NCBI GenBank assembly: GCA_963677745.1
Contig: OY782391.1
Location: forward strand, 608,001-672,000
DNA from: Candidatus Altimarinota bacterium
Lineage (GTDB): Bacteria > Patescibacteriota > Gracilibacteria > UBA1369
Reading direction: 5' to 3'
DNA: 64,000 bases
The first letter of the stretch is position 1. Each line of letters begins with the position of its first letter. A program made the translations under genes and the position numbers. The notes under the pieces are model-generated. The model was given only the letters and a program-made list of their open reading frames with translations. It made no database searches and was not told where the DNA came from. This document shows positions 1-64,000 of this stretch, piece by piece.

Positions 1-960
1 GGCAATTCCAGTCATGAAAGAGTCTTGGAAAGCATCCGCAATCAGACAGTGGTCCGCACCTTCAACAAACTGTCCGGGGAAGGGGCGCTGTTCAATTGGC
101 TGAGAGCTTTTCCACCGGGGGCCAAATCCGCCGGGGTCAATCAGGACCAGCTCCACCGGCACATAGAAACTTCCCGGGAAAATTGTGATTTTTGCCAGGT
201 AGGCCAACTGACCGCCGAAGACACTTTTGGCCGGATTCAGGGCCGGCACTGCACCGTCGCAGCCAACATTGCCAAATATGATGCCTGGCACAGCATTATC
301 TGCTTCCACAAACACAATCCCCTGGACTTCACTCAGGAGGACCTTTCCGATTATCTGGAAACCGGGTTTCGCTGGTTTGAAAAAGTCCGTCAGCGTAATC
401 CGGAATACAAATTCCCTTTCCTGATGTGGAATTGTCTGGAAAGAGCCGGGGCTTCAGTTATTCATGGCCATGCACAGGTGCTGATGAGTAAAAACGCCCA
501 TTATGCCAAAACCGAACATATCCGCCGCGTGGCGGAAGATTACCGCCGGAATTTCGGACGCGATTATTTTCAGGATTTATTCCGGGCCCACTATCTGGTC
601 AACCTGGCTTTCGCGGATCAGGACACCGCTATCATCGCCAACCTGACCCCCATTAAGGAAAAAGAAGTGATTATTGTCTCGCGTGAATCCCCCGCTCAAA
701 ATGTCAGCGCACAGCGAGCCATCTTCAGAACACTCCGCTGCTTCATTGATGATCTGGGAGTTACCAGCTTTAATCTGAGCATTTCCATTCCACCCTTGGG
801 CGACCGCTCTTTCCCCTATATAATCAGACTGGTCGACCGCGGCAATCTCTTCAAACAGACCGCTGACATCGGCTGCATGGAACTCTATGCTAGCAGCGTG
901 ATTGCCTCCGATCCCTATACCGTCATCAATAAACTTAAAAACTACTATTCCAGATTTTAG
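1..960 (+). CDS. GalT/HIT-superfamily nucleotidyltransferase/hydrolase (5'-partial)
   Basis: Frame is open from base 1. Contains CDFC, the GAS-x2-HGHAQ motif (GalT-type HxHxQ) and a C-terminal G-x-EL. Confidence 0.75.
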   Translation, partial: GNSSHERVLESIRNQTVVRTFNKLSGEGALFNWLRAFPPGAKSAGVNQDQLHRHIETSRENCDFCQVGQLTAEDTFGRIQGRHCTVAANIAKYDAWHSIICFHKHNPLDFTQEDLSDYLETGFRWFEKVRQRNPEYKFPFLMWNCLERAGASVIHGHAQVLMSKNAHYAKTEHIRRVAEDYRRNFGRDYFQDLFRAHYLVNLAFADQDTAIIANLTPIKEKEVIIVSRESPAQNVSAQRAIFRTLRCFIDDLGVTSFNLSISIPPLGDRSFPYIIRLVDRGNLFKQTADIGCMELYASSVIASDPYTVINKLKNYYSRF

Positions 961-972
961 ACTCACACCACC

Positions 973-1311
973 ATGAACACACCCACCATCACCACCAAAA
1001 TAATTTTTCTGCTCCTGATTGCCTTGGCCGTGGGTCTGGAGATCGCGGCTGATATTTTCTTTAAATTCTGGGCGGAACAAAATAAAAACCTGCTGCTTGG
1101 CGTGGGCCTGCTGCTCTATTTTATCGGCACCGTTTTCTGGGCCTTTTCCCTGAGGCAGGAATATCTGTCCCGGGCCATCTCCGTCTTCACCATTCTCAAC
1201 CTGGTGGTAATTTCTTTGGTGGGTATGTTTTATTTCCAGGAAGATCTCAGTCTGATCAATAAAATCGGCCTGGGAGTAGGTGTCCTCAGTGTTATTTTAA
1301 TTGAGATTTAA
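973..1311 (+). CDS. SMR/DMT-family small membrane transporter
   Basis: 112 aa with four hydrophobic helices; Glu in helix 1 (GLEIAAD); FQEDLS-x3-KIG C-terminal pattern. Confidence 0.75.
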   Translation: MNTPTITTKIIFLLLIALAVGLEIAADIFFKFWAEQNKNLLLGVGLLLYFIGTVFWAFSLRQEYLSRAISVFTILNLVVISLVGMFYFQEDLSLINKIGLGVGVLSVILIEI

Positions 1312-1328
1312 TCACTCACGTTTTCACC

Positions 1329-1868
1329 ATGCTTATCCTGATTGATTTTTTTGGAACTCTGGCCGACTATGAACTCGGCATCATTCAGGAATTGAAAAAA
1401 CGGGGCCAGTCTGAAAAAATCATCCCGCAAAACCGGCGTAATACCTTCTATATCAAAGAACAATATCCCCTGGAAATGCGCGATCTAATCGACGAAATCG
1501 GCAATACTCCCGGCTTTTTCAGAGCTCTTGATCCTGTACCTGGCGCAATAGAAGGTTTTAAAGCCCTGTCGGCACAGGGTCACCAGCTTTTCATCTGCAG
1601 CAGTCCCTTCTTTAATCATGAAAACTGTGTCCCCGAGACCTATCAGTGGATAGCTAAAAATCTCGGTACTGAATGGGTGGAAAAAATTATCATCACCAGA
1701 GACAAAACCCTGGTCCGGGGAGATCTTCTGATTGACGACCGCCCCGAGGTGAAAGGTGTGGTAGTTCCTTCTTGGGAAAGGATACTATTCGATCAGCCCT
1801 ATAACCAGGAGGTTAAAAATCTTAAACGTATGACCTGGGCCAATTGGCAGGATATTATTAATAATTAA
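1329..1868 (+). CDS. 5'(3')-deoxyribonucleotidase (NT5C, HAD family), variant motif I
   Basis: PGFF-x2-L-x-P-x-PGA, ICSSP, TRDKTLVRGDLLIDDRP and FDQPYN motifs; motif I reads DFFGT rather than DxDG. Confidence 0.85.
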   Translation: MLILIDFFGTLADYELGIIQELKKRGQSEKIIPQNRRNTFYIKEQYPLEMRDLIDEIGNTPGFFRALDPVPGAIEGFKALSAQGHQLFICSSPFFNHENCVPETYQWIAKNLGTEWVEKIIITRDKTLVRGDLLIDDRPEVKGVVVPSWERILFDQPYNQEVKNLKRMTWANWQDIINN

Positions 1869-1878
1869 CCCGGAATCT

Positions 1879-2184
1879 ATGATCGATCTGAAAAAAGCTC
1901 AAAAACAGATTTTCCAAAACAAAGTCCGCAAGGGTTTTAACACCACCAATGTCCACCAGGAGTTCTGCTATCTGATTGAAGAAACCGGAGAGGCCTGTCA
2001 TGCCTACAACCAGCAGCTGCCCGATCTGGGTGAAGAACTGGCCGACATGGCAATCTATGTATTGGGGCTGGCGGAAATGCTGAAAATCGATCTGGAAGAA
2101 GAAATTCTCAAAAAAATCAACAAGAATGAGCAGCGCGAATACCGCAATATCAACGGCATTATTACCAGAACCAAAGACGCCTGA
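1879..2184 (+). CDS. MazG-like NTP pyrophosphohydrolase
   Basis: EE-x-GE...EELAD acidic helices; IDLE...KKINKNEQR. Confidence 0.85.
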   Translation: MIDLKKAQKQIFQNKVRKGFNTTNVHQEFCYLIEETGEACHAYNQQLPDLGEELADMAIYVLGLAEMLKIDLEEEILKKINKNEQREYRNINGIITRTKDA

Positions 2185-2198
2185 AGACCCGCCCGGAA

Positions 2199-3188
2199 TT
2201 ATTTATCAATCAATCCCATCCGGACAGCTCTGTCGTGCAAAAGGGCCAGAGCGTCCCTTTCAATCTGTCTGATCCTTTCCCTGGATACCGCTATTTCATC
2301 ACCTATTTCCCGAAGCGTGGCTTCATCCACAAACCTTCTCTTCAAAATCAATTGCTCCCGGGGAGTTAACTCTCCCAGCAAATCCAAAAGCATTTCCTTG
2401 GTTCTTTTTCTGATCAGTAGATCCTCGGCATCCGGCTGATGGGAATCGGACAGCACGGAAAGCATGGAAGTATTACTGTCCCCCTGCTCAACGGGCGCAT
2501 CGATGGAAACAAGATTCTGCAGTTGATTGGCCATCTGCAGATTAACCAGGTCTTTACGCTTTATCTCCAGTTTTTCCTCCAGTTCTTCCATCCCGGCTCT
2601 TCCGGCCGATCTCATCTCGGCTGCAGCCTGATCCATATGACGTAACTTGCTCAGTACGTGAACCGGCAAACGGATTGTTTTGCCCACATCGGCTACCGCC
2701 CTGAACATTTTATGTCTTGCCCACCAGGAGGCATACGTGGCAAACCTGCCCTGGGCCGGATCAAAAGTCTCGGCCGCCCGCCATAACCCGTCCACACCTT
2801 CCTGAACCAGATCTTCATAAGCCATACCAACCGAATGTTTAAGACGATGAGCAAGCTTCATCACCAACCGCACATTGTGCAGTACAAACTTTTCCTGGAT
2901 CCGTTTCAAATCCACCGCCGATGTTTCAAGGGCATCCAGTGCTTCCAACAATTGCAACGGTTTTACACTGTCATCCAGTCTCCGTAAGTTTTCCCGTGCT
3001 ATTTCAAAAGCCTGGCTGGCCACCAGAAATTCCTGATTTGCTTGTTGTTCTTCCTCTTCGGAAAAGATCGGATAAGCACGAACCAGTTTACTGAAAACCT
3101 CCCTGACAGAAGGCTTTCTTTCATTTTTTTCCTCTTTGAAGAATGCACCGCCCAGCTCCCCTTCCTGTTGTTCCCAGCCAAATCGCAT
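2199..3188 (-). CDS. Sigma-70 family RNA polymerase sigma factor (RpoD/RpoS-like, no region 1.1)
   Basis: HNVRLV, DLVQEG..GL, FDP..GRFATYASWW, TIRLPVH, SIDAPV, TLREIG...VSRERIRQIE. Confidence 0.92.
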   Translation of the reverse strand: MRFGWEQQEGELGGAFFKEEKNERKPSVREVFSKLVRAYPIFSEEEEQQANQEFLVASQAFEIARENLRRLDDSVKPLQLLEALDALETSAVDLKRIQEKFVLHNVRLVMKLAHRLKHSVGMAYEDLVQEGVDGLWRAAETFDPAQGRFATYASWWARHKMFRAVADVGKTIRLPVHVLSKLRHMDQAAAEMRSAGRAGMEELEEKLEIKRKDLVNLQMANQLQNLVSIDAPVEQGDSNTSMLSVLSDSHQPDAEDLLIRKRTKEMLLDLLGELTPREQLILKRRFVDEATLREIGDEIAVSRERIRQIERDALALLHDRAVRMGLIDK

Positions 3189-3216
3189 CTGTATTCATAC
3201 TAAAAGATTGGACGTC

Positions 3217-3244
3217 ATCCTATCATATATTCGGCGGACGTCAA
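3217..3244 (-). promoter_or_regulatory. Putative sigma-70 promoter of the sigma factor gene
   Basis: Minus strand TTGACG-16 nt-TAGGAT with an extended TG; GGACGTCA occurs twice (3210-3217, 3236-3243). Confidence 0.5.
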
Positions 3245-3265
3245 CCAGCCTCGGCCAATCGGTTA

Positions 3266-3297
3266 TCTTGCCAAATAGTCGATTTCCGCTAACATCA
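3266..3297 (+). repeat. Direct repeat copy A / promoter (TTGCCA-16-TAACAT)
   Basis: TCTTGCCAAATAGTCGATTTCCGCTAACATCA, 27/32 identical to 5625-5656. Confidence 0.8.
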
Positions 3298-3314
3298 GGA
3301 AGAAGTCTCACCAC

Positions 3315-5621
3315 ATGAAAAAAGAGGTCTACATTGTCGGACGTCCTTATTCTCTCCAAACCAGATTACTGCTCAGGGAGGGCTATTCTGTCAGTCTGCT
3401 GCTCTGTCGCAGCCTGAAAGGGCGGAAAGTTCCCTTCCAGACGCTCTATAAAAAAATATATTATGTTGATTTTGGCAGCAAGGCCCGCCTCTTCAAAGAC
3501 CTGAAAAAACATCGTATCATGCCCGGCCTTTTCACTACACTTTATGAAAACTTCATCACCCCGCTGGCCTGGCTCAATGAATATTTTAAAATCGCCGGCA
3601 GTCTGACCGGAAAAACCGCCAAAGACGTTACTGATAAACTCTCCATGCGGAAAAAATTCGCCGACTACGACTCCCGCATCACGCCGGCATTCAAACCGAT
3701 CAATAACATCAAAGACCTTGTAAAATTCGCCACCGTCCATGGTTTCCCGCTGATGCTCAAACCGGCTGCCCTGGATAAAAGCCGGTTGGTGACCAAATCC
3801 CAAAACCTGGCTGAACTGAAAAAAAACTACCGCCATCTGATCAAAAACATTTCTAAAATTTATACCGAATCCGGACGCGGGAAATTGCACCCGCAGGTGA
3901 TCGTGGAAAAATTTATGCGGGGAACACAGCATACGGTAGCCGCCCTGATTGATTATCAGGGGAAAATTTATCTGGAAAAAGAAATCGCCGATATAGTCAC
4001 CGCCTCTGATGTGGGAATAGACGACGGACATCTGTTTGCCAGAATTTTGCCCTCAGCCTTAACACAAACCGACCAACGGAAAATCCGGAAAGTGGCCAAA
4101 GAGGGAGTACGGGCTCTCGGTTTACGCGCCTCTCCCGCCCACATTGAAATTATCCATACCCCTTCAGGACCACAAATTATTGAAATCGGCGCCCGCATCG
4201 GCGGCTATCGAATCCAGATGTACCAGGCGCATGGCGGTACCAATCTGGCCGTCAACGAAATGCGGATCAAATCCGGACAAAACCCGCTTCGAAAAAAACA
4301 GACCGTCCGTCCGTTCTGCGCAACCATCGAACTTTTTCCTCAAAACAAAGGACTGTTTAAGGAAATCAGCAATCTGAACCGGCTCAAAAAACTTCCCAGT
4401 TTCCAAAAAATTTCCCTGAAGGCGAAACCGGGCCAGCCTGTCGGGCTGGCCCGCGACGGATTTAAATTCGCCGCCCTGATTTTATTGCAGAATAAGAACG
4501 CGCAGCAATTCTGGAAAGATCTGGACTTCGTCAAAAACCAGGTAAAAATAATTATCAAAAGTACGAAGACCCCGTCCCCCCAAAAGCGCCTGAAAATCGC
4601 CCACCTGGTCCCCGACAGCATCACTTTCCCCCTGACCAGACCCAACGGACGTTATCAGTGGGTCTTTGATCTGGCAGTCGATCAGGTCAGAGAGGGCCTG
4701 GACGTAACAATCTTCTGCAACGCGGACAGTGATTTCGGGAACAGCGGCATAAAAAAAGCCGCGCTGCCCGGCAGCCTGAAAATGCCTGATTCCCGCAATC
4801 AATTATTAATGAAAAAGGCCCTTCTGGACCAAAGTTTCGATCTCTATCACAGCCATTTCGACAATCTCCATTATCAGCTTGCCCATCTCACCGACAAACC
4901 GATTCTTTTCAGCCAGCACCTGGCTTTATCCGAGGAAACCAAAGATCTGCATCGCCGGCACCACCCCAAAAATGTTTTTGCGATTCCGCTTTCCAGACAT
5001 CAAAAAAATCAAAACCTGAAATACAACTTACAGACAATGTCACCCGTCTATCACGGTATAGACCTGAATCTGTTCACCCCATCCCCCGTCAAACAGACCG
5101 GCCGTTTTCTATTCGTGGGACGGATCACGCCGCAAAAAGGACTGGCAGAGACACTGCAATTTGCCGTCCGGCATCAACTCCGGCTGGATATCATCGGCAA
5201 ACTGTCTCCGAAAGATCAATCATACTGGAACAAAATCAGTCATCTGGTTGACGGTAAAAAAATCCGCTATCTGGGGACAAAAAAACGGCACGAACTGGTA
5301 AATTATTACCGGCGCGCCAAAGCCCTCTTTTTCCTGATTCAGTCCGCGGAAGCCTTCGGGCTGGTGATAGCGGAAGCCCTGGCCTGCGGCTGCCCGGTTA
5401 TTGCCACGGATATCGGCCACATCAAAGAACTTGTCAAAAACGGCCGCAACGGCCTGGTAGTAAAAGACCTCCGGGAGCTGGCCATCCGGTTTAACGAAAT
5501 AGAAAAAATCTCCCGGCAAACCTGCCATCAGTCGGCACTTAGATTCGGCTGGCCCCGCATGCTCAGAGAGTACCGTTCCGCCTACCGGAAAGCGCTGCAA
5601 TTGTACAAAAAATCGCCATGA
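3315..5621 (+). CDS. ATP-grasp ligase fused to a GT4 (GT-B) glycosyltransferase
   Basis: N-terminal half: DK..MR, GFPLMLKP, VEKFM-x-G, HIE...IIEIGARIGG. C-terminal half: FVGRI-x2-QKG, EAFGLVIAEALACGCPVIATD. Confidence 0.88.
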   Translation: MKKEVYIVGRPYSLQTRLLLREGYSVSLLLCRSLKGRKVPFQTLYKKIYYVDFGSKARLFKDLKKHRIMPGLFTTLYENFITPLAWLNEYFKIAGSLTGKTAKDVTDKLSMRKKFADYDSRITPAFKPINNIKDLVKFATVHGFPLMLKPAALDKSRLVTKSQNLAELKKNYRHLIKNISKIYTESGRGKLHPQVIVEKFMRGTQHTVAALIDYQGKIYLEKEIADIVTASDVGIDDGHLFARILPSALTQTDQRKIRKVAKEGVRALGLRASPAHIEIIHTPSGPQIIEIGARIGGYRIQMYQAHGGTNLAVNEMRIKSGQNPLRKKQTVRPFCATIELFPQNKGLFKEISNLNRLKKLPSFQKISLKAKPGQPVGLARDGFKFAALILLQNKNAQQFWKDLDFVKNQVKIIIKSTKTPSPQKRLKIAHLVPDSITFPLTRPNGRYQWVFDLAVDQVREGLDVTIFCNADSDFGNSGIKKAALPGSLKMPDSRNQLLMKKALLDQSFDLYHSHFDNLHYQLAHLTDKPILFSQHLALSEETKDLHRRHHPKNVFAIPLSRHQKNQNLKYNLQTMSPVYHGIDLNLFTPSPVKQTGRFLFVGRITPQKGLAETLQFAVRHQLRLDIIGKLSPKDQSYWNKISHLVDGKKIRYLGTKKRHELVNYYRRAKALFFLIQSAEAFGLVIAEALACGCPVIATDIGHIKELVKNGRNGLVVKDLRELAIRFNEIEKISRQTCHQSALRFGWPRMLREYRSAYRKALQLYKKSP

Positions 5622-5624
5622 TTT

Positions 5625-5656
5625 TCTTGCCAAAAGCCCGATTTCAGCTAACATCA
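5625..5656 (+). repeat. Direct repeat copy B / tRNA-Ser promoter
   Basis: TCTTGCCAAAAGCCCGATTTCAGCTAACATCA ending 13 nt before the tRNA; -35 TTGCCA, -10 TAACAT. Confidence 0.8.
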
Positions 5657-5669
5657 TAGGGCGACCTGC

Positions 5670-5759
5670 GGAGAGATGGCTGAGTGGTCGAAAGCGCCGC
5701 TCTCGAAAAGCGGTAAGGAGGCAACTCCTTCGAGGGTTCGAATCCCCCTCTCTCCGCCA
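5670..5759 (+). tRNA. tRNA-Ser (anticodon CGA)
   Basis: GGAGAGA/TCTCTCC acceptor stem, anticodon arm CCGCT-CTCGAAA-AGCGG, long variable arm AAGGAG-GCAA-CTCCTT, GGTTCGAATCC T-arm, encoded CCA. Confidence 0.97.
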
Positions 5760-5802
5760 ATAAGTTGCTTTTAGCCGGCCCCAACTAATAAAACCACTTC
5801 CC

Positions 5803-6786
5803 ATGAAGGTCTGCGAAAAATGCAAAACAATTTTTCAGGAAGTCCCGGCACAATGTACTGACTGCGGCGGCGCGCTGACCACCCCCAAAACCACACCCGC
5901 CTACCTGAAAAACTTTCTGGAAATCGACGACGCGACTCTCGCCCGCTTCCAGGCCGTGCGCGCCGCCGCCATCTCCGAAGCTAAAACGCTCTCCCAGCCG
6001 AAAACCCGCCTCCGTGCCATCGGCATTTCCGGCTCCGCCCGTGACGCCGGCGATATGGCCGCCGAAGACAGCAACTCGGAATTCCTGCTCAAACAATGTC
6101 TGGATGAATTAAAATCCCTGGGTGCCGACACCGAACTATTACCCCTCCGCAAATACAGCATCAATCACTGCAAAGCCTGTTATTCCACCACCAATGCCCA
6201 GTGCCACTTTTACTGCTCCTGCTACCCCAAAGGAACTCCGCTGGCCGATGACATGACCACCGTGCTTTATGATAAGGTATTGGCAGCCGACATTATTATC
6301 TTTGCCACTCCGGTCAACAACTTTAAAATTTCCTCATTACTCGCCCTTTTCATCGACCGCTGCATCAGCCTGGACGGGAGTCTTTCTCCGGCCGATCCCA
6401 ATAACAGCAAAAACAGGGAACTCAACGTCAAACACACCAAATTCATTCAGTTGACGGCCGACCAGGGCATCCCCGGCAGCGGATTTTTACGCCGGTTTAT
6501 GGGCAAGGTCGCCGGCATCATCGTCACCGGACACGAGGAGGGAGCCTCTATGGCAATCTCCCAGCTTTTCATGACACTTAATCATTTCGGAATGATTTTC
6601 CCGCCCTGGTCCAACATGTACGCTATGTCTTCCGTTACCCGCCCCACCTACGAGGACAAAAAACTGGTAACCTCTTCCGCCTATGTCGGGGAAGCCAGAG
6701 ATATCGCCCGCAATACCATGCAGACCGCCCGCCTCCTGCAAAAATTCGACAAACTGAAATGGGGACCTGATAATTCTTCAAATTAA
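5803..6786 (+). CDS. NADPH-dependent FMN reductase / iron-sulfur flavoprotein with N-terminal zinc ribbon
   Basis: ISGSAR...SNS, CKAC-x7-CHFYCSCYP, ADIIIFATPV, GKVAGIIVTGHEEG; N-terminal CEKC...CTDC. Confidence 0.85.
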   Translation: MKVCEKCKTIFQEVPAQCTDCGGALTTPKTTPAYLKNFLEIDDATLARFQAVRAAAISEAKTLSQPKTRLRAIGISGSARDAGDMAAEDSNSEFLLKQCLDELKSLGADTELLPLRKYSINHCKACYSTTNAQCHFYCSCYPKGTPLADDMTTVLYDKVLAADIIIFATPVNNFKISSLLALFIDRCISLDGSLSPADPNNSKNRELNVKHTKFIQLTADQGIPGSGFLRRFMGKVAGIIVTGHEEGASMAISQLFMTLNHFGMIFPPWSNMYAMSSVTRPTYEDKKLVTSSAYVGEARDIARNTMQTARLLQKFDKLKWGPDNSSN

Positions 6787-6789
6787 ACC

Positions 6790-7008
6790 ATGATCAATAA
6801 TATCGCCTATTATCTGATTTTCGGAAAACCTCTGATCATGTATATGGGAATTCTGACCCTGCTGACTTTTCTGTTGGTGGCCTATATCGGCCACTCCATC
6901 CTCACCGGAAAAAGTAAATTTCCACTAAAATGGCATCTGTGGATTGCCGGCCTGGCTATTTTTATTGCACTCCTGCACGGTACTTTTGGAATACTCTCTT
7001 ATTTTTAA
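6790..7008 (+). CDS. Small integral membrane protein (72 aa) with two His in one TM helix
   Basis: Two hydrophobic helices; WH-x13-H; starts 3 nt after the flavoprotein stop. Confidence 0.7.
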   Translation: MINNIAYYLIFGKPLIMYMGILTLLTFLLVAYIGHSILTGKSKFPLKWHLWIAGLAIFIALLHGTFGILSYF

Positions 7009-7019
7009 ACAAACTGTTG

Positions 7020-7568
7020 ATGGCGCAACACCCCGAACAGCTTCGCAACACCACCCTGGTCTTTTTGGTAAAAAAAGCCCCGGCGCAAAAACCAGCCCTG
7101 ACCGCACATTCACACCCCCTGCCGGCCAATATCGAACAGATCTGTCTGGCCATGAAAAAACGCGGTTTCGGAGTCAACCGCTGGAATGGCGTGGGCGGAA
7201 AATTTGACCACAGTCTGGATCAAACCATCGAGGATGCAGCCATCCGCGAAACCAAAGAGGAAATAAACGTCGAAGTTCAAGATCTAAATAAAGTTGCGGA
7301 ACTGACTTTTCTTTTCCCCGGTAATCCATCCTGGAACCAGCTGGCTCACGTCTACCTGACCGAACAGTGGAATGGCACGCCCGCCGAAAGCGAGGAAATG
7401 CGCCCCGACTGGTTTTCTCCGCAGGAACTTCCTTTCCACAGCATGTGGCCGGACGACCCGCATTGGCTGCCGCATGTCATCAGCGGAAAATTTCTTAAAG
7501 CAACTTTCAGTTTCGGCGAAAACGACCTGATTCTGGGAAAAAACATTACCATCGTGGAACGGTTATAA
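7020..7568 (+). CDS. NUDIX hydrolase, MTH1/MutT-like 8-oxo-dGTP diphosphatase
   Basis: LAMKKRGFG..RWNGVGGK, Nudix box (AAIRETKEE), ESEEM-x-P-x-WF, MWPDD. Start placed at ATG 7020 to avoid overlap. Confidence 0.88.
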   Translation: MAQHPEQLRNTTLVFLVKKAPAQKPALTAHSHPLPANIEQICLAMKKRGFGVNRWNGVGGKFDHSLDQTIEDAAIRETKEEINVEVQDLNKVAELTFLFPGNPSWNQLAHVYLTEQWNGTPAESEEMRPDWFSPQELPFHSMWPDDPHWLPHVISGKFLKATFSFGENDLILGKNITIVERL

Positions 7569-7670
7569 AAAAACTGCCCGCACAGAACCAATTATCAATG
7601 CAATGTCCTTGCCTCAGCAACCGCTTCAGCTTATATTATCGCAGAGTCCTTAATCTTAACCAAAATCAAC

Positions 7671-8039
7671 ATGGAAGGCAGTTTTAGTTTTAGCACCTCG
7701 GGCGATCCCGTTTCCTCGGCGATTTCCCTGTTAATAATGCTCTTTTTCCTCTACTGCGGCTGGAAACTTTTCGTAAAGGCCGGTCAACCCGGCTGGGCTG
7801 CCATCATCCCCTTCTACAATATCTACATCATGCTGAAGATCGTCGGCAAACCAGGCTGGTGGCTGATTCTCTTTTTCATTCCTTTCGTAAACTTTATCAT
7901 TGCCATCATCGTGATGCACAATCTGTCACTGCGTTTTGGCAAAGGAGTCGGTTATACTTTGGGACTGATCTTCCTGGGTTTTATTTTTATGCCAATGTTA
8001 GCCCTGGGTTCAGCCAAATATACCGCCCCTACGGTCTAA
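7671..8039 (+). CDS. DUF5684-like membrane protein
   Basis: WKLF-x-KAG-x-PGWAAIIPFYN and RFGKG-x-G pattern. Confidence 0.8.
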   Translation: MEGSFSFSTSGDPVSSAISLLIMLFFLYCGWKLFVKAGQPGWAAIIPFYNIYIMLKIVGKPGWWLILFFIPFVNFIIAIIVMHNLSLRFGKGVGYTLGLIFLGFIFMPMLALGSAKYTAPTV

Positions 8040-8059
8040 ACACACAACCTTAAACAATC

Positions 8060-8101
8060 GTCCCCTCTCCATTTGGTAAAACCGAATCCTGAGGGGACTT
8101 T
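8060..8101 (+). terminator. Stem-loop, putative terminator
   Basis: GTCCCCTC/GAGGGGAC outer stem enclosing an ATTTGGT-AAA-ACCGAAT inner hairpin, followed by TTT. Confidence 0.55.
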
Positions 8102-8112
8102 AAAAATTTCCC

Positions 8113-8985
8113 ATGTCCTACCTGACCGGAATAACATTTGCCTTCATCGCCCTGCTTTGCTGGGGTTTTGGTGATTTTTTTATCCAGCGCACCACCCGTC
8201 TGGTCGGAACCTGGAAAGCACTTTTCTACATAGCAATACTGGGATCAGTTGTACTTTTCCCTTTCATCTACAGCGAACTCCCAACTCTTACCGTCGATAA
8301 TTTTCTGCTGCTCTCCCTTCTGGCCATCATCGTTATTTTCAGCGCGCTCTTCGATTTCGAAGCGCTGCGTCAGGGCAAAATCGCCATCATCGAACCGATC
8401 ATCGGGCTGGAATTACCGATCACCGTGGGACTGAGCATTGCTCTGGTCAACGAACAGCTCGACCTCAGACAGGGCTTGCTGATTTTTTTGGTCTTCATTG
8501 GAATCCTTCTGGCCATCACCGCCCACCGTCCCAATTTCCGTCAGGCCAAAATGGTCCTGGAAAAAGGAGCCATACTGGCCGGAGTGGGAGCGGTGGGTCT
8601 GGCCCTGACCAATTTCATGGTAGGCATCAGCAGCCAGCAAACTTCACCGCTACTCACCATCTGGTTTGCCCATACTACAGTGGCTCTGGTCTGTCTGATT
8701 TATTTGCTGGTAAAAAAACAATTCCATTCAATGATCGGCGATTTCCGAAAACATCCCTGGACTATTCTGGCGCAGAGTGTTCTGGACAACGCGGCCTGGA
8801 TTGCTTTTGCCTATGCCACCTCCATTATCCCCATCTCCATCGCCACCACCATCAGTGAATCCTACATCACTGTCACCGTGCTGCTGGGACTTTTTGTCAG
8901 CAAGGAAAAATTAAAGAAATATCAGATTTTCGGTGCCTTTCTGGCTATTGGCAGTTTAATAGTCCTGTCGGCAATTTCCCAATAA
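8113..8985 (+). CDS. EamA/DMT family transporter
   Basis: ~10 TM helices in two repeats; ALLCWG-x-GDF; xKEKL..YQ..G. Confidence 0.88.
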   Translation: MSYLTGITFAFIALLCWGFGDFFIQRTTRLVGTWKALFYIAILGSVVLFPFIYSELPTLTVDNFLLLSLLAIIVIFSALFDFEALRQGKIAIIEPIIGLELPITVGLSIALVNEQLDLRQGLLIFLVFIGILLAITAHRPNFRQAKMVLEKGAILAGVGAVGLALTNFMVGISSQQTSPLLTIWFAHTTVALVCLIYLLVKKQFHSMIGDFRKHPWTILAQSVLDNAAWIAFAYATSIIPISIATTISESYITVTVLLGLFVSKEKLKKYQIFGAFLAIGSLIVLSAISQ

Positions 8986-9036
8986 AGCCACACTGATTCC
9001 ACTGTCAATTTTGTCAAAAGATTTCGCAGGGAGAGT

Positions 9037-9065
9037 TTGACATTCTAAGCCTAATAAGCTATAGT
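9037..9065 (+). promoter_or_regulatory. Sigma-70 promoter of the RRM gene
   Basis: TTGACA-17 nt-TATAGT. Confidence 0.75.
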
Positions 9066-9074
9066 TTACCCGCT

Positions 9075-9159
9075 TAGTGAGTTCCTGTTGGTTTTTGCGC
9101 GCCCTACGGCAAAATTTAAATGATTTGCAAAAAGACAAGGGAAGAAGGTCGTCTCATTA
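9075..9159 (+). promoter_or_regulatory. Putative structured 5' UTR
   Basis: Nested complementary segments TAGTGAG/CTCATTA, TTCCTGT/ACAAGGGAA and TTTTTGC/GCAAAAA, plus an inner GCC-CTAC-GGC hairpin. Confidence 0.5.
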
Positions 9160-9195
9160 GTAAACTTATATCAAACATTTAATTTTGTACGTAAA

Positions 9196-9486
9196 ATGGC
9201 AAAGAAACTATATGTAGGGAATCTGCCCTACTCAATCACTGCTGACTCTTTGAAAGACAAGTTCTCAGCAATCGGTGAGGTTACCTCATCAACAATTATC
9301 AGCGACAAATTCTCCGGCCGCTCCAAAGGCTTCGGCTTTGTGGAAATGGCTAACGACGATGAAGCCGACAAGGCCATCCAGGAGTTCAACGAACAGGACT
9401 GGGAAGGTCGCAAGATGATCGTAAACGAAGCCCGCCCTCTGGAGGACAGACCTCCGAGACGCGACTTCAGAGGTCCTCGCGCCTAA
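9196..9486 (+). CDS. RRM-domain RNA-binding protein
   Basis: RNP2 KLYVGNL, RNP1 RSKGFGFVEM, VNEARP, Arg-rich tail. Confidence 0.95.
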   Translation: MAKKLYVGNLPYSITADSLKDKFSAIGEVTSSTIISDKFSGRSKGFGFVEMANDDEADKAIQEFNEQDWEGRKMIVNEARPLEDRPPRRDFRGPRA

Positions 9487-9505
9487 TTCTTCATTGAATT
9501 AAATT

Positions 9506-9542
9506 AATCCCGGGATACGGCTCAGCCGCCCCGGGATTTTTT
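9506..9542 (+). terminator. Rho-independent terminator
   Basis: AATCCCGGG...CCCGGGATT stem followed by a T-tract. Confidence 0.8.
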
Positions 9543-9690
9543 GTATGACGGACTCGCACCCGCCGTCATGATCATTCTTTTTACGATATTGTTCTGGCAG
9601 TTCGCCGCACTCAGTTCCAGTCTCGGCTGAATTTCCACTGGCTAAATCCCAACCAATCAACTAGACTTTAATCGGACCATCAAACGTCTT

Positions 9691-10044
9691 ATGCCCTCAA
9701 AAGCAAAAACCGTTACCGAATACATGCGTGAAATTCCTCTGGAGCGGCTGGATTTTTTAACTGAATTACGGGAAATCTGTCTGAAAACACTGCAGGGTTT
9801 CAAAGAAAGCATGGAGTTCGGCATGCCCAGCTACAGCCGTGAAGGCAATATTGAAGTTGCCTGGACCAGCCAGAAAGAACACCTCACCATCTACATTTAT
9901 AACGAGCAGATTTTTAAAAAGCTGAAACAGCAACTGAAAGGACTGGATTGGGGAAAAACCTGGATACGTTTCAAAAAACCGGAAGACCTGGATTTTTCTC
10001 TAATTTCAGAGCTCTTACAGGAAGTTGTGAACACCCCCCCATGA
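9691..10044 (+). CDS. DUF1801 (YdhG-like) protein
   Basis: TV-x-EY...LR-x-I...E-x-M-x-FGMPSY...QK-x-H...GK-x2-IRF. Confidence 0.85.
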   Translation: MPSKAKTVTEYMREIPLERLDFLTELREICLKTLQGFKESMEFGMPSYSREGNIEVAWTSQKEHLTIYIYNEQIFKKLKQQLKGLDWGKTWIRFKKPEDLDFSLISELLQEVVNTPP

Positions 10045-10646
10045 AATCCTGGTCTGAATATTTCGAGTTGAGTAAAAACCTCCCGCCCAAACCCCTGCTT
10101 GAATCGGCCGTTCGATTGGTAGTGAACCGTGGACACGCCCTGGACCTGGGCGCCGGTTCACTCAGGGACAGCAAATTCCTGCTTTCCATCGGTTTTCAGA
10201 AAGTGGTGGCAGTCGATCAGAGTGCCGGAATAAAAAAATACCGCAGCAAGATACCCGCCAATCAGCTTCAAATCCGGATTTCCGCTTTTGAAAAGTTAAA
10301 AATCAAACCCCGCTCCTTCGACCTCATTACGGCCCAATATTCCCTGCCCTTCACATCCCCTCCCCATCTTCCCGCCCTGCTGGAACAAATTAAAAAGGGT
10401 CTTCGCCCCTCCGGCCTTTTTTGCGGCCAGTTTTTCGGTCCCAGAGACAGCTGGAATTCCCAACCGGACATGACTTTTATCAACAAAACTTCGCTCAGAA
10501 AACTGCTTGCACCACTGGACATTCTTTACTTCCGGGAAGAAGAAAAAGATGCCAAAACCATTGACGGTCAACTTAAACACTGGCACCTTTTTCAAGTGAT
10601 CGCCCTTCAGCCGCCACCCCGCAAACGAAAAAAAATTTCTAAATAA
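10041..10646 (+). CDS. Class I SAM-dependent methyltransferase (TehB-like)
   Basis: ALDLGAG..RD, YSLPF, G-x-F-x-GQFFG-x-RDSW, KHWH. ATGA overlap with the upstream stop sets the start at 10041. Confidence 0.85.
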   Translation: MKSWSEYFELSKNLPPKPLLESAVRLVVNRGHALDLGAGSLRDSKFLLSIGFQKVVAVDQSAGIKKYRSKIPANQLQIRISAFEKLKIKPRSFDLITAQYSLPFTSPPHLPALLEQIKKGLRPSGLFCGQFFGPRDSWNSQPDMTFINKTSLRKLLAPLDILYFREEEKDAKTIDGQLKHWHLFQVIALQPPPRKRKKISK

Positions 10647-10649
10647 ATT

Positions 10650-11393
10650 TTGCCTTTGTCCCAACAGCTTAATTTACTGCAAAAACAGATCCGAAAACTG
10701 GCCAATCCTGAAAAGGCCCGGTTTCTTGCCGGTTTTTTCCGTACCGGCCCAGGACAATATGCCGCCGGTGACCGCCTGCTCGGACTAACTGTTCCAACGC
10801 AAAGAAGTCTGGCCAAAAATTTTTCACATCTGGATCTTTCCGACCTGCAGGAATTAATACAATCGCCTTATCACGAAGAAAGACTGGTTTCACTACTCAT
10901 TGCCACCCACCATTTTGAATATGGCCTTAAATCGAAAGATTTAACAAAAGCAGAAAATATAGTTCACTTCTATTTATCGAATACCGATCACATAAACAAC
11001 TGGGATTTGGTCGACCTCAGTGCTTACAAAATTCTCGGGCGCTGGTGCTGGCTCCAAAACAAAGATACCAAAACTCTGCTCCGTCTGGCCCGCTCAAAAA
11101 GCCTTTGGGAAAAACGCATCGCCATTGTCTCGACCTACTATTTCATCCGCCAAAAAGTTCTCCTTCCCACTCTTCAGATTGCTTCCCTGCTGATGACCGA
11201 CCGGCACGACCTGATTCATAAAGCGGTGGGATGGATGCTGCGAGAAGTAGGCAAAAAAGACCAGACAACTCTTGATACTTTCCTGAAAGAACACTGCCTC
11301 CACATGCCCCGAACCATGCTGCGCTATGCCATCGAAAAACATCCGCCGGAAATCCGCCAAAAATATCTCTTGGGCAAAACCGCGGATCTTTGA
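10650..11393 (+). CDS. DNA alkylation repair protein (AlkD-like)
   Basis: FFRTGPGQY, HEER, INNWDLVD, DLIHKAVGWMLREVGK, MPRTMLRYAIEK. Confidence 0.9.
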   Translation: MPLSQQLNLLQKQIRKLANPEKARFLAGFFRTGPGQYAAGDRLLGLTVPTQRSLAKNFSHLDLSDLQELIQSPYHEERLVSLLIATHHFEYGLKSKDLTKAENIVHFYLSNTDHINNWDLVDLSAYKILGRWCWLQNKDTKTLLRLARSKSLWEKRIAIVSTYYFIRQKVLLPTLQIASLLMTDRHDLIHKAVGWMLREVGKKDQTTLDTFLKEHCLHMPRTMLRYAIEKHPPEIRQKYLLGKTADL

Positions 11394-11425
11394 TATAATT
11401 TTCAATCAACTAACCCATCAAAAAC

Positions 11426-12013
11426 ATGCCGCACACTTTACCCGATCTTCCTTTTGATCCCGCTTCCCTGACAGGATTCTGCTCCCCGGAAACCTTTGAG
11501 TTTCATCATGGCAAACATCACGCCGCCTATGTCACCAAGCTCAACGATGCCATCAAGGACTCCCCCCTGGCGGTATTAGATCTTCCGGAACTGATTAAAA
11601 AATCGCATCAGGACGGCAATAGAGCCGTTTTCAACAATGCCGCCCAGCATTTCAACCATAGTTTCTTCTGGGACTGCCTTTCCCCCGCAGGCGGCGCACC
11701 AGGCCCGCGTCTACTCGAACTGATTAACAGAGATTTTGGCTCCCTGGAAAAATTCCAGGAACTCTTCAACAACGCCGCAACCACACTCTTTGGTTCAGGC
11801 TGGACCTGGCTGACGCAGGATCAGTCCGGAAAACTGGAAATTTTACAGCTCAAAGACGCTGACACGCCGGTTATTTTGGATAAACAACCTCTCCTGACCC
11901 TGGACGTCTGGGAGCACGCTTACTACATCGACTTCCGCAACCGCCGTCCGGACTATATAAAATCTTTCTGGAATTTCGTTAACTGGTCCCACTCGGAAAG
12001 ACTCTTAAAGTAG
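11426..12013 (+). CDS. sodB: Superoxide dismutase, Fe-type
   Basis: HHGKHH..YV, FNNAAQ..NH (AAQ is the Fe-type signature), FGSGW, DVWEHAYY. Confidence 0.92.
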   Translation: MPHTLPDLPFDPASLTGFCSPETFEFHHGKHHAAYVTKLNDAIKDSPLAVLDLPELIKKSHQDGNRAVFNNAAQHFNHSFFWDCLSPAGGAPGPRLLELINRDFGSLEKFQELFNNAATTLFGSGWTWLTQDQSGKLEILQLKDADTPVILDKQPLLTLDVWEHAYYIDFRNRRPDYIKSFWNFVNWSHSERLLK

Positions 12014-12050
12014 ATTCTTTTTCCAAAAAGTCAATTTAACTGGGCATAAT

Positions 12051-12081
12051 AAAAGAACCAAAAGTCAATTTTGGTTCTTTT
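12051..12081. terminator. Perfect 13-bp inverted repeat, likely bidirectional terminator
   Basis: AAAAGAACCAAAA-GTCAA-TTTTGGTTCTTTT. Confidence 0.65.
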
Positions 12082-12344
12082 ACAATAGAATTGATAGTTT
12101 TGCCAAATCCACAAAAAGTTTCCTGTAGACTTATTTGACATTCACCTTTTTCAATTCCTCTTAACTAATTGACTGAACGACTTTTATATTCCAAATTTAT
12201 AAACAAAGCAGACACAAGTTTTGCACAAACTGCGAACACTGATTAAACAACATTATAGCTAAATATTAAACCCCTAATAATTTACACAACAACAAATTTA
12301 TCTATAATTGAAGCTAAGTTTTAAGAATTAACCAGTTTTATTAA

Positions 12345-13853
12345 ATGCCTATTTCTAAAAAAGATAATCTGCACCTACTGATAAAATCGCTCACCAAAAA
12401 CGAAAAGAAGTTCTTTAGAAATTTCCTCAAAAACCAATCCGAGTCCAAGCTCTATCTCCTACTATTCAACAAGATAGATCAGCAGTCAAAACACCAGAAA
12501 CTTGAGATAAAAAAGATTTTTGACAACAAAGCAAATCAGTTACCGGTTATAAGAACCTACCTCTCCAAGATCTTAGGGAAAGTCTTAAATTTATATCATC
12601 GCGAGAGCACTGACACAGATATATTCTACAACAATTTGCTGGAAATCAACCTTCTGCTGGAAAGAGAGCTCTTTGATCTGGCAGAATCAAAAATCAACAA
12701 ATGCATAGAACTGTCAAATGACCTCAATTCTCCTCTTTTAGAATTTAACGCGCTGGAACTCCGTAGGAAATTTCTTCTGAAAAAGTTCTCCCCCACCTCC
12801 GAGGAATGCAAAAAGGAAATGTCTGCCCTGCTCGAAAAACAGACCGGCCTGCTCAATCAGCTTCTCAACCTGAATCAGCTGCAGCAGGTTCAGGCCACCT
12901 TTTACGATCATTTTCAACAAAGTTCAGGACTTAATCCGGTTATTTACTCCAGCCTGGATGGTAATCCCCTGCTTGGCGACGACCGGAAAGCGCTGTCTTT
13001 TGAAGCAAAACTGCTCCAGGCCGACCTTAATTACCGTCTGCAGATCTTCAAGAACAAAAACTTCCTGCAGGCCGACCAAACCATCCAAAAAGCCATCCGC
13101 CAGCTGGAAATGTCACCCCGTCTGATTGCCAACCAGCCCGAGACCTATTTAAACCTGCTCAATCAGCGGCTACAGCTGCTTATCCATCAGAAAAAAATCG
13201 CCGAAATTCAGGAAGTTCTGGGCAAAATCCGCCAGGCCCCCGCCACCTATAATTTCGACAGCCGCGAACCGTCTCTCCGTCGCCCGATGATGGAGGCTTT
13301 CGCGCTGGAATTGGGTATCTACCGCCAGACCGGGGATAAGAACAAAGCCGAACAGTTGATCCGGCAGATCACCGCCGAGTACAAAGATCTCAACTCGCCT
13401 CTACTCAGACAGTGGAAAACGGTGATGGACTATGAAATTGCCAGATATTATTGGGAAACCGGGAAATTGAATCAGGCTCTGCAAAAAATCAAATTGATTC
13501 AAGCCGGAGAATACTCACAACGAGAAGCTGGCGTGCTGCTGCGAAGCATTTTCCTGCGTGCACAGATTGCCCTAATGCAAAAAAACAATCTGGAGCTGAA
13601 GAAAGTGTCAGCCCAGCTTCGCGCACACTTTATAAACGTAAAAAAGGCTTCCCGGCTGGAGAAAAATCTGCTGGTTTTCCTTGAGCTCTGGCCCTCCTGC
13701 CACGGCGCACCAAAAAAACGCCGGAAATTGTCACTGCAACTGGTTAAAATCCTGAAAGCCGCCGAAAAGAACAATACCCCGGAACTGCAAGACCTGCCGG
13801 AATGGCTTGCGGCATTCTGGGAAAGTCAGACGGCTGCTCCGTCGGCCCGCTAA
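12345..13853 (+). CDS. Hypothetical helical/TPR-like protein
   Basis: 502-aa ORF with helical-repeat character; N-terminal L..LIKSL-x-K-x-EK..F motif. Confidence 0.7.
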   Translation: MPISKKDNLHLLIKSLTKNEKKFFRNFLKNQSESKLYLLLFNKIDQQSKHQKLEIKKIFDNKANQLPVIRTYLSKILGKVLNLYHRESTDTDIFYNNLLEINLLLERELFDLAESKINKCIELSNDLNSPLLEFNALELRRKFLLKKFSPTSEECKKEMSALLEKQTGLLNQLLNLNQLQQVQATFYDHFQQSSGLNPVIYSSLDGNPLLGDDRKALSFEAKLLQADLNYRLQIFKNKNFLQADQTIQKAIRQLEMSPRLIANQPETYLNLLNQRLQLLIHQKKIAEIQEVLGKIRQAPATYNFDSREPSLRRPMMEAFALELGIYRQTGDKNKAEQLIRQITAEYKDLNSPLLRQWKTVMDYEIARYYWETGKLNQALQKIKLIQAGEYSQREAGVLLRSIFLRAQIALMQKNNLELKKVSAQLRAHFINVKKASRLEKNLLVFLELWPSCHGAPKKRRKLSLQLVKILKAAEKNNTPELQDLPEWLAAFWESQTAAPSAR

Positions 13854-14413
13854 GCCTGTTCCGCAGTCGCTGCCTCAATTTTCTTTTCATCAGGTTTGAT
13901 CGACTGTTGTTTCAGACTGAGCTCACGAAGAATCCGAAAATACTTGTTGGGGTTTTCGATTCTGCTGATAAAAATCCCCTCCATCGACTGGGGGGTAATA
14001 ATCTTGATAGTGCCGTAGTTAAACACATAACCCATGAAATTCTGCATCATAATCACTTCCACAATCTGGCGCATTAACAGAACTCTTTTTTCTTTCAGGA
14101 GAATGCCCATTCTATAGGTCAAAGACTCGTTTTTGATTATATAAAATTCCGTAACCCAACGGGCCAGCACAATCATTGTCACAATCTCCCCGACAATCAC
14201 CAGAAGCAGTATCGAAAAAATCTTAAAATTAGCCAGCATCTCCACGCTTGTCCCGGAGCGGTAAAACAGCCCCGGCACAAACAACACCAGCACTATGCCG
14301 ATAGCGATGATTAAATGAATAATGGAAATATTAAAAAAAAGAAAAAATGAACTCGGTCGGACCATGATGTCCAGTTCATTGTGCATTTTTTGTTGCCCTT
14401 GGTCCTTCTCCAT
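13850..14413 (-). CDS. Membrane protein with bacterial PH (bPH_2) domain
   Basis: Two TM helices followed by Y-x-I...L..R-x-GI...Q..MG..FNYGTI-x-I...I-x-NP. Confidence 0.8.
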   Translation of the reverse strand: MEKDQGQQKMHNELDIMVRPSSFFLFFNISIIHLIIAIGIVLVLFVPGLFYRSGTSVEMLANFKIFSILLLVIVGEIVTMIVLARWVTEFYIIKNESLTYRMGILLKEKRVLLMRQIVEVIMMQNFMGYVFNYGTIKIITPQSMEGIFISRIENPNKYFRILRELSLKQQSIKPDEKKIEAATAEQA

Positions 14414-14490
14414 TTAGTAAAAGTTAGTGAAGGCTATTGAGCTGGACGTAATACTAACACAAACTAGTTGATAAGGCAAATTACCCGCCC

Positions 14491-15771
14491 TTACTGCCGA
14501 AACCGCCAGCCATTCAGTATAACCTGTGACTTTTCCATGACAAATTTGTCATATTGGGCCAGATGGTGGACGGGTATATCCACTGACGACTCCACATACA
14601 GGGAATTCCTTTCAGGAACATCCTCGGAAATTTTTGAGGCGACATTAACCGCCCCGCCGGCAATCTCCTTCCCTCCCCCGTCCAGATTAAAAATCAGCAC
14701 ATCGCCGCGGGCAATGCCTATTGATACCTGGTCATCATTCTTTTTCATATATTGCAAAATTTCCTCGGCCAACTCCACGGCCTCATTATCCTCATCCATA
14801 ACGAATATTCCCAGATCTCCATTGGATTTGATCACTTCAGCCTTATATTTCACGACAATTTCGTTAAGTATTGCGTTGACCACCACCCAATCCGTCAACT
14901 GATCCAACAGCAGCCTTTCTTTTTTATGGTAAATCTTCACCAGCAAAACCACCTTGTCGGAAAAATAACCCTCCAGTTTTTCCCTGGCCTCGGGCAACAG
15001 ATGCATTTGCTTCAGCGCCACAAAAAAATCGCTGCTGAAAGGAAAAGGATAAAAATGTTGCTGATTCAGCTGCTCCGAATCGGGAAATTTAAAAGTATGA
15101 AAATCCTGTCCCCAATCGTCATAATCCACCGTAAAAAATTGTTTTTGAAACTGCGACAAATCCTCCCGGTGTTTTAGAAGCCTGTGAAATTTGGCGTCCA
15201 GTTCCTCCTTGAGGTTTTCGGAAACAACAATCTCTTTGGCTTCTGTAAAGTCCTCCGCCACGGCTTCCAGTAATTCCGCTTCCTCACCAAAAAACCCCTG
15301 ACCGATTTCCCAGAATTTACCTTTATGGATTCCCATTCCTAACTGTACCTCCCCCTGATGAATTACCTTCTGGGCCGCCGCCATCCGGTCCAGCAGCTGC
15401 TCGGCGGACACCTTGTCCGCCGGATAAAACATTTCTGTGTTGTCGGCGGCCCAGACTCCCACGCCCTGGCCACCAATCTGTTTTCCATAAGCATAGACCA
15501 CTTCTTTAGGCCGGCTCACCAGCTCCATCACTTCCAACAGACTCCGCCCGGCAGTCAAACGTGACAGACCGGATGAATCGGTACTAACCAGATAACCGTG
15601 CCGCTCCAGCGGTTCAAGTATTAGTCGCTGGTCATGACTGGTCTTGCCGCTCTGATACCATTTACTGATGATATCTACCGGAATCGGTCCCGCAATGTCC
15701 TGCTTCAGATCTGCCAGCGAAGCAATTATTTTTCTTTTTCTGTCCATAAGGCTATAGTTATGTACAGCCAT
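14491..15771 (-). CDS. Class III nucleotide cyclase with two tandem cyclase-like domains
   Basis: Domain 1: STDSSGLS, AADN, GMGIHKG. Domain 2: IKSNGD, SIGIARG, GGAVNVASKISED. Confidence 0.75.
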   Translation of the reverse strand: MAVHNYSLMDRKRKIIASLADLKQDIAGPIPVDIISKWYQSGKTSHDQRLILEPLERHGYLVSTDSSGLSRLTAGRSLLEVMELVSRPKEVVYAYGKQIGGQGVGVWAADNTEMFYPADKVSAEQLLDRMAAAQKVIHQGEVQLGMGIHKGKFWEIGQGFFGEEAELLEAVAEDFTEAKEIVVSENLKEELDAKFHRLLKHREDLSQFQKQFFTVDYDDWGQDFHTFKFPDSEQLNQQHFYPFPFSSDFFVALKQMHLLPEAREKLEGYFSDKVVLLVKIYHKKERLLLDQLTDWVVVNAILNEIVVKYKAEVIKSNGDLGIFVMDEDNEAVELAEEILQYMKKNDDQVSIGIARGDVLIFNLDGGGKEIAGGAVNVASKISEDVPERNSLYVESSVDIPVHHLAQYDKFVMEKSQVILNGWRFRQ

Positions 15772-15817
15772 ATTAATCCAAAAACGGAAAAATAAAAGCC
15801 GCTAAAAACCAAAAATC

Positions 15818-16696
15818 ATGAACTGGATTTTTCTCACCCTGCTGGCCGCCGGCATGGAATCAATCAGCAGTGTCAACGACCGCTTTGTACTCAAAAACGA
15901 TCTCAAGAACTCCGACACACTGTTGGTACTGTGGGGATTTTTTTCCGCCCTGATGTTTTCGGCACCGGCTTTTCTGGCAGGCACGTTCAGCGTCAGTCCC
16001 CTGGTTATCCTGATCGGGGCAGTTGCCTCCCTTTGCTATCTGGGAGCCATGCATTTCTACTACGGAGCAGCCAACACCGGTGAAATCGACCGGGTCGTCC
16101 CCATTCTCTCCCTCAATCCGGTTTTGGTTTTAATACTGGCTACTTTGTTTTTGGGTGAAACCCATGAACCGTCCAAATACCTCGGCATCGGCTTGATTAT
16201 GCTGGGAATCCTGGTAGAAGCTCTCGATTTTCACCACCATCGCCTGACCAATAAAAAAGCCCTCTATCTGACTATTTTGGCTTCGATTTTGTTTGCCTTT
16301 AAAAATGTACTGGTCAAATGGGTCACGATTCAGAACCTTGACCCCCTCAATATCCTTTGCTGGATCGGTCTGGGAATTCTATTATTCAACATTTTCATCA
16401 CCATCAAACTTTGGCCGCGCCTTAATTTACGCAGAAACAAGCACTGGCCGGAAATTGCCTTTGCCGCAGCCCTGACCGGATCGGTCACCCTTATCTACAC
16501 CGCGGCCATCATTGCCGGTCCGGCAGCGTTGGTAACCTTTTTGCACCGCATCCAGATCTTCTTTGTCTTTGTCATCACCGAGACCATGGACTTCTTCAAT
16601 CCCAAACTGCTGCATGAAAAATTCTCCAAACCTGTCTTTTATCAAAAGCTTTCAGGTGTATTGGTAATCCTGGTTGGAAGTTATCTTCTATTGTGA
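15818..16696 (+). CDS. EamA/DMT family transporter
   Basis: ~10 TM helices; GEI..VVP...P...LA.LFLGE pattern. Confidence 0.85.
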   Translation: MNWIFLTLLAAGMESISSVNDRFVLKNDLKNSDTLLVLWGFFSALMFSAPAFLAGTFSVSPLVILIGAVASLCYLGAMHFYYGAANTGEIDRVVPILSLNPVLVLILATLFLGETHEPSKYLGIGLIMLGILVEALDFHHHRLTNKKALYLTILASILFAFKNVLVKWVTIQNLDPLNILCWIGLGILLFNIFITIKLWPRLNLRRNKHWPEIAFAAALTGSVTLIYTAAIIAGPAALVTFLHRIQIFFVFVITETMDFFNPKLLHEKFSKPVFYQKLSGVLVILVGSYLLL

Positions 16697-16701
16697 GCCC
16701 G

Positions 16702-16724
16702 CCGCGCGCACCTTGTGCGCGCGG
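16702..16724. terminator. GC-rich hairpin between convergent genes
   Basis: CCGCGCGCAC-CTT-GTGCGCGCGG, a perfect 10-bp stem with no U-tract. Confidence 0.6.
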
Positions 16725-16751
16725 ACAGGCATCCTTCTTCGGGGAAGTTCT

Positions 16752-17117
16752 TCAGATTGTTGAGTCAGGCAGCCGCTTGATTGAATGCGCCCGCAAGAAC
16801 TCCTCGATCTGCTGCAGAACCGCAGCCCTGTCGGCCGGCTCCATGGCGTAGCAATCCAGTTGAGCGGCGATCTTCTTCATGCTGGGATCGTTCTGCTGCT
16901 TTTCGGTACTGTCCGGCGAGCAGAAGCAGTTCTCGGTGGGATGTACGCTCATCACGACACTCCCCGATGACTGCAGCAGCACACTGATCTTCAGCATTGG
17001 CCGCAATCCACGCTGTTCGGGATTGATCACCTCCGGTACCCCGATCATTCCGCCCAGTTGCATCACGACCACATCCATCCTCATGCAATCCCCATGCGGC
17101 ATCTCACATTCGATCAT
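16752..17117 (-). CDS. Hypothetical protein (121 aa)
   Basis: AGGAGG SD 5 nt before the ATG, upstream promoter and downstream hairpin. Confidence 0.6.
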   Translation of the reverse strand: MIECEMPHGDCMRMDVVVMQLGGMIGVPEVINPEQRGLRPMLKISVLLQSSGSVVMSVHPTENCFCSPDSTEKQQNDPSMKKIAAQLDCYAMEPADRAAVLQQIEEFLRAHSIKRLPDSTI

Positions 17118-17225
17118 CCAGACCTCCTACTCTTTTGTCTTCAGAATTTCTACCCGAGCACAAGACCAATGGAACAAAAAGCCTAAGTAATGGCTTCTAT
17201 CACCATATAAATTCTTGAGAGCTGG

Positions 17226-17253
17226 AATATAGCACTATTCTCAAAAGCGTCAA
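17226..17253 (-). promoter_or_regulatory. Sigma-70 promoter
   Basis: Minus strand TTGACG-16 nt-TATATT with an extended TG. Confidence 0.65.
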
Positions 17254-17320
17254 GCAGCTCAAAAAAACGCAGTTAAAATTAATTCACCACGCTGGAAATT
17301 ATTAATAAATTGGATGAGGC

Positions 17321-17366
17321 GGCGCGCATCCACATTCTGCGTCATTCCTGACGCTGGAAGCGCGCC
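17321..17366. terminator. Long GC-rich bulged hairpin
   Basis: GGCGCGC/GCGCGCC, TCCA/TGGA and GCGTCA-TTCC-TGACGC nested stems, downstream of the 17408-17641 ORF. Confidence 0.55.
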
Positions 17367-17407
17367 ACCCACATAAAGATCGTTTTAAGCAAGAAACGGT
17401 AAGCTGA

Positions 17408-17641
17408 TTACTTCAGGTTGGCCACGAGTGGCTCATCCTGCAACTGGTCGGTGTCGAACAGAGGACGGAGCATCCGCTCGGTTGGACAATCATCGCAGTC
17501 GTCGTTCACGCAGACCTCAGTCCCGCCAACGTCATCCGCGTCTTCGTCCAGCAAAGCGGCCACCAGTTCAACCTCACTGTAGATTCTCAAGGTCGGCCCA
17601 TCGTCCTCTTCCCCCTCGATTGCTTCAGGCGTTCCAATCAT
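17408..17641 (-). CDS. Hypothetical very acidic protein (77 aa)
   Basis: G-rich RBS (AAGGGGGGAAG) upstream; Asp/Glu-rich with C-x4-C-x2-C; 13 nt from the upstream gene. Confidence 0.55.
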   Translation of the reverse strand: MIGTPEAIEGEEDDGPTLRIYSEVELVAALLDEDADDVGGTEVCVNDDCDDCPTERMLRPLFDTDQLQDEPLVANLK

Positions 17642-17654
17642 TCACTTCCCCCCT

Positions 17655-17996
17655 TCAACCGCAGGCAATCTGGTTCTCGGGCACCTCCCCCGGATTCTTG
17701 TTGATGACACCGGACACCGGCGCCGATCCCCCTTCGTAGCGAATCGGGGAGCGGAGCAAGGGCTCGAATTCCGGCTTGACGACAAGCTTGCCCTCCTCAT
17801 CGATGTCGATGATCCCCAGCCCGTAGAGGGTCTGGGACTTGTCCTTCGTCAGCCAGGTGAGTCCCCGTCCTTGGAGCAACGCCAACCGAACCTGACGCAT
17901 CAGGGTCGGACAGAGCCTGGTGGCCTCCTCGTACTCCACCAAAGTCTCATTGGCAATCGCATTCCCCATCTTCGCACGACCGCTCTTCTTACTCAT
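17655..17996 (-). CDS. Hypothetical protein (113 aa), possibly winged-helix-like
   Basis: GAGG SD; TTGACA promoter-like element near 18108-18113; LYGLGII...G-x-L wing-like segment. Confidence 0.6.
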   Translation of the reverse strand: MSKKSGRAKMGNAIANETLVEYEEATRLCPTLMRQVRLALLQGRGLTWLTKDKSQTLYGLGIIDIDEEGKLVVKPEFEPLLRSPIRYEGGSAPVSGVINKNPGEVPENQIACG

Positions 17997-18220
17997 CAGT
18001 TACCTCTCACTTACAATCAACGATCCTCCCGGGCAACTACCAAACCACCCTATTGGTCTGCGTAATATGACCCAAGACAACGCAAAGTTAAACACTGTTT
18101 ATTCACCATGTCAAGAAAACTTTCCAAAAAGCTCGCTAAACCCGCCGGCAGTACATTTATCCCGTACCGCCGGCAGATTATTATCTGTCGCCGTTTTACC
18201 TCCGGAAAACCAACCGGGCC

Positions 18221-18562
18221 CTACCCGAAAAACCGCTCCACATACATCACAATCTGGGGTAAATCCTCCTTTTTCGCCCAACCTTTCTCCACCAGCTCAC
18301 CGGTAGTTTCGCCCCGCACAAAAGCAGCCCGGTCCGACGCCAGCAGCAGCTGCCCCGGAACAACTTCTTTCTCGGGCGCAAAGACCCTCACCAGGAAGTC
18401 ATTTTCCTGACTTCCCCGGTCAACCCGGAGCAGACTCAGGGTTCGCTCCTGTTCATAAGGTACGAGTGAATGACCCACTTCCCGCAGCTGGCGAACCTGA
18501 TCGCGCACCGCCAAGAAAATCGAGGTTTCGGGAATATCTTGCCCAATCAATCTCTCAATCAT
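18221..18562 (-). CDS. Hypothetical protein (113 aa)
   Basis: GGAGG SD precedes ATG 18562 (MIERLIGQ...), favoured over the longer track start. Confidence 0.6.
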   Translation of the reverse strand: MIERLIGQDIPETSIFLAVRDQVRQLREVGHSLVPYEQERTLSLLRVDRGSQENDFLVRVFAPEKEVVPGQLLLASDRAAFVRGETTGELVEKGWAKKEDLPQIVMYVERFFG

Positions 18563-18800
18563 TGTTTTCCTCCGGGTTCGGCAGACAGATCGCAAAGCAA
18601 GTTGAGCCAAAATCGGCCGGGCCGTCTCTGACACCACATCTGCTTTGATAACCGATAATTAATTCCACCTGAAATTTTTGTCAAAATATCCGGCAATTGA
18701 GCTTGGGGAAAATATGTTGTATTGTTATGCCGAACTGCAAGCTCGGGGCTTTTAACCGCCTCGCAATTGCCTCAAACAAAAATCCTCAACCTCCCCAAAC

Positions 18801-19673
18801 ATGAACAATCCCTGGATCAACTGGATTAATCCGGTAGCCCTGCAAATCGGCCCACTCGCCATCCACTGGTATGGCATCATGTATCTGATCACTTTCTTCA
18901 TCAGTTACATGTTTCTCAGATACTCCCGCGCCGGCAAAGCCCTGCCCCTGGATGACGGACAAAAGGACAATCTGCTGATTTTCGTAATTTTGGGAATTAT
19001 TCTGGGGGGAAGACTCGGCTACATTCTTTTTTATAATCTGCCTTTTTACCTCCAGCATCCCGAAAAAATGATTGCGCTCTGGGAAGGAGGCTTGTCTTTC
19101 CACGGCGGACTGATCGGCTCGGCCGTTGCCATCACGCTCTATATTCATTTCCATCACAAAAATCACCGCAAAAAAGGTACTACCTCCACCCTGCATTTCC
19201 TGCAAATCGGCGACCTCACCTGTCTGGTCGCTCCCCTTGGCCTGATGTTCGTACGCCTGGGCAATTTCATCAATGCCGAACTCTACGGACGCATCAGTCC
19301 GGGCGGCAACTGGTGCATCAACTTCCCCAGCGACCCTGCCAATTGCCGTTTCCCCTCACAGCTTTTCGAATCCGCCGGTGAAGGTCTGCTGCTGTTCCTG
19401 TTTCTCTATATTCTCACTGTCAAAACCAATATTCTCAAACACACCGGCTATCTCTCGGCCGCCTTCCTCACTCTCTACGGTCTGATCCGCACTTTTCTGG
19501 AATATTTCCGTGAACCCGACGTCCAGGTCGGTTATCTGCTCGGCGGCCCCGGTTTTCTGGCCGGCCTTTCCCTCGGCCAGCTGCTCTCACTATTAATGGC
19601 CCTCTGCGGGCTCGCCTTGCTCGCCCGCCTCTCCTCCCGTGCCAAACACACCAAAGAAGCTTCCCATTCCTGA
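18801..19673 (+). CDS. lgt: Prolipoprotein diacylglyceryl transferase
   Basis: HWYGIMY, GGRLGY, GGLSFHGG, RLGNFINAELYGR, PSQL-x-E, E-x-FREPD. Confidence 0.95.
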   Translation: MNNPWINWINPVALQIGPLAIHWYGIMYLITFFISYMFLRYSRAGKALPLDDGQKDNLLIFVILGIILGGRLGYILFYNLPFYLQHPEKMIALWEGGLSFHGGLIGSAVAITLYIHFHHKNHRKKGTTSTLHFLQIGDLTCLVAPLGLMFVRLGNFINAELYGRISPGGNWCINFPSDPANCRFPSQLFESAGEGLLLFLFLYILTVKTNILKHTGYLSAAFLTLYGLIRTFLEYFREPDVQVGYLLGGPGFLAGLSLGQLLSLLMALCGLALLARLSSRAKHTKEASHS

Positions 19674-19689
19674 AAATAACCGGCGTCTT

Positions 19690-21618
19690 TTAAGCAACCA
19701 TCGAATTCTCAACTCCCACCTCTCCTTTATCGTTAATAGCAACCGCTTTTCTGCCATTAGGTGAAGGAACATCCTCTATCTTCACGTCCTGAAGCAGGGC
19801 CATTTCAGCCGGAGTAAATCTTCTCATAGTATCAGCGATAAAATCCTGAATATTTTTGTCCACTTCCTCCGGAGGACGATGCTCCGTTGTGTTCCAACGG
19901 ATTGCCTCATCCACACGGTCTTTGATCTGTTGTTGCATCTCTTCTTTAGTCCTGACTTCATGTCTCGCCATCAGTTCGGGATGCGCAGGATCAAAAGTTC
20001 CCAAAGCCCCCTTATCGTCATCGACAGGCACAATTTTTACATTTGGTTTGTCCCCGGAATAACTTGCGTACACATTGTAACTTTCGTTTTCCTTACCGGC
20101 AAAATTACCGTTAATAACCAGTGTTTTATAAACTTTTTCTAACCCCGGATCATTGTTCCACAACTGTGGATTGGATAAATAGTTGGTAACCGTAGCTATC
20201 ATTGCATCAGTACTTGTAATAGATTCATCACCGCGTATTTGTTCAAAAGCCCTGTTAAGATCTGTGGGGCCCCTAGCCACTAACGCCTGATAATCTTTCA
20301 AGGCATCCATATACTGTTTATCCGCTCCCTCATAATTCAATTTTGCGTCAGCATAATCCTCCGCGGTAGCACCTTCCTTGTTAAAATAATCATCAGCCAT
20401 TTTTTCCGTATTTAGGCCTTTCGATTTAACATAACTTACAACAACATCCGGCAAAGGTTTAATCTTTGTATTCCAGTTTGCCCACATTTTATCTTTCTGC
20501 TCCTGAGCTTCTTTCTTAGCCACCTCCAATTCGTTTGTTTCCCTATTTGAGTTCATCTCGCTCAATGATTGTCTGAATAAATCCGCGGCTTTTTGAAACA
20601 ACTTGGTCGCCTCGGCATAAGTCGGTTTATCAGTTCTTCCGCTTTTGGAAACAGCTTCTTTGAAAGTCTGAACAGCCTGATTATAAAATGTCTTGGCCGG
20701 CCCTTCCTTTGCCGCAACCGCTTGATCCATAATACTGGCAGCATTAAATTCAAGTCTCAAGTCAGGATTGTCCACGGGAAACTGGCTCCAGACTCCTCTG
20801 GCTTCCTGTTCAGCCGTGACCATTGTCATATATTCTTTGGCTCCAGCTTCATGCGGTGATCCTTTCTCGGCTCCGGCCAAGTTCTTTCTGGCAAAATCCA
20901 TGCGTTCCAAAGCGGCCTTTTCATCTGCATTCATCACCGGTAATTCATCTTCTCCTTCCGCCCTTGAACCCGCCTTCGCGTCCTTGTTCTGTTGCAGCCA
21001 CTGCATACCCAGATCAATCTTGGCATTGTAAGCAGCTGTATACGCTTGTGCTTTTGCAGAATCCACACCTGGAAAGCCTTCGCTGACCGCCCTCTGCATT
21101 TCGGAGACATCTGCCATCACCCTTCGGACATTGGTGGGATCACTGACCGTTAATAATCCTTCCACCATCTTACCACCTTGTTCCCATCCCACATTTTTTC
21201 TGGTTTCATAAAAACTTTCCGCTTTCTGTGAAACCGCTTCAGCCTTTGTAACCAGATCCTGTCCAAGCTGCATTTCTGCAGGTAGTTTGGTGTTTTCCTG
21301 TTTTATTTGCGAAAGCTCCTGGTTGGCATGCAAAAAATCTTTTTCCGGATCAACCTGAGACAATCTGGTATTTAACTGCGTCCTCAAAGTTATATCCTGT
21401 ACCGCTTTTTCAAATCTGGCTCTGGCAGCTTCAATAGCAGCCTGCGCTCTTTCGAAATTCGCTTTGCCCTCTGCATCATCATCATGGGGTTTTTGTTTTT
21501 CCAGCTTGCCTTTCGCTATTGCCATTATTGATTCGGCATTCATCGGGCCCTCAATTGACTGAGCCTGCTTGATTGATTCGGTGATTATTTGTTCAGTATT
21601 GATTGTTTCCGGACTCAT
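19690..21618 (-). CDS. Large helical/coiled-coil hypothetical protein (642 aa), no signal peptide
   Basis: Long ORF, Ala/Glu/Lys-rich heptads, last gene of a four-gene minus-strand run. Confidence 0.8.
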   Translation of the reverse strand: MSPETINTEQIITESIKQAQSIEGPMNAESIMAIAKGKLEKQKPHDDDAEGKANFERAQAAIEAARARFEKAVQDITLRTQLNTRLSQVDPEKDFLHANQELSQIKQENTKLPAEMQLGQDLVTKAEAVSQKAESFYETRKNVGWEQGGKMVEGLLTVSDPTNVRRVMADVSEMQRAVSEGFPGVDSAKAQAYTAAYNAKIDLGMQWLQQNKDAKAGSRAEGEDELPVMNADEKAALERMDFARKNLAGAEKGSPHEAGAKEYMTMVTAEQEARGVWSQFPVDNPDLRLEFNAASIMDQAVAAKEGPAKTFYNQAVQTFKEAVSKSGRTDKPTYAEATKLFQKAADLFRQSLSEMNSNRETNELEVAKKEAQEQKDKMWANWNTKIKPLPDVVVSYVKSKGLNTEKMADDYFNKEGATAEDYADAKLNYEGADKQYMDALKDYQALVARGPTDLNRAFEQIRGDESITSTDAMIATVTNYLSNPQLWNNDPGLEKVYKTLVINGNFAGKENESYNVYASYSGDKPNVKIVPVDDDKGALGTFDPAHPELMARHEVRTKEEMQQQIKDRVDEAIRWNTTEHRPPEEVDKNIQDFIADTMRRFTPAEMALLQDVKIEDVPSPNGRKAVAINDKGEVGVENSMVA

Positions 21619-21628
21619 AAGGATATGT

Positions 21629-21934
21629 TTACAGGTTTTTAAGTAGTTTTTCCGCTTTTACTATTTCTTTTTTATGGGTAGAGGTTTCAGCCGCGACCAG
21701 CCTTCTCTTTTTGCCCTTCTGGACATTAATTTTATAATCGCCCACCACCTGTTCGGTCTCGCTCTGAAAACTTTGGAAGGCCTTGGCAATCATTGTTTTC
21801 TCCTCCTGAAACATCTGAATATATTTTTCCATCTGCAGTCCCGTGGCAGCTAAAACTGCTGCCTGCATCCCCGCAGACATATCCTTGAAAGACAATGCAC
21901 CCTTCACCAATTTTTCATATTCTTCTCTCGTCAT
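21629..21934 (-). CDS. Small helical protein (101 aa), paralog of 24298-24648
   Basis: Shares Y-x-KL, Q-x-E, F-x3-T-x-Q and E-x4-E-x-(L/I)L-x2-L with the paralog. Confidence 0.75.
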   Translation of the reverse strand: MTREEYEKLVKGALSFKDMSAGMQAAVLAATGLQMEKYIQMFQEEKTMIAKAFQSFQSETEQVVGDYKINVQKGKKRRLVAAETSTHKKEIVKAEKLLKNL

Positions 21935-21965
21935 TTATTTGTTTAAATTTTGTGTAAAAACAGTA

Positions 21966-24275
21966 TTAGGCAGTCAGATTCGGCGGATAGGCGCTCACAT
22001 CGGTCTTCTTTTTATCCTTGTCCTCCCTGACTTCAACCAGCACCTGCTCCTTACCTCTCTTGGCCACATAAAACCCTGGTTCCTTGGGAACCGCCGAAGT
22101 GTTTTTAGCCCACTCGGTGTACCAGCCCGGAGTGTTTTCAGGTTTATAAGGATCCTTGGCAAAGTTATTCGGTCTGTCTTTCTGTTTTTCGGCCTGTACC
22201 GCCGGAGCTTCAGCCGGTTTGGCGGCTGGAGCAGGCGCAGCATATTCACCGCCGCCTCCGCCTCCACCCTGGGGAAGCTTCTTGTTTACTTCCGCCAGCT
22301 TGGCGGTTGCCTCTTGCGCGGCTTGTACCGCTTTATCGATATCGGCAATTTTTTCCACTGCGGATTTTATTTCACTTGGACTGGTGGCCGCAATCGGTGT
22401 CCCGTAGACGTCCGGAATTTGCGGTAAATCAGCGGTTTTCTTACCGCCTTTATCCTTTGCCTTGGCCGCAGCCAATTCAGTCTGATATTTTTGTACAACC
22501 TCAATCTTTTTATTCATCATGTCCTTGGCCACCTTGGCTTTCTCCATCAGTGTCGGTGCATTTTCACCGCTCTTTAATTCCGTCTCCAGTTGGGCCTTAG
22601 CCGCCTGAAACTCTGGCAAAGACGCTTTGGCATTTCCCAGAGCATCCATGCTGGCTTTATAAGGAAACTCCACTCCAAAATAAGTGGAAAGTTCAGATAG
22701 TTTTTTCATTTCAGGGCTGGAACTGACCCGTGCTACTTCGGTTGCCCGATAGGTCGATTCTGCAACTTTTATCAAACCCTCCAAAGCTTTCTGGTTTTTC
22801 TCCATCTCAGCCGGAGTTTTGCAATTTTCCGCAACAAATTTTTCAATATTCGGATCAGGCTTGCCTGTGGCAGCCACCAATTGTTTATAACCTCCCAATA
22901 CATTCTGGAAATTGGCTACCTTATTGGCATCTTCCAAAGCCATAAACATACCGGCAGCTTTGGTCAGATCGGCTTCTGTATTAAGAATTTCAGCCAGGCT
23001 GGATCCCGCGCCAATCAACGCAAACGGGGGAAACAGAATACCGGCACCAGTTGCCATCCCGACAGCTCCAATATCCATTCCCAAATCCTGAAGCGCCCTC
23101 GTATATTTTGAAGTCATTTCCCCCTCGTCAGCTGCGCCAGAACTTTTCAGCATGGCATACATCTGGGCCACCTTCTGTACCGCCTGTTCACGTTGCGCGG
23201 GAGAAGCTTTGGCAAGTTCGCCTAAAAGCATTCCCCTCAACTGGGAAGGGACCTTCTGATCACACATAATTGAGTCAATGGTTCCCGAAACCTTATCCGA
23301 TAAAGCCAATTGTCTGGCGTCACGATTGGACACATCATATCCCATCGATTGCATAATCTGTAATTTGATATCCGACGCTTTTACACCGTTATCTTCCAAT
23401 ATACCTCCACTGTCGGATTCCCTCTGTGATAGACCTGACATAAACTTTCTGGCAGTACTTTCCATATCATGTTCTTTGCCTTTCTCGTGCAAACGGGCAA
23501 CTATACCCATGGTTAAATCCTCCACTTCCTGATCACCCATAGTCACGTTGACTTTTTCACCATTGACCATCACCCCGTTCATCTCGGACTTCAGATAATC
23601 ATTAACTAGACCAGAGCTGTAATTTGCTTTGACATAATCGGCATCCGCCAGATCCTCGGCAAAATCAGCGGCTTCCCTGGCTTCATTCATGTCTGCACTG
23701 TCCATTCCTGCTTCAACGGAAGCAGTAACCTTATCTTTGACCACTTTGGTTGCCTCATCCTTGGCTTTGAAAGCAGCCTCCACCTGATCGGCTGTCACCT
23801 TGGCCAAAGTATTCATTCTGACTTCCAGGGCTGTCTGTTCGGCCTTCAAGGTATTTCTCTTAGCCTCATTGTCGGATTTGATCTGTTCACGCTTGGCATC
23901 ATTATCTTTGTTGGCCTTGACCTTGTCATCCCATTCCTTCCATTCCTTGGATTTCTTGTTCTTGGGCTCCTGGCCGGGATCAACATTCTTGGCAACAGCG
24001 TCTATGGCCGTCTTTTCATCCTTATCAATTTTATCGGTTTCTTCTTTGATTTTGCCTTTTACCTCCTGTATTGCGGCATTACGCTGGCCCTCAAGCTCTG
24101 TCCTGGCAGCTCCCGGACCGCTTTTCCAGCGTTCCAAATTACCGGCCTGGGCAGCGGTTTCCTGAAGCTTCTTATAAGCTTCGGAAGCCCCGACGTCGAA
24201 AGCGAAAATTGCTCTGGACTGGACTATCCCTGCCTGATCTGTTCCGTTTAACGTTTTGTTTTTGAGTAATAACAT
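21966..24275 (-). CDS. Large coiled-coil protein (769 aa) with an internal Gly/Ala-rich hydrophobic segment
   Basis: Coiled-coil stretches; LGMDIGAVGMATGAGILFPPFALIGAG; Gly/Pro/Ala linker and small C-terminal domain; no Sec signal. Confidence 0.8.
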   Translation of the reverse strand: MLLLKNKTLNGTDQAGIVQSRAIFAFDVGASEAYKKLQETAAQAGNLERWKSGPGAARTELEGQRNAAIQEVKGKIKEETDKIDKDEKTAIDAVAKNVDPGQEPKNKKSKEWKEWDDKVKANKDNDAKREQIKSDNEAKRNTLKAEQTALEVRMNTLAKVTADQVEAAFKAKDEATKVVKDKVTASVEAGMDSADMNEAREAADFAEDLADADYVKANYSSGLVNDYLKSEMNGVMVNGEKVNVTMGDQEVEDLTMGIVARLHEKGKEHDMESTARKFMSGLSQRESDSGGILEDNGVKASDIKLQIMQSMGYDVSNRDARQLALSDKVSGTIDSIMCDQKVPSQLRGMLLGELAKASPAQREQAVQKVAQMYAMLKSSGAADEGEMTSKYTRALQDLGMDIGAVGMATGAGILFPPFALIGAGSSLAEILNTEADLTKAAGMFMALEDANKVANFQNVLGGYKQLVAATGKPDPNIEKFVAENCKTPAEMEKNQKALEGLIKVAESTYRATEVARVSSSPEMKKLSELSTYFGVEFPYKASMDALGNAKASLPEFQAAKAQLETELKSGENAPTLMEKAKVAKDMMNKKIEVVQKYQTELAAAKAKDKGGKKTADLPQIPDVYGTPIAATSPSEIKSAVEKIADIDKAVQAAQEATAKLAEVNKKLPQGGGGGGGEYAAPAPAAKPAEAPAVQAEKQKDRPNNFAKDPYKPENTPGWYTEWAKNTSAVPKEPGFYVAKRGKEQVLVEVREDKDKKKTDVSAYPPNLTA

Positions 24276-24297
24276 ATGAAAATTATTAATGTTTTTA

Positions 24298-24648
24298 TTA
24301 TTTATTTAATGATTGCAGAATGGCCTCCGTTTCTGCCGTTTCTTCACCTGCCGCCGCCACACGGTTTTTGGAAACCTTCATCTTTTTATAGGCATTCTTG
24401 GTTTTGGCCATTTCTGTCTCAAATCTGTCCATAATCTGAGCGGTAACCTTCTCGAAACGGTCAGTAATCTGATTCATCTGTTCTGCTTCGTCCTGCAATA
24501 CTGCATAAGTGGTTTCCAGGAACTTGTCGTTGCCGCCATAAACCAGCTGCATCAAGGCATAAAGCTTTGCCGGTCCCATAGCGCTTACTGCCGGGGAGGA
24601 AAAGAGCAGCTTCAGGTACTTTTTTGTATCAACTTTTTGATTTGTCAT
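24298..24648 (-). CDS. Small helical protein (116 aa), paralog of 21629-21934
   Basis: ATG at 24648 (MTNQKV...); aligns by eye with the 101-aa protein. Confidence 0.75.
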   Translation of the reverse strand: MTNQKVDTKKYLKLLFSSPAVSAMGPAKLYALMQLVYGGNDKFLETTYAVLQDEAEQMNQITDRFEKVTAQIMDRFETEMAKTKNAYKKMKVSKNRVAAAGEETAETEAILQSLNK

Positions 24649-24793
24649 ATTGATTTGATTAAATCCTTTAATTTTAGCACAAACCGCTGTGTTTTTCAAT
24701 AAACTCTGTCCCCTGTCGCCTTGATTCCATTTTCATTGGAAAAAAACCGATTAATTTGTTATAATAAACAGATAATCTAATCGAAAAAGGTTC

Positions 24794-26038
24794 ATGGGCG
24801 CACTAGACATATTAGGGGGAATTCCGGGACTGCTCTCCGGCGCGGCAGAAAAAGGAAAGGAGATGCTCCCCGGTCTCAAAGACATTGCTGAAAAAGCCAA
24901 AGACGCCAGAGGCGGTTTTTTCGGAGAGGTGTCGAAGTCCCTTATGTTGCGGCAATGCCCCACTCTGGCTGCCGTCACCGATATTGGAGCCGTGCTCACC
25001 GGACAAAAAACCGAGCAAAAAGTCCCCTGGCAAAACATTTTCGAGACCGTCACGGCTGTTGCGATGTTTGTACCTGATGAATGGAAACACAAAGTCACCG
25101 ATATATTGGCCAATTCGAGTATTTTCCGCACCATCGTGGAATATTGGCCCGGCCTTGATGGAATAGACCTGGGTGGTATCCCGATGGTTGGACAGTATAT
25201 ACCCGACGCCATCGGCAAGGGAGGCAACCTCCGCAAACGGGTATTGGAGGACAAGGACCCCACCGCTGTCATCGGCGCACTGCGCGTCATACATCAGGAT
25301 TTCTTTGTTACCGGTAAAGTCACCTACGACAAGCTCAAAGAACTGTTGGGCGGAAACGGCATGGCGGCAGGCATCCTGGCCTTGTTTGGAGCAGGAGCCC
25401 TGGCCGCAGGAGCAAAAGCTTTGGAAGGAGGAGGAGTCAGAGGCGCGGGAGGTACAGAAGGAGCGGGAAACGGGGGTAAAAGCAGTTCCGAAAGTAAAAC
25501 GGTTGAAGCCGTTGCTGCAGCCGCCACAGGCACCGGTGCCCTCAAAGGAAAAAAACTTCTGGATCTGCAAAAACAAAACCCCGCGGAACAGCAAACCACC
25601 ATGCAAAAAAACCTGCTGGCAGTTATAGAAGCCCTGGGTGTCTCCGAAAGTGCCGTACTGGTAAAAGGCGACTGGTCGGGAAATAACAATGAATGTACTG
25701 TCGGCTTTGTTTATGGAAACGGAGTATACTTTATGACTTTCGACGACGACTACACCGGCAGCGACATTTCCGTCCGGAATGCCAATGGCGCCACCGTCTA
25801 TGATAAAACCGACTGGAACGGCATCGATGCCGACCAGGATGCCAAAGAAATTATAGAGGGCATCAACAAAAACCCCTCCCCCGATCTCAACGCCGGTAGA
25901 GGCGGAGCCGGAGGCTCGGGACCCGGAGCCGGATCAGCCCCAGCCGAAACACCGGCCACCTCTGCTCCAACTGAAGCTCCCGACCACATGACACCCGATC
26001 GTCCCTCACTGCCATCCGAATCCCCTTCCAACAAATAA
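24794..26038 (+). CDS. Hypothetical protein (414 aa) with amphipathic N-terminus, Gly-zipper segment and low-complexity tail
   Basis: GMAAGILALFGAGALAAGAKAL; Gly/Pro/Ser-rich linkers; divergent from the previous operon. Confidence 0.75.
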   Translation: MGALDILGGIPGLLSGAAEKGKEMLPGLKDIAEKAKDARGGFFGEVSKSLMLRQCPTLAAVTDIGAVLTGQKTEQKVPWQNIFETVTAVAMFVPDEWKHKVTDILANSSIFRTIVEYWPGLDGIDLGGIPMVGQYIPDAIGKGGNLRKRVLEDKDPTAVIGALRVIHQDFFVTGKVTYDKLKELLGGNGMAAGILALFGAGALAAGAKALEGGGVRGAGGTEGAGNGGKSSSESKTVEAVAAAATGTGALKGKKLLDLQKQNPAEQQTTMQKNLLAVIEALGVSESAVLVKGDWSGNNNECTVGFVYGNGVYFMTFDDDYTGSDISVRNANGATVYDKTDWNGIDADQDAKEIIEGINKNPSPDLNAGRGGAGGSGPGAGSAPAETPATSAPTEAPDHMTPDRPSLPSESPSNK

Positions 26039-26057
26039 ACTAATTGCCAAATAATTT

Positions 26058-26309
26058 ATGCCGGATTCAACAAACAACCCACAACCTGCCACGGAAAATA
26101 ATGACGAACTGATTCGGGAAATCCTGGAAATGATGACAGTTTCTACTATGAAGGACGACGAAAGAACCATGTGGACTGTCATGCTACCCAGCCTGCTCAA
26201 ACCCGAACTGGAAAAATTTAAAGCCGTTCTGGAACAGGAACTCTCCCAGTTGGCCGAAGTCTATCTGCAAGCCAGACAAAACAAAACACCTCCTAACGCC
26301 GCCTCATGA
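26058..26309 (+). CDS. Small helical protein (83 aa)
   Basis: AVLEQELSQL resembles AVLQDEAEQM of the 116-aa protein; ATGA-coupled to the next gene. Confidence 0.7.
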   Translation: MPDSTNNPQPATENNDELIREILEMMTVSTMKDDERTMWTVMLPSLLKPELEKFKAVLEQELSQLAEVYLQARQNKTPPNAAS

Positions 26310-26599
26310 ATATCTTGGAAACGGCAGAGGAATACTACGCCAAGTCACCCCTGCCCCAAATACAGGACAAAAGAAGAAAACTGCATACCAAAGAGCTGCT
26401 TTTAATAATTGAGACGGCCCCTTTTCTGAGCGCCGGCGAAAAGAATCAGATGAGCAGACTAATCTCCCTCTACCCCACTAATGTCATCAAAAACATTAAA
26501 CGCAGCCTGATCCAACAGGGACTGATCTTCCTGCGCAGCAACCCCTATCAACAGGAAAATATCCAGGATTGGCTCAACAAAGTTGGCACCAATCCGTAA
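26306..26599 (+). CDS. Small helical protein (97 aa)
   Basis: Coupled start/stop; LLIIETAPFLS-x2-EK pattern. Confidence 0.65.
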   Translation: MNILETAEEYYAKSPLPQIQDKRRKLHTKELLLIIETAPFLSAGEKNQMSRLISLYPTNVIKNIKRSLIQQGLIFLRSNPYQQENIQDWLNKVGTNP

Positions 26600-26603
26600 T
26601 TTT

Positions 26604-27011
26604 CTATTTGCTCAAGGCGTCTTTGCTTACCTTCTCATGTTTCATGAAGATTTTCACGAACAGGAAAAACAGCAGGGCGACCACCAGAAAATTAATGAAG
26701 GCATTCAGCACGATCCCCACCTGAAAAACCACCGGACCCACGGGGAAAATCAGAGACTTGATGGAATCGGAAGGTATTAACAGCTGCAAAGCCGGAGTGA
26801 TAATTCCCCCGACAATTGAGGCAGTCAAAGCTGTCACGGCACTGCCGATCACCAGACCGGCGGCAATGCCCAGAATTTTGTATTCCTTCAGAAAATCTCT
26901 AAACTCATTCATGAAACCATGCGCCTTTTTCGCCTTTTTTTTCAATAAACTTTCTTTTTTCTCAGTTTTGTCCAATACCGCACTGACAACTGCTGTGTTT
27001 TTGATATTCAT
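26604..27011 (-). CDS. mscL: Large-conductance mechanosensitive channel MscL family
   Basis: EF..FL....GIAAGLVIG-x-A-x-T..V..II-x-P...G..LNA-x-INF. Confidence 0.85.
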   Translation of the reverse strand: MNIKNTAVVSAVLDKTEKKESLLKKKAKKAHGFMNEFRDFLKEYKILGIAAGLVIGSAVTALTASIVGGIITPALQLLIPSDSIKSLIFPVGPVVFQVGIVLNAFINFLVVALLFFLFVKIFMKHEKVSKDALSK

Positions 27012-27042
27012 ATTTAATAAGAAATGACCGGACAACTATAAC

Positions 27043-27058
27043 ATCCCCGGCCGGGGAT
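27043..27058. promoter_or_regulatory. Perfect 16-bp palindrome upstream of mscL
   Basis: ATCCCCGGCCGGGGAT, adjacent to a minus-strand TGn-TATAGT -10 element. Confidence 0.45.
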
Positions 27059-27179
27059 TTTAAGAAAATAATATTTTCAGATAAGAACAAATTGTTGTAA
27101 TCCCCTCCCGGATTCTTTCCACTGGCTTTGGAACAACAGTCTCTCTGATGGTATAATGATATGATCATTTTACCTTTTT

Positions 27180-28727
27180 ATGGGCTTCAATCCCGAACAA
27201 CCGGAGGAAGGAGGTCTGAACATCAGAAAAGCCCTTTCCGAACTAAAAAATGACGTAATGAAAACGGTCAGTCCCTACATGCCCGATTTCATTAATAATT
27301 ATGTTGAAAAATACAGCAAAGCCCTGCCCGACCTTGGCAAAGAAATCGGTATAACCCCGGAACAGGAAGCAGATGCCCAAAAAAAAGCCGCTGAAGAAAG
27401 CCCCGACACTTCAGCGCCAACCACAACCCCCGCTCCCGTTCCTGCGCTCGCTCCCTCTCCTTCACCTGCACCACAAACAACGCCCGCTGCAGTTGAAACC
27501 GCGCCGGCAGTTAATAATTCTACCCCGGCTATAACCGAATCCGCACCAATACCTTTGGAGACACTCAGACAGGAATACCGGCGAATCGACCAGCTACGGC
27601 AAAGCACCGCCATTACTGCACAAACCCGTGACCGGGTAAACAAAGAACTTGATCTGATGCTAAGAATGGCCCCCAACTATTTGAAAATGCAGATGGCTGC
27701 CGCCCCCGACCATCAGCTGGAGGAAGTTGAACAACTGGGCATGAAAATGGAAAACTTTTCTCCGCTGGTCGATTTAAGCGCTTTTGATCTGGACAAACTG
27801 CGTGCCGGAACTTTAAATCTTGATGCTCTGAAACAGCGGGGAATTCGTGAGCTGGTGCTGATGGAGGATCGTGATCCGCAATTTTTTCTCAATTACCGGG
27901 GATTTAACGGCGGACAAACGGTCCCGCTCAACCGCCATGGCAGCAAACAGGAGGTATGGACGCAGGCCGACCTCAAACTGCTTACCCAAAAAATCCATCA
28001 ATCAGGAATGAAAGTCACTATCGGGTTTTGGGGAAATATAGAAAACGCCGCCAACAATGAATTTTTGAAACGCAACTGGAACCAGGTTCATCCGGTAATC
28101 CCGGGCTCCACCGACATGAATCCCCTGGCTCTGATCAAAGATGAAAACAACCGGGAAATGCCTTTTGCGGATTATATTGTCAATCAATATAAAAAACTAA
28201 ACCGTGACTTCCAGTTTGACGGTCTTTTCCTGGGAGACGGTTTAATGGGCTATCGCGACTTCAAGGATCCCAACGCCCCCTATGACTTTTCCTCCACCGC
28301 CCCGCTTTGGACTGATTTTTACAAAAGAATCCATCAGGGAGTTCACTCCGTCACACCCGACAGCAAACTGTGGGCTTATGACGTTATGGGTAAAGGAACT
28401 GCCGACGCCCGCAAAAACGGGGTGGATTTGGGGGCCCTGACCCCGCATTTGGACAGCTTTATTTTTCAAGCTTATGGAAGCGACGCCTGGGGCAAAGACT
28501 ATATGGCCCTGCCGGGTTATGATCTGGCCCGCGACCAAAAAGCCATTTCGGAATTACCGCCCGAACTGCAGGCAAAAACCAAATACAGCGTCGCCTTTGG
28601 CGACGCAGTTGAAGGCTGGCATGCCTCCGCGGCCTCCAATCTGGCCAAACACCAAGCGCTCAAATCGCATGCACAGCAGGGCGGGCTGGGAGTCTGGTCA
28701 AATCAGGTTATACGCAGACTGACCTAA
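27180..28727 (+). CDS. Hypothetical protein with Pro/Ala/Thr linker and putative TIM-barrel glycoside-hydrolase-like domain
   Basis: IHQSGMKVTIGFW, FDGLFLGDG and LDSFIFQAYG are strand patterns typical of (beta/alpha)8 GH-like folds; no signal peptide. Confidence 0.6.
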   Translation: MGFNPEQPEEGGLNIRKALSELKNDVMKTVSPYMPDFINNYVEKYSKALPDLGKEIGITPEQEADAQKKAAEESPDTSAPTTTPAPVPALAPSPSPAPQTTPAAVETAPAVNNSTPAITESAPIPLETLRQEYRRIDQLRQSTAITAQTRDRVNKELDLMLRMAPNYLKMQMAAAPDHQLEEVEQLGMKMENFSPLVDLSAFDLDKLRAGTLNLDALKQRGIRELVLMEDRDPQFFLNYRGFNGGQTVPLNRHGSKQEVWTQADLKLLTQKIHQSGMKVTIGFWGNIENAANNEFLKRNWNQVHPVIPGSTDMNPLALIKDENNREMPFADYIVNQYKKLNRDFQFDGLFLGDGLMGYRDFKDPNAPYDFSSTAPLWTDFYKRIHQGVHSVTPDSKLWAYDVMGKGTADARKNGVDLGALTPHLDSFIFQAYGSDAWGKDYMALPGYDLARDQKAISELPPELQAKTKYSVAFGDAVEGWHASAASNLAKHQALKSHAQQGGLGVWSNQVIRRLT

Positions 28728-28747
28728 TCTTCTTGGTAAGAAGATTA
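28725..28747. terminator. Inverted repeat after the stop codon
   Basis: TAATCTTCTT-GGT-AAGAAGATTA. Confidence 0.45.
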
Positions 28748-28819
28748 ATTCTAGGACTTTTCCCCGAAAAGAATTATACTCAGCGCAAATAAAAATTTTT
28801 ATTATTCATTAACTAATTT

Positions 28820-30256
28820 ATGAAGAACCTCTTCACCAGGCTTAGTCTCACTGTGATGGCTATTTCCATTTTAATAGCACCGGCCACCACTTCCGCCGTT
28901 CAAATTTTTAGCGACGTCAATGAAAACACTACCTATGCCAGCTCCATCGACTGGGCCTATGAAAAAGGCATCATCAGAGGGTACGGTGATGGAAATTTTG
29001 GACCGGACAACTGCGTCCGCCGCGCCGAACTGGTCAAAATGATTGTGGAATACAAATATCCGGGCCAGGCCCAGTTAAACGCCACCACAGGCGAACCAAA
29101 TTTTAACGACGTTTTGAATACCGACTGGCACTATCTTTATATTAAACTGGCAAAAAACAAAGGAATTATAAGCGGATACAGCGATGGCACTTTCCGTCCG
29201 GGAAATTGCGTAAATCGAGCTGAAACCATGAAAATAGCCGTCGAAACATTGTTCCCCGACCAGCAGCTCGTTCATAACAACAGCCCGTTATACCTGGATA
29301 ACAAAACGGTTAGCGACATCCCCACCATCGGCTGGTATGTCCCTTATGCCAGATTCGTTATAGGAAACAGATTGATGGGCACCGCCCACACCGTACCAAC
29401 AGCGATAACCCCTTCAGGTGATTTTGACAGCATCCAATTTTTTCCTGGAAATGATATGACCAGAAAAGAAGTGGCTCATATGCTTTTGCTGATGAGCGGC
29501 TACACCAGCACAACGACCGGTGGCACATCCGGCACCACCGGAGGCAACACCGGTACAACTACCGGAGGCGGAACCACAGGGACAACTACCGGCACACTGG
29601 GAACGCCGAACCTTTTGACACCGGCTAACAACAGCGTTATCCACATCACTCCAAACCAGACCATGGGATTCACCTGGTCTGCTGCAGACAATGCCTCTTA
29701 TTATGAACTGATGATCCGCTTGGCCGGCTCGACCAATTATTTTCTTGTCCAGCGTGCGGATGCCACCTCTGCAATCTACCAATTCAACATAGTAAACGGC
29801 TCCGAAAACTATATGTGGAAAGTCAGGGCTTATGCCGATGATGGACAAATCAGAGAATCATCCGAAAACCTCTTACAATTCACGCCACCTCCTTCCGTCA
29901 CGCTTTCCGGACCCGTCAATGAATCAGAGATCCCTCACGGACTGACTATTCCTTTTCAGTGGAGCAATTCCAACCTTACACCCGGAGGAGAATTCAATGT
30001 CATGATGAGCTGCGCCAATAACAGCTATCCCACCAGCGACAGATGGCTGGAACGGACCATTACCAACGACACAGCCACTTCTTATAACTGGAACACTGCC
30101 ACTGATTTCAACCCGTCCAATACCATCGGTTATGGATTCAATTTTGACTCCAGCCTCTACTGTCACTGGCAGGTTTTTTATTTAATCCCGAACAGCACTA
30201 CTCCCACCGTCAGATCAGAAACCCGCAACCTGATCATTAAAATTGACACTTTATAG
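28820..30256 (+). CDS. S-layer homology (SLH) domain protein with Gly/Thr linker and two Ig/Fn3-like domains
   Basis: Signal peptide; FSDV...GII-x-GY-x-DG-x-F-x-P...RAE twice plus a third TRKE repeat; P-x-L-x2-P-x-N...F-x-WS twice. Confidence 0.88.
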   Translation: MKNLFTRLSLTVMAISILIAPATTSAVQIFSDVNENTTYASSIDWAYEKGIIRGYGDGNFGPDNCVRRAELVKMIVEYKYPGQAQLNATTGEPNFNDVLNTDWHYLYIKLAKNKGIISGYSDGTFRPGNCVNRAETMKIAVETLFPDQQLVHNNSPLYLDNKTVSDIPTIGWYVPYARFVIGNRLMGTAHTVPTAITPSGDFDSIQFFPGNDMTRKEVAHMLLLMSGYTSTTTGGTSGTTGGNTGTTTGGGTTGTTTGTLGTPNLLTPANNSVIHITPNQTMGFTWSAADNASYYELMIRLAGSTNYFLVQRADATSAIYQFNIVNGSENYMWKVRAYADDGQIRESSENLLQFTPPPSVTLSGPVNESEIPHGLTIPFQWSNSNLTPGGEFNVMMSCANNSYPTSDRWLERTITNDTATSYNWNTATDFNPSNTIGYGFNFDSSLYCHWQVFYLIPNSTTPTVRSETRNLIIKIDTL

Positions 30257-30395
30257 CTCTACGGCCGCCTCCCCCACCCGCGCCGAGCTAAATTTGCCAA
30301 AACAGCCAGTGCAGTTTATTCTGAACTGGCTTTAATTATGCCCGGCAATAGACGCTCGGGAAAATCATAAAAAACTTAGTCTTAGCAATAGAAAT

Positions 30396-31694
30396 ATGGA
30401 CAGAACATTAATCAAAAACTTCCGGGATCACGTCGGCAAAGAAGTAACGATGGCCGGCTGGATGTATAACAAACGCGGCAGCGGAAAAATTTATTTTTTG
30501 CAACTACGGGACGGCACAGGAATGACCCAGGGGGTAATGGAGGCTGACAAGGTTTCTCCGGAAACCCTGGAAATAGCCGAAAAACTAACCATGGAATCAT
30601 CGGTAATGGTAACCGGGATGGTCACAGCTCACCCCAAACATGCCGATCAGTTTGAACTGCAGGTTTCCAAACTGGAAATCGTACAAATTGCCGCGCACGA
30701 TTATCCCATTTCCAAAAAAGATCACGGACCGGACTTTCTGTTGGACAACCGCCATCTCTGGCTCCGCTCTCCCCGCCAGTGGGCAATTCAGCGCGTTCGC
30801 GACGCCATTGTCCGGGCCACCGTTGAATACTTTCATCAGAATAATTTCATCAAATTCGATTCACCCATCCTTACTCCCAATGCCTGTGAAGGAACTACCG
30901 AACTGTTTGAAATTGAATACTTCGAACTGGGCAAAGCCTACCTTTCCCAATCCGGCCAGTTATATCTTGAGGCTGGCATCATGTCGCTGGGCCGCGCCTA
31001 TGACTTCGGTCCGGTTTTTCGCGCCGAAAAATCCAAAACCCGCCGCCATCTGACCGAATTCTGGATGATGGATGCCGAAGCTGCTTTTGTCGAACATCAG
31101 GAAAACATGAATATCCAGGAAGAACTGGTGCGCTACATTCTGACCAAAGTCTTGAGCGAACACCGCCAGGAGCTGACCATTCTGGAAAGAAACATCGAGG
31201 CTTTGGAAAAAGCCAATCAACCCTTTATCCGCAAAACCCACGCCGAAGTAATCGCAGAGCTCCGCTCCATGGGTTCCGACATCAATGAAATGCATGACCT
31301 GGGTGCCGACGACGAAACCATGCTTACCAAAAAATACGACCAGCCGATTTTTGTGGAAAAATACCCGGCTGCCGTCAAAGCCTTCTACATGAAACGTGAT
31401 CCCTCCGACCAGTCCCGCGCACTGTGCTCGGATCTGCTGGCCCCCGAAGGATACGGTGAAGTGATCGGTGGCAGCCAACGTGAGGATGATTACGACCAGC
31501 TGCTGGAACGCATCAAAGAACATGCCTTACCAGTCGAAGCTTTCCAATGGTATCTTGACCTGCGTAAATATGGTTCGGTTCCCCATTCCGGCTTCGGTTA
31601 CGGTCTGGAAAGACTGGTCACCTGGATCTGCGGCATTGAACATGTCCGTGAAGCGATACCCTTTTCCCGCAACCCCTACCGTCTGACGCCCTAA
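30396..31694 (+). CDS. asnS: Asparagine--tRNA ligase
   Basis: FLQLRDG, RHLWLR, YLSQSGQLY, FRAEKSKTRRHLTEFWM, GEVIGGSQRE, PHSGFG-x-GLER. Confidence 0.95.
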   Translation: MDRTLIKNFRDHVGKEVTMAGWMYNKRGSGKIYFLQLRDGTGMTQGVMEADKVSPETLEIAEKLTMESSVMVTGMVTAHPKHADQFELQVSKLEIVQIAAHDYPISKKDHGPDFLLDNRHLWLRSPRQWAIQRVRDAIVRATVEYFHQNNFIKFDSPILTPNACEGTTELFEIEYFELGKAYLSQSGQLYLEAGIMSLGRAYDFGPVFRAEKSKTRRHLTEFWMMDAEAAFVEHQENMNIQEELVRYILTKVLSEHRQELTILERNIEALEKANQPFIRKTHAEVIAELRSMGSDINEMHDLGADDETMLTKKYDQPIFVEKYPAAVKAFYMKRDPSDQSRALCSDLLAPEGYGEVIGGSQREDDYDQLLERIKEHALPVEAFQWYLDLRKYGSVPHSGFGYGLERLVTWICGIEHVREAIPFSRNPYRLTP

Positions 31695-31723
31695 GCAGCG
31701 CGACCCCTTAACCGCCGCTCCCC

Positions 31724-32188
31724 ATGCCCGCCAAACCTGTCACAGATTCACAACTTGCCCACAACCGTTACGCCTTTCACCAGTACGAAGTCCTGGAAAA
31801 AATCGAGGCAGGGATAGTTTTGACGGGAGCCGAAGTAAAATCTGTCCGCAACCATGACATCAGCATCAAACCTGCCTATGCCAGCATCGAGGGCAACCAG
31901 GTCATCCTGAAAAATTGCCACATTGCTCCCTACAAACTGGCCAACGACCCTCTTTATAATCCGGAGAGATACCGTCAACTATTGCTGAATCATAAGCAAA
32001 TAACCTTTTTGGATAGTCAGATTAGAGAGAACGGACTGACCCTGATCCCCCTCTCTGTTTATCTCAAAAAAGGACGCATTAAAGTAGAACTAGGACTTTG
32101 CCGCGGCAAAAAACTTCATGACAAACGCCAGGACTTGAAGAAAAAGGCTCAAACGCGAGAAATAGAGCGCCATTTCCGCCGTAGCTGA
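31724..32188 (+). CDS. smpB: SsrA-binding protein
   Basis: EAGIVL-x-G-x-EVKS-x-R, LLLN, G-x-T-x-IPL, GKKLHDKR. Confidence 0.97.
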   Translation: MPAKPVTDSQLAHNRYAFHQYEVLEKIEAGIVLTGAEVKSVRNHDISIKPAYASIEGNQVILKNCHIAPYKLANDPLYNPERYRQLLLNHKQITFLDSQIRENGLTLIPLSVYLKKGRIKVELGLCRGKKLHDKRQDLKKKAQTREIERHFRRS

Positions 32189-32206
32189 AAAATAATTCAA
32201 TTTATT

Positions 32207-33664
32207 ATGTCTGAAATTAACCCTTCCATCTTCAGAGCCTACGACATACGCGGCACCGCCGACCCGCTGCCGTCAAAACCGCAGCCTGACCTGACAATTG
32301 AAACAGCCCGACTAATCGGACTTGGAACAGCTGCTTATCTGTCAAGAACTTATGGTTGTAAGAACATGCTTGTCGGCAGGGACAACCGGCTCCATTCGGA
32401 AAAGCTGCAAACTGCCTTTACCGAAGGAGTCCTGGACTCCGGACTGGATGTAACGGATCTCGGCCTCACCACCAGTCCGATGGTTTACTTTGGCTCCTGC
32501 CGGTACGGTTCGGACTCGGCAATCAATATTACCGCCAGCCACAATCCAAAACCGGAAAACGGTTTTAAAATAGTACGGGAACATGCCCATTCGGTCGCTG
32601 ACAGAGAATTACAGGAAATTCTCAAATTGATTCAAAATGATGATTTTCTTAAACCGGCCCGGCCCGGAAAACTGACCAAAATTGATACATTACCCCGGGA
32701 TTATCAGGACAAAATAGCCTCTGTAACCACTCTTTCCAACGCCAAAAACCGCCCTCTTAAAATTGTCATTGACGCCGGCAACGGAGTAGCCGGCGCCTAC
32801 GCCCCTTCCCTCTTTCGGACCATGGGTTGCGAAGTTATTGAACTTTATTGTGAATTGGACGGCAATTTCCCCAACCACGAAGCCAACCCCGAACAGGCCA
32901 AAAACATGGTGGACCTGGGTAAAAAGGTGGTAGAAGTGAACGCAGACCTGGGTATCGGTTTCGACGGGGACGGTGACCGCATGGGAGTAGTCGATGAAAA
33001 GGGCCGACACTATTCCGCCGAATATCCGATTATGTTAATTGCCAGAGATCTTCTTAAAGAACATCCCGGTGAAAAAATCATTCACGATGTCAAAGTCAAT
33101 CAGGCCCTGATCGACGATCTGCTGGCCCATGGCGGCCAGCCGGTCATGTCACGGGTCGGACACTCCTACATTGAGCGGCGGCTGGCCGCCGAGGGCGCCA
33201 CACTGGCGGGCGAAAAGAGCGGCCACCTGTTTTTCGGAGAAAGATATTTCCATTATTACGGTTTCGACGACGGCCTTTTCGCCGGCGCCAAAATAGTCGA
33301 AGCCCTCAGCCGGACCACCCAAAGTTTTTCGGAAATATTTGCCGGTCTTCCCCAGCTTCCCAATATCCCGGAGCTAAAAATCCCCTGTCCCGACGACCTC
33401 AAAGCAAGAGTGATTGAAACAGTCACTAATAATTTTCTGGAACAGTTGTCCAAAACACCCCAGGATCAACCTCCTTTCTCCTGCATCACTCTGGACGGCA
33501 TTCGTGTCACCTTCCCGGATGGAGCCTGGATTCTCATCCGTTACTCCAATACCAGTCCCAGTCTGACCCTTCATGCCGAAGCTCCGACGGAATCCCGTCT
33601 GCAGCAAATAAAGGAGCTGGCCTTCGGCCAGCTCCGTCAGTTCCCCGAATTGAACATCCCTTAA
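32207..33664 (+). CDS. Phosphomannomutase/phosphoglucomutase (AlgC/ManB-like)
   Basis: FRAYDIRG, TASHNP, FDGDGDR, GEKSGH, DG-x-R...R-x-SNT-x-P. Confidence 0.95.
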   Translation: MSEINPSIFRAYDIRGTADPLPSKPQPDLTIETARLIGLGTAAYLSRTYGCKNMLVGRDNRLHSEKLQTAFTEGVLDSGLDVTDLGLTTSPMVYFGSCRYGSDSAINITASHNPKPENGFKIVREHAHSVADRELQEILKLIQNDDFLKPARPGKLTKIDTLPRDYQDKIASVTTLSNAKNRPLKIVIDAGNGVAGAYAPSLFRTMGCEVIELYCELDGNFPNHEANPEQAKNMVDLGKKVVEVNADLGIGFDGDGDRMGVVDEKGRHYSAEYPIMLIARDLLKEHPGEKIIHDVKVNQALIDDLLAHGGQPVMSRVGHSYIERRLAAEGATLAGEKSGHLFFGERYFHYYGFDDGLFAGAKIVEALSRTTQSFSEIFAGLPQLPNIPELKIPCPDDLKARVIETVTNNFLEQLSKTPQDQPPFSCITLDGIRVTFPDGAWILIRYSNTSPSLTLHAEAPTESRLQQIKELAFGQLRQFPELNIP

Positions 33665-33687
33665 TCCGGGGGACAAACTCTTTTGGA

Positions 33688-36600
33688 CTATCTTACCACC
33701 GGACTAAAATCCTGTTCGACTTCAAATCCCGGCAGATCTTTGGCAATCGGCCTGTAGAAAAAGTTTACGGGATATTCATTCTCCAGGATTACCGGTAGAT
33801 TTTTGGTGACAAAATAAGTAGACCGCACCGAATTGGGAGCCAGTTTACCGGCCACCAGATCCTTGTCCGGATTGGTAGTTGCATTGTAAAGATCAGTTGC
33901 GTCTATGTCATATCCAACCACGCTGGCATCACAACCGCCATCCGGTTCGGTAGCTCTTTTTTGATCCTTGGCAGTACCATTAGAACAGATCTCCAGTCCG
34001 GGACCATAGTAACGCAGATAGTTTAGGTCAACCAGCCTGGCTCTGCATATACCTGTAACATTGGCATAATTTGTACAATAGGTGGTTCCGGTCAATACCC
34101 TGCCGTTTTCATCGGTTGGAGGAAGTCTGCTGGCATTACCAATACCGTTCATTGAAGAAAGTGTTCCCTCAATCACCAGCTGACTGCCAAATCGCTGTTG
34201 TCTGGCATTATCATCATCGGCATACATCGCAAAACCGTCTGCATTTGTAACAGGAAGACCCATGGACTTGTCATAACTCTGCATTACACGGTCCAGATAG
34301 ATCTGCGTATTCGAGAGCCAGGTTACATTCTTGTTCAGATAGAGAAACCCCTGATTTTGTTTATTGCCCTCCAAATCACGTAAAGCAATTAAACCGACCT
34401 GGGCATTATTAAGGGTGTTTATATTGGAATTTACTATAATACTGCCGTTCTCAACAATAAATGTAACATTCGATCTAAAAGTACAGGTTGAAACCGCCGG
34501 AGGTGGAACCGCTCCGCAATCAATCGTCAGATTATGATCTTTGAGATAATATACCTTGGTTTTAACCAATTCATTCAAACCGGTTATAGACATCGGATTG
34601 GAGACTGTTCTGTCCACACCAACCAATGGAGTGGTATATCCGGTCAGATACTTTGCCACATTCCTTACAATGGCTTCGCGTCTCAAATTGCTGGAAATAT
34701 TACCCAGACTCTTCAGAGAGACATCAGCTGACTTCTGAGCAAAATCCGTCATATAGACATTACCTTCCACCTTGGCCACCGGATTCACAATTACACCGGC
34801 CTTGATCCTCGGTAGTTTGGGACCCCAATATGAAACGGCCTGACCTCCTACCCTGTAAGTAACCTTGGAATGAAGATAAGGACCGGCCTGAGTAAGAGTA
34901 CTGGAAAGTCCCGTTGCAAACAGCTGGCCGATCCAGGTGTCGGTAGTGGCATTGCTTTTCACCATCTGATCCACGATGGTCGCATCAGCCGGATCGGGAG
35001 GAGTAGCCTTGGGAAACCCCTTATCAGTCAATAATTTTAATTGATAGAGACTGGAATCCTCTAATCCTATTCTGAAAGTCATGGCAGGAGCAATGGCGGA
35101 CGGATTAAATACCAGCTTGTCCATCTTGAATTGCTGTGGAGTATCAACGCTGTCGAGCGCAATAAAGTTCAGAGGATTGCCATAGGAGAGATAGTCCAAA
35201 GTGTCGGCCTTCACCAGCGGATTGAAACTGATTGTGGAAGAAGCCGTTGAAATATTGTACATTTCGCACTTGTCCACGTTAACCTTTCCATAGATACATT
35301 TGGCCGGAATTCCCGGTCCCGTACTGTACTGGAAAAACATCAGATCAATTTCCTTTACCTTCAGAAGATTCTGATTGGACTTGGTTACATCATAGGTACC
35401 AACATCAGCTTTGTTCCAATAATAGAATTTTTCATTCTGTGTACCGCCGGTCGTATTCATATCCGAAGTCGGAGCAACAGATGTAATCGGCCCCTTCCAG
35501 GACTGGGTAACAGGGTCATACTTAAAATCACTCAGACCATAGAGTCCATACAATAGTGGTTTTTTAATAGCTCCGCCATTAGTGCTGCCATACCTATAAA
35601 TATCCTGTTGTTGACTGGCCAAGGTGGTCTGGTCCAGATCGACATCATCCTCCCAGACATAATTCATTTTGGCACAATATTTTTTTGTGCCCGGAGCCGT
35701 CGTATACATATTCAGGGAAGCGCTGGAACACTCATCAATGTCGGTATCGGGAATTTTCACGCCGCCATCCACAAACCGGACGTCCACCTCATTTGTTTCC
35801 ACACCGTCGGCAAACGGGGCTTTGAGGGAATCGGTAATGACCGGACAGGTCCCGTCCAAATCGCAGGCGCACTTGGATTCTCCGGGTGAAAAAGCGGTAA
35901 CCGTCTCACGCGATGTCTTCCAAATCTTACCCGGCGCAACGGACTGCGTAGTCCAGATAACATTTCTGTAACGATCGGAAACCACCGCAGTTGGATTAAT
36001 TGCAGCCAGATCGGGATATAAGCCCATATTTACTCCCGTTTGGGTATCGGTCCGGCCAACTCCGGCCGAACTTCCAACCGACCAGATAGCTCTTTTAAAA
36101 TAATCAAAATTAAAGTGAGATAGACCAGCCACGGGGGCTGAATATTTAGCCCAAAAAGACAAAGTTCCCATTGAAGACCGCAGTTTGATCAATTCATTAC
36201 TGGAAGCCAGCCCCATCCAGATTGCACCGTTCATGTTGTCATATTGCAATTCCGGTGCTGCAACCCCCGTGCCAATTTCAGGAATATTAACAATCGAGTT
36301 TGTATATAAGCCCCCCGTTCCGGCAAACAAATTCGAAGAACTCACCTTGACGAGTTTATTATCACCCTGCAATACCCAGGTCAGAGCCGTATTAGGAGCA
36401 TAGACAACCTGATTTACCGTAACGCCGGCCGGAAAGTCCAATATGGTTACAAAACCGTCGGTACGGCGGTATTTCAACAAATGAGCCCCGTTCACATCGC
36501 TGGCCAGTACCCAGGCGGCAGCATTGGTACCGTCGGCGTACATATCGTGAAACTTGACCGGCAGTACCGCACCCGGCCAGGTAACCTGTTGTGACCAGGC

Positions 36601-37590
36601 CTTGTTACCGGTGGATTCATCAAAAGCGACTATGCCCAAATTCCCGCCCAAACTATAGGAAATCATATAAGTTTTATAGCCGGACGACTCGGAATCGACA
36701 AAGTAAGGACTCTTTTCATTTACGTCAATACTGGTGAAAGTTTTAACAGGATTGGGCACTCCCGTACTTATGTTAAATTTAACCAGATTTCTGGTACTGG
36801 CGTTTACCACCCATAAGTTGCTTCCATAGGTGGATATGGAGGTCGGGACATTACCATAACTGTCATAGGAAGTTCCGGTATCGTATGGCGTAACAGGAGT
36901 CGGCTTTATATCCCTCACGCTGCAAATATCAATGTACTTAATAATATTGGGATCCACAACCGGCGGGTCAGTATCATCCCAGTGGAACCAGACTCCTCCA
37001 AAATCCATCCAGCCGATGGTATCCGCCCAAGCATCTCTGGCCGCAGCCGAGAGACCTGGAGAAACCAAACCGCGATTGGGATTGGCCGGTACCGGTGACA
37101 TACGATGGAAAGCACTCTTGAAACTGATCCAGCCGATATTGTCACCCCAGGCATAACCGTCCATATCCACCGTAGCAAAATTACCGTTACCGTCAGGACC
37201 GGTCGTAGCAAAATCTATCTCATAAGGAAGTCCTCCACAGGGTATGTCCAAATTCTTCGCACCCGCTCCTCCCGGACAATACAAACTGATCCAGCCCAGA
37301 TTATCGTTCCAAACCCAGCCTTCCAGTCGCACCGGTTTGGCATCAACTCCGTATTTATCCACTCGTACACAGGCCTGATATTGACCGGGCACACCGGCAT
37401 CGTCAAAATCCAGAATTCCGCTGTTGTTAACACCTCCAACCAATAACGGCTGAGATGAACCGGTGACATCGTAACAGGGCGGGGTCTCATACTCCCTAAA
37501 ACCGGCCGCAGCGGCAGTTTCAACTCCCATCAGAATAATTGGCAAAACCATTATTGGCAGCCAGAAAATAAATTTATTTGGAAATTTCAT
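33688..37590 (-). CDS. Giant secreted surface protein (~1300 aa) with G-x-(A/V)-W repeats, beta-propeller-like region and beta-rich C-terminus
   Basis: Signal peptide from ATG 37590; repeats GWVWNDNLGWI, GYAWGDNIGWI, AWADTIGWM; several (L/I/A/T)W(V/M/S/T) blade-like repeats; many paired Cys. Confidence 0.8.
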   Translation of the reverse strand: MKFPNKFIFWLPIMVLPIILMGVETAAAAGFREYETPPCYDVTGSSQPLLVGGVNNSGILDFDDAGVPGQYQACVRVDKYGVDAKPVRLEGWVWNDNLGWISLYCPGGAGAKNLDIPCGGLPYEIDFATTGPDGNGNFATVDMDGYAWGDNIGWISFKSAFHRMSPVPANPNRGLVSPGLSAAARDAWADTIGWMDFGGVWFHWDDTDPPVVDPNIIKYIDICSVRDIKPTPVTPYDTGTSYDSYGNVPTSISTYGSNLWVVNASTRNLVKFNISTGVPNPVKTFTSIDVNEKSPYFVDSESSGYKTYMISYSLGGNLGIVAFDESTGNKAWSQQVTWPGAVLPVKFHDMYADGTNAAAWVLASDVNGAHLLKYRRTDGFVTILDFPAGVTVNQVVYAPNTALTWVLQGDNKLVKVSSSNLFAGTGGLYTNSIVNIPEIGTGVAAPELQYDNMNGAIWMGLASSNELIKLRSSMGTLSFWAKYSAPVAGLSHFNFDYFKRAIWSVGSSAGVGRTDTQTGVNMGLYPDLAAINPTAVVSDRYRNVIWTTQSVAPGKIWKTSRETVTAFSPGESKCACDLDGTCPVITDSLKAPFADGVETNEVDVRFVDGGVKIPDTDIDECSSASLNMYTTAPGTKKYCAKMNYVWEDDVDLDQTTLASQQQDIYRYGSTNGGAIKKPLLYGLYGLSDFKYDPVTQSWKGPITSVAPTSDMNTTGGTQNEKFYYWNKADVGTYDVTKSNQNLLKVKEIDLMFFQYSTGPGIPAKCIYGKVNVDKCEMYNISTASSTISFNPLVKADTLDYLSYGNPLNFIALDSVDTPQQFKMDKLVFNPSAIAPAMTFRIGLEDSSLYQLKLLTDKGFPKATPPDPADATIVDQMVKSNATTDTWIGQLFATGLSSTLTQAGPYLHSKVTYRVGGQAVSYWGPKLPRIKAGVIVNPVAKVEGNVYMTDFAQKSADVSLKSLGNISSNLRREAIVRNVAKYLTGYTTPLVGVDRTVSNPMSITGLNELVKTKVYYLKDHNLTIDCGAVPPPAVSTCTFRSNVTFIVENGSIIVNSNINTLNNAQVGLIALRDLEGNKQNQGFLYLNKNVTWLSNTQIYLDRVMQSYDKSMGLPVTNADGFAMYADDDNARQQRFGSQLVIEGTLSSMNGIGNASRLPPTDENGRVLTGTTYCTNYANVTGICRARLVDLNYLRYYGPGLEICSNGTAKDQKRATEPDGGCDASVVGYDIDATDLYNATTNPDKDLVAGKLAPNSVRSTYFVTKNLPVILENEYPVNFFYRPIAKDLPGFEVEQDFSPVVR

Positions 37591-37876
37591 TGTGTTTTTA
37601 TTTAGATTTATTCTTATTATTTTAACACAAAACACCCCCACAAACAACAGTGGATTCTTAGTTTTTTCCCCATTTGGCAGCCAAAACAGCTTAAATTTCA
37701 ATTTGACCAACTTAAAAATTAGTTACAAAACAACCAATAAGGCCGTTTAACTTGAGCACAAAGCCAAAAAATGGCAACAGGCCTGAAAAAGCTCTATTTA
37801 AAAGCAAAATTCAGCGTCGGCTAATCGACAGTCAGCCGTAAAAAAGACCTTTAAAATTACAATTCACAAACCAACC

Positions 37877-37904
37877 TTGCCTTTTCGCTTTCCCCTCTTA
37901 TAAT
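37877..37904 (+). promoter_or_regulatory. Sigma-70 promoter of hup
   Basis: TTGCCT-16 nt-TATAAT. Confidence 0.65.
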
Positions 37905-37936
37905 CGTTTTAGTCTAATTCTTAACAAAATAAGACC

Positions 37937-38212
37937 ATGACAAAGCAAGACCTCGTAAATGCCGCCGCCGCTTCCGCTGGTGTAACCAAGAAGGATGCAG
38001 CAGCAGTATTGGATGCTCTTTTGGAGAGCATTACAAAATCACTCAAAAAGGGTGAGTCAGTAACTATCACTGGCTTTGGAACATTCCGTGTTTCAAAGAG
38101 AGCTGCTAGAACTGGTGTAAATCCAAGAAACCCAGGTGAAAAGATCAAGATCCCAGCCATGAAGCTCCCTGCTTTCAAGGCCGGCAAATCCCTCAAGGAT
38201 GCTGTAAGATAA
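37937..38212 (+). CDS. hup: DNA-binding protein HU
   Basis: MTK-x-DLV, GFGTF, R-x-AR-x-G-x-NP, P-x-FKAGK-x-LKDAV. Confidence 0.97.
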   Translation: MTKQDLVNAAAASAGVTKKDAAAVLDALLESITKSLKKGESVTITGFGTFRVSKRAARTGVNPRNPGEKIKIPAMKLPAFKAGKSLKDAVR

Positions 38213-38229
38213 TTCTTACTTTCACAAAT

Positions 38230-38258
38230 AAAAAGCCCCTCTCCGGAGGGGTTTTTTT
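38230..38258 (+). terminator. Rho-independent terminator
   Basis: AAAAA-GCCCCTC-TCCG-GAGGGGT-TTTTTT. Confidence 0.85.
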
Positions 38259-38356
38259 ATGTCCGACTCTAAAACAGGCTTTTATTAAAACTTGCTAAAA
38301 TCACGCCAAAGCCCTAAATTTCTAGGGCATAATTTGAAAATTAGCACGCTTAATAC

Positions 38357-39376
38357 ATGTCAGAACAATTACTAAAAACCGCGATTTCAGAAATTGAAAA
38401 AGCTCAAAGTCCGAACGAGCTGAAAGAAGTAGAAATCAAATATCTCGGCCGATCCGGACAAATTACCGAACTCCTGAAAACTCTCAAGGACATGACGCCC
38501 GATGAAAAGCGTCAAAAAGGCCAATCTATCCAGGAACTAAAGAACGGCTTCACCGAAGCCTATAGTCAAAAAGACCGCCTGCTGCGCCGCCAGGAAATAG
38601 AAACCAAACTGACTTCCGAGTTTTTCGATTTGTCTTTCGGTGAAATCGATCCCAAAAGATCGCTGGAGCCGGGCTCGCAGCATCCACTTTCCCTGTTACA
38701 AAAAGAAGTTGAGGAAATTTTTGCCGAAATGGGATTTGAGATCGCCGACGGACCGGAAGTGGAAAGCGAATATTATAATTTTGAAGCCCTCAACATTCCC
38801 TCCTGGCACCCGGCGCGTGACATGCAGGACACCTTCTTTCTGGACCATCCCACCGACTCCAAACACGGTCATCTACTGCTTCGCACACAGACCTCACCCG
38901 GACAAATCCGCATGATGGAAAAACACGGCGCCCCCCTGCGCATCATTATCCCGGGACGTGTCTTCCGTTATGAAGGGGCCGACGCCACCCATGACAGCAC
39001 TTTCAACCAGGTGGAAGGACTCTTGATCGACGAAGGCATCGGACTTTCCCACCTCAAAGGCATCATGAGCGAATTTCTGAAAAGATTTTTCAAGGACGGC
39101 GTAACCGTCCGCTTTCGTCCCGGCTATTTCCCCTTCGTGGAACCGGGCATAGAAATGGACATGCTCTGGAAAAAAGGCAATCAGACCAGATGGCTGGAGA
39201 TGATGGGCGCCGGTATGGTTCACCCGAAAGTTTTACAGGCGGGCGGACTGGATCCCGACAAATATCAGGGCTGGGCTTTCGGTTTCGGACTTACGCGCAT
39301 GGCCCTGCTGCGCTATGGCATAGACGACATCAGATTACTCCATGCCAACGATCTGAGATTTTTAAAACAATTTTAA
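38357..39376 (+). CDS. pheS: Phenylalanine--tRNA ligase alpha subunit
   Basis: HPARDMQDTF, LLRTQTS, F-x-QVEG, FPFVEP, GAGMVHP, FGFGL-x-R. Confidence 0.98.
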   Translation: MSEQLLKTAISEIEKAQSPNELKEVEIKYLGRSGQITELLKTLKDMTPDEKRQKGQSIQELKNGFTEAYSQKDRLLRRQEIETKLTSEFFDLSFGEIDPKRSLEPGSQHPLSLLQKEVEEIFAEMGFEIADGPEVESEYYNFEALNIPSWHPARDMQDTFFLDHPTDSKHGHLLLRTQTSPGQIRMMEKHGAPLRIIIPGRVFRYEGADATHDSTFNQVEGLLIDEGIGLSHLKGIMSEFLKRFFKDGVTVRFRPGYFPFVEPGIEMDMLWKKGNQTRWLEMMGAGMVHPKVLQAGGLDPDKYQGWAFGFGLTRMALLRYGIDDIRLLHANDLRFLKQF

Positions 39377-39377
39377 C

Positions 39378-41831
39378 ATGAAGATATCCGTTAATTGGCT
39401 TCGTAATTATGTTAATTTGCCCGACCAGAACGACTGGCAGGCTTTCGGTGATTTATTTACCGTTCGCACCGCCGAAGTGGAAGAAGTCAGTAATCTCGCC
39501 GAGAGTTTCGACAAAATGGTTGTGGGACAGATCGAATCGATCCAGCCGCATCCCAATGCCGACAAACTGAAAATCACCAAAACCCGCGTAGGCCAGGAAG
39601 TTCTGCAAATCGTCTGCGGAGGCAGTAATCTTTATGAAGGCCAGAAAGTTGCGGTTGCTTTGGTGGGAGCCAAAGTGCGCTGGCACGGCGAAGGCGAACT
39701 GGTGGAACTGGCACCTGTTAAAATCAGGGGAGAGGAAAGCTTCGGCATGATTTGTGCCGCTTCCGAAATCGGAATGAAGGAGGAAGAGCCTCAACACACT
39801 TCCAATATAGACGCTGGAACCGGCATCATGGATCTTTCCTATCTGAAAGACCAGCCTGGCACCCCGCTGGCCGTTGCCCTCAAAAAAAACGACATCATTA
39901 TCGACATCGAAAACAAAACTCTTACCCATCGTCCGGATCTCTGGGGACATTACGGGATCGCCCGCGAAATTGCCGCCATCACCGGCGAAAAGCTGAAGCC
40001 TGTGGAATATTTCCGCAACTACGACCAGAACCTTCCGGAAATCGTCAAAGTCCAGGTAAAAGATCCAGATCTTTGTCCCCGCTATCTGGCCGTCACTATC
40101 GACAACGTTAAAATCGGCCCCTCTCCCGAGTGGTTGAAAACGGCTCTGGAAAATACCGGCAACCGTTCCATCAATAACGTCGTCGACGCTACCAATTTTG
40201 TCATGCTGGAACTGGGCAACCCTCTTCACGCTTTCGACACCGCCACCATCGTCAAAGATCTGATTGTCCGCCGGGCCAAACCGGGGGAAATTATTGAAAC
40301 TTTGGAATTGGAAAAGAAAGAACTGGACACTGAAACACTGATTATCGCCGACAGCAAAAAACCGCTGGCCATCGCCGGCATCAAGGGAGGCCTTCATTCC
40401 GGCATCACCGATCACACCACCCGCATTACTTTGGAAGCCGCCAATTTCAACCCCGTCTCCATCAGAAAAAGTTCGGTAAGACTCGGCATTCGCACCGAGG
40501 CCGTCCAGAGATTTGAAAAAGACCTGGATCCTTTGCTGGCCGAACAGGCTATGGACCGGCTGGTAAAAATCATCCTGGATCTCTGCCCTGGAGCCTCCGT
40601 CATCAGCCGCAAACAGGACGTCTGCAAATTTAAATATAAAGTCCGCAAGATCAAGCTGGACCTCACCAAAACCTCCTCCAAAATCGGCGTTGATATCGAT
40701 GCCAAAACTGCTGCCGGTTTGCTGGAAAAACTGGAATTTAAAGTCAAAGCGGGGCCTGGAAAAAACTCCATCACGGTTGAAGTACCCAGTTTCCGCGCCA
40801 CCAAGGATATCAATCATCAGGACGATCTGGTGGAAGAAATCGCCCGTCTTTACGGTTACGAAAAAATCCCCGCCTCCATTCCCGAACTGCACGTCCGCCC
40901 GGCCCCCCGCCTCCACACCGAACGCCGTGAAAAATACGACATGCGTAACGTTTTAAGTCTGGAACTGGGCATGAACGAAACCCTCAATTACTCATTTTAC
41001 AGCCTGAAAACCCTGCAAAATTGTGGCCTGGACGAATTGAACCACCTGAAGATCCGTAACTATCTGTCGGAAGAGCAAACCCACCTGCGCACCAGTCTGT
41101 TGCCCGGTCTTCTGCACAACGTTTCTCAGAATCTCAAAAATTTCGACAGTCTGAAACTATATGAAATCGGACGTACCTATAAGCTGGTCAACTCTTTCTT
41201 TCCTCTGGAAGAAAAAGATCTGGCCGGAGTAATCGTGGTCGGCAAAAAAGATAAAGACCAGCCTTTTTATCAGGTTAAAACCGCCATAGAAATTCTCCTG
41301 AAACGCCTGAACGTCACTTCGCTCAAATACCGCAAAGCTGAATCCCCCAACCCGCTGGCCCATCCGGCCAAACATGCTGCCTGGTTCGACTTCAAATCAC
41401 AGCAGGAACTAATTCACATTTTTGATCTGCACCCAGAAGTTGCACAAAATTTCGATCTGGAAAAACAGCAAATCGCCTGCTTCACCATCAATTATACCCT
41501 GCTTCACAAGTTGGACCGGGCTGAGAAAAAATTCCGGCCCATTCCCAAGTTTCCGTCTATACAGATCGATGTTTCGCTCTTGGTGAAAGCAAACAAAGAG
41601 ATAGCTGATTTCGAAAAAGCCATTCAAAAAGCCGACCCCAATCTGATCTCCAGCGTAAAACTGTTTGATTTTTACCAGGGCGCCAATATCCCGGCCGATA
41701 AAAAATCTCTGGCCTATAAAATCACCCTGCAGGCTCCGGACCGCACCCTCACCGACGAAGAAATGAAACAGGCCCAGCAAAAGATTTTTGCCAATCTGCA
41801 GGCAATCGGGGCGGAAATCAGGGGCCTCTGA
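39378..41831 (+). CDS. pheT: Phenylalanine--tRNA ligase beta subunit
   Basis: HPNADKL, IVCG, RG-x2-S-x-GM-x-C, INNVVD-x-TN, RFEK, DLVEEIAR-x-YGY, DRTLTD. Confidence 0.98.
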   Translation: MKISVNWLRNYVNLPDQNDWQAFGDLFTVRTAEVEEVSNLAESFDKMVVGQIESIQPHPNADKLKITKTRVGQEVLQIVCGGSNLYEGQKVAVALVGAKVRWHGEGELVELAPVKIRGEESFGMICAASEIGMKEEEPQHTSNIDAGTGIMDLSYLKDQPGTPLAVALKKNDIIIDIENKTLTHRPDLWGHYGIAREIAAITGEKLKPVEYFRNYDQNLPEIVKVQVKDPDLCPRYLAVTIDNVKIGPSPEWLKTALENTGNRSINNVVDATNFVMLELGNPLHAFDTATIVKDLIVRRAKPGEIIETLELEKKELDTETLIIADSKKPLAIAGIKGGLHSGITDHTTRITLEAANFNPVSIRKSSVRLGIRTEAVQRFEKDLDPLLAEQAMDRLVKIILDLCPGASVISRKQDVCKFKYKVRKIKLDLTKTSSKIGVDIDAKTAAGLLEKLEFKVKAGPGKNSITVEVPSFRATKDINHQDDLVEEIARLYGYEKIPASIPELHVRPAPRLHTERREKYDMRNVLSLELGMNETLNYSFYSLKTLQNCGLDELNHLKIRNYLSEEQTHLRTSLLPGLLHNVSQNLKNFDSLKLYEIGRTYKLVNSFFPLEEKDLAGVIVVGKKDKDQPFYQVKTAIEILLKRLNVTSLKYRKAESPNPLAHPAKHAAWFDFKSQQELIHIFDLHPEVAQNFDLEKQQIACFTINYTLLHKLDRAEKKFRPIPKFPSIQIDVSLLVKANKEIADFEKAIQKADPNLISSVKLFDFYQGANIPADKKSLAYKITLQAPDRTLTDEEMKQAQQKIFANLQAIGAEIRGL

Positions 41832-41934
41832 TCTAAATCCGGGATTATAGTTGAAAGAAACAAGCGTTCAAGCCAAAAACTTTGTTTTTTTCGATGTTTT
41901 CCGCTAAACTTTCCGCGTCACTAATTTAAAGACC

Positions 41935-44724
41935 TTGTTAGACCAAAAAAAAGCCCGCTCCATCATGCAAGGACTGCGCCGCATCAGGGAAAAACATTTC
42001 ACCAATGAACACGGTTATACCGATTGGAAAAAAATCGGCATTATAAGTGCCATCAGTCTGGGATCCTTCATCGTATTCTGTGGTTTGATGTTTGCTGCCG
42101 CCATTGCCCTTCTTTCCATCGGACTGCCTGATGTCCGCGACCTGGACAAGCTGGCTGTTGCCCAATCCACCACCATCTACGACCGCGAAGGTAATATCCT
42201 CTATGTGAAATTCGGGGAAGAAAATCGTGAATACAAAAAACTTAATCAAATTTCCCCCAATCTGGTCAAAGCCACTATTGCCATCGAAGACGACCAGTTC
42301 TACAACCACCCCGGGTTTGACCTGTTCGGCTTTGTCCGTGCCGCCTTTCACAACATCACCGGCGGCAGCCAGCAGGGAGGTTCCACCATCACCCAGCAAT
42401 ACATCAAACTGACCTTCCTTTCCTCGGAAAAATCCTACATCAGAAAAATCAAGGAATTAATTCTGGCAGTCCGTCTGGAGGAAGCCTTCGACAAAGACAC
42501 CATCCTGGAAAAATATCTTAACAAAATTCCTTACGGCAATAACGCTTTCGGCGTGGAAAAAGCCGCCCAGAATTATTACAACAAATCTGCCAAAGATCTC
42601 ACACTGGGAGAATCAGCCATTTTGGCAGCCATTCCACAGGCCCCCAGTTATTACAACCCCTACGGTCCCAACAAATATTCCCGTCTTTCCAAAAGCCTCG
42701 ATCCCGAACAACTGGCCAACCGTAATATCGACAACCAGTCCGACCTGGGCAGCGATGAAGTCAAAACCGGTTTGATCGGACAATACGTGGATGTCGGCAA
42801 TGATAAGAAGGTTTATCTGCAGGGACGGTCCGACCTGGTTTTACGCCGCATGGTCGAAACCAGTGTGATTTCCGAAGAAGAAAAAGACCAGGCCCTGGAG
42901 GAAATTCACAGTTTGGACTTTACTCCGACCAAACAGGACATTAAGGCTCCTCACTTTGTGCTGGAGTATGTAATCCAGCAGCTTGAGGAAAAATACGGCA
43001 AAGACCTGCTGGAACAGGGTGGCCTGAAAGTCTACACCACTCTCGATCCCAAGCTGCAGGAATACGCCGAACAGGCTATCGAATCCCGCTCCAAAAATTA
43101 TCAGGAAAAATATAACGTGAAAAACGCTGCACTGATTGCCATGAACCCCCAAAACGGGCAAATCCTGGCCATGGTCGGTTCACGCGATTATTTTGACAAG
43201 GAGATCGATGGAAAAACCAACATTGTTACCAGCTACAGGCAGCCCGGATCTTCCTTCAAACCAATCGTTTACGCCGCAGCCTTCCTTAACCGTTATTCTC
43301 CCGCTTCTGTCATTTTCGACGCACCAACACCTTTTGGATCGAGCTGGCCAAAGAACTTCGACGGGAAATTCCAGGGACCCATCACACTCAGAAAAGCGCT
43401 CGGCCAGTCCCGCAACATCCCCGCCATCAAAGCGTATTTTCTGGCCGGAGAGCAGGAACAGATTCAACCGCTGGCCAAAAAACTAGGTGTAGACTTTATG
43501 GATGAGAACGCCACCTACGGCTATCCAATGGCCCTGGGAGCGGGCGAAGTCACACTGCTCAGTCTGACCAACGCCTTTGGTACTTTTGCCAACGGCGGGC
43601 TGCATTACGCTCCCGTGTCCATACTGCGGGTGGAAAACGCCCAGGGAGAAGTCCTGGAAGAATGGCAGGATCAAAAAGGTGAAGAAGCTCTTGATCCCCA
43701 GATCGCCTATTTGGTCACCAGCGTCCTCTCCGACCGTTCGGTCAACGTCGGACCGAATCTTAACGTCGAAGGGCAAATCAACGCCGCAAAAACCGGTACC
43801 TCCAACCGCAAGGTCGGTTCCCAGTATCTTCCCCACGATCTGCTTACTCTGGGCTACACCACGCAACTGGTTACCGGCGTCTGGGCGGGCAACAATGACG
43901 ACCGCAAGGACGGCGCCTTAAATTTCTCGGCAGACGGCTACAACGTAGCCGCGCCCATTTTTAAGGAATTCATGGAAAAATCACTGGCCAGCGCACCCGC
44001 AGAAGACTTCCCGATTCCGGAAGGAATTAAACAGGAAACCGTCTCCAAATACAGCGGCAAACTGGTTTCCGATCTCACCCCCACCGATCAGCAGATAACC
44101 GATTTCTTCGCCAGTTTTTCAGTACCCACCGAAATCGACGACAGTTATTCCGGCACTCCCGACTTCACCGCCACCGAATCCCTGAACGCCAATCCCTGTA
44201 GCGCCGGACAGGCTCAAAAACGCAACCAGGTGGTTCTTCATGACATTGATCCGACCAGAGAAATCTGGGAAAAAGCCGCCCAGGACTGGCTCAAGGAAAA
44301 CAGTTCGATTCTGGCCGATCAGACCGGTTCCGTCAGTTGTGAAACTGTACCAACCGACGATCAGCCAACCGTCAGATTTAAAAATCTGCAGGAAGGTGAT
44401 TATGTGGGAGAAAAAAACCTGACAGTGGAAATCCAGACAACCGGCAAAAATAAAATAGTCCAGGCGGCCTACTATCTGAATAATACCCTCCAATACAAAC
44501 AGGACTCCGCCCCCTTTTCCGGAAATGTCCGCCTGCCCAGAAATGCCGGCGATAAATTTCAGACCCTCACGGTCAGAGTCTTTGACAGCGAGGGTAGAAT
44601 CGGAGAATCCCAAATTCATATTCATACCGCACCCACACCTCCTCTCGACGGTCCGGCGCCTGTCACCCCGGTCACCCCTCCCGAAACCGCCCCCTCCTCC
44701 GAAATTAGCCCACCCACACCCTAA
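41935..44724 (+). CDS. Class A penicillin-binding protein (PBP1A family) with C-terminal Ig-like domain
   Basis: TM anchor; transglycosylase motifs ED..FY-x-H-x-G, GGSTITQQ, RK-x-KE, YLN; transpeptidase motifs SSFK, SRN, KTGT. Confidence 0.95.
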   Translation: MLDQKKARSIMQGLRRIREKHFTNEHGYTDWKKIGIISAISLGSFIVFCGLMFAAAIALLSIGLPDVRDLDKLAVAQSTTIYDREGNILYVKFGEENREYKKLNQISPNLVKATIAIEDDQFYNHPGFDLFGFVRAAFHNITGGSQQGGSTITQQYIKLTFLSSEKSYIRKIKELILAVRLEEAFDKDTILEKYLNKIPYGNNAFGVEKAAQNYYNKSAKDLTLGESAILAAIPQAPSYYNPYGPNKYSRLSKSLDPEQLANRNIDNQSDLGSDEVKTGLIGQYVDVGNDKKVYLQGRSDLVLRRMVETSVISEEEKDQALEEIHSLDFTPTKQDIKAPHFVLEYVIQQLEEKYGKDLLEQGGLKVYTTLDPKLQEYAEQAIESRSKNYQEKYNVKNAALIAMNPQNGQILAMVGSRDYFDKEIDGKTNIVTSYRQPGSSFKPIVYAAAFLNRYSPASVIFDAPTPFGSSWPKNFDGKFQGPITLRKALGQSRNIPAIKAYFLAGEQEQIQPLAKKLGVDFMDENATYGYPMALGAGEVTLLSLTNAFGTFANGGLHYAPVSILRVENAQGEVLEEWQDQKGEEALDPQIAYLVTSVLSDRSVNVGPNLNVEGQINAAKTGTSNRKVGSQYLPHDLLTLGYTTQLVTGVWAGNNDDRKDGALNFSADGYNVAAPIFKEFMEKSLASAPAEDFPIPEGIKQETVSKYSGKLVSDLTPTDQQITDFFASFSVPTEIDDSYSGTPDFTATESLNANPCSAGQAQKRNQVVLHDIDPTREIWEKAAQDWLKENSSILADQTGSVSCETVPTDDQPTVRFKNLQEGDYVGEKNLTVEIQTTGKNKIVQAAYYLNNTLQYKQDSAPFSGNVRLPRNAGDKFQTLTVRVFDSEGRIGESQIHIHTAPTPPLDGPAPVTPVTPPETAPSSEISPPTP

Positions 44725-45516
44725 ATGTTTTTGCAAAAAACGCACATCTTCCTGCTGATCAGCCTGGTTTTGACGGGCTGTCTGGCCACCTCCTTCCCCG
44801 AAACCGAACCGGCCTCCTCACCCGGCACAGGCCTTAGTTTAAACGAATTGAATATTTCGGGAAAAAACTTTCTGATAGTTAAAATTGATCCTGCTCTCTA
44901 CCGGCTTAAAATAATCGAAAATACCCCTCCCCCGGACAGTAAAAACATCCGGGACATTCATCTGGAAAAAAAGTCTCCGCTCAGTTTCAACGGCAGTTTC
45001 TTCAGCCAGGATTTTCAACCCCTCGGGTTACTGGTATCGGAAGGCAAATTGCTTTTTCCCCTCAACAAATCGGACCTGATGAACGGCCTGTTTACCATCA
45101 ATCAAAAAGGACAACCGGAACTTTTGGAATTTCAGCAGTTTCAGAAAAATCAAAACAACATTCTTCCTTCTCTTGACTTTGCCATACAGAGCGGCCCAAT
45201 TTTGATCGACGGCAACGGAAAAATCACGGCTGACCGGAAAAACGCCAAAAAAGCGGGCCGAACAGCCATCGGTCTGGACAAAGCCAACAACCTTATAGTA
45301 ATAATGCTTCGACAAACCCTGCTGGACCAGGAAAACGCCCTCAGCCTTTATGATTTTGCGGAACTGCTGGAAAATTCCCCACAACTCGGCCCCCTGGGCC
45401 TTCATTCGGTATTAAATCTGGACGGCGGTAATTCCTCGGGACTAGCCATCAACAACCAATACTATCCGGAGCTGGAAAAAGTCCAAAACATCATAATTTC
45501 GGAAAGCCGATCCTGA
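44725..45516 (+). CDS. Phosphodiester glycosidase (NAGPA-like) family lipoprotein
   Basis: Lipobox LTGC; NGSFF, QSGP-x-L, RTAIG, LNLDGG-x-SS. Confidence 0.85.
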   Translation: MFLQKTHIFLLISLVLTGCLATSFPETEPASSPGTGLSLNELNISGKNFLIVKIDPALYRLKIIENTPPPDSKNIRDIHLEKKSPLSFNGSFFSQDFQPLGLLVSEGKLLFPLNKSDLMNGLFTINQKGQPELLEFQQFQKNQNNILPSLDFAIQSGPILIDGNGKITADRKNAKKAGRTAIGLDKANNLIVIMLRQTLLDQENALSLYDFAELLENSPQLGPLGLHSVLNLDGGNSSGLAINNQYYPELEKVQNIIISESRS

Positions 45517-45518
45517 AT

Positions 45519-46550
45519 ATGTTAAAAAACATTTTTGTTATCAGCGACGTTGAGCTTGGTCAGGGAGACATTTTTGATGATTTCAAGGACGAACATCTCC
45601 TGATCGGCTTTCTTAAAAAGATCACACAGGAGAAAGGCAAAAACATACTGATCCTGAACGGAGACACTTTCGATTTTTTAAAGATGCATTATCAGGGACG
45701 GTTCACCCATCATATCACCGAAGAAATTTCTGTCTGGAAAATGCAGCGCATCATTGAAACTTATCCGCGGATCTTCCAGACACTCCGTGAATTTCTTAAT
45801 AAATCCGCCAACGAAATCCATTTTATTATCGGCAACCACGACTACGATCTGCACTGGCCCGGCGTCCAGAAACTCTTGCAGCAAACGCTTGGCCATCCAA
45901 ACAAGATTACTTTCGGCGGAAGCTTTGATACCAAAGAACTTCATGTGGAACACGGCAATCAGGTCGATTATTTCTACAAGTTCACCGATGAAAACCCTTT
46001 TCTTAAACACCGCGGTAAAGTTCTGTTAAACCTGCCTTTCGGCAACATGGTCGTGACCAGATACTTCATCGAGCTTAAACGTCTTTTTCCTTTGGAAGAG
46101 AGATATCCTCGCCATCAGGCCTTTGATAACTTTCCGGCTTTCGCCAAAATGAAACAGAAGATAGCCTATAATTTTATAATTAAAGGGATCTTTTTAAACT
46201 TTATCCTCAGCCTGGGAGATCCGATTGCCAGCGTCCCCTACCTCAATCTGATTAAACACGTCTTCACGCATGGTCTGGAACTGCATGACGAAATGAAATT
46301 CATAAAAAAGCGTTTCAAGAGTATGATCAAACTCTATCCGGGCAGACAAGCCTACATCATGGGACATCTTCACATTACCCACCATGAAGTAAACGCGGCT
46401 AAAAATCATATTCAAATCGTCACCAATACCTGGAGAGAGGAATATGACATCTCCAGGAACAAGGAGCACGTCTTAAAACCCAAAACATACGCCCAGATTA
46501 CCTATGAAAACGACCAGCTGCAAAAAGTTGATTTATTAACATATTCCTGA
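45519..46550 (+). CDS. Calcineurin-like metallophosphoesterase
   Basis: SDVELG, LNGD-x-FD, GNHD, EHG, GHLH. Confidence 0.85.
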   Translation: MLKNIFVISDVELGQGDIFDDFKDEHLLIGFLKKITQEKGKNILILNGDTFDFLKMHYQGRFTHHITEEISVWKMQRIIETYPRIFQTLREFLNKSANEIHFIIGNHDYDLHWPGVQKLLQQTLGHPNKITFGGSFDTKELHVEHGNQVDYFYKFTDENPFLKHRGKVLLNLPFGNMVVTRYFIELKRLFPLEERYPRHQAFDNFPAFAKMKQKIAYNFIIKGIFLNFILSLGDPIASVPYLNLIKHVFTHGLELHDEMKFIKKRFKSMIKLYPGRQAYIMGHLHITHHEVNAAKNHIQIVTNTWREEYDISRNKEHVLKPKTYAQITYENDQLQKVDLLTYS

Positions 46551-47119
46551 TGCAAATCCAATCAGCCAGCTACCTGAAATCCGTAGTTCCGGGAGCGGAA
46601 CTCCCCTACGAAAAATACCCGATTTACGCCTTCATCGGACGATCCAATGTCGGTAAGTCAACTTTTATAAATGCCGTCACCGGTCAAAAGGGCCTTTGCC
46701 GCACCGGCTCCACCCCGGGCGTAACCAGAAAAGTGAACCTTTACCTGATTAACAAAAAAATACTTTTTGCCGACCTTCCCGGTTACGGTTTTTCCAAACT
46801 GGGACTTAGAGAACGCCGTGAACTGATTGAACTGATCTTCTGGTTTCTCAGTCACCCCGAAAACAATTTCCGGCAGATTTATCTGCTTCTGGACGCTAAA
46901 ATCGGGCCCACCACCCAGGATCTGGAAATTATGGACTATCTTCAGGAAAGCCGGCTCCCCTTCTTTATCATTCTTTCCAAAGTCGACAAACTCACTTATT
47001 CCCGGAAATTACAGCAGATTCACAGTCTTTCCAACCGTTTTCCCAGTCACAAAATTATCCCCTTTTCCGCCACAACCAGAGAGGGTCTGCCGGAAATGCT
47101 GAAAAATCTTGACCTCTAG
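46550..47119 (+). CDS. engB: GTP-binding protein EngB/YihA/YsxC
   Basis: GRSNVGKS, TPG-x-T, DLPGYG, SKVDK, FSA. Confidence 0.95.
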   Translation: MQIQSASYLKSVVPGAELPYEKYPIYAFIGRSNVGKSTFINAVTGQKGLCRTGSTPGVTRKVNLYLINKKILFADLPGYGFSKLGLRERRELIELIFWFLSHPENNFRQIYLLLDAKIGPTTQDLEIMDYLQESRLPFFIILSKVDKLTYSRKLQQIHSLSNRFPSHKIIPFSATTREGLPEMLKNLDL

Positions 47120-47207
47120 CCATTTGCCCAACCGACTTGGATCAAAACATTATTCTTACATTTTGTCAAAGTTCGTGCTAAAATAGTTAGATTTATTAAT
47201 AAATCTG

Positions 47208-48914
47208 ATGCACGATCAAGCCTTTATAGAACTTAGCCTGGTCATTCTGACTACCCTGGTAATCTGTGGGGCCTTCAGGATGCTGAAACAGCCGATCATG
47301 ATCGGCTATATAGTTTCAGGTATTGTACTCAGCCCCAATCTTCTGGGTTTTCTTAAGAACAGTGAGGGCTTATCCACTTTTTCGCAGATCGGCATCAGTT
47401 TTCTGCTTTTCATGGTGGGGCTGGGCCTCAACCCCAAACACATCAGGGATATAGGTAAAACCGCCGTGTTCACCACCCTGGTCCAAATGTTCCTCTCCGG
47501 CGGATTTTTTTTCCTGCTTAGCCTGCTTTTTGGTTTCAACACAACCACTGCCCTTTATCTTGGACTCGGTTTGAGTTTCAGTTCGACCATCGTTATTATG
47601 AAAATCCTCACCGACAAACTGAGCCTGGAAACCCTGCCCGGAAAAATTGCCATCGGTATTTTGATTATCCAGGACCTTCTGGCAATGATAGCTCTGATGA
47701 CCATCTCGGCCATCGCCAAAGACGGCAATCTAATGTCCACCATTATCGAAACTGCCGGGAAAGGGCTGGTTCTGGGCGTAACATTGATACTGATCAGCAC
47801 AAAAATACTGCCGGTTCTGGCCAGAAAAATCGCCAGTTCTCAGGAAATGCTGCTGCTATTTTCGATTGCCTGGTGTATGGCGGTAGCCAGCCTGTTTTAT
47901 CTGATGGATTTCTCCATAGAGATTGGGGCTCTGCTCGCAGGAATAACCCTTTCGCTATCTCCCTACCGTTATGAAATCAGCGCAAAGATGCGCCCACTGC
48001 GTGATTTTTTCATCATGCTGTTTTTTGTGTTTTTAGGCTCACAAATGGTATTTGGCGAGATTGTTCCTTTGCTCCTGCCGACTCTGGTTTTTACAATTTT
48101 GGTCTTGGTACTCAATCCACTGATTATAACTTTTCTGATGGGCAGAATCGGGTATACAAAAAAGACCAGTTTTCTGGCCGGCATCAATTTCAGCCAGATC
48201 AGTGAGTTTTCTTTAATTGTCGCTACTCTTGGTGTTAAAGTCGGTCACCTGGACCAGAAAATCCTTTCCCTGCTGACGCTGATTGCCCTGTTAACCATCA
48301 CCGGTTCCACCTACTTCATCAATTATTCGGAAAAAGTTTATCGACGGATTAGCCGGCAGCTCGATATTTTCGAGAAAAAAGGCCCCAAAATAGACCAGCA
48401 AAGAAAACGGGCCGGCCGGGAACATGAGATCATCCTGATTGGTTACGGCAGAATGGGAATTTCCCTGGTTGAATCCTTTAAACTCTTGGGAAAAAGCTAC
48501 TTTATAGTCGACTATGATCCACAGGTTATTCAGGACCTGGAAAGTCAGCATGTGGACTGCCTCTATGCGGACATCAGCAATCTTGACACCTACGACGAAA
48601 TTAATTTCAACCAGGCCAAAATGGTCATTTCTACCGTTAAGGACTTTGACACGAATCTGCTTCTGATTAATTCCATCAAAAAAGTAAACAAAGAAGCCAT
48701 TATTCTCACACTCTCACACCAGATCGACGAATCGATCAGACTATATGAACAGGGGGCCAATTATGTGATCATGCCCTTCCAGATCGGCGGACACCAGACG
48801 TCTTCCATGATTGCGGAATACGGTTTCGACATACAAAAATTCTTGATTGAAAAAAATCAGCATATTAGTAGACTGTTAATCAGAAAAGCCCTGAAAAAAA
48901 CATCCTATTTCTAA
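47208..48914 (+). CDS. CPA2 cation:proton antiporter with TrkA-N (KTN) domain
   Basis: ~12 TM helices; FSST, LIIQD, RDFF, QISEFS; C-terminal GYGRMG. Confidence 0.92.
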   Translation: MHDQAFIELSLVILTTLVICGAFRMLKQPIMIGYIVSGIVLSPNLLGFLKNSEGLSTFSQIGISFLLFMVGLGLNPKHIRDIGKTAVFTTLVQMFLSGGFFFLLSLLFGFNTTTALYLGLGLSFSSTIVIMKILTDKLSLETLPGKIAIGILIIQDLLAMIALMTISAIAKDGNLMSTIIETAGKGLVLGVTLILISTKILPVLARKIASSQEMLLLFSIAWCMAVASLFYLMDFSIEIGALLAGITLSLSPYRYEISAKMRPLRDFFIMLFFVFLGSQMVFGEIVPLLLPTLVFTILVLVLNPLIITFLMGRIGYTKKTSFLAGINFSQISEFSLIVATLGVKVGHLDQKILSLLTLIALLTITGSTYFINYSEKVYRRISRQLDIFEKKGPKIDQQRKRAGREHEIILIGYGRMGISLVESFKLLGKSYFIVDYDPQVIQDLESQHVDCLYADISNLDTYDEINFNQAKMVISTVKDFDTNLLLINSIKKVNKEAIILTLSHQIDESIRLYEQGANYVIMPFQIGGHQTSSMIAEYGFDIQKFLIEKNQHISRLLIRKALKKTSYF

Positions 48915-48919
48915 ACCGC

Positions 48920-49279
48920 ATGCCCCCCAAAACCAATCACAAAAAGCCTCTTACAAAAGAGGATTTTCCTTTTTATATTATCAACCTGCAACGACACCTG
49001 GAGAGGATCTTTGATCTGTGGACTATCAAAAAACCTTCGCTCAAAATTCAATTTAAGCGCAGCCTGATTTTTGTTAGCTGCCTGGTCATCACCCTTTTCT
49101 GGCCGGTCAATAACCTCCTCACCAACCTTCTGATTCTTGTTCTGGCCTGGACGATACTCTGCCTTACCTCTCAACCGGTTTCACGCTGGCTGCTCATGTT
49201 AAACTTGATGCTTAACATCTCCTGGCTCTACTTCTTAATGAAATTTCTCTTGTCTCTGACCGGATCAGAACCTCTTTAA
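48920..49279 (+). CDS. Small membrane protein (3 TM), hypothetical
   Basis: Starts 5 nt after the antiporter; hydrophobic C-terminal half. Confidence 0.55.
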   Translation: MPPKTNHKKPLTKEDFPFYIINLQRHLERIFDLWTIKKPSLKIQFKRSLIFVSCLVITLFWPVNNLLTNLLILVLAWTILCLTSQPVSRWLLMLNLMLNISWLYFLMKFLLSLTGSEPL

Positions 49280-49284
49280 AGATT

Positions 49285-52200
49285 CTATTTCTGGTCTTTC
49301 TTTTCCTTATCATCATCCTTGCCCAGAACAAAGATATAAAGACCTCCGCCCACCATTACCAGCACCGTCAACAGACCAATCCAGAAGGGCCAGGGCTGCT
49401 TTGAAACGAACTCAGTAATCCCCTTGGTAACGGCTGTCACCGACTCCTTGCCTACTTCTGCCGCCGGTTTTTCCGGGCCAATCAACCCCAGGTCAAAATT
49501 GATCTTAATGGTTTTACTCATGGCATTGTCACGCTTTCTAACCGTCTGTACATACACGGTATGACGACCGGCTGACAACAGCGGTGCTTTCATATTAAAA
49601 ACGCCGTCAGTCGTATCCACAATCAAGGCAGAGGACACCACCAGACTCTGCCAGGTAACATTAACTTTACTGCCAAACTCGGAAAGAGTACCGGTCAAAA
49701 CCGGCCTGCCATCTTTCGAATCAATTTTCAAAACCACCTTCTTTACCAGCACTTCATCCGTAATCGGTACATTTTCCAGTTTTTCCGGTCTGGCCGCCGC
49801 CACCTCCAGGCTGCTGTCAATAATTATTTTGACGGGTTGTGAAACGTACACATCTCCCTTGTCTATGGCACGAGCCACCAGAAAATATGTTCCGTCCTTG
49901 ATTTCTATAGACGGGATATAAACAAAATTCCCCTTGGCGTCGGTCTGTGTTTCGCCCATCATCAACTCACTGCCAAATTCATTGCGCAACAACATCTGAA
50001 TTTTCACAATATTGTCACCGATACCGGCCGGACCTATTCCCCTGATCAAGGGTGAGGTATCCCCAACCACCTGTCCATACTGGAAATTATTAATAATAAC
50101 CTGAGTGTTGGCCTTCTCGCCGGGATCAAGCGCATCATTGGGATTGGACAAATATCCATACAACTCTTCACTATCGGTAAATCCATCCTGATCAGAATCA
50201 AGCCTGGTCGGATCGGTTGCATAAATATATTCGAGTTTATCGGCAACCCCGTCCCCATCCGTATCCTGCGAACCATCCTTAACCTGAATATTATATTTTA
50301 TTTCCCACTCATCGGATATTCCGTTGGAATTTTTATCTTCAGGTATTGAGGCTTTATCAAGAGGATCACTACCCTCTTTGATTTCATCCGCATCGCTAAA
50401 ATTGTCCTCATCAGAATCGTAAAGATTGGGATCGGTTTTAAATTTTAAAATTTCATCACCATCACTCACCCCATCCTCGTCGGTATCCACTTTATTGGGA
50501 TTGGTTTTATACTTAATTACTTCCTCACCATCCTGCAAAGCGTCCTCATCCGAGTCGGACAAAACCGGGCTGGTAAAATAAGTCAGATTTTCATCAACGT
50601 TTAACAGTCCGTCCGTGTCCGTATCGGCAGAAATACTGACGTCAATTTTCTTGTCTCTGATATAAGCGTTAAAACTGTCCAGATAGGCATTGACTTCAAC
50701 CAGCGTCGGATTGTCATCCGGCTTTAAATCACTGCCTGGTGTACAGTCTATCAACTCCAGTTCACAAACTTTGTTTAAAACTATCGGGTAATACCAGTGA
50801 GCATCATCCTGATCAGGCCGGACATCGGCAAAAGGCGTTTTTTGGGCTTTTATCAATTCCCAAGCCTGTTCAGTCAAAGCATGAGCTACCCTAATTGTTG
50901 AAAAAAGAGGAGTCGGTATATAAGACTGTAAAGCCTGGTTTTGAGACGCGCTCATTTTGGAAAGCAGGCTGGCGGCATAAATCTCCCTGTAAAAAAGCGA
51001 CGAATAGTCAATTTGCCCGGCTTTATAATCCGGACTGGATTTTTCCAGAAGGGCCAGAGCAACCGTCATTATTTTCAGGGCTTCTATCCTCAAAATCGGC
51101 TTCCCAGGGAGATAAGGACTGTTCTCAATTCCATAGAACCCCTGTACCAGACCAATCAAGGCCATATTATTGATAATTTTTTCCTCGGGAAGACCGGCCG
51201 TATCCGGAAACAAATTTAACGGATCCAGACTTAATTTTGGATTACGGCTATACATTCTAAAAATAGTGGTACAGTTTTCCAAATCAGCATAACACTTGTC
51301 CAGTAATGGCTTGCGAAGTTCCAAGATATTCATCTTTTCGGCAATCATTTTTACAATGGCCGATCTGGAAGTCCCTCCCGCCGGAGTCGTCAGTTCTTTC
51401 TCGGTAAAGACTTCAGACAAGGGCTTAACTTCGGACAGAGATACCGGTTTTTCCAGAGGTGCATATAATTCGCTTTCAGTTGGAATCTCGGGAATGGTCG
51501 GTTCCTCAGTCAAAACGTTTTCCGGCGTTTGGGAACTGGAAGGCAACTGATCGGGAGTCTGTGAACCGGAAATCACCACCTCGGGATTCTCAGCCGGCAC
51601 CTCGGAAGTGGACTCGGAAGGCTGATCAGTCGTTGGTTCGTCCGGAGGGATCTCCTCAGAAAGCGTCTGTTCGGGAGGTGGTTCCTCGGTAGGGGGAATT
51701 TCTTCAATGATTGGTTCAACCGGAAGCTCTTCCGGAGGAATAATTTCCTCGGGAGGAATGTCTTCTGCCGGAGGAGGCGTTTCTTCTTCCGGGGGAATGG
51801 TTTCTTCTGGCGGAGTTGTTTCTTCTTCTGGCGGCGTTATTTCTTCTTCCGGGGGGGGGACCTCTTCCTCCGGCGGAGTAACCGGCGGCTCAACATAAAT
51901 AACTGTCCCGCCTCCTCCCCCACCGCTTCTGCCGATATCTATCAGTGCAGGAGTAGAGTCAGCTCCTGCATAATTGGCATAAACTCTCACCCGATACCTC
52001 GACACGCCCAAAGAATCCTCTGGATACAACCATCCTGTTTCCGTCGTAATACTTGCCGCCAAAGTACCATCGAGATCGCCATCAATATCATCCGTCACTC
52101 TCCAATGTACAATTGGATCACAATTGGCCAAGGTTGGATCAATAAGCGGATCGCAATTAAATATCCTGTCAGGGATGGTCGTTCCTGGATAATCATAATG

Positions 52201-52422
52201 AGCGGTTAGAGTAAAATATCTTTTATGTGTTATCCCCTCAATAATCGTTATTCCGGTCGGAGAAACCTCCATCGAAGTCGGTTTCAATCTTAAATCAATC
52301 TCAACACGTGTTTCCTCTGCTTTAACCACCGCCGGCACAATCAACAAAAAACATATCGCCATTAACGATATTCTGGAAATGAACGCGGAATTTTTATTTT
52401 TGTTCATGAACCACACCACCAT
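49285..52422 (-). CDS. Large surface protein: Pro/Glu repeats, SLH-like repeats, D-x-D-x-DG Ca-binding repeats, Ig-like domains, C-terminal TM anchor
   Basis: Signal peptide (..VVKA); PPEEE repeats; FPD...GLVQG...P...R-x-EA and FADV..HWY; about seven D(T/S)D-x-D(G/A/N) units; TM followed by a charged tail. Confidence 0.85.
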   Translation of the reverse strand: MVVWFMNKNKNSAFISRISLMAICFLLIVPAVVKAEETRVEIDLRLKPTSMEVSPTGITIIEGITHKRYFTLTAHYDYPGTTIPDRIFNCDPLIDPTLANCDPIVHWRVTDDIDGDLDGTLAASITTETGWLYPEDSLGVSRYRVRVYANYAGADSTPALIDIGRSGGGGGGTVIYVEPPVTPPEEEVPPPEEEITPPEEETTPPEETIPPEEETPPPAEDIPPEEIIPPEELPVEPIIEEIPPTEEPPPEQTLSEEIPPDEPTTDQPSESTSEVPAENPEVVISGSQTPDQLPSSSQTPENVLTEEPTIPEIPTESELYAPLEKPVSLSEVKPLSEVFTEKELTTPAGGTSRSAIVKMIAEKMNILELRKPLLDKCYADLENCTTIFRMYSRNPKLSLDPLNLFPDTAGLPEEKIINNMALIGLVQGFYGIENSPYLPGKPILRIEALKIMTVALALLEKSSPDYKAGQIDYSSLFYREIYAASLLSKMSASQNQALQSYIPTPLFSTIRVAHALTEQAWELIKAQKTPFADVRPDQDDAHWYYPIVLNKVCELELIDCTPGSDLKPDDNPTLVEVNAYLDSFNAYIRDKKIDVSISADTDTDGLLNVDENLTYFTSPVLSDSDEDALQDGEEVIKYKTNPNKVDTDEDGVSDGDEILKFKTDPNLYDSDEDNFSDADEIKEGSDPLDKASIPEDKNSNGISDEWEIKYNIQVKDGSQDTDGDGVADKLEYIYATDPTRLDSDQDGFTDSEELYGYLSNPNDALDPGEKANTQVIINNFQYGQVVGDTSPLIRGIGPAGIGDNIVKIQMLLRNEFGSELMMGETQTDAKGNFVYIPSIEIKDGTYFLVARAIDKGDVYVSQPVKIIIDSSLEVAAARPEKLENVPITDEVLVKKVVLKIDSKDGRPVLTGTLSEFGSKVNVTWQSLVVSSALIVDTTDGVFNMKAPLLSAGRHTVYVQTVRKRDNAMSKTIKINFDLGLIGPEKPAAEVGKESVTAVTKGITEFVSKQPWPFWIGLLTVLVMVGGGLYIFVLGKDDDKEKKDQK
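51660..51890 (-). repeat. Tandem 18-21 bp coding repeats (PPEEE-x-x)
   Basis: Repeated TTCTTC(T/C)GG units encoding PPEEEV/PPEEEI/PPEEET/PPEETI. Confidence 0.8.
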
Positions 52423-52475
52423 TATTTTTGTTTTGTTGTTTATATTTTAGCACAGCCGGCGAACAGAATAAACCT

Positions 52476-54983
52476 CTAAGCAGCATTTTGATAGTCACAG
52501 CCCTGTTTTTCGATTTCTTTGAACCTGTCGCCAAAAATCTGTGGGGGGAAATACATCGAAAACAAAAGAGGCCAAGCCCTCTGGCTTTTATAGACATCAT
52601 GAGACCGGTCCGTATAAGCGGAAAGAGCGAGTAAAATTTCTTTCAAAGTCATACACTTGGTCTCCAGCATCGGATGCGTTACAAAAATTTTGTCCCCCGG
52701 CCCGTGGACGGGATAGGCCGTACGCCCGGTATGGGCAAACTCCTGATTTTCCTTAAACTTTCCGGTGGACTTGGTCCCCTTGGAAACTTTGTTTTTATAA
52801 GTGATATGACGATCCTCCTTATTATCCTCCACCTTTATCAACCCGAACGGATAATTGTCATAAATATAGGTACTGAAAGCGTCCAGGTCCTGTGGGTTTT
52901 TAAATACCCACATCCAGCGGTGCACATCGGACACCTCTTTTCCCCGGTCGGTACTGATTACTCTGGTCAACTCATCCTTAACGTGTATCAAATGGTTATC
53001 ACCGGTATAAACCAGCGCTACAACCTCACGGAATTGCTTGCGGAAAACCCGTTCTTTTTTATCCCAGACCAGCAAGGGAATGCGCATCCTGACCATTTTA
53101 AAATGCTTCTGTTCTTCAGTAGATAAAACTTTGTATTCCTTGCCTTTCCAGGAAAGATTTTGCAAAGTCGGTTCCTCAAAAATCTTTTTGGAAAGATCCT
53201 GATCTAATCCTTCGGCAAACTCCAGCAGATCATTATTGTTTAAAGCCCACTCATAACGAGGCGGTTTGGTTTCCTGACCTTTTTCATCCAGCTGCACCAG
53301 CACCCTGAAATTGACATCCAGATCTTTAATTACCTCTATCTGTAAACGCTGTTTTTCATTTTCCTCCATCCAGTCGCGCTGTACCTCTGCCTCTGCAAAT
53401 TCCTGGGAACTGAGCTGGTTAAGAACGTTTAAAAAATCTCTCAAAAAAGCCCCGCTCATATAGGTTATCTGATCATCGGGCAAATCTTTAAAATCAGGAT
53501 TTTCCTTCCTGAATTGATCCGGATAAATAAACCATTCCATTAACTTCAGCGGGTCGGTACAAAGAAGAATCGGCTTGGGATAGGTACAGGCGGTTTTAGC
53601 TTCTGAGTCCAGACGATAATAAAGCGCGTCCCCGATGGTAATTCTGAATTTGTCAGCCGCCTTGGCCAGATAAAACCTGAAATGATTTTTTACCGCCTCG
53701 TCGGACAGGTCGGGATAGGCCACCGAGGCTTTAAGTCCGAGCAACTCTCGCACTTTTTCCATATAAAGTTTGGGGTCTTTGTAGCTTGTTTCCACCAAAT
53801 CCTTGGCAAATTTTATCAGCAAGACGGTATAATTGGTTTTTCCCTGAGTGCTGGGATCAAGTATTTGCTGAAACAGATCGGTTATCCTCAGATTTTCCTT
53901 TTTAGATAATTGCTTTTTTGAATAAAACTTCATAATGGCCCGGGCAATATGCCTGTCATAAAAAGCTTTAACGTCAAACCCCGGCTCATAAAAAAGTTTT
54001 TCCCCGCCTTCAACACGTGGGGTTTCATTTATAACGCCTGTAACGCTGTTGCCGGTCGCGTCAATCAAGCCTTCTACCCGCAACTCCTCATGATGCTTGG
54101 CCATTTCACGACTCTCTTCGTATAACAAATCATACAAAGACTGCCCCCCGATTCTGGCAATTGAAGCCTTTTGTTTATCCAGATATTCCATCAAATCAAG
54201 AAATTTTCTGTGATTAAAACCCATTCTCTTTTTAGTTTTGTCCGGCGCGATGATCGGACCCATCAAGGATTCCAGGACAAAGTCCTTATTATTTTCCGCA
54301 AATTTCTCCCGATAGGCATCCGCGGCGATTTGCTCAACACTGTCATTAATTTTCTGTACAATTTTCTCCCTTAAATTTGTCATTTTGTGCTGACCGTTGC
54401 CGTTTTGTTCGGAAAACTTTATGGTTAAAAGTTTTTTCAGGTCAAGCATCGGCCTCAGCTTCTTTTGATCAACCAAGAAACGGTAAACCGTGGCCGTTTG
54501 CTGTAATTTATTTTCATCCAGAAAACTCCGGACTTTTGCCAGCACCAGCATTTCCACCTTTCTTAACTGTTCATCGGGAACCGGATTTACCGGTCTGGGA
54601 ATTTGGAGTTCAATTTTGGCCAGATCCCTGTCCAAAGTACCTAACAATTCCTCGGCTAAACCGTCATCACGAAAACGTTCGACAAACTCCGGCAGACTGA
54701 CTTTGTATTCCTGAAACACCTCTTTCACCATAATTTTTATAATATCGCTGAAAGACGTGCTTCCCTGTGAAGCCCCGGCAGCCTGTTTCATTGCCAGATC
54801 AATTCCGTCAAATTCCCTCTCCCTTACTTCCCCGGGCAGACTCCCTTCCGGCTTTCTTCTGCGTGATTCCGCACCAATGCCGTTAACAAGAGCCATATAA
54901 CGATGTTCCACTCCACCATTAACAGAACCGACATCCGGAATTTCATTTTCAACCGATAAATCAGCCGTCTCTAAATTCATCAA
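52476..54983 (-). CDS. Large cytoplasmic protein with a degenerate RelA/SpoT-synthetase-like C-terminal domain
   Basis: 835-aa ORF; ordered motif remnants HVK...D-x2-R...LETKCMT...SHDVYK. The ORF is secure; the domain call is tentative. Confidence 0.55.
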   Translation of the reverse strand: MMNLETADLSVENEIPDVGSVNGGVEHRYMALVNGIGAESRRRKPEGSLPGEVREREFDGIDLAMKQAAGASQGSTSFSDIIKIMVKEVFQEYKVSLPEFVERFRDDGLAEELLGTLDRDLAKIELQIPRPVNPVPDEQLRKVEMLVLAKVRSFLDENKLQQTATVYRFLVDQKKLRPMLDLKKLLTIKFSEQNGNGQHKMTNLREKIVQKINDSVEQIAADAYREKFAENNKDFVLESLMGPIIAPDKTKKRMGFNHRKFLDLMEYLDKQKASIARIGGQSLYDLLYEESREMAKHHEELRVEGLIDATGNSVTGVINETPRVEGGEKLFYEPGFDVKAFYDRHIARAIMKFYSKKQLSKKENLRITDLFQQILDPSTQGKTNYTVLLIKFAKDLVETSYKDPKLYMEKVRELLGLKASVAYPDLSDEAVKNHFRFYLAKAADKFRITIGDALYYRLDSEAKTACTYPKPILLCTDPLKLMEWFIYPDQFRKENPDFKDLPDDQITYMSGAFLRDFLNVLNQLSSQEFAEAEVQRDWMEENEKQRLQIEVIKDLDVNFRVLVQLDEKGQETKPPRYEWALNNNDLLEFAEGLDQDLSKKIFEEPTLQNLSWKGKEYKVLSTEEQKHFKMVRMRIPLLVWDKKERVFRKQFREVVALVYTGDNHLIHVKDELTRVISTDRGKEVSDVHRWMWVFKNPQDLDAFSTYIYDNYPFGLIKVEDNKEDRHITYKNKVSKGTKSTGKFKENQEFAHTGRTAYPVHGPGDKIFVTHPMLETKCMTLKEILLALSAYTDRSHDVYKSQRAWPLLFSMYFPPQIFGDRFKEIEKQGCDYQNAA

Positions 54984-55086
54984 TTCACAAATAAATTACA
55001 ACATCTTTTCATTTTAGCACAAAACAGCTTACTCAACTAGAATTTTCTGTAAAGATAATCTGTAAAAATAGGCCTCGCCCTATCTT

Positions 55087-55115
55087 TTGACCCAAAAGGT
55101 GTTTTGAGGTATAAT
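55087..55115 (+). promoter_or_regulatory. Sigma-70 promoter of the WxL-like operon
   Basis: TTGACC-17 nt-TATAAT. Confidence 0.75.
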
Positions 55116-55153
55116 TCATAGATATTTCTACGCATGAGACTTACTCTTATCAA

Positions 55154-56308
55154 ATGCCAAAAATAAAAACCAAATTAGTCGCAACCTTTCTTCTTGCATT
55201 GATTGTCCTTCCGCAAGCGGTTTTTGCCAATTCCCTGATTGTCTCAACTGTAAAAAATCCCGACCCGTACAGTGGAAACTCCAGCTGGTTCCGTTATTAC
55301 GAATATCCGGGAACAACCGTCAAAGATTCCATTATCCTCCGCAACATCGGCAAACAGGCCGAATCAGTCAAGTTATACGCGGCCGACGCAACTTCCAACG
55401 ATGCCGGAAGTTTTTCTCCAAAGATGGAAAACGATGACCAAAAAGGCATAGGCGTATGGACGACTCTTTCTAAAAAAGAAGTAACACTTACCCCCGGTCA
55501 AAGCGAAGAAATCAGCTTTGAAATAAAAATCCCCCAGGAAATCACGCCGGGCCAATACTTTGGAAGTATTATTTATGAAGAAAGCGGAAGCAGCTCCTGT
55601 GGCCCCAATGAAAACGTTTCCGGCTTCTGCACGGGAAACATTCAAATCAAAACCAGAAGCGGCAATCGCGTTTATCTGACCATCCCCGGAGAAGCCAGAC
55701 ACGATATAAAAATGCTGGATTTCAAATGGAAAAAATCAAAAAAGAACAGCGTGTATTTTTCTTTCAGTTTCACCAATAACGGTAACGTCGCCTTCGAACC
55801 TAAAGCAATTATCAGCATTTACAACAGTTTGGGGAAAAAGATTGATACCATCGAGACAAAACTGGGAAAGTCGCTGCCCAACACTTCAATGAATCCTTCG
55901 GTCGAATGGAATTATAAGGAAAACTGGGGAGATTTCACCGCCAAAGCGGAAATATACTATCTGGAAGATAATCAGGGTCGGGTAGACAGCCTGCGTGGCA
56001 CGGTCCTGAGTGAGAAAAAACAAATAAATTTCTATGTGATCCCCTGGACCGGCGTAATCTATGCTCTGGTAATTATTTTAATAATCGGGGGAGCCATTAG
56101 TGCCCACTATCTCTTTTATCTTCGTATTAATAAAACAGCCATCAGATACACGGTAAAAAAAGATGAAAATCTGATTGATCTGGCCGAAACCTACAACACC
56201 AGATGGCAGATCATCGCCCATATCAACAAGCTGAGACCACCGTATGTAATCACTGAAAACCAGGTGATCAAAATCCCCCATAGCTCCGCCCAAAAAAATG
56301 AAAAATAA
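55154..56308 (+). CDS. DUF916/DUF3324-like (WxL-interacting) protein with TM anchor and C-terminal LysM domain
   Basis: Signal peptide; WF-x-Y..PG...D-x-I...N...YA-x-DA...G-x-W...V-x-L-x-PG...IP...PG-x-Y-x-G; N-x-GNV; TM; YTVKK-x-ENL..LA..Y...I...N-x-L...I...Q-x-IKIP. Confidence 0.82.
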   Translation: MPKIKTKLVATFLLALIVLPQAVFANSLIVSTVKNPDPYSGNSSWFRYYEYPGTTVKDSIILRNIGKQAESVKLYAADATSNDAGSFSPKMENDDQKGIGVWTTLSKKEVTLTPGQSEEISFEIKIPQEITPGQYFGSIIYEESGSSSCGPNENVSGFCTGNIQIKTRSGNRVYLTIPGEARHDIKMLDFKWKKSKKNSVYFSFSFTNNGNVAFEPKAIISIYNSLGKKIDTIETKLGKSLPNTSMNPSVEWNYKENWGDFTAKAEIYYLEDNQGRVDSLRGTVLSEKKQINFYVIPWTGVIYALVIILIIGGAISAHYLFYLRINKTAIRYTVKKDENLIDLAETYNTRWQIIAHINKLRPPYVITENQVIKIPHSSAQKNEK

Positions 56309-59300
56309 ACAAGGCTTAAAATTCATCAGTTTTGCAACGCTGCTAACAAGCGTCCTTTCACTGTTACTGGGTAACCAGACCCCGAATATCCAGACCGCAC
56401 AGGCCGCAATCAGTCCCAACGAGGACTCGGTGGCAATTGTCGATCTGATCGATAATCCCGCAGGCGGTATTACTATCAGAGATATCAGCTCCGACATTGA
56501 TAAGGACGGAAACCAATATTACACTTGGGTAACCGACGAACCGGGAAGCTGTCACGGCCTGTATTATCAGGTCTTTAACAAAGCGGCAGTCCCCGTTACG
56601 CAGGCTACGCAAATCGACACCGGCTGTGCGGGTGCATATAATTTTTTCAATCCTGACATCTATACGGCCGCCGACCCGTCGGGAAATTATTCAATAGATC
56701 ATTTTGCGATTGTCTATAACAAATATACGCAAGCCACCGGCTCACATGCCATACGTGTGCTGTCGTATAACAGATCATATGGTCAATATGTAGCAGGTTT
56801 TGGGGTCGACAGCGGACTAATCCTGGACGAAACCGCCCAGCCGCGTATCGCTGGAGATTACCTGGGAGAAAAAGTGGGAATAACTTTTACGGCTCGTGAT
56901 TTTGTAGGCAGTAATCTGCACAATGTATATTTTCAGGGGTATGATCTAGACTTCACACCCATGCACGGCTCCAACCTGCTCGTCAACTCCGTCACTGCGG
57001 GAAACCAGGCAGACCCCGCCATCAGTTTTTCCGGAGAACATTTTATGGTTACTTTCAGCGAAACCGATACTAATCCCACCCCTAACACATATGTAAAAGC
57101 CAGGGCGATCAATTACACGGCAAACAACCTCTCCGCTGAAATCACAGTGGAGGCGGCAACCAATCCCACCATGGCCAATTTCAGCGACGTTGCAGGCATG
57201 CTGGACAATGATTACACAGCCAATCCGCTGATTGAGCATTTTTATGTAACCTACGTATATCATTTTGCCAATGCCGACACTGAAATCCGTCTCAAAAAGA
57301 TCTATTGCCAATACGATTCGGGTAATCCTGGCAGCTATAACTGTAACCTTACCTCCCGGGAAGGAGAACCGATCTATTCACGCGTTAACTCGTCAGGAGT
57401 ACAAAATTCAAAACCAGCGATAACATCTTTTAAAAACACAACCGACATTAAAAGATTTTCTCCCAACGAAAACACCAATATTGACGTCCTGACAGTTGCC
57501 TGGATCAGTAACTATAACGGTACTTTCAACCTGAAGGCACAAAACTACACTGACACGCTCGCCAAAACCGGGGGAGAAATAAGCGTAGCGGACAACATAT
57601 ATGAAAGCTCCGGCATATCCATATCATCCAGCCGTGACGGATTTTACGGAATAACTTTTAAATATAATTCCCCTACTCTGGACAACCACGCCAAACTCTA
57701 TCCGAGCATGTACCTGAAACGCGGCGTCGAAAGGCAGGTCAATGCCCCTGACTCCAGCGCCCAGGAAAACGTCAAAGTGGCAAAGAACAGTGACGGGAAA
57801 TATGTTGTCACCTACCAAAGTTTTAATGGTGCGGATTATGACGTGATTTACGCTCTCTATGATCAATATGGGAACGCTATTAAAAACACCACTCTGGCTA
57901 ATCAGACTACAGGTGACGACCAGACTAACCCACAGGTAGCTTTCTGGAACGAAGACAGCACCTCGGGCGATTATGGAAAATTCATTATTTCCTGGGAAGG
58001 TGCCGGCGCAACCGACGCCGACGGAATTTACTATCGGATTTTCAACGCCGACGGGACTCCCAATTCTGACGAAACTTTGGTCAACCAGAATACCGGCCTG
58101 GCGCAATCGGAAGCTTCCCTGTCCACCGGAAAGTTCGGCCAATTTGCTGTAGTTTACAAAGAATCCTCTTCCATCATCCTCTTCTACAAAAACGGGACAA
58201 ATAACATTTACCAAACCGTCTTCAGCGGCACAGCTCCCTACAACCCCCTTGTTGCATTAAGCAGAATGGCAGACGGCAGCACCGGGTCCTCGGGGACAAG
58301 CAAATTTGTAATCACTTGGGACGAGTCAGCGCTGGCCAGGTCACTGGTGGAGGGATACTTAAACAGCTCCAGCACTGCCCACCTGAATTCCAGCCAGTCT
58401 CAAACCGAACGTACCCTCAAACTGGAAGGTGGATATAATAGTGCCAACGCTACCTTTACACCTGCCCAGGACAATTTTTATTATGTCAGATACGTCTACC
58501 TGCCGGGCGCCCCCCCTACTGCCGGAATAAAAATAAACTTCTTTGGAAACTCAACTCCAATCAATATAAGCACTTCAGCAGATGAAGGTATTAATGACGT
58601 TTCCATTGATCCGGCTACCCAGAATATCTTCACCATCGGACAACGGAACGCCGGTTATTCAGTCGATAACGAACAGGTATTGCTTTTTCCTTCCGATGCT
58701 CCAAGCAACCTGGCCGCCGCAGAACACATTACTGACGAAGACCTTTTGGTTGAAGCAGACGTACTTGAAGGTCATGGACAATATATCTTCATAGAAAACG
58801 CCACCGGAGGTTTCCCTAATGGCACAAGAATCGGAGAATACATACTCGAGTTCATCTACCGGGACACTGTGGTCTATGACGATATCGGAACGGTAACCGG
58901 TAATTTCCTTCAATATTCGGTAAACACGGGAACCAACATGCCGCAGTGGACCAAGTCCGGGCCAGCCTTCGCCATTAATCACTACAATTATTACGGACAA
59001 ACCTTCGGCAGTTACGATGCCGCATACGACACCAGACCTACCGACAGTGACGGAAAGTTTATCGCCACTGCCTATTCGACCGTCAGCTCACCCGATTATC
59101 CGGACGCCAATGGGGTCCTTCAACAAATGATCGACGATCCGTTTTCAGTCGGAACAAAAGAAGACCTTACCCCGGTTACCGAACAACAGGTTAACCCGGG
59201 AGGACGTTATATTATAGTTCCGAACACCATCGATTTCGGTTCTTTATTGAGAAACACCACTGGAACTGTCGACTTCGCAACCCTTACCCCGGACTGTGTA

Positions 59301-59654
59301 TCAATCACGGATTTGGACGGAACCGACTTTGACCTGACCGTTTCACTGACCAGCCTGATAAATACGGGGAATCCCGCCCAAACATTGGCCAACAGCAACT
59401 TTATTATTGAAAACAACAACAGCGTAAATCCCCCGATTGTAAATCTGCTCCCTTTCTCCAGCATCTCCGACGTCACGCTCGACCCGTCCACGGACCCGGG
59501 AGAAAACGCCAATCTGGGAACCACCAGAACCCTCATGCGTAAAAGCAGTTTTGGAACGGGTGCCTGGGAAATCTGTCCAAAAGCCATTTTAAACATCCCG
59601 GCAGAAGTTGAAAGCGGAACCTACAGCGGAACCTTAACTTTCACCCTGATCTGA
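56298..59654 (+). CDS. Large secreted adhesin-like protein: propeller-like repeats plus C-terminal WxL-like domain
   Basis: Signal peptide (..AQA); VN-x-T-x2-Q-x2-P-x-(I/V) repeats; C-terminal VP..IDFG...D...FDLTV...L-x-IP...GTYSGTLTFTLI. Confidence 0.78.
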   Translation: MKNKQGLKFISFATLLTSVLSLLLGNQTPNIQTAQAAISPNEDSVAIVDLIDNPAGGITIRDISSDIDKDGNQYYTWVTDEPGSCHGLYYQVFNKAAVPVTQATQIDTGCAGAYNFFNPDIYTAADPSGNYSIDHFAIVYNKYTQATGSHAIRVLSYNRSYGQYVAGFGVDSGLILDETAQPRIAGDYLGEKVGITFTARDFVGSNLHNVYFQGYDLDFTPMHGSNLLVNSVTAGNQADPAISFSGEHFMVTFSETDTNPTPNTYVKARAINYTANNLSAEITVEAATNPTMANFSDVAGMLDNDYTANPLIEHFYVTYVYHFANADTEIRLKKIYCQYDSGNPGSYNCNLTSREGEPIYSRVNSSGVQNSKPAITSFKNTTDIKRFSPNENTNIDVLTVAWISNYNGTFNLKAQNYTDTLAKTGGEISVADNIYESSGISISSSRDGFYGITFKYNSPTLDNHAKLYPSMYLKRGVERQVNAPDSSAQENVKVAKNSDGKYVVTYQSFNGADYDVIYALYDQYGNAIKNTTLANQTTGDDQTNPQVAFWNEDSTSGDYGKFIISWEGAGATDADGIYYRIFNADGTPNSDETLVNQNTGLAQSEASLSTGKFGQFAVVYKESSSIILFYKNGTNNIYQTVFSGTAPYNPLVALSRMADGSTGSSGTSKFVITWDESALARSLVEGYLNSSSTAHLNSSQSQTERTLKLEGGYNSANATFTPAQDNFYYVRYVYLPGAPPTAGIKINFFGNSTPINISTSADEGINDVSIDPATQNIFTIGQRNAGYSVDNEQVLLFPSDAPSNLAAAEHITDEDLLVEADVLEGHGQYIFIENATGGFPNGTRIGEYILEFIYRDTVVYDDIGTVTGNFLQYSVNTGTNMPQWTKSGPAFAINHYNYYGQTFGSYDAAYDTRPTDSDGKFIATAYSTVSSPDYPDANGVLQQMIDDPFSVGTKEDLTPVTEQQVNPGGRYIIVPNTIDFGSLLRNTTGTVDFATLTPDCVSITDLDGTDFDLTVSLTSLINTGNPAQTLANSNFIIENNNSVNPPIVNLLPFSSISDVTLDPSTDPGENANLGTTRTLMRKSSFGTGAWEICPKAILNIPAEVESGTYSGTLTFTLI

Positions 59655-60262
59655 TGAAAAAAGCATTATACATCTTGGTTTTCTCGTTGATCGGGGCACA
59701 AACTCTGCTGGCTCAGGAAATTCCCTTTACGACTTTTCCCACTCACACCGAGAACCACAACAAGTGGATTATCAGAGACGTGAATCCCGGCTCTTCGTAC
59801 GATGAGTCTATAACCGTAAAAAACCTTTCCGACTATACAATCTCTTTGAAACTGGAAACGATCGAGTTTAGTGAAAACGGAGAAAAAATTAATCTAAGAG
59901 AAGGAGTTCCGCCGGAAGATATCGGCAAATGGATTTCTTTCAACGAACAGAAATTATCTCTGCAACCGCATGAAAAAAAAGAACTTTCCTTGAAAATTTC
60001 TATACCGGAAAAAACTGCGCTGGGAAAATATCAGGCTGCAGTAATGGTGTCTCACTCCTCCGGTGAAGAAGGACAGCTCAACTTGTCCACGCGCATTGGA
60101 AACCGGATTTATTTGAACGTAACCGATTCCAAATTGCTACAGACCAACACAGTTAATTACTGGAATCCTTCCCTGCAAATATTCCTCATTTTAGCATCAC
60201 TTTTAGGCCTGTATTATGGTCTAAAACCGGAAAAAACAGTCAAATCACTCAGTCAACAATGA
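59654..60262 (+). CDS. Single-domain DUF916-like protein with C-terminal TM anchor
   Basis: Signal peptide; W...V-x-PG...E-x-I-x-VKN...IG-x-WI...L-x-P-x-E...IP...G-x-Y...RIG-x-RIYL; homologous by eye to the 55154 protein. Confidence 0.78.
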   Translation: MKKALYILVFSLIGAQTLLAQEIPFTTFPTHTENHNKWIIRDVNPGSSYDESITVKNLSDYTISLKLETIEFSENGEKINLREGVPPEDIGKWISFNEQKLSLQPHEKKELSLKISIPEKTALGKYQAAVMVSHSSGEEGQLNLSTRIGNRIYLNVTDSKLLQTNTVNYWNPSLQIFLILASLLGLYYGLKPEKTVKSLSQQ

Positions 60263-61284
60263 AGATACAAACACTAAAAAAATGGATTAGCCTAGTCAGT
60301 TTTCTGGCCCTGCTTGGCAATGCAACGCCTATCTTTGCCCAATGGGTGGAACTGGAAATATTAGGCGGCGGATACAAACTTCGCGGTCCTTCGGAAATTA
60401 ATTTCGCTACAGTCAGCACCTCCACCAACATCAGCACCAATGAATTGGATTTCCGGGATATCGGCGAAACAACTCCGTCACAAAGTGAAAACAATTTTCT
60501 CCTGGTAATAGACGAGAACGGCGGCAACCCTTTTGACGTAACCGTCACCAGCAACGACCTGAAAAAAGAAGATCCCCTTGTCACGATGACTCTTCCCGAC
60601 AGTACCGGCAACACGCTCAAAGTCGTCAGCTCGAACGGCTTTCTGCCGGGAGACACTTTCATTTTCCCCAATTACACGCCCGACACGGGTATCTATGAAA
60701 TAGCTTCCGTGCCGGATGAAACAACCGTCGTTATTACCTCCACCTTTGCCGGAGGAGCTCCCCCGCTGGACATCACGGTTAGTCGGTATGTCGACTGTGA
60801 GATCACCCCCAAAAAATGCATTGCCTTAGCCGGCTTTTCCATTAAAAACGGCTCCGGCGTGGAAACCGTGTACGGCAATTCCAATGATTTTGTCATCAAC
60901 AGTCAGACTAACGAGTACGTTCCGTTCAAGGCAGCAGCAACCACCATAGCCGGTTCTTCCGGAACCACCTTGAAAGTGGATAATTCAGAGGAATTTTTTA
61001 ACAGTGAAGGTATCTCTTTCCCTTCAGACAGTGGCGTGTTACCTCTCGACAACATTATTTCCACGGTCGACGACAACAACACTATTACACTCCAATATCC
61101 TTTCACAAGTGCCCCCGCAGCAGGGGTTCAGGTCAAATCAACCAACGCGCGTTCCCTCACCCTGGGAAATGGCAATGGTGCGTCTCCCGGACAATGGAAA
61201 ATTTATCCGGTTATTCGGGACGTTATACCGGCCGGCCAGCTCCCTGGCACTTATCAGAGCACTCTAAACTTTACCATCGTTTAA
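60259..61284 (+). CDS. Secreted WxL-like protein with two inserted repeat domains
   Basis: Signal peptide; P..INF, V-x-D-x-NG..FDVTV, G-x-W-x-I-x-P, IP...PGTYQSTLNFTIV; internal repeat S-x-G-x-TLKV. Confidence 0.75.
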   Translation: MKIQTLKKWISLVSFLALLGNATPIFAQWVELEILGGGYKLRGPSEINFATVSTSTNISTNELDFRDIGETTPSQSENNFLLVIDENGGNPFDVTVTSNDLKKEDPLVTMTLPDSTGNTLKVVSSNGFLPGDTFIFPNYTPDTGIYEIASVPDETTVVITSTFAGGAPPLDITVSRYVDCEITPKKCIALAGFSIKNGSGVETVYGNSNDFVINSQTNEYVPFKAAATTIAGSSGTTLKVDNSEEFFNSEGISFPSDSGVLPLDNIISTVDDNNTITLQYPFTSAPAAGVQVKSTNARSLTLGNGNGASPGQWKIYPVIRDVIPAGQLPGTYQSTLNFTIV

Positions 61285-61302
61285 ACAACGTAGAGCATTA
61301 TT

Positions 61303-63606
61303 ATGAGAACGAAATCAATTAAAATCATTACCGCTATTGTCGCCGCCTGGTCTCTACTGTTACCGGCAACCTCACTGGCACTGACAAACATCAACGATCT
61401 TGACGTGAAATTGGCGGGTAACCGTGAAAATATCGAAATTACCGGCTTACCGGGTTCCTCGTTCGATGAAACTTTACTCATACATAATTATTCTGCGGAA
61501 AGCCAAAAACTTTCCTTTTCCGCAATTGACGTCACGGTTGAGGGACAGAATTTCATTCCGTCCAGTTCCCACCCCGAAGTTGATGACACCGCTTCCTGGA
61601 TTACCGTCCCAACCGGTGAAATCATTGTTTTACCAGGAAAAACAACCGAAATTCCCATTCAAATTACTTATCCCGAACGTGCCGGTGTGGGGAAACATTA
61701 TGCCGGAATCATGACTAGTCGCATTATTGGAAACGATCAAACAAACACCCTTAACATTGAAACCGGCATCAGAGTTTATGCCAATGTTGAAGGCAATCCA
61801 CAGTCGAAATTCAAGTTGATCAACCCCCGGCTAATCAGTTCCACAACTCAGAATCTATATTCAACTACCATCGTCAACAGCGGCAACACGGACCTTGACG
61901 GTAAGGTCACCCTGATCAATCAAGCCAACTCCAACCTTCAGTCGTCCGAAAAAATATTTTTAAAACCCGGAGAAGACCTGAAACTCAATTTGGCACTTCC
62001 TCCTCCCGGCTTTGGAGCGGAAAGACTTGTCTCTGAAATTGAACTGAATAATCAGATAAAAAGCTTTGTTTTACAGGAGGACTTTCATCTTCCCGGAGAA
62101 ATCTGGACGACCATCGCCGTGATCATGTTTTTACTGACTATCTCACTGTTTTTACTAAAAACCTTTTCCCCGGAAAAACGGAAACAGGGATTGGAAAGAA
62201 CAGTTATTTTCTCTTTTCTGCTGCTCTGTTCGTTAACTGTCGGTCTAAATCTGGATAAAATTTCCGCTCAAAACATTCTGGCGGACTCACTGCAGCAGGA
62301 CCGTACAGACAATTATCTGACCACCATTAAATGGGGGGATTTGCAGAGAGACCCTTCCACGGACGATTCTTTTACCAGCTGGAATGGATATTTCACTTTA
62401 AACAATGGTCAGATGTATCTTGTTGAAAAACTTCACAATGAAGCTGACGACCAAATCAATCTTGGATCGGAAAACAAAGTCTTGTTCTTTGAAAACGTCT
62501 CCGGCCCGGACAATGACGGCGTAATATTACTTATAAAAACGCTTCCCGGCGGGCCAGATCCTACGCTTACTATGCACAATCTCTCCACCGGCGAGGAGAT
62601 CCCGGTGCGTCTGGAAAAAACGCTGAAACAAGGACGTTTTATCAAATACAAACAGCAGGAAATCAGCATCAATTCGGAACCCGCGCCCGCCTTAATTAAT
62701 GTCAATGACGGAACTACAACCGGTCAAATTCCTCTGGACGACTTCGGTAAAGTTCTGCCGGTTCCTGAAACCCCTTCCGTAATTAGTCCTGAAATCGTTC
62801 CCGAAATTGTCGTCGAGCTGGAAAGCACGGAGGAGGTTAACGGGGTGATTACCGACGAAAATGCCACGCCCGACACTTCACTTACTGAAGCCGTTGTCGT
62901 CGAAATGCCAACCGGGCCGGTACAAATAGAAGAAACTGTCGTTGAAACTGCCCCGACAGTCAAAGACCTGTCCGGAGAAATTGCCATGTTGAAAAACCTG
63001 ATTCAGGATATCCCCGCTTCACCGGACGTCATCAGCGAATACATTCTTAACTCCGAATACGTGGAAGCGATAACCTCGGAGAATCTGACTACAATAGTCA
63101 GCGGCAACTCCGCTCTGATCAGGGCCCTCAAAGACACCCCTTTGACTATCCAGGAGCTCACTTCTACTCCAGACCTCAACTATGCTTTTATCCCTAATGA
63201 GAAAATCAAACTCGCCCCGCAAAGCTTTTCCTTCACCGAACAAAAAACTGCCGCTCAGGAATTAAACGAAATCGTTTTTGTTCAAAGAAAAGAAATCCCC
63301 TGGTCAGTCTATATGTCTATCGGTAATCTAATTTCATTATCCGGCTCAGCGGCGATTCCGTCCGACAACGTCACCATCGACCCGGGCGCTGTAAATCTGG
63401 TTACCCAAAACGGAACTGCCGCGCTGATAGAAGCTGGCATACCGAGGGCCGTCAGCGGACTAAGCGACCAATTATTACTGGTATCGATTATTCCTCAGGG
63501 ACCGGGTGAAACAACCTTTTCGATCACCCCTAAACTGAGCATTACAGTACCGCCCAGGACTCCTCCAGGCATCTACAGAGCAATGATCACCATTAGAATT
63601 ATTTAA
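61303..63606 (+). CDS. Fusion of DUF916/DUF3324-like domains, two TM helices, an acidic linker and a C-terminal WxL-like domain
   Basis: Signal peptide; PG...L-x-HN...ASWI...V-x-PG...P...G-x-H-x-AGI, N-x-GN; two TM; C-terminal PWSV...IP..NV...P-x-L-x-ITVP..TPPGIYRAMITIRII. Confidence 0.75.
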   Translation: MRTKSIKIITAIVAAWSLLLPATSLALTNINDLDVKLAGNRENIEITGLPGSSFDETLLIHNYSAESQKLSFSAIDVTVEGQNFIPSSSHPEVDDTASWITVPTGEIIVLPGKTTEIPIQITYPERAGVGKHYAGIMTSRIIGNDQTNTLNIETGIRVYANVEGNPQSKFKLINPRLISSTTQNLYSTTIVNSGNTDLDGKVTLINQANSNLQSSEKIFLKPGEDLKLNLALPPPGFGAERLVSEIELNNQIKSFVLQEDFHLPGEIWTTIAVIMFLLTISLFLLKTFSPEKRKQGLERTVIFSFLLLCSLTVGLNLDKISAQNILADSLQQDRTDNYLTTIKWGDLQRDPSTDDSFTSWNGYFTLNNGQMYLVEKLHNEADDQINLGSENKVLFFENVSGPDNDGVILLIKTLPGGPDPTLTMHNLSTGEEIPVRLEKTLKQGRFIKYKQQEISINSEPAPALINVNDGTTTGQIPLDDFGKVLPVPETPSVISPEIVPEIVVELESTEEVNGVITDENATPDTSLTEAVVVEMPTGPVQIEETVVETAPTVKDLSGEIAMLKNLIQDIPASPDVISEYILNSEYVEAITSENLTTIVSGNSALIRALKDTPLTIQELTSTPDLNYAFIPNEKIKLAPQSFSFTEQKTAAQELNEIVFVQRKEIPWSVYMSIGNLISLSGSAAIPSDNVTIDPGAVNLVTQNGTAALIEAGIPRAVSGLSDQLLLVSIIPQGPGETTFSITPKLSITVPPRTPPGIYRAMITIRII

Positions 63607-64000
63607 TCTCAACCGGTGATTCGACAGCTTCCCCAACAGGTTCTGCGCCAGTTGTCACAACATTAATTTCGGACTTGACCGTTTCGGGAATCACCTCTGT
63701 CGGCTCTGTAATCTTCTTTTTCTCCTCTATTACCGGGGTCGACGGGCTGGTTAATTGCTCATAATATCCCAGACAATTTCGTTTAATTTCATCACTGATG
63801 CCTTTCTGACAAACCTCGCGGTCTTTTGCCTCAACCGCCTGATTGGCCAAAATATGGGAATTACAGCTCTTAAAATAAACCTCATTTTTTATTTCTTCAC
63901 ATTTTTTTATGTCCTTGGTTAAAACAATGGCATTCAACTGATCCTGTAGCTTTAACAAATTAACCGTTTCGGCCTCCTGGACTTTGATCTGATCAAGCTC
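63599..64000 (-). CDS. Hypothetical protein with Cys-pair repeats (5'-partial)
   Basis: Frame stays open to the window end; KDIKKC-x10-C and KDREVC-x11-C repeats. Confidence 0.7.
   Translation of the reverse strand, partial: ELDQIKVQEAETVNLLKLQDQLNAIVLTKDIKKCEEIKNEVYFKSCNSHILANQAVEAKDREVCQKGISDEIKRNCLGYYEQLTSPSTPVIEEKKKITEPTEVIPETVKSEINVVTTGAEPVGEAVESPVEIK

Follow-up and report, generated by a model that had tools for sequence, protein, structure and literature searches.

A natural fusion of a WxLIP-fold chaperone with a putative WxL-like domain in a Peregrinibacteria-type CPR bacterium

To our knowledge, biochemical evidence for pairing between a chaperone and a WxL protein is so far confined to enterococci. 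In Enterococcus faecalis, according to the accessible part of a preprint, ElrE is a DUF916/DUF3324 membrane chaperone and ElrD, ElrC and ElrA are WxL subunits, acting through donor-strand complementation and exchange (10.64898/2026.10.17.759780). In the same accessible part, the operon type is defined by a PGBD + HBD chaperone above threshold with a WxL protein within 10 kb, an LPxTG terminator being optional, and a survey of one RefSeq reference proteome per genus at Pfam gathering thresholds places the system only in Bacillota (10.64898/2026.10.17.759780). For the WxL/csc clusters of Lactobacillales, the available text of an earlier survey describes WxLIP proteins as two Ig domains preceded by a signal peptide and followed by a C-terminal transmembrane (TM) helix, and distinguishes PGBD alone, HBD alone, full-length WxLIP and WxL as classes, with no WxLIP-WxL fusion among those described there (PMC10599100).

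The 767-aa protein considered here is encoded in the window, i.e., the whole stretch of 64,000 nucleotides that was analysed. Its host is a Peregrinibacteria-type CPR bacterium and not a Firmicute, so that the Firmicutes csc loci taken as frame of reference in the first-pass annotation do not apply. A full-text search of the available literature returned no paper that connects WxL, DUF916 or WxLIP to Patescibacteria, CPR or Peregrinibacteria, and its sole match containing both "WxL" and "Patescibacteria" was an unrelated mouse microbiota study.

A conserved fused gene in an operon of chaperones and candidate subunits

The single chain and the domain order proposed in the first-pass annotation both hold: the two halves lie in one open reading frame (Table 1), 16 full-length homologues align at 33-46% identity and 97-100% coverage, and the landmark residues after the hairpin are invariant. 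Forty-eight cluster representatives, mostly of 700-800 aa, match the protein at E<1e-30. Among same-family genomes the fused gene is present in 24 of 36, and both halves share a single stop-free frame in 22 of these 24 carriers, the remaining two being one with a single TAG and one in which the gene is split across two contigs. Three contigs (three runs, two studies) span 61303..63606 with 0 differences and 0 gaps; these runs may include the source of the DNA analysed here, so they do not count as independent support.

Could two adjacent genes have been merged by an assembly or sequencing error? The junction does look as if a chaperone tail had been attached to a signal peptide, and adjacent gene pairs in the operon overlap by 1-11 nt, as this reading would expect. 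However, the fused frame recurs in the 16 divergent homologues, which come from independent assemblies, and in nearly all same-family carriers, and the contigs from the three runs agree with it at every position. We give the artefact a negligible probability and regard it as refuted for practical purposes; the fusion of the two halves is natural, conserved and old. Shorter database matches considered as unfused halves look like fragments: P0037, P0042, P0052, P0060 and P0062 sit on contigs of 2.1-3.2 kb, and 712- and 655-aa members occur in the clusters of P0051 and P0062. A further database match, P0056, is 489 aa long, begins at TM1 and lies on a 29.8-kb contig.

The operon can be read as three pairs of chaperone and subunit: 384 + 1118 aa, 202 + 341 aa, and, as the third, the fused gene. 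By hhalign, the C-terminal 220 aa of the 1118-aa protein match Pfam-WxL-positive proteins with a probability of 80.9% (E 1.2e-5, 149 columns). The 341-aa protein has a conserved amphipathic N-terminal strand, and its N-terminus matches the same proteins at 77.5%, which is suggestive of putative polymerisation by donor-strand exchange. Its family aligns with the C-terminus of the fused protein over the last 28 columns only (probability 46%), and BLASTP gives no significant match of the 767-aa protein to its 341- and 1118-aa neighbours. NCBIfam returned nothing relevant for the five operon proteins. Gene order is common to six related loci, all five genes being found in four; in one of the other two the contig ends in gene 2, and in the other the 202-aa gene is missing from the ORF listing.

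PF06030 (WxLIP_PGBD) scores above its cut-off in four genes of the genome, and PF11797 (WxLIP_HBD) and PF13731 (WxL) have no match anywhere in it at E≤1, so that the genome falls outside the Elr-type operon definition, which takes Pfam gathering-threshold matches to three models. No C-terminal LPxTG-type signal was found in the 25 large ORFs of a 45-kb region, and the single sortase gene lies about 465 kb from the locus.

Table 1 Features of the fused gene and of the four genes upstream, in positions of the window
Feature	Residues	Position	Strand	Basis
Gene 1, 384-aa WxLIP-type chaperone with TM and C-terminal LysM		55154..56308	+	WxLIP_PGBD 7.1e-10, LysM 1.2e-8
Gene 2, 1118-aa large protein with WxL-like C-terminal domain		56298..59654	+	hhalign
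Gene 3, 202-aa short WxLIP-type chaperone, one Ig domain and TM		59654..60262	+	WxLIP_PGBD 1e-4; family N-terminal HMM 2.7e-24
Gene 4, 341-aa secreted candidate pilin with WxL-like C-terminal motif		60259..61284	+	alignment, hhalign
Whole ORF, fused chaperone-subunit protein	767 aa	61303..63606	+	ORF list, ATG start, homologues
N-terminal signal peptide	1-26	61303..61380	+	hydrophobic core 8-26 then S-L-A; helix 2-19 in model
Ig-like domain 1, DUF916/WxLIP_PGBD-like	30-165	61390..61797	+	BLASTP, family PF06030 matches, fold
Predicted donor strand of chaperone hairpin	148-157	61744..61773	+	two-chain model contacts
Ig-like domain 2, DUF3324-equivalent	168-262	61804..62088	+	9i1y_A alignment, family profile
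TM1, counterpart of stand-alone WxLIP C-terminal anchor	266-285	62098..62157	+	hydropathy 2.46, model helix, conserved
Lys/Arg-rich loop, predicted cytoplasmic	286-299	62158..62199	+	5 K/R vs 2 D/E
TM2, signal-peptide-like	300-318	62200..62256	+	hydropathy segment about 297-320; I-S-A then Q at 320-323
Middle beta domain	337-480	62311..62742	+	12 strands, pLDDT about 75-87; invariant columns
Acidic disordered linker	484-558	62752..62976	+	pLDDT <50; composition
C-terminal domain, WxL-like/pilin-like acceptor candidate	555-767	62965..63603	+	atlas, hhalign, fold matches
Last strand, predicted partner of chaperone strand	759-767	63577..63603	+	two-chain model

A WxLIP-fold chaperone on a predicted membrane hairpin

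The N-terminal half, in which a DUF916/DUF3324-like region had been noticed, is a WxLIP-fold (DUF916/DUF3324, PapD-like) chaperone, fold and family profile being in agreement. The E. faecium WxLIP structure 9i1y_A aligns with the model at Z 13.0 (rmsd 8.6, 225 aligned, model residues 31-264) in a VIA comparison of the full-length model that in practice covered residues 28-262, and a 51-sequence family profile matches both domains of the EfmWxLIP1 chain (residues 22-251) at E 5e-6. The best Foldseek matches are 9i1y and 9i25_C (E about 5e-11), followed by EcpB, FimC, CfaA and PapD. At the sequence level, Ig-like domain 1 matches the neighbouring, PF06030-positive WxLIP-type proteins at E 1e-14 and 7e-13 (BLASTP), and PF06030 is found at E≤1 in 48 of the 51 family members (best 2.2e-11) and in 16/17 of a smaller set. 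The 767-aa protein itself has no PF06030 match in Pfam at E≤1, and PF11797 is not among the 25 families listed for the 51 members. Two hallmarks of WxLIP proteins are thus present, i.e., tandem Ig-like domains of WxLIP/PapD-like fold (VIA, Foldseek, profile) and a signal peptide together with a TM helix right after domain 2 (hydropathy segments 8-26 and 267-285, and homologues); the signal peptide cleavage site in Table 1 was placed by eye.

Kyte-Doolittle hydropathy gives three hydrophobic segments, at 8-26, 267-285 and about 297-320. The two helices around a basic loop described in the first-pass annotation were recovered, the TM1 string exactly as given: a strict rule calls two cores in 46 of 51 aligned homologues—among the other five, the second hydrophobic stretch is visible in four and the slice missed TM1 in one—and the loop is net positive in all 46 two-core homologues (+2 to +11). 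Both ends of the chain are most likely outside the cell, as had been proposed, on the basis of hydropathy and the positive-inside rule. TM2 has a shorter core than TM1 (medians 17.5 and 21 aa), and the I-S-A/Q that follows it resembles the signal peptides of the secreted neighbours (341, 202, 212 and 230 aa), which end x-x-A then Q. We infer that TM2 probably derives from the former signal peptide of the subunit.

These features also bear on the main rival to an uncleaved chain, namely that the product is a polyprotein: TM2 would still serve as a signal peptide inside the chain, and signal peptidase I would cleave it at the outer face. Such a cut would yield, 1:1 and at the same spot, a chaperone anchored by two TMs and a free WxL-like subunit made up of middle domain, linker and acceptor domain, which would behave as a tip-type or large WxL protein and not as an anchor. 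The charged n-region of TM2, its short core and the I-S-A/Q at 320-323 would suit this reading, as would the T-F-A/Q, I-F-A/Q or G-S-A/Q found just past TM2 in divergent homologues and a conserved aliphatic-x-[A/S/T]-[D/Q/N] motif in a juxtamembrane stretch of low model confidence. Cleavage at an internal signal peptide has a precedent in the Bradyrhizobium cytochrome b-c1 precursor. However, a classical A-x-A-like site does not fall at one conserved column among close homologues, the c-region would be long, at about 12 aa, and Thr, an unusual residue there for signal peptidase I, often occupies the would-be -1 position of the conserved motif. The layout of payload, linker and C-terminal WxL resembles that of tip adhesins described in the accessible part of the preprint (10.64898/2026.10.17.759780), which again fits a released subunit. 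Weighing both sides, we consider cleavage at TM2 rather unlikely.

A candidate WxL-like C-terminus and its modelled partner strand

Past the hairpin, a conserved Y-L-T-T-I-K-W-G strand opens the middle domain. The W-G, W-x-G and DG landmarks picked out in the first-pass annotation, the last as D-N-D-G, are confirmed as invariant in a 17-sequence family alignment (G345, W360, G362, D403, N404, D405 and G406). The domain has no Pfam match, and the protein atlas gave no usable match for residues 325-482. The spacer that follows is acidic and rich in Pro, Glu and Val as described: its 75 residues (484-558) hold 16 Asp/Glu against 1 Lys/Arg, with 15 Val, 10 Thr and 9 Pro, and are predicted to be disordered. 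It is net negative in 49 of 51 homologues, at lengths of 9-102 aa.

The C-terminal domain may be WxL-like, on weak evidence from language-model neighbours, hhalign and a degenerate C-terminal motif. In the protein atlas, which uses language-model features and whose measure is uncalibrated for protein parts, WxL clusters make up 17 of the 30 matches listed (top 0.93, 174 shared features). PF13731 is matched by two small proteins of the same order, at 25.8 bits (cut-off 25 bits) and 23.2 bits; against three such Pfam-WxL-positive or near-positive proteins hhalign gives the domain a probability of 50.6% (E 1.6e-4, 126 columns), with a small target alignment, the word-index search from a Pfam-WxL-positive small protein having yielded two relatives. 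The probability against the C-terminus of the 1118-aa protein is 32.5%. In the alignment with the Pfam-WxL-positive proteins, the invariant W667, part of W-S-V here, falls on their first motif position, and the domain is C-terminally placed in a secreted protein encoded beside a WxLIP gene, as WxL domains are expected to be. The WxL-like C-terminus of the first-pass annotation therefore stands as a likeness in atlas and hhalign comparisons and falls short as a family assignment: residues 555-767 have no match to PF13731 at E≤10, and the two Trp-x-Leu motifs are absent, the last motif being I-T-I without Trp. In the family, this last motif has the consensus L-T-I-T-x-L or I-[ST]-I-[KR]-x-[IL], within a C-terminal motif P-G-x-Y-x-G/A-x-L/I-T/S-I-x-x-L/I.

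The model of the C-terminal domain (pLDDT 75.2, pTM 0.72) has its best fold matches among GH123 N-terminal beta-sandwiches (Z 6.9-7.0), and many chaperone-usher pilins and archaeal strand-exchange subunits match at Z 5-6.4. Neither Foldseek nor VIA has the 9i25 WxL chain among the matches listed, which does not exclude that fold. None of the other 11 locus proteins was matched significantly by local HMMs built from the middle and C-terminal domains.

When chaperone half and C-terminal domain were modelled as two chains, the pairing score was 0.68, and the best of three unrelated-protein controls reached 0.00. In calibration, 116 of 157 solved complexes attained this mark, against 2 of 215 mismatched pairs, a scale that is rough when our own alignment is used. 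Contacts agreed to at least 81% between runs, with partner pLDDT at least 75. The lowest-error contacts are 151:763, 152:764, 153:765 and 155:767; because their offset is constant, the chaperone strand 148-157 runs parallel to 759-767. This donation of a hairpin strand parallel to the last WxL-type strand was seen in the model only, and the full-length AF2 model has a pTM of 0.37. The pairing score may also stem from resemblance to 9i25, a solved WxLIP-WxL complex, and would then not be independent evidence. A parallel arrangement of chaperone hairpin strand and last WxL strand is the geometry published for ElrE-ElrD complementation, as given in the accessible part of the preprint (10.64898/2026.10.17.759780).

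The pairing could alternatively be generic beta-edge docking, in a membrane-bound adhesin or wall-binding protein whose two Ig-like ectodomains are unrelated and which has no part in a fibre. This would agree with a C-terminal domain that has no significant sequence-family match and resembles GH123 sandwiches best, and with its tail motif, P-G-x-Y-x-x-x-I-x-I, which is not specific because chaperone Ig domains also contain it; an earlier model of WxL clusters, in the available text of the Lactobacillales survey, is a static peptidoglycan-binding platform (PMC10599100). In contrast, generic docking does not readily account for the null scores of the unrelated controls, for a contact between one particular strand of the hairpin and the final strand, in the parallel register published for ElrE-ElrD, for the linked profile matches that lead to Pfam-WxL-positive proteins or for the conserved synteny with chaperone-subunit pairs. 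We hold a non-fibre role to be quite improbable.

The explanation we propose, to which we assign about an even chance, is that the 767-aa product is a WxLIP-type chaperone fused to a WxL-like fibre subunit, with an uncleaved chain and complementation in cis. A membrane-anchored chaperone and a WxL-like subunit, normally separate neighbours, would have been joined in one chain, the hairpin combining the chaperone anchor TM1 with the subunit's former signal peptide TM2, so that both halves would face outward. The chain would stay uncleaved, and the modelled donor strand of the chaperone would complete the C-terminal domain; complementation within the chain is possible because the long acidic linker lets this domain reach back. 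All evidence for this explanation is in silico. It is plausible that the protein is the membrane base or terminator of a fibre. A more specific version is possible but doubtful: the covalent fusion would cap the groove permanently in cis, end growth and tie the fibre base to the membrane through the two-helix hairpin, so that the fibre is anchored without sortase or wall.

Comparison with known fibre systems

A natural fusion offers independent evolutionary ("Rosetta-stone") support for the proposed pairing of chaperones with WxL proteins. The locus would also extend this fibre machinery beyond the Gram-positive bacteria from which it is known, and suggests that this way of assembly has an older origin and a wider spread than the published survey shows, with a diverged version in ultra-small CPR bacteria. 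The surface appendages of such bacteria are believed to serve in attachment to host cells. If it remains in one piece, the chain would represent a new way to end and anchor a strand-exchange fibre in the absence of an outer membrane or a sortase substrate, and a ready-made self-complemented subunit for structural work.

Gram-negative chaperone-usher pili share the chaperone fold (FimC Z 10.2, EcpB 10.0, SafB 9.9), and the C-terminal domain resembles the pilin domains of CfaE, CssB, CsuA/B, FimG and PapG (Z 5-6.4). With neither usher nor periplasm here, this likeness is at the fold level only. The idea that a blocked subunit groove stops growth is nevertheless common to both, PapH being one example of a terminator subunit of chaperone-usher pili. 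Engineered self-complemented pilins (e.g., PDB 6erj) carry a grafted strand, whereas here a whole fused chaperone would complement in cis.

Closer to hand, E. faecium WxLIP1 (9i1y, and 9i25 with a long WxL protein) is the best structural and profile match of the N-terminal half, although identity is only about 16% and the proteins of 9i1y and 9i25 are separate chains. The Lactobacillales WxL/csc clusters, as far as the available text of their survey describes them, likewise group genes for secreted WxLIP and WxL-type proteins, whereas the second Ig domain of the present protein is unrecognised by PF11797 (PMC10599100).

With the Elr system, as portrayed in the accessible part of the preprint (10.64898/2026.10.17.759780), the locus shares a membrane-held PapD-like chaperone of two domains, an operon in which chaperones occur together with small subunits and with large ones that carry C-terminal acceptor domains, and—modelled in our case—a hairpin strand running parallel with the strand at the C-terminus of a subunit domain whose Ig-like fold is incomplete. 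In contrast to that system, there are three chaperones here, one per subunit, and no LPxTG terminator, the subunit domains lie below Pfam WxL thresholds with no Trp in the last motif, and one chaperone and its subunit form a single polypeptide through a TM hairpin.

Reality and layout of the fusion

The chaperone–subunit fusion in the 767-aa ORF is real. That it is one gene, and not two split by a stop or a frameshift, is confirmed by a frame kept in homologues and by contigs of three public runs (two studies), some possibly the source of this DNA, that cover the whole ORF and show 0 differences and 0 gaps. A word-indexed search recovered 16 further proteins of 705-793 aa (33-46% identity, 97-100% query coverage), and HMMER, run over all 1.84 billion cluster representatives, gave 48 at E<1e-30, mostly of 700-800 aa. 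Within the same GTDB family, 24 of 36 genomes have a match at E<=1e-30, with both halves in one stop-free frame in 22; the other two have a single internal TAG and halves on two contigs, respectively. The full-profile match is limited to the window's genome in a sample of 151 class genomes, and 25 others have matches at E<=1e-10, those listed covering the N-terminal chaperone part only. Shorter database matches, considered as unfused halves, appear to be fragments, lying on contigs of 2-3 kb; unlike these, one 489-aa form beginning at TM1 lies on a 29.8-kb contig. In some class families (e.g., those of genomes G035, G125, G047 and G117), 3-12 in-frame TGA codons interrupt chaperone-profile and Pfam WxL matches, a pattern fitting lineages that read TGA as a residue, and such genes may be intact under another code. 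The window's genome is a single contig of 1.34 Mb, and six related loci come from records of Candidatus Peribacteria, Candidatus Peregrinibacteria or the Patescibacteria group: the host is a CPR bacterium, not a Firmicute.

Features of the fusion protein, its operon and neighbouring or related loci (window coordinates unless stated)
Feature	Position	Strand	Observation
767-aa fusion (gene 5)	61303-63606	+	single ORF, ATG start
Signal-peptide-like segment	aa 8-26	+	hydropathy
TM1	aa 267-285	+	hydropathy; same string as quoted in the first-pass annotation
TM1-TM2 loop	14-15 residues	+	5 Lys/Arg, 2 Asp/Glu
TM2	aa about 297-320	+	hydropathy
Middle domain	aa 337-480
Spacer	aa 484-558 (75 aa)	+	16 Asp/Glu vs 1 Lys/Arg; Val/Thr/Pro-rich; predicted disordered
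384-aa WxLIP-type protein (gene 1)	55154-56308	+	signal peptide, hydrophobic stretch about 293-323, Lys/Arg-rich tail
LysM domain in 384-aa protein	aa 332-375	+	Pfam E 1.2e-8; within the Lys/Arg-rich tail
1118-aa protein (gene 2)			WxL-like C-terminus
202-aa WxLIP-type protein (gene 3)			one domain
341-aa secreted protein (gene 4)			767-aa ORF next
835-aa ORF	52476-54983	-	divergent from operon; no Pfam match
1045-aa protein	49285-52422	-	bacterial TSP3 repeat, E 3.4e-13; Ca-binding domain of binary-toxin B/PA-type proteins, E 2.6e-6
173-aa ORF	63599-64000, on to genome position 672120	-	lipoprotein-like N-terminus, hydrophobic stretch ending S-G-C
Second cluster, just past window end	G000:C1:672312-692140 (window-equivalent 64312-84140)
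Small secreted protein, 203 aa	L014:1498-2109	-	Pfam WxL threshold reached or nearly so
Small secreted protein, 194 aa	L015:1495-2079	-	Pfam WxL threshold reached or nearly so

Hydropathy, alignment and predicted disorder bear out the architecture first read from the sequence, i.e., signal peptide, TM1, basic loop, TM2, a domain whose W-G, W-x-G and D-N-D-G landmarks fall in columns invariant across the family alignment, and an acidic spacer. Both ends are predicted to lie outside the cell, given the N-terminal signal peptide, two hydrophobic helices and the positive-inside rule. Among homologues, the core of TM2 is shorter than that of TM1 (median 17.5 vs 21 aa), and the I-S-A/Q after TM2 in the 767-aa protein is also the ending of its neighbours' N-terminal signal peptides; the hairpin looks like a chaperone tail joined to a signal peptide, an origin that we infer. 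The main rival reading, cleavage after TM2 that would free a tip-type subunit from a chaperone with two TM helices, we consider rather unlikely. Just after TM2, the Ile and Trp of a conserved Y-L-T-T-I-K-W-G strand are spaced like the published [V/I]-x-[F] donor positions, although the monomer model puts this strand inside the middle domain. We lean slightly towards a chain that stays uncleaved, and less readily towards one that is specifically the base anchor or terminator.

Identity of the two halves

On fold and family profile, and not on Pfam thresholds, the N-terminal half, initially called DUF916/DUF3324-like, is classed as a diverged chaperone of WxLIP type: WxLIP_PGBD gives no match at E<=1 in the 767-aa protein itself, and WxLIP_HBD none anywhere in the window's genome. 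Its AF2 model (17-sequence alignment, mean pLDDT 73.5) comprises two beta-sandwich domains (aa 33-262), for which Foldseek ranks first the Enterococcus faecium WxLIP (9i1y and 9i25_C, E about 5e-11), followed by the chaperone-usher chaperones EcpB, FimC, CfaA and PapD. VIA-align gives Z 13.0 against 9i1y_A (rmsd 8.6, 225 aligned, model residues 31-264) and Z 9.4-10.2 for FimC, EcpB, SafB, CfaA, YadV, CupB2 and CsuC. The 51-sequence family profile matches the EfmWxLIP1 chain across both domains (E 5e-6), and WxLIP_PGBD is found at E<=1 in 48/51 family members (best 2.2e-11).

The C-terminal domain is WxL-like, with membership unproven. Pfam WxL has no match in it or elsewhere in the window's genome, and its last motif lacks Trp; four lines point towards WxL, namely atlas neighbours, profile alignment, tail motif and pilin-like folds. 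Of 30 neighbours in a protein-language-model atlas, 17 are WxL clusters; the top score is 0.93 with 174 shared features, by a measure that is uncalibrated for protein parts. Pfam WxL is matched by two small secreted proteins from same-order genomes (25.8 and 23.2 bits; cut-off 25 bits), whose mature N-termini show S-x-G-x-L-x-I, a pattern resembling the published donor-strand consensus; this suggests that the CPR order in question has recognisable WxL pilins. The profile of these small proteins aligns with the C-terminal domain over 126 columns (probability 50.6%, E 1.6e-4), the invariant W667 falling on the first W-x-L position and the last strands aligning too; it also aligns with the last 220 aa of the 1118-aa neighbour (80.9%, 149 columns) and the N-terminus of the 341-aa neighbour (77.5%). 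Divergent family members end in P-G-x-Y-x-G-x-L-T-I-T-x-L, parallel to G-T-Y-x-G-T-L-T-F-T-L-I in the 1118-aa protein and T-Y-T-T-T-L-T-F-S-I-V in the Pfam-WxL-positive proteins. Folded separately (pLDDT 75.2, pTM 0.72), the domain gives middling Z of 5-6.4 with many strand-exchange subunits (pilin domains of CfaE, CssB, CsuA/B, FimG and PapG, and archaeal cannula and bundling-pilus subunits); GH123 N-terminal sandwiches score best (Z 7.0), and the matches listed do not include the WxL chain of 9i25. Overall, we are largely confident that the protein fuses a WxLIP-type chaperone to a WxL-like acceptor subunit, both outside the cell.

Gene order around the fusion

The upstream genes have overlapping or abutting stops and starts, and the order 384, 1118, 202, 341 and 767 aa indicates three chaperone–subunit pairs, the third fused. 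This order is kept in six related loci, with all five genes in four; in the other two, the contig ends in gene 2, or an overlapping frame was picked and the 202-aa gene is unlisted. A single TM helix in the 384-aa protein would put its peptidoglycan-binding LysM domain oddly in the cytoplasm, and this tail is kept in orthologues of five related loci.

Upstream, a minus-strand ORF of 824-852 aa occupies the place of the 835-aa ORF in 5/6 related loci (by position), and the 1045-aa product is probably a calcium-binding surface protein, judging from its domains. The 173-aa ORF runs on the opposite strand and overlaps the 767-aa gene's stop by 8 nt; in four related loci the homologue is followed by a minus-strand ORF of 185-228 aa (by position). 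The second, larger cluster of the same kind encodes a 4593-aa protein with a WxL-like ending, then WxLIP-type genes (400, 391 and 230 aa) in alternation with small secreted proteins (212 and 241 aa) ending in T-F-T-L-type motifs; three of its genes exceed the PF06030 cut-off.

Comparison with the Elr pilus

According to a preprint on the E. faecalis Elr pilus (bioRxiv 10.64898/2026.10.17.759780), chaperones of the DUF916/DUF3324 type, anchored in the membrane, prime WxL subunits through donor-strand complementation; primed subunits then polymerise by exchange, and the proposed terminator and anchor of the fibre is a small LPxTG protein. In contrast with this proposed terminator, no C-terminal LPxTG signal was found among 25 large ORFs of the 45-kb region; the sole sortase gene of the genome lies about 465 kb away, and the only membrane-tethered components here are the chaperones and the 767-aa fusion. 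The best overall reading, in which we place even confidence, is that the 767-aa chain would belong to such a fibre as a member tethered to the membrane and chaperoned in cis.

The preprint's survey, which took one reference proteome per genus from RefSeq and applied the gathering thresholds of Pfam to PGBD, HBD and WxL, places the system in Bacillota only, with a small Actinomycetota satellite among chaperones; judging from the Pfam matches in the window's genome, this locus would be missed by those criteria. Neither a chaperone–WxL fusion nor a two-TM form is described in the available part of the preprint (term search) or in Results part 1 of the 2023 WxLIP paper (PMC10599100), and full-text search found no literature link of WxL/DUF916/WxLIP families to CPR bacteria.

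Docking of the two ends, as initially envisaged, is obtained in a two-chain model (residues 30-264 and 555-767, each with its family alignment), whose median pairing score was 0.68 vs 0.00 for the best of three controls, in which either the partner or chain 1 was an unrelated protein, although, a like complex (9i25) being solved, the score may show likeness rather than independent proof. In the method's calibration, the same mark was reached by 116/157 solved complexes and 2/215 mismatched pairs, counts that are only rough with an own alignment. Runs share at least 81% of contacts, with partner pLDDT of at least 75. The lowest-error contacts (151:763, 152:764, 153:765, 154:766 and 155:767) have a constant offset, so that the chaperone hairpin strand 148-157 runs parallel to the last strand of the C-terminal domain. 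This is exactly the geometry given for the Elr pilus in the preprint, where a strand of the chaperone ElrE lies parallel to the WxL subunit ElrD's C-terminal strand, while the N-terminal strand of a neighbouring subunit instead pairs antiparallel.
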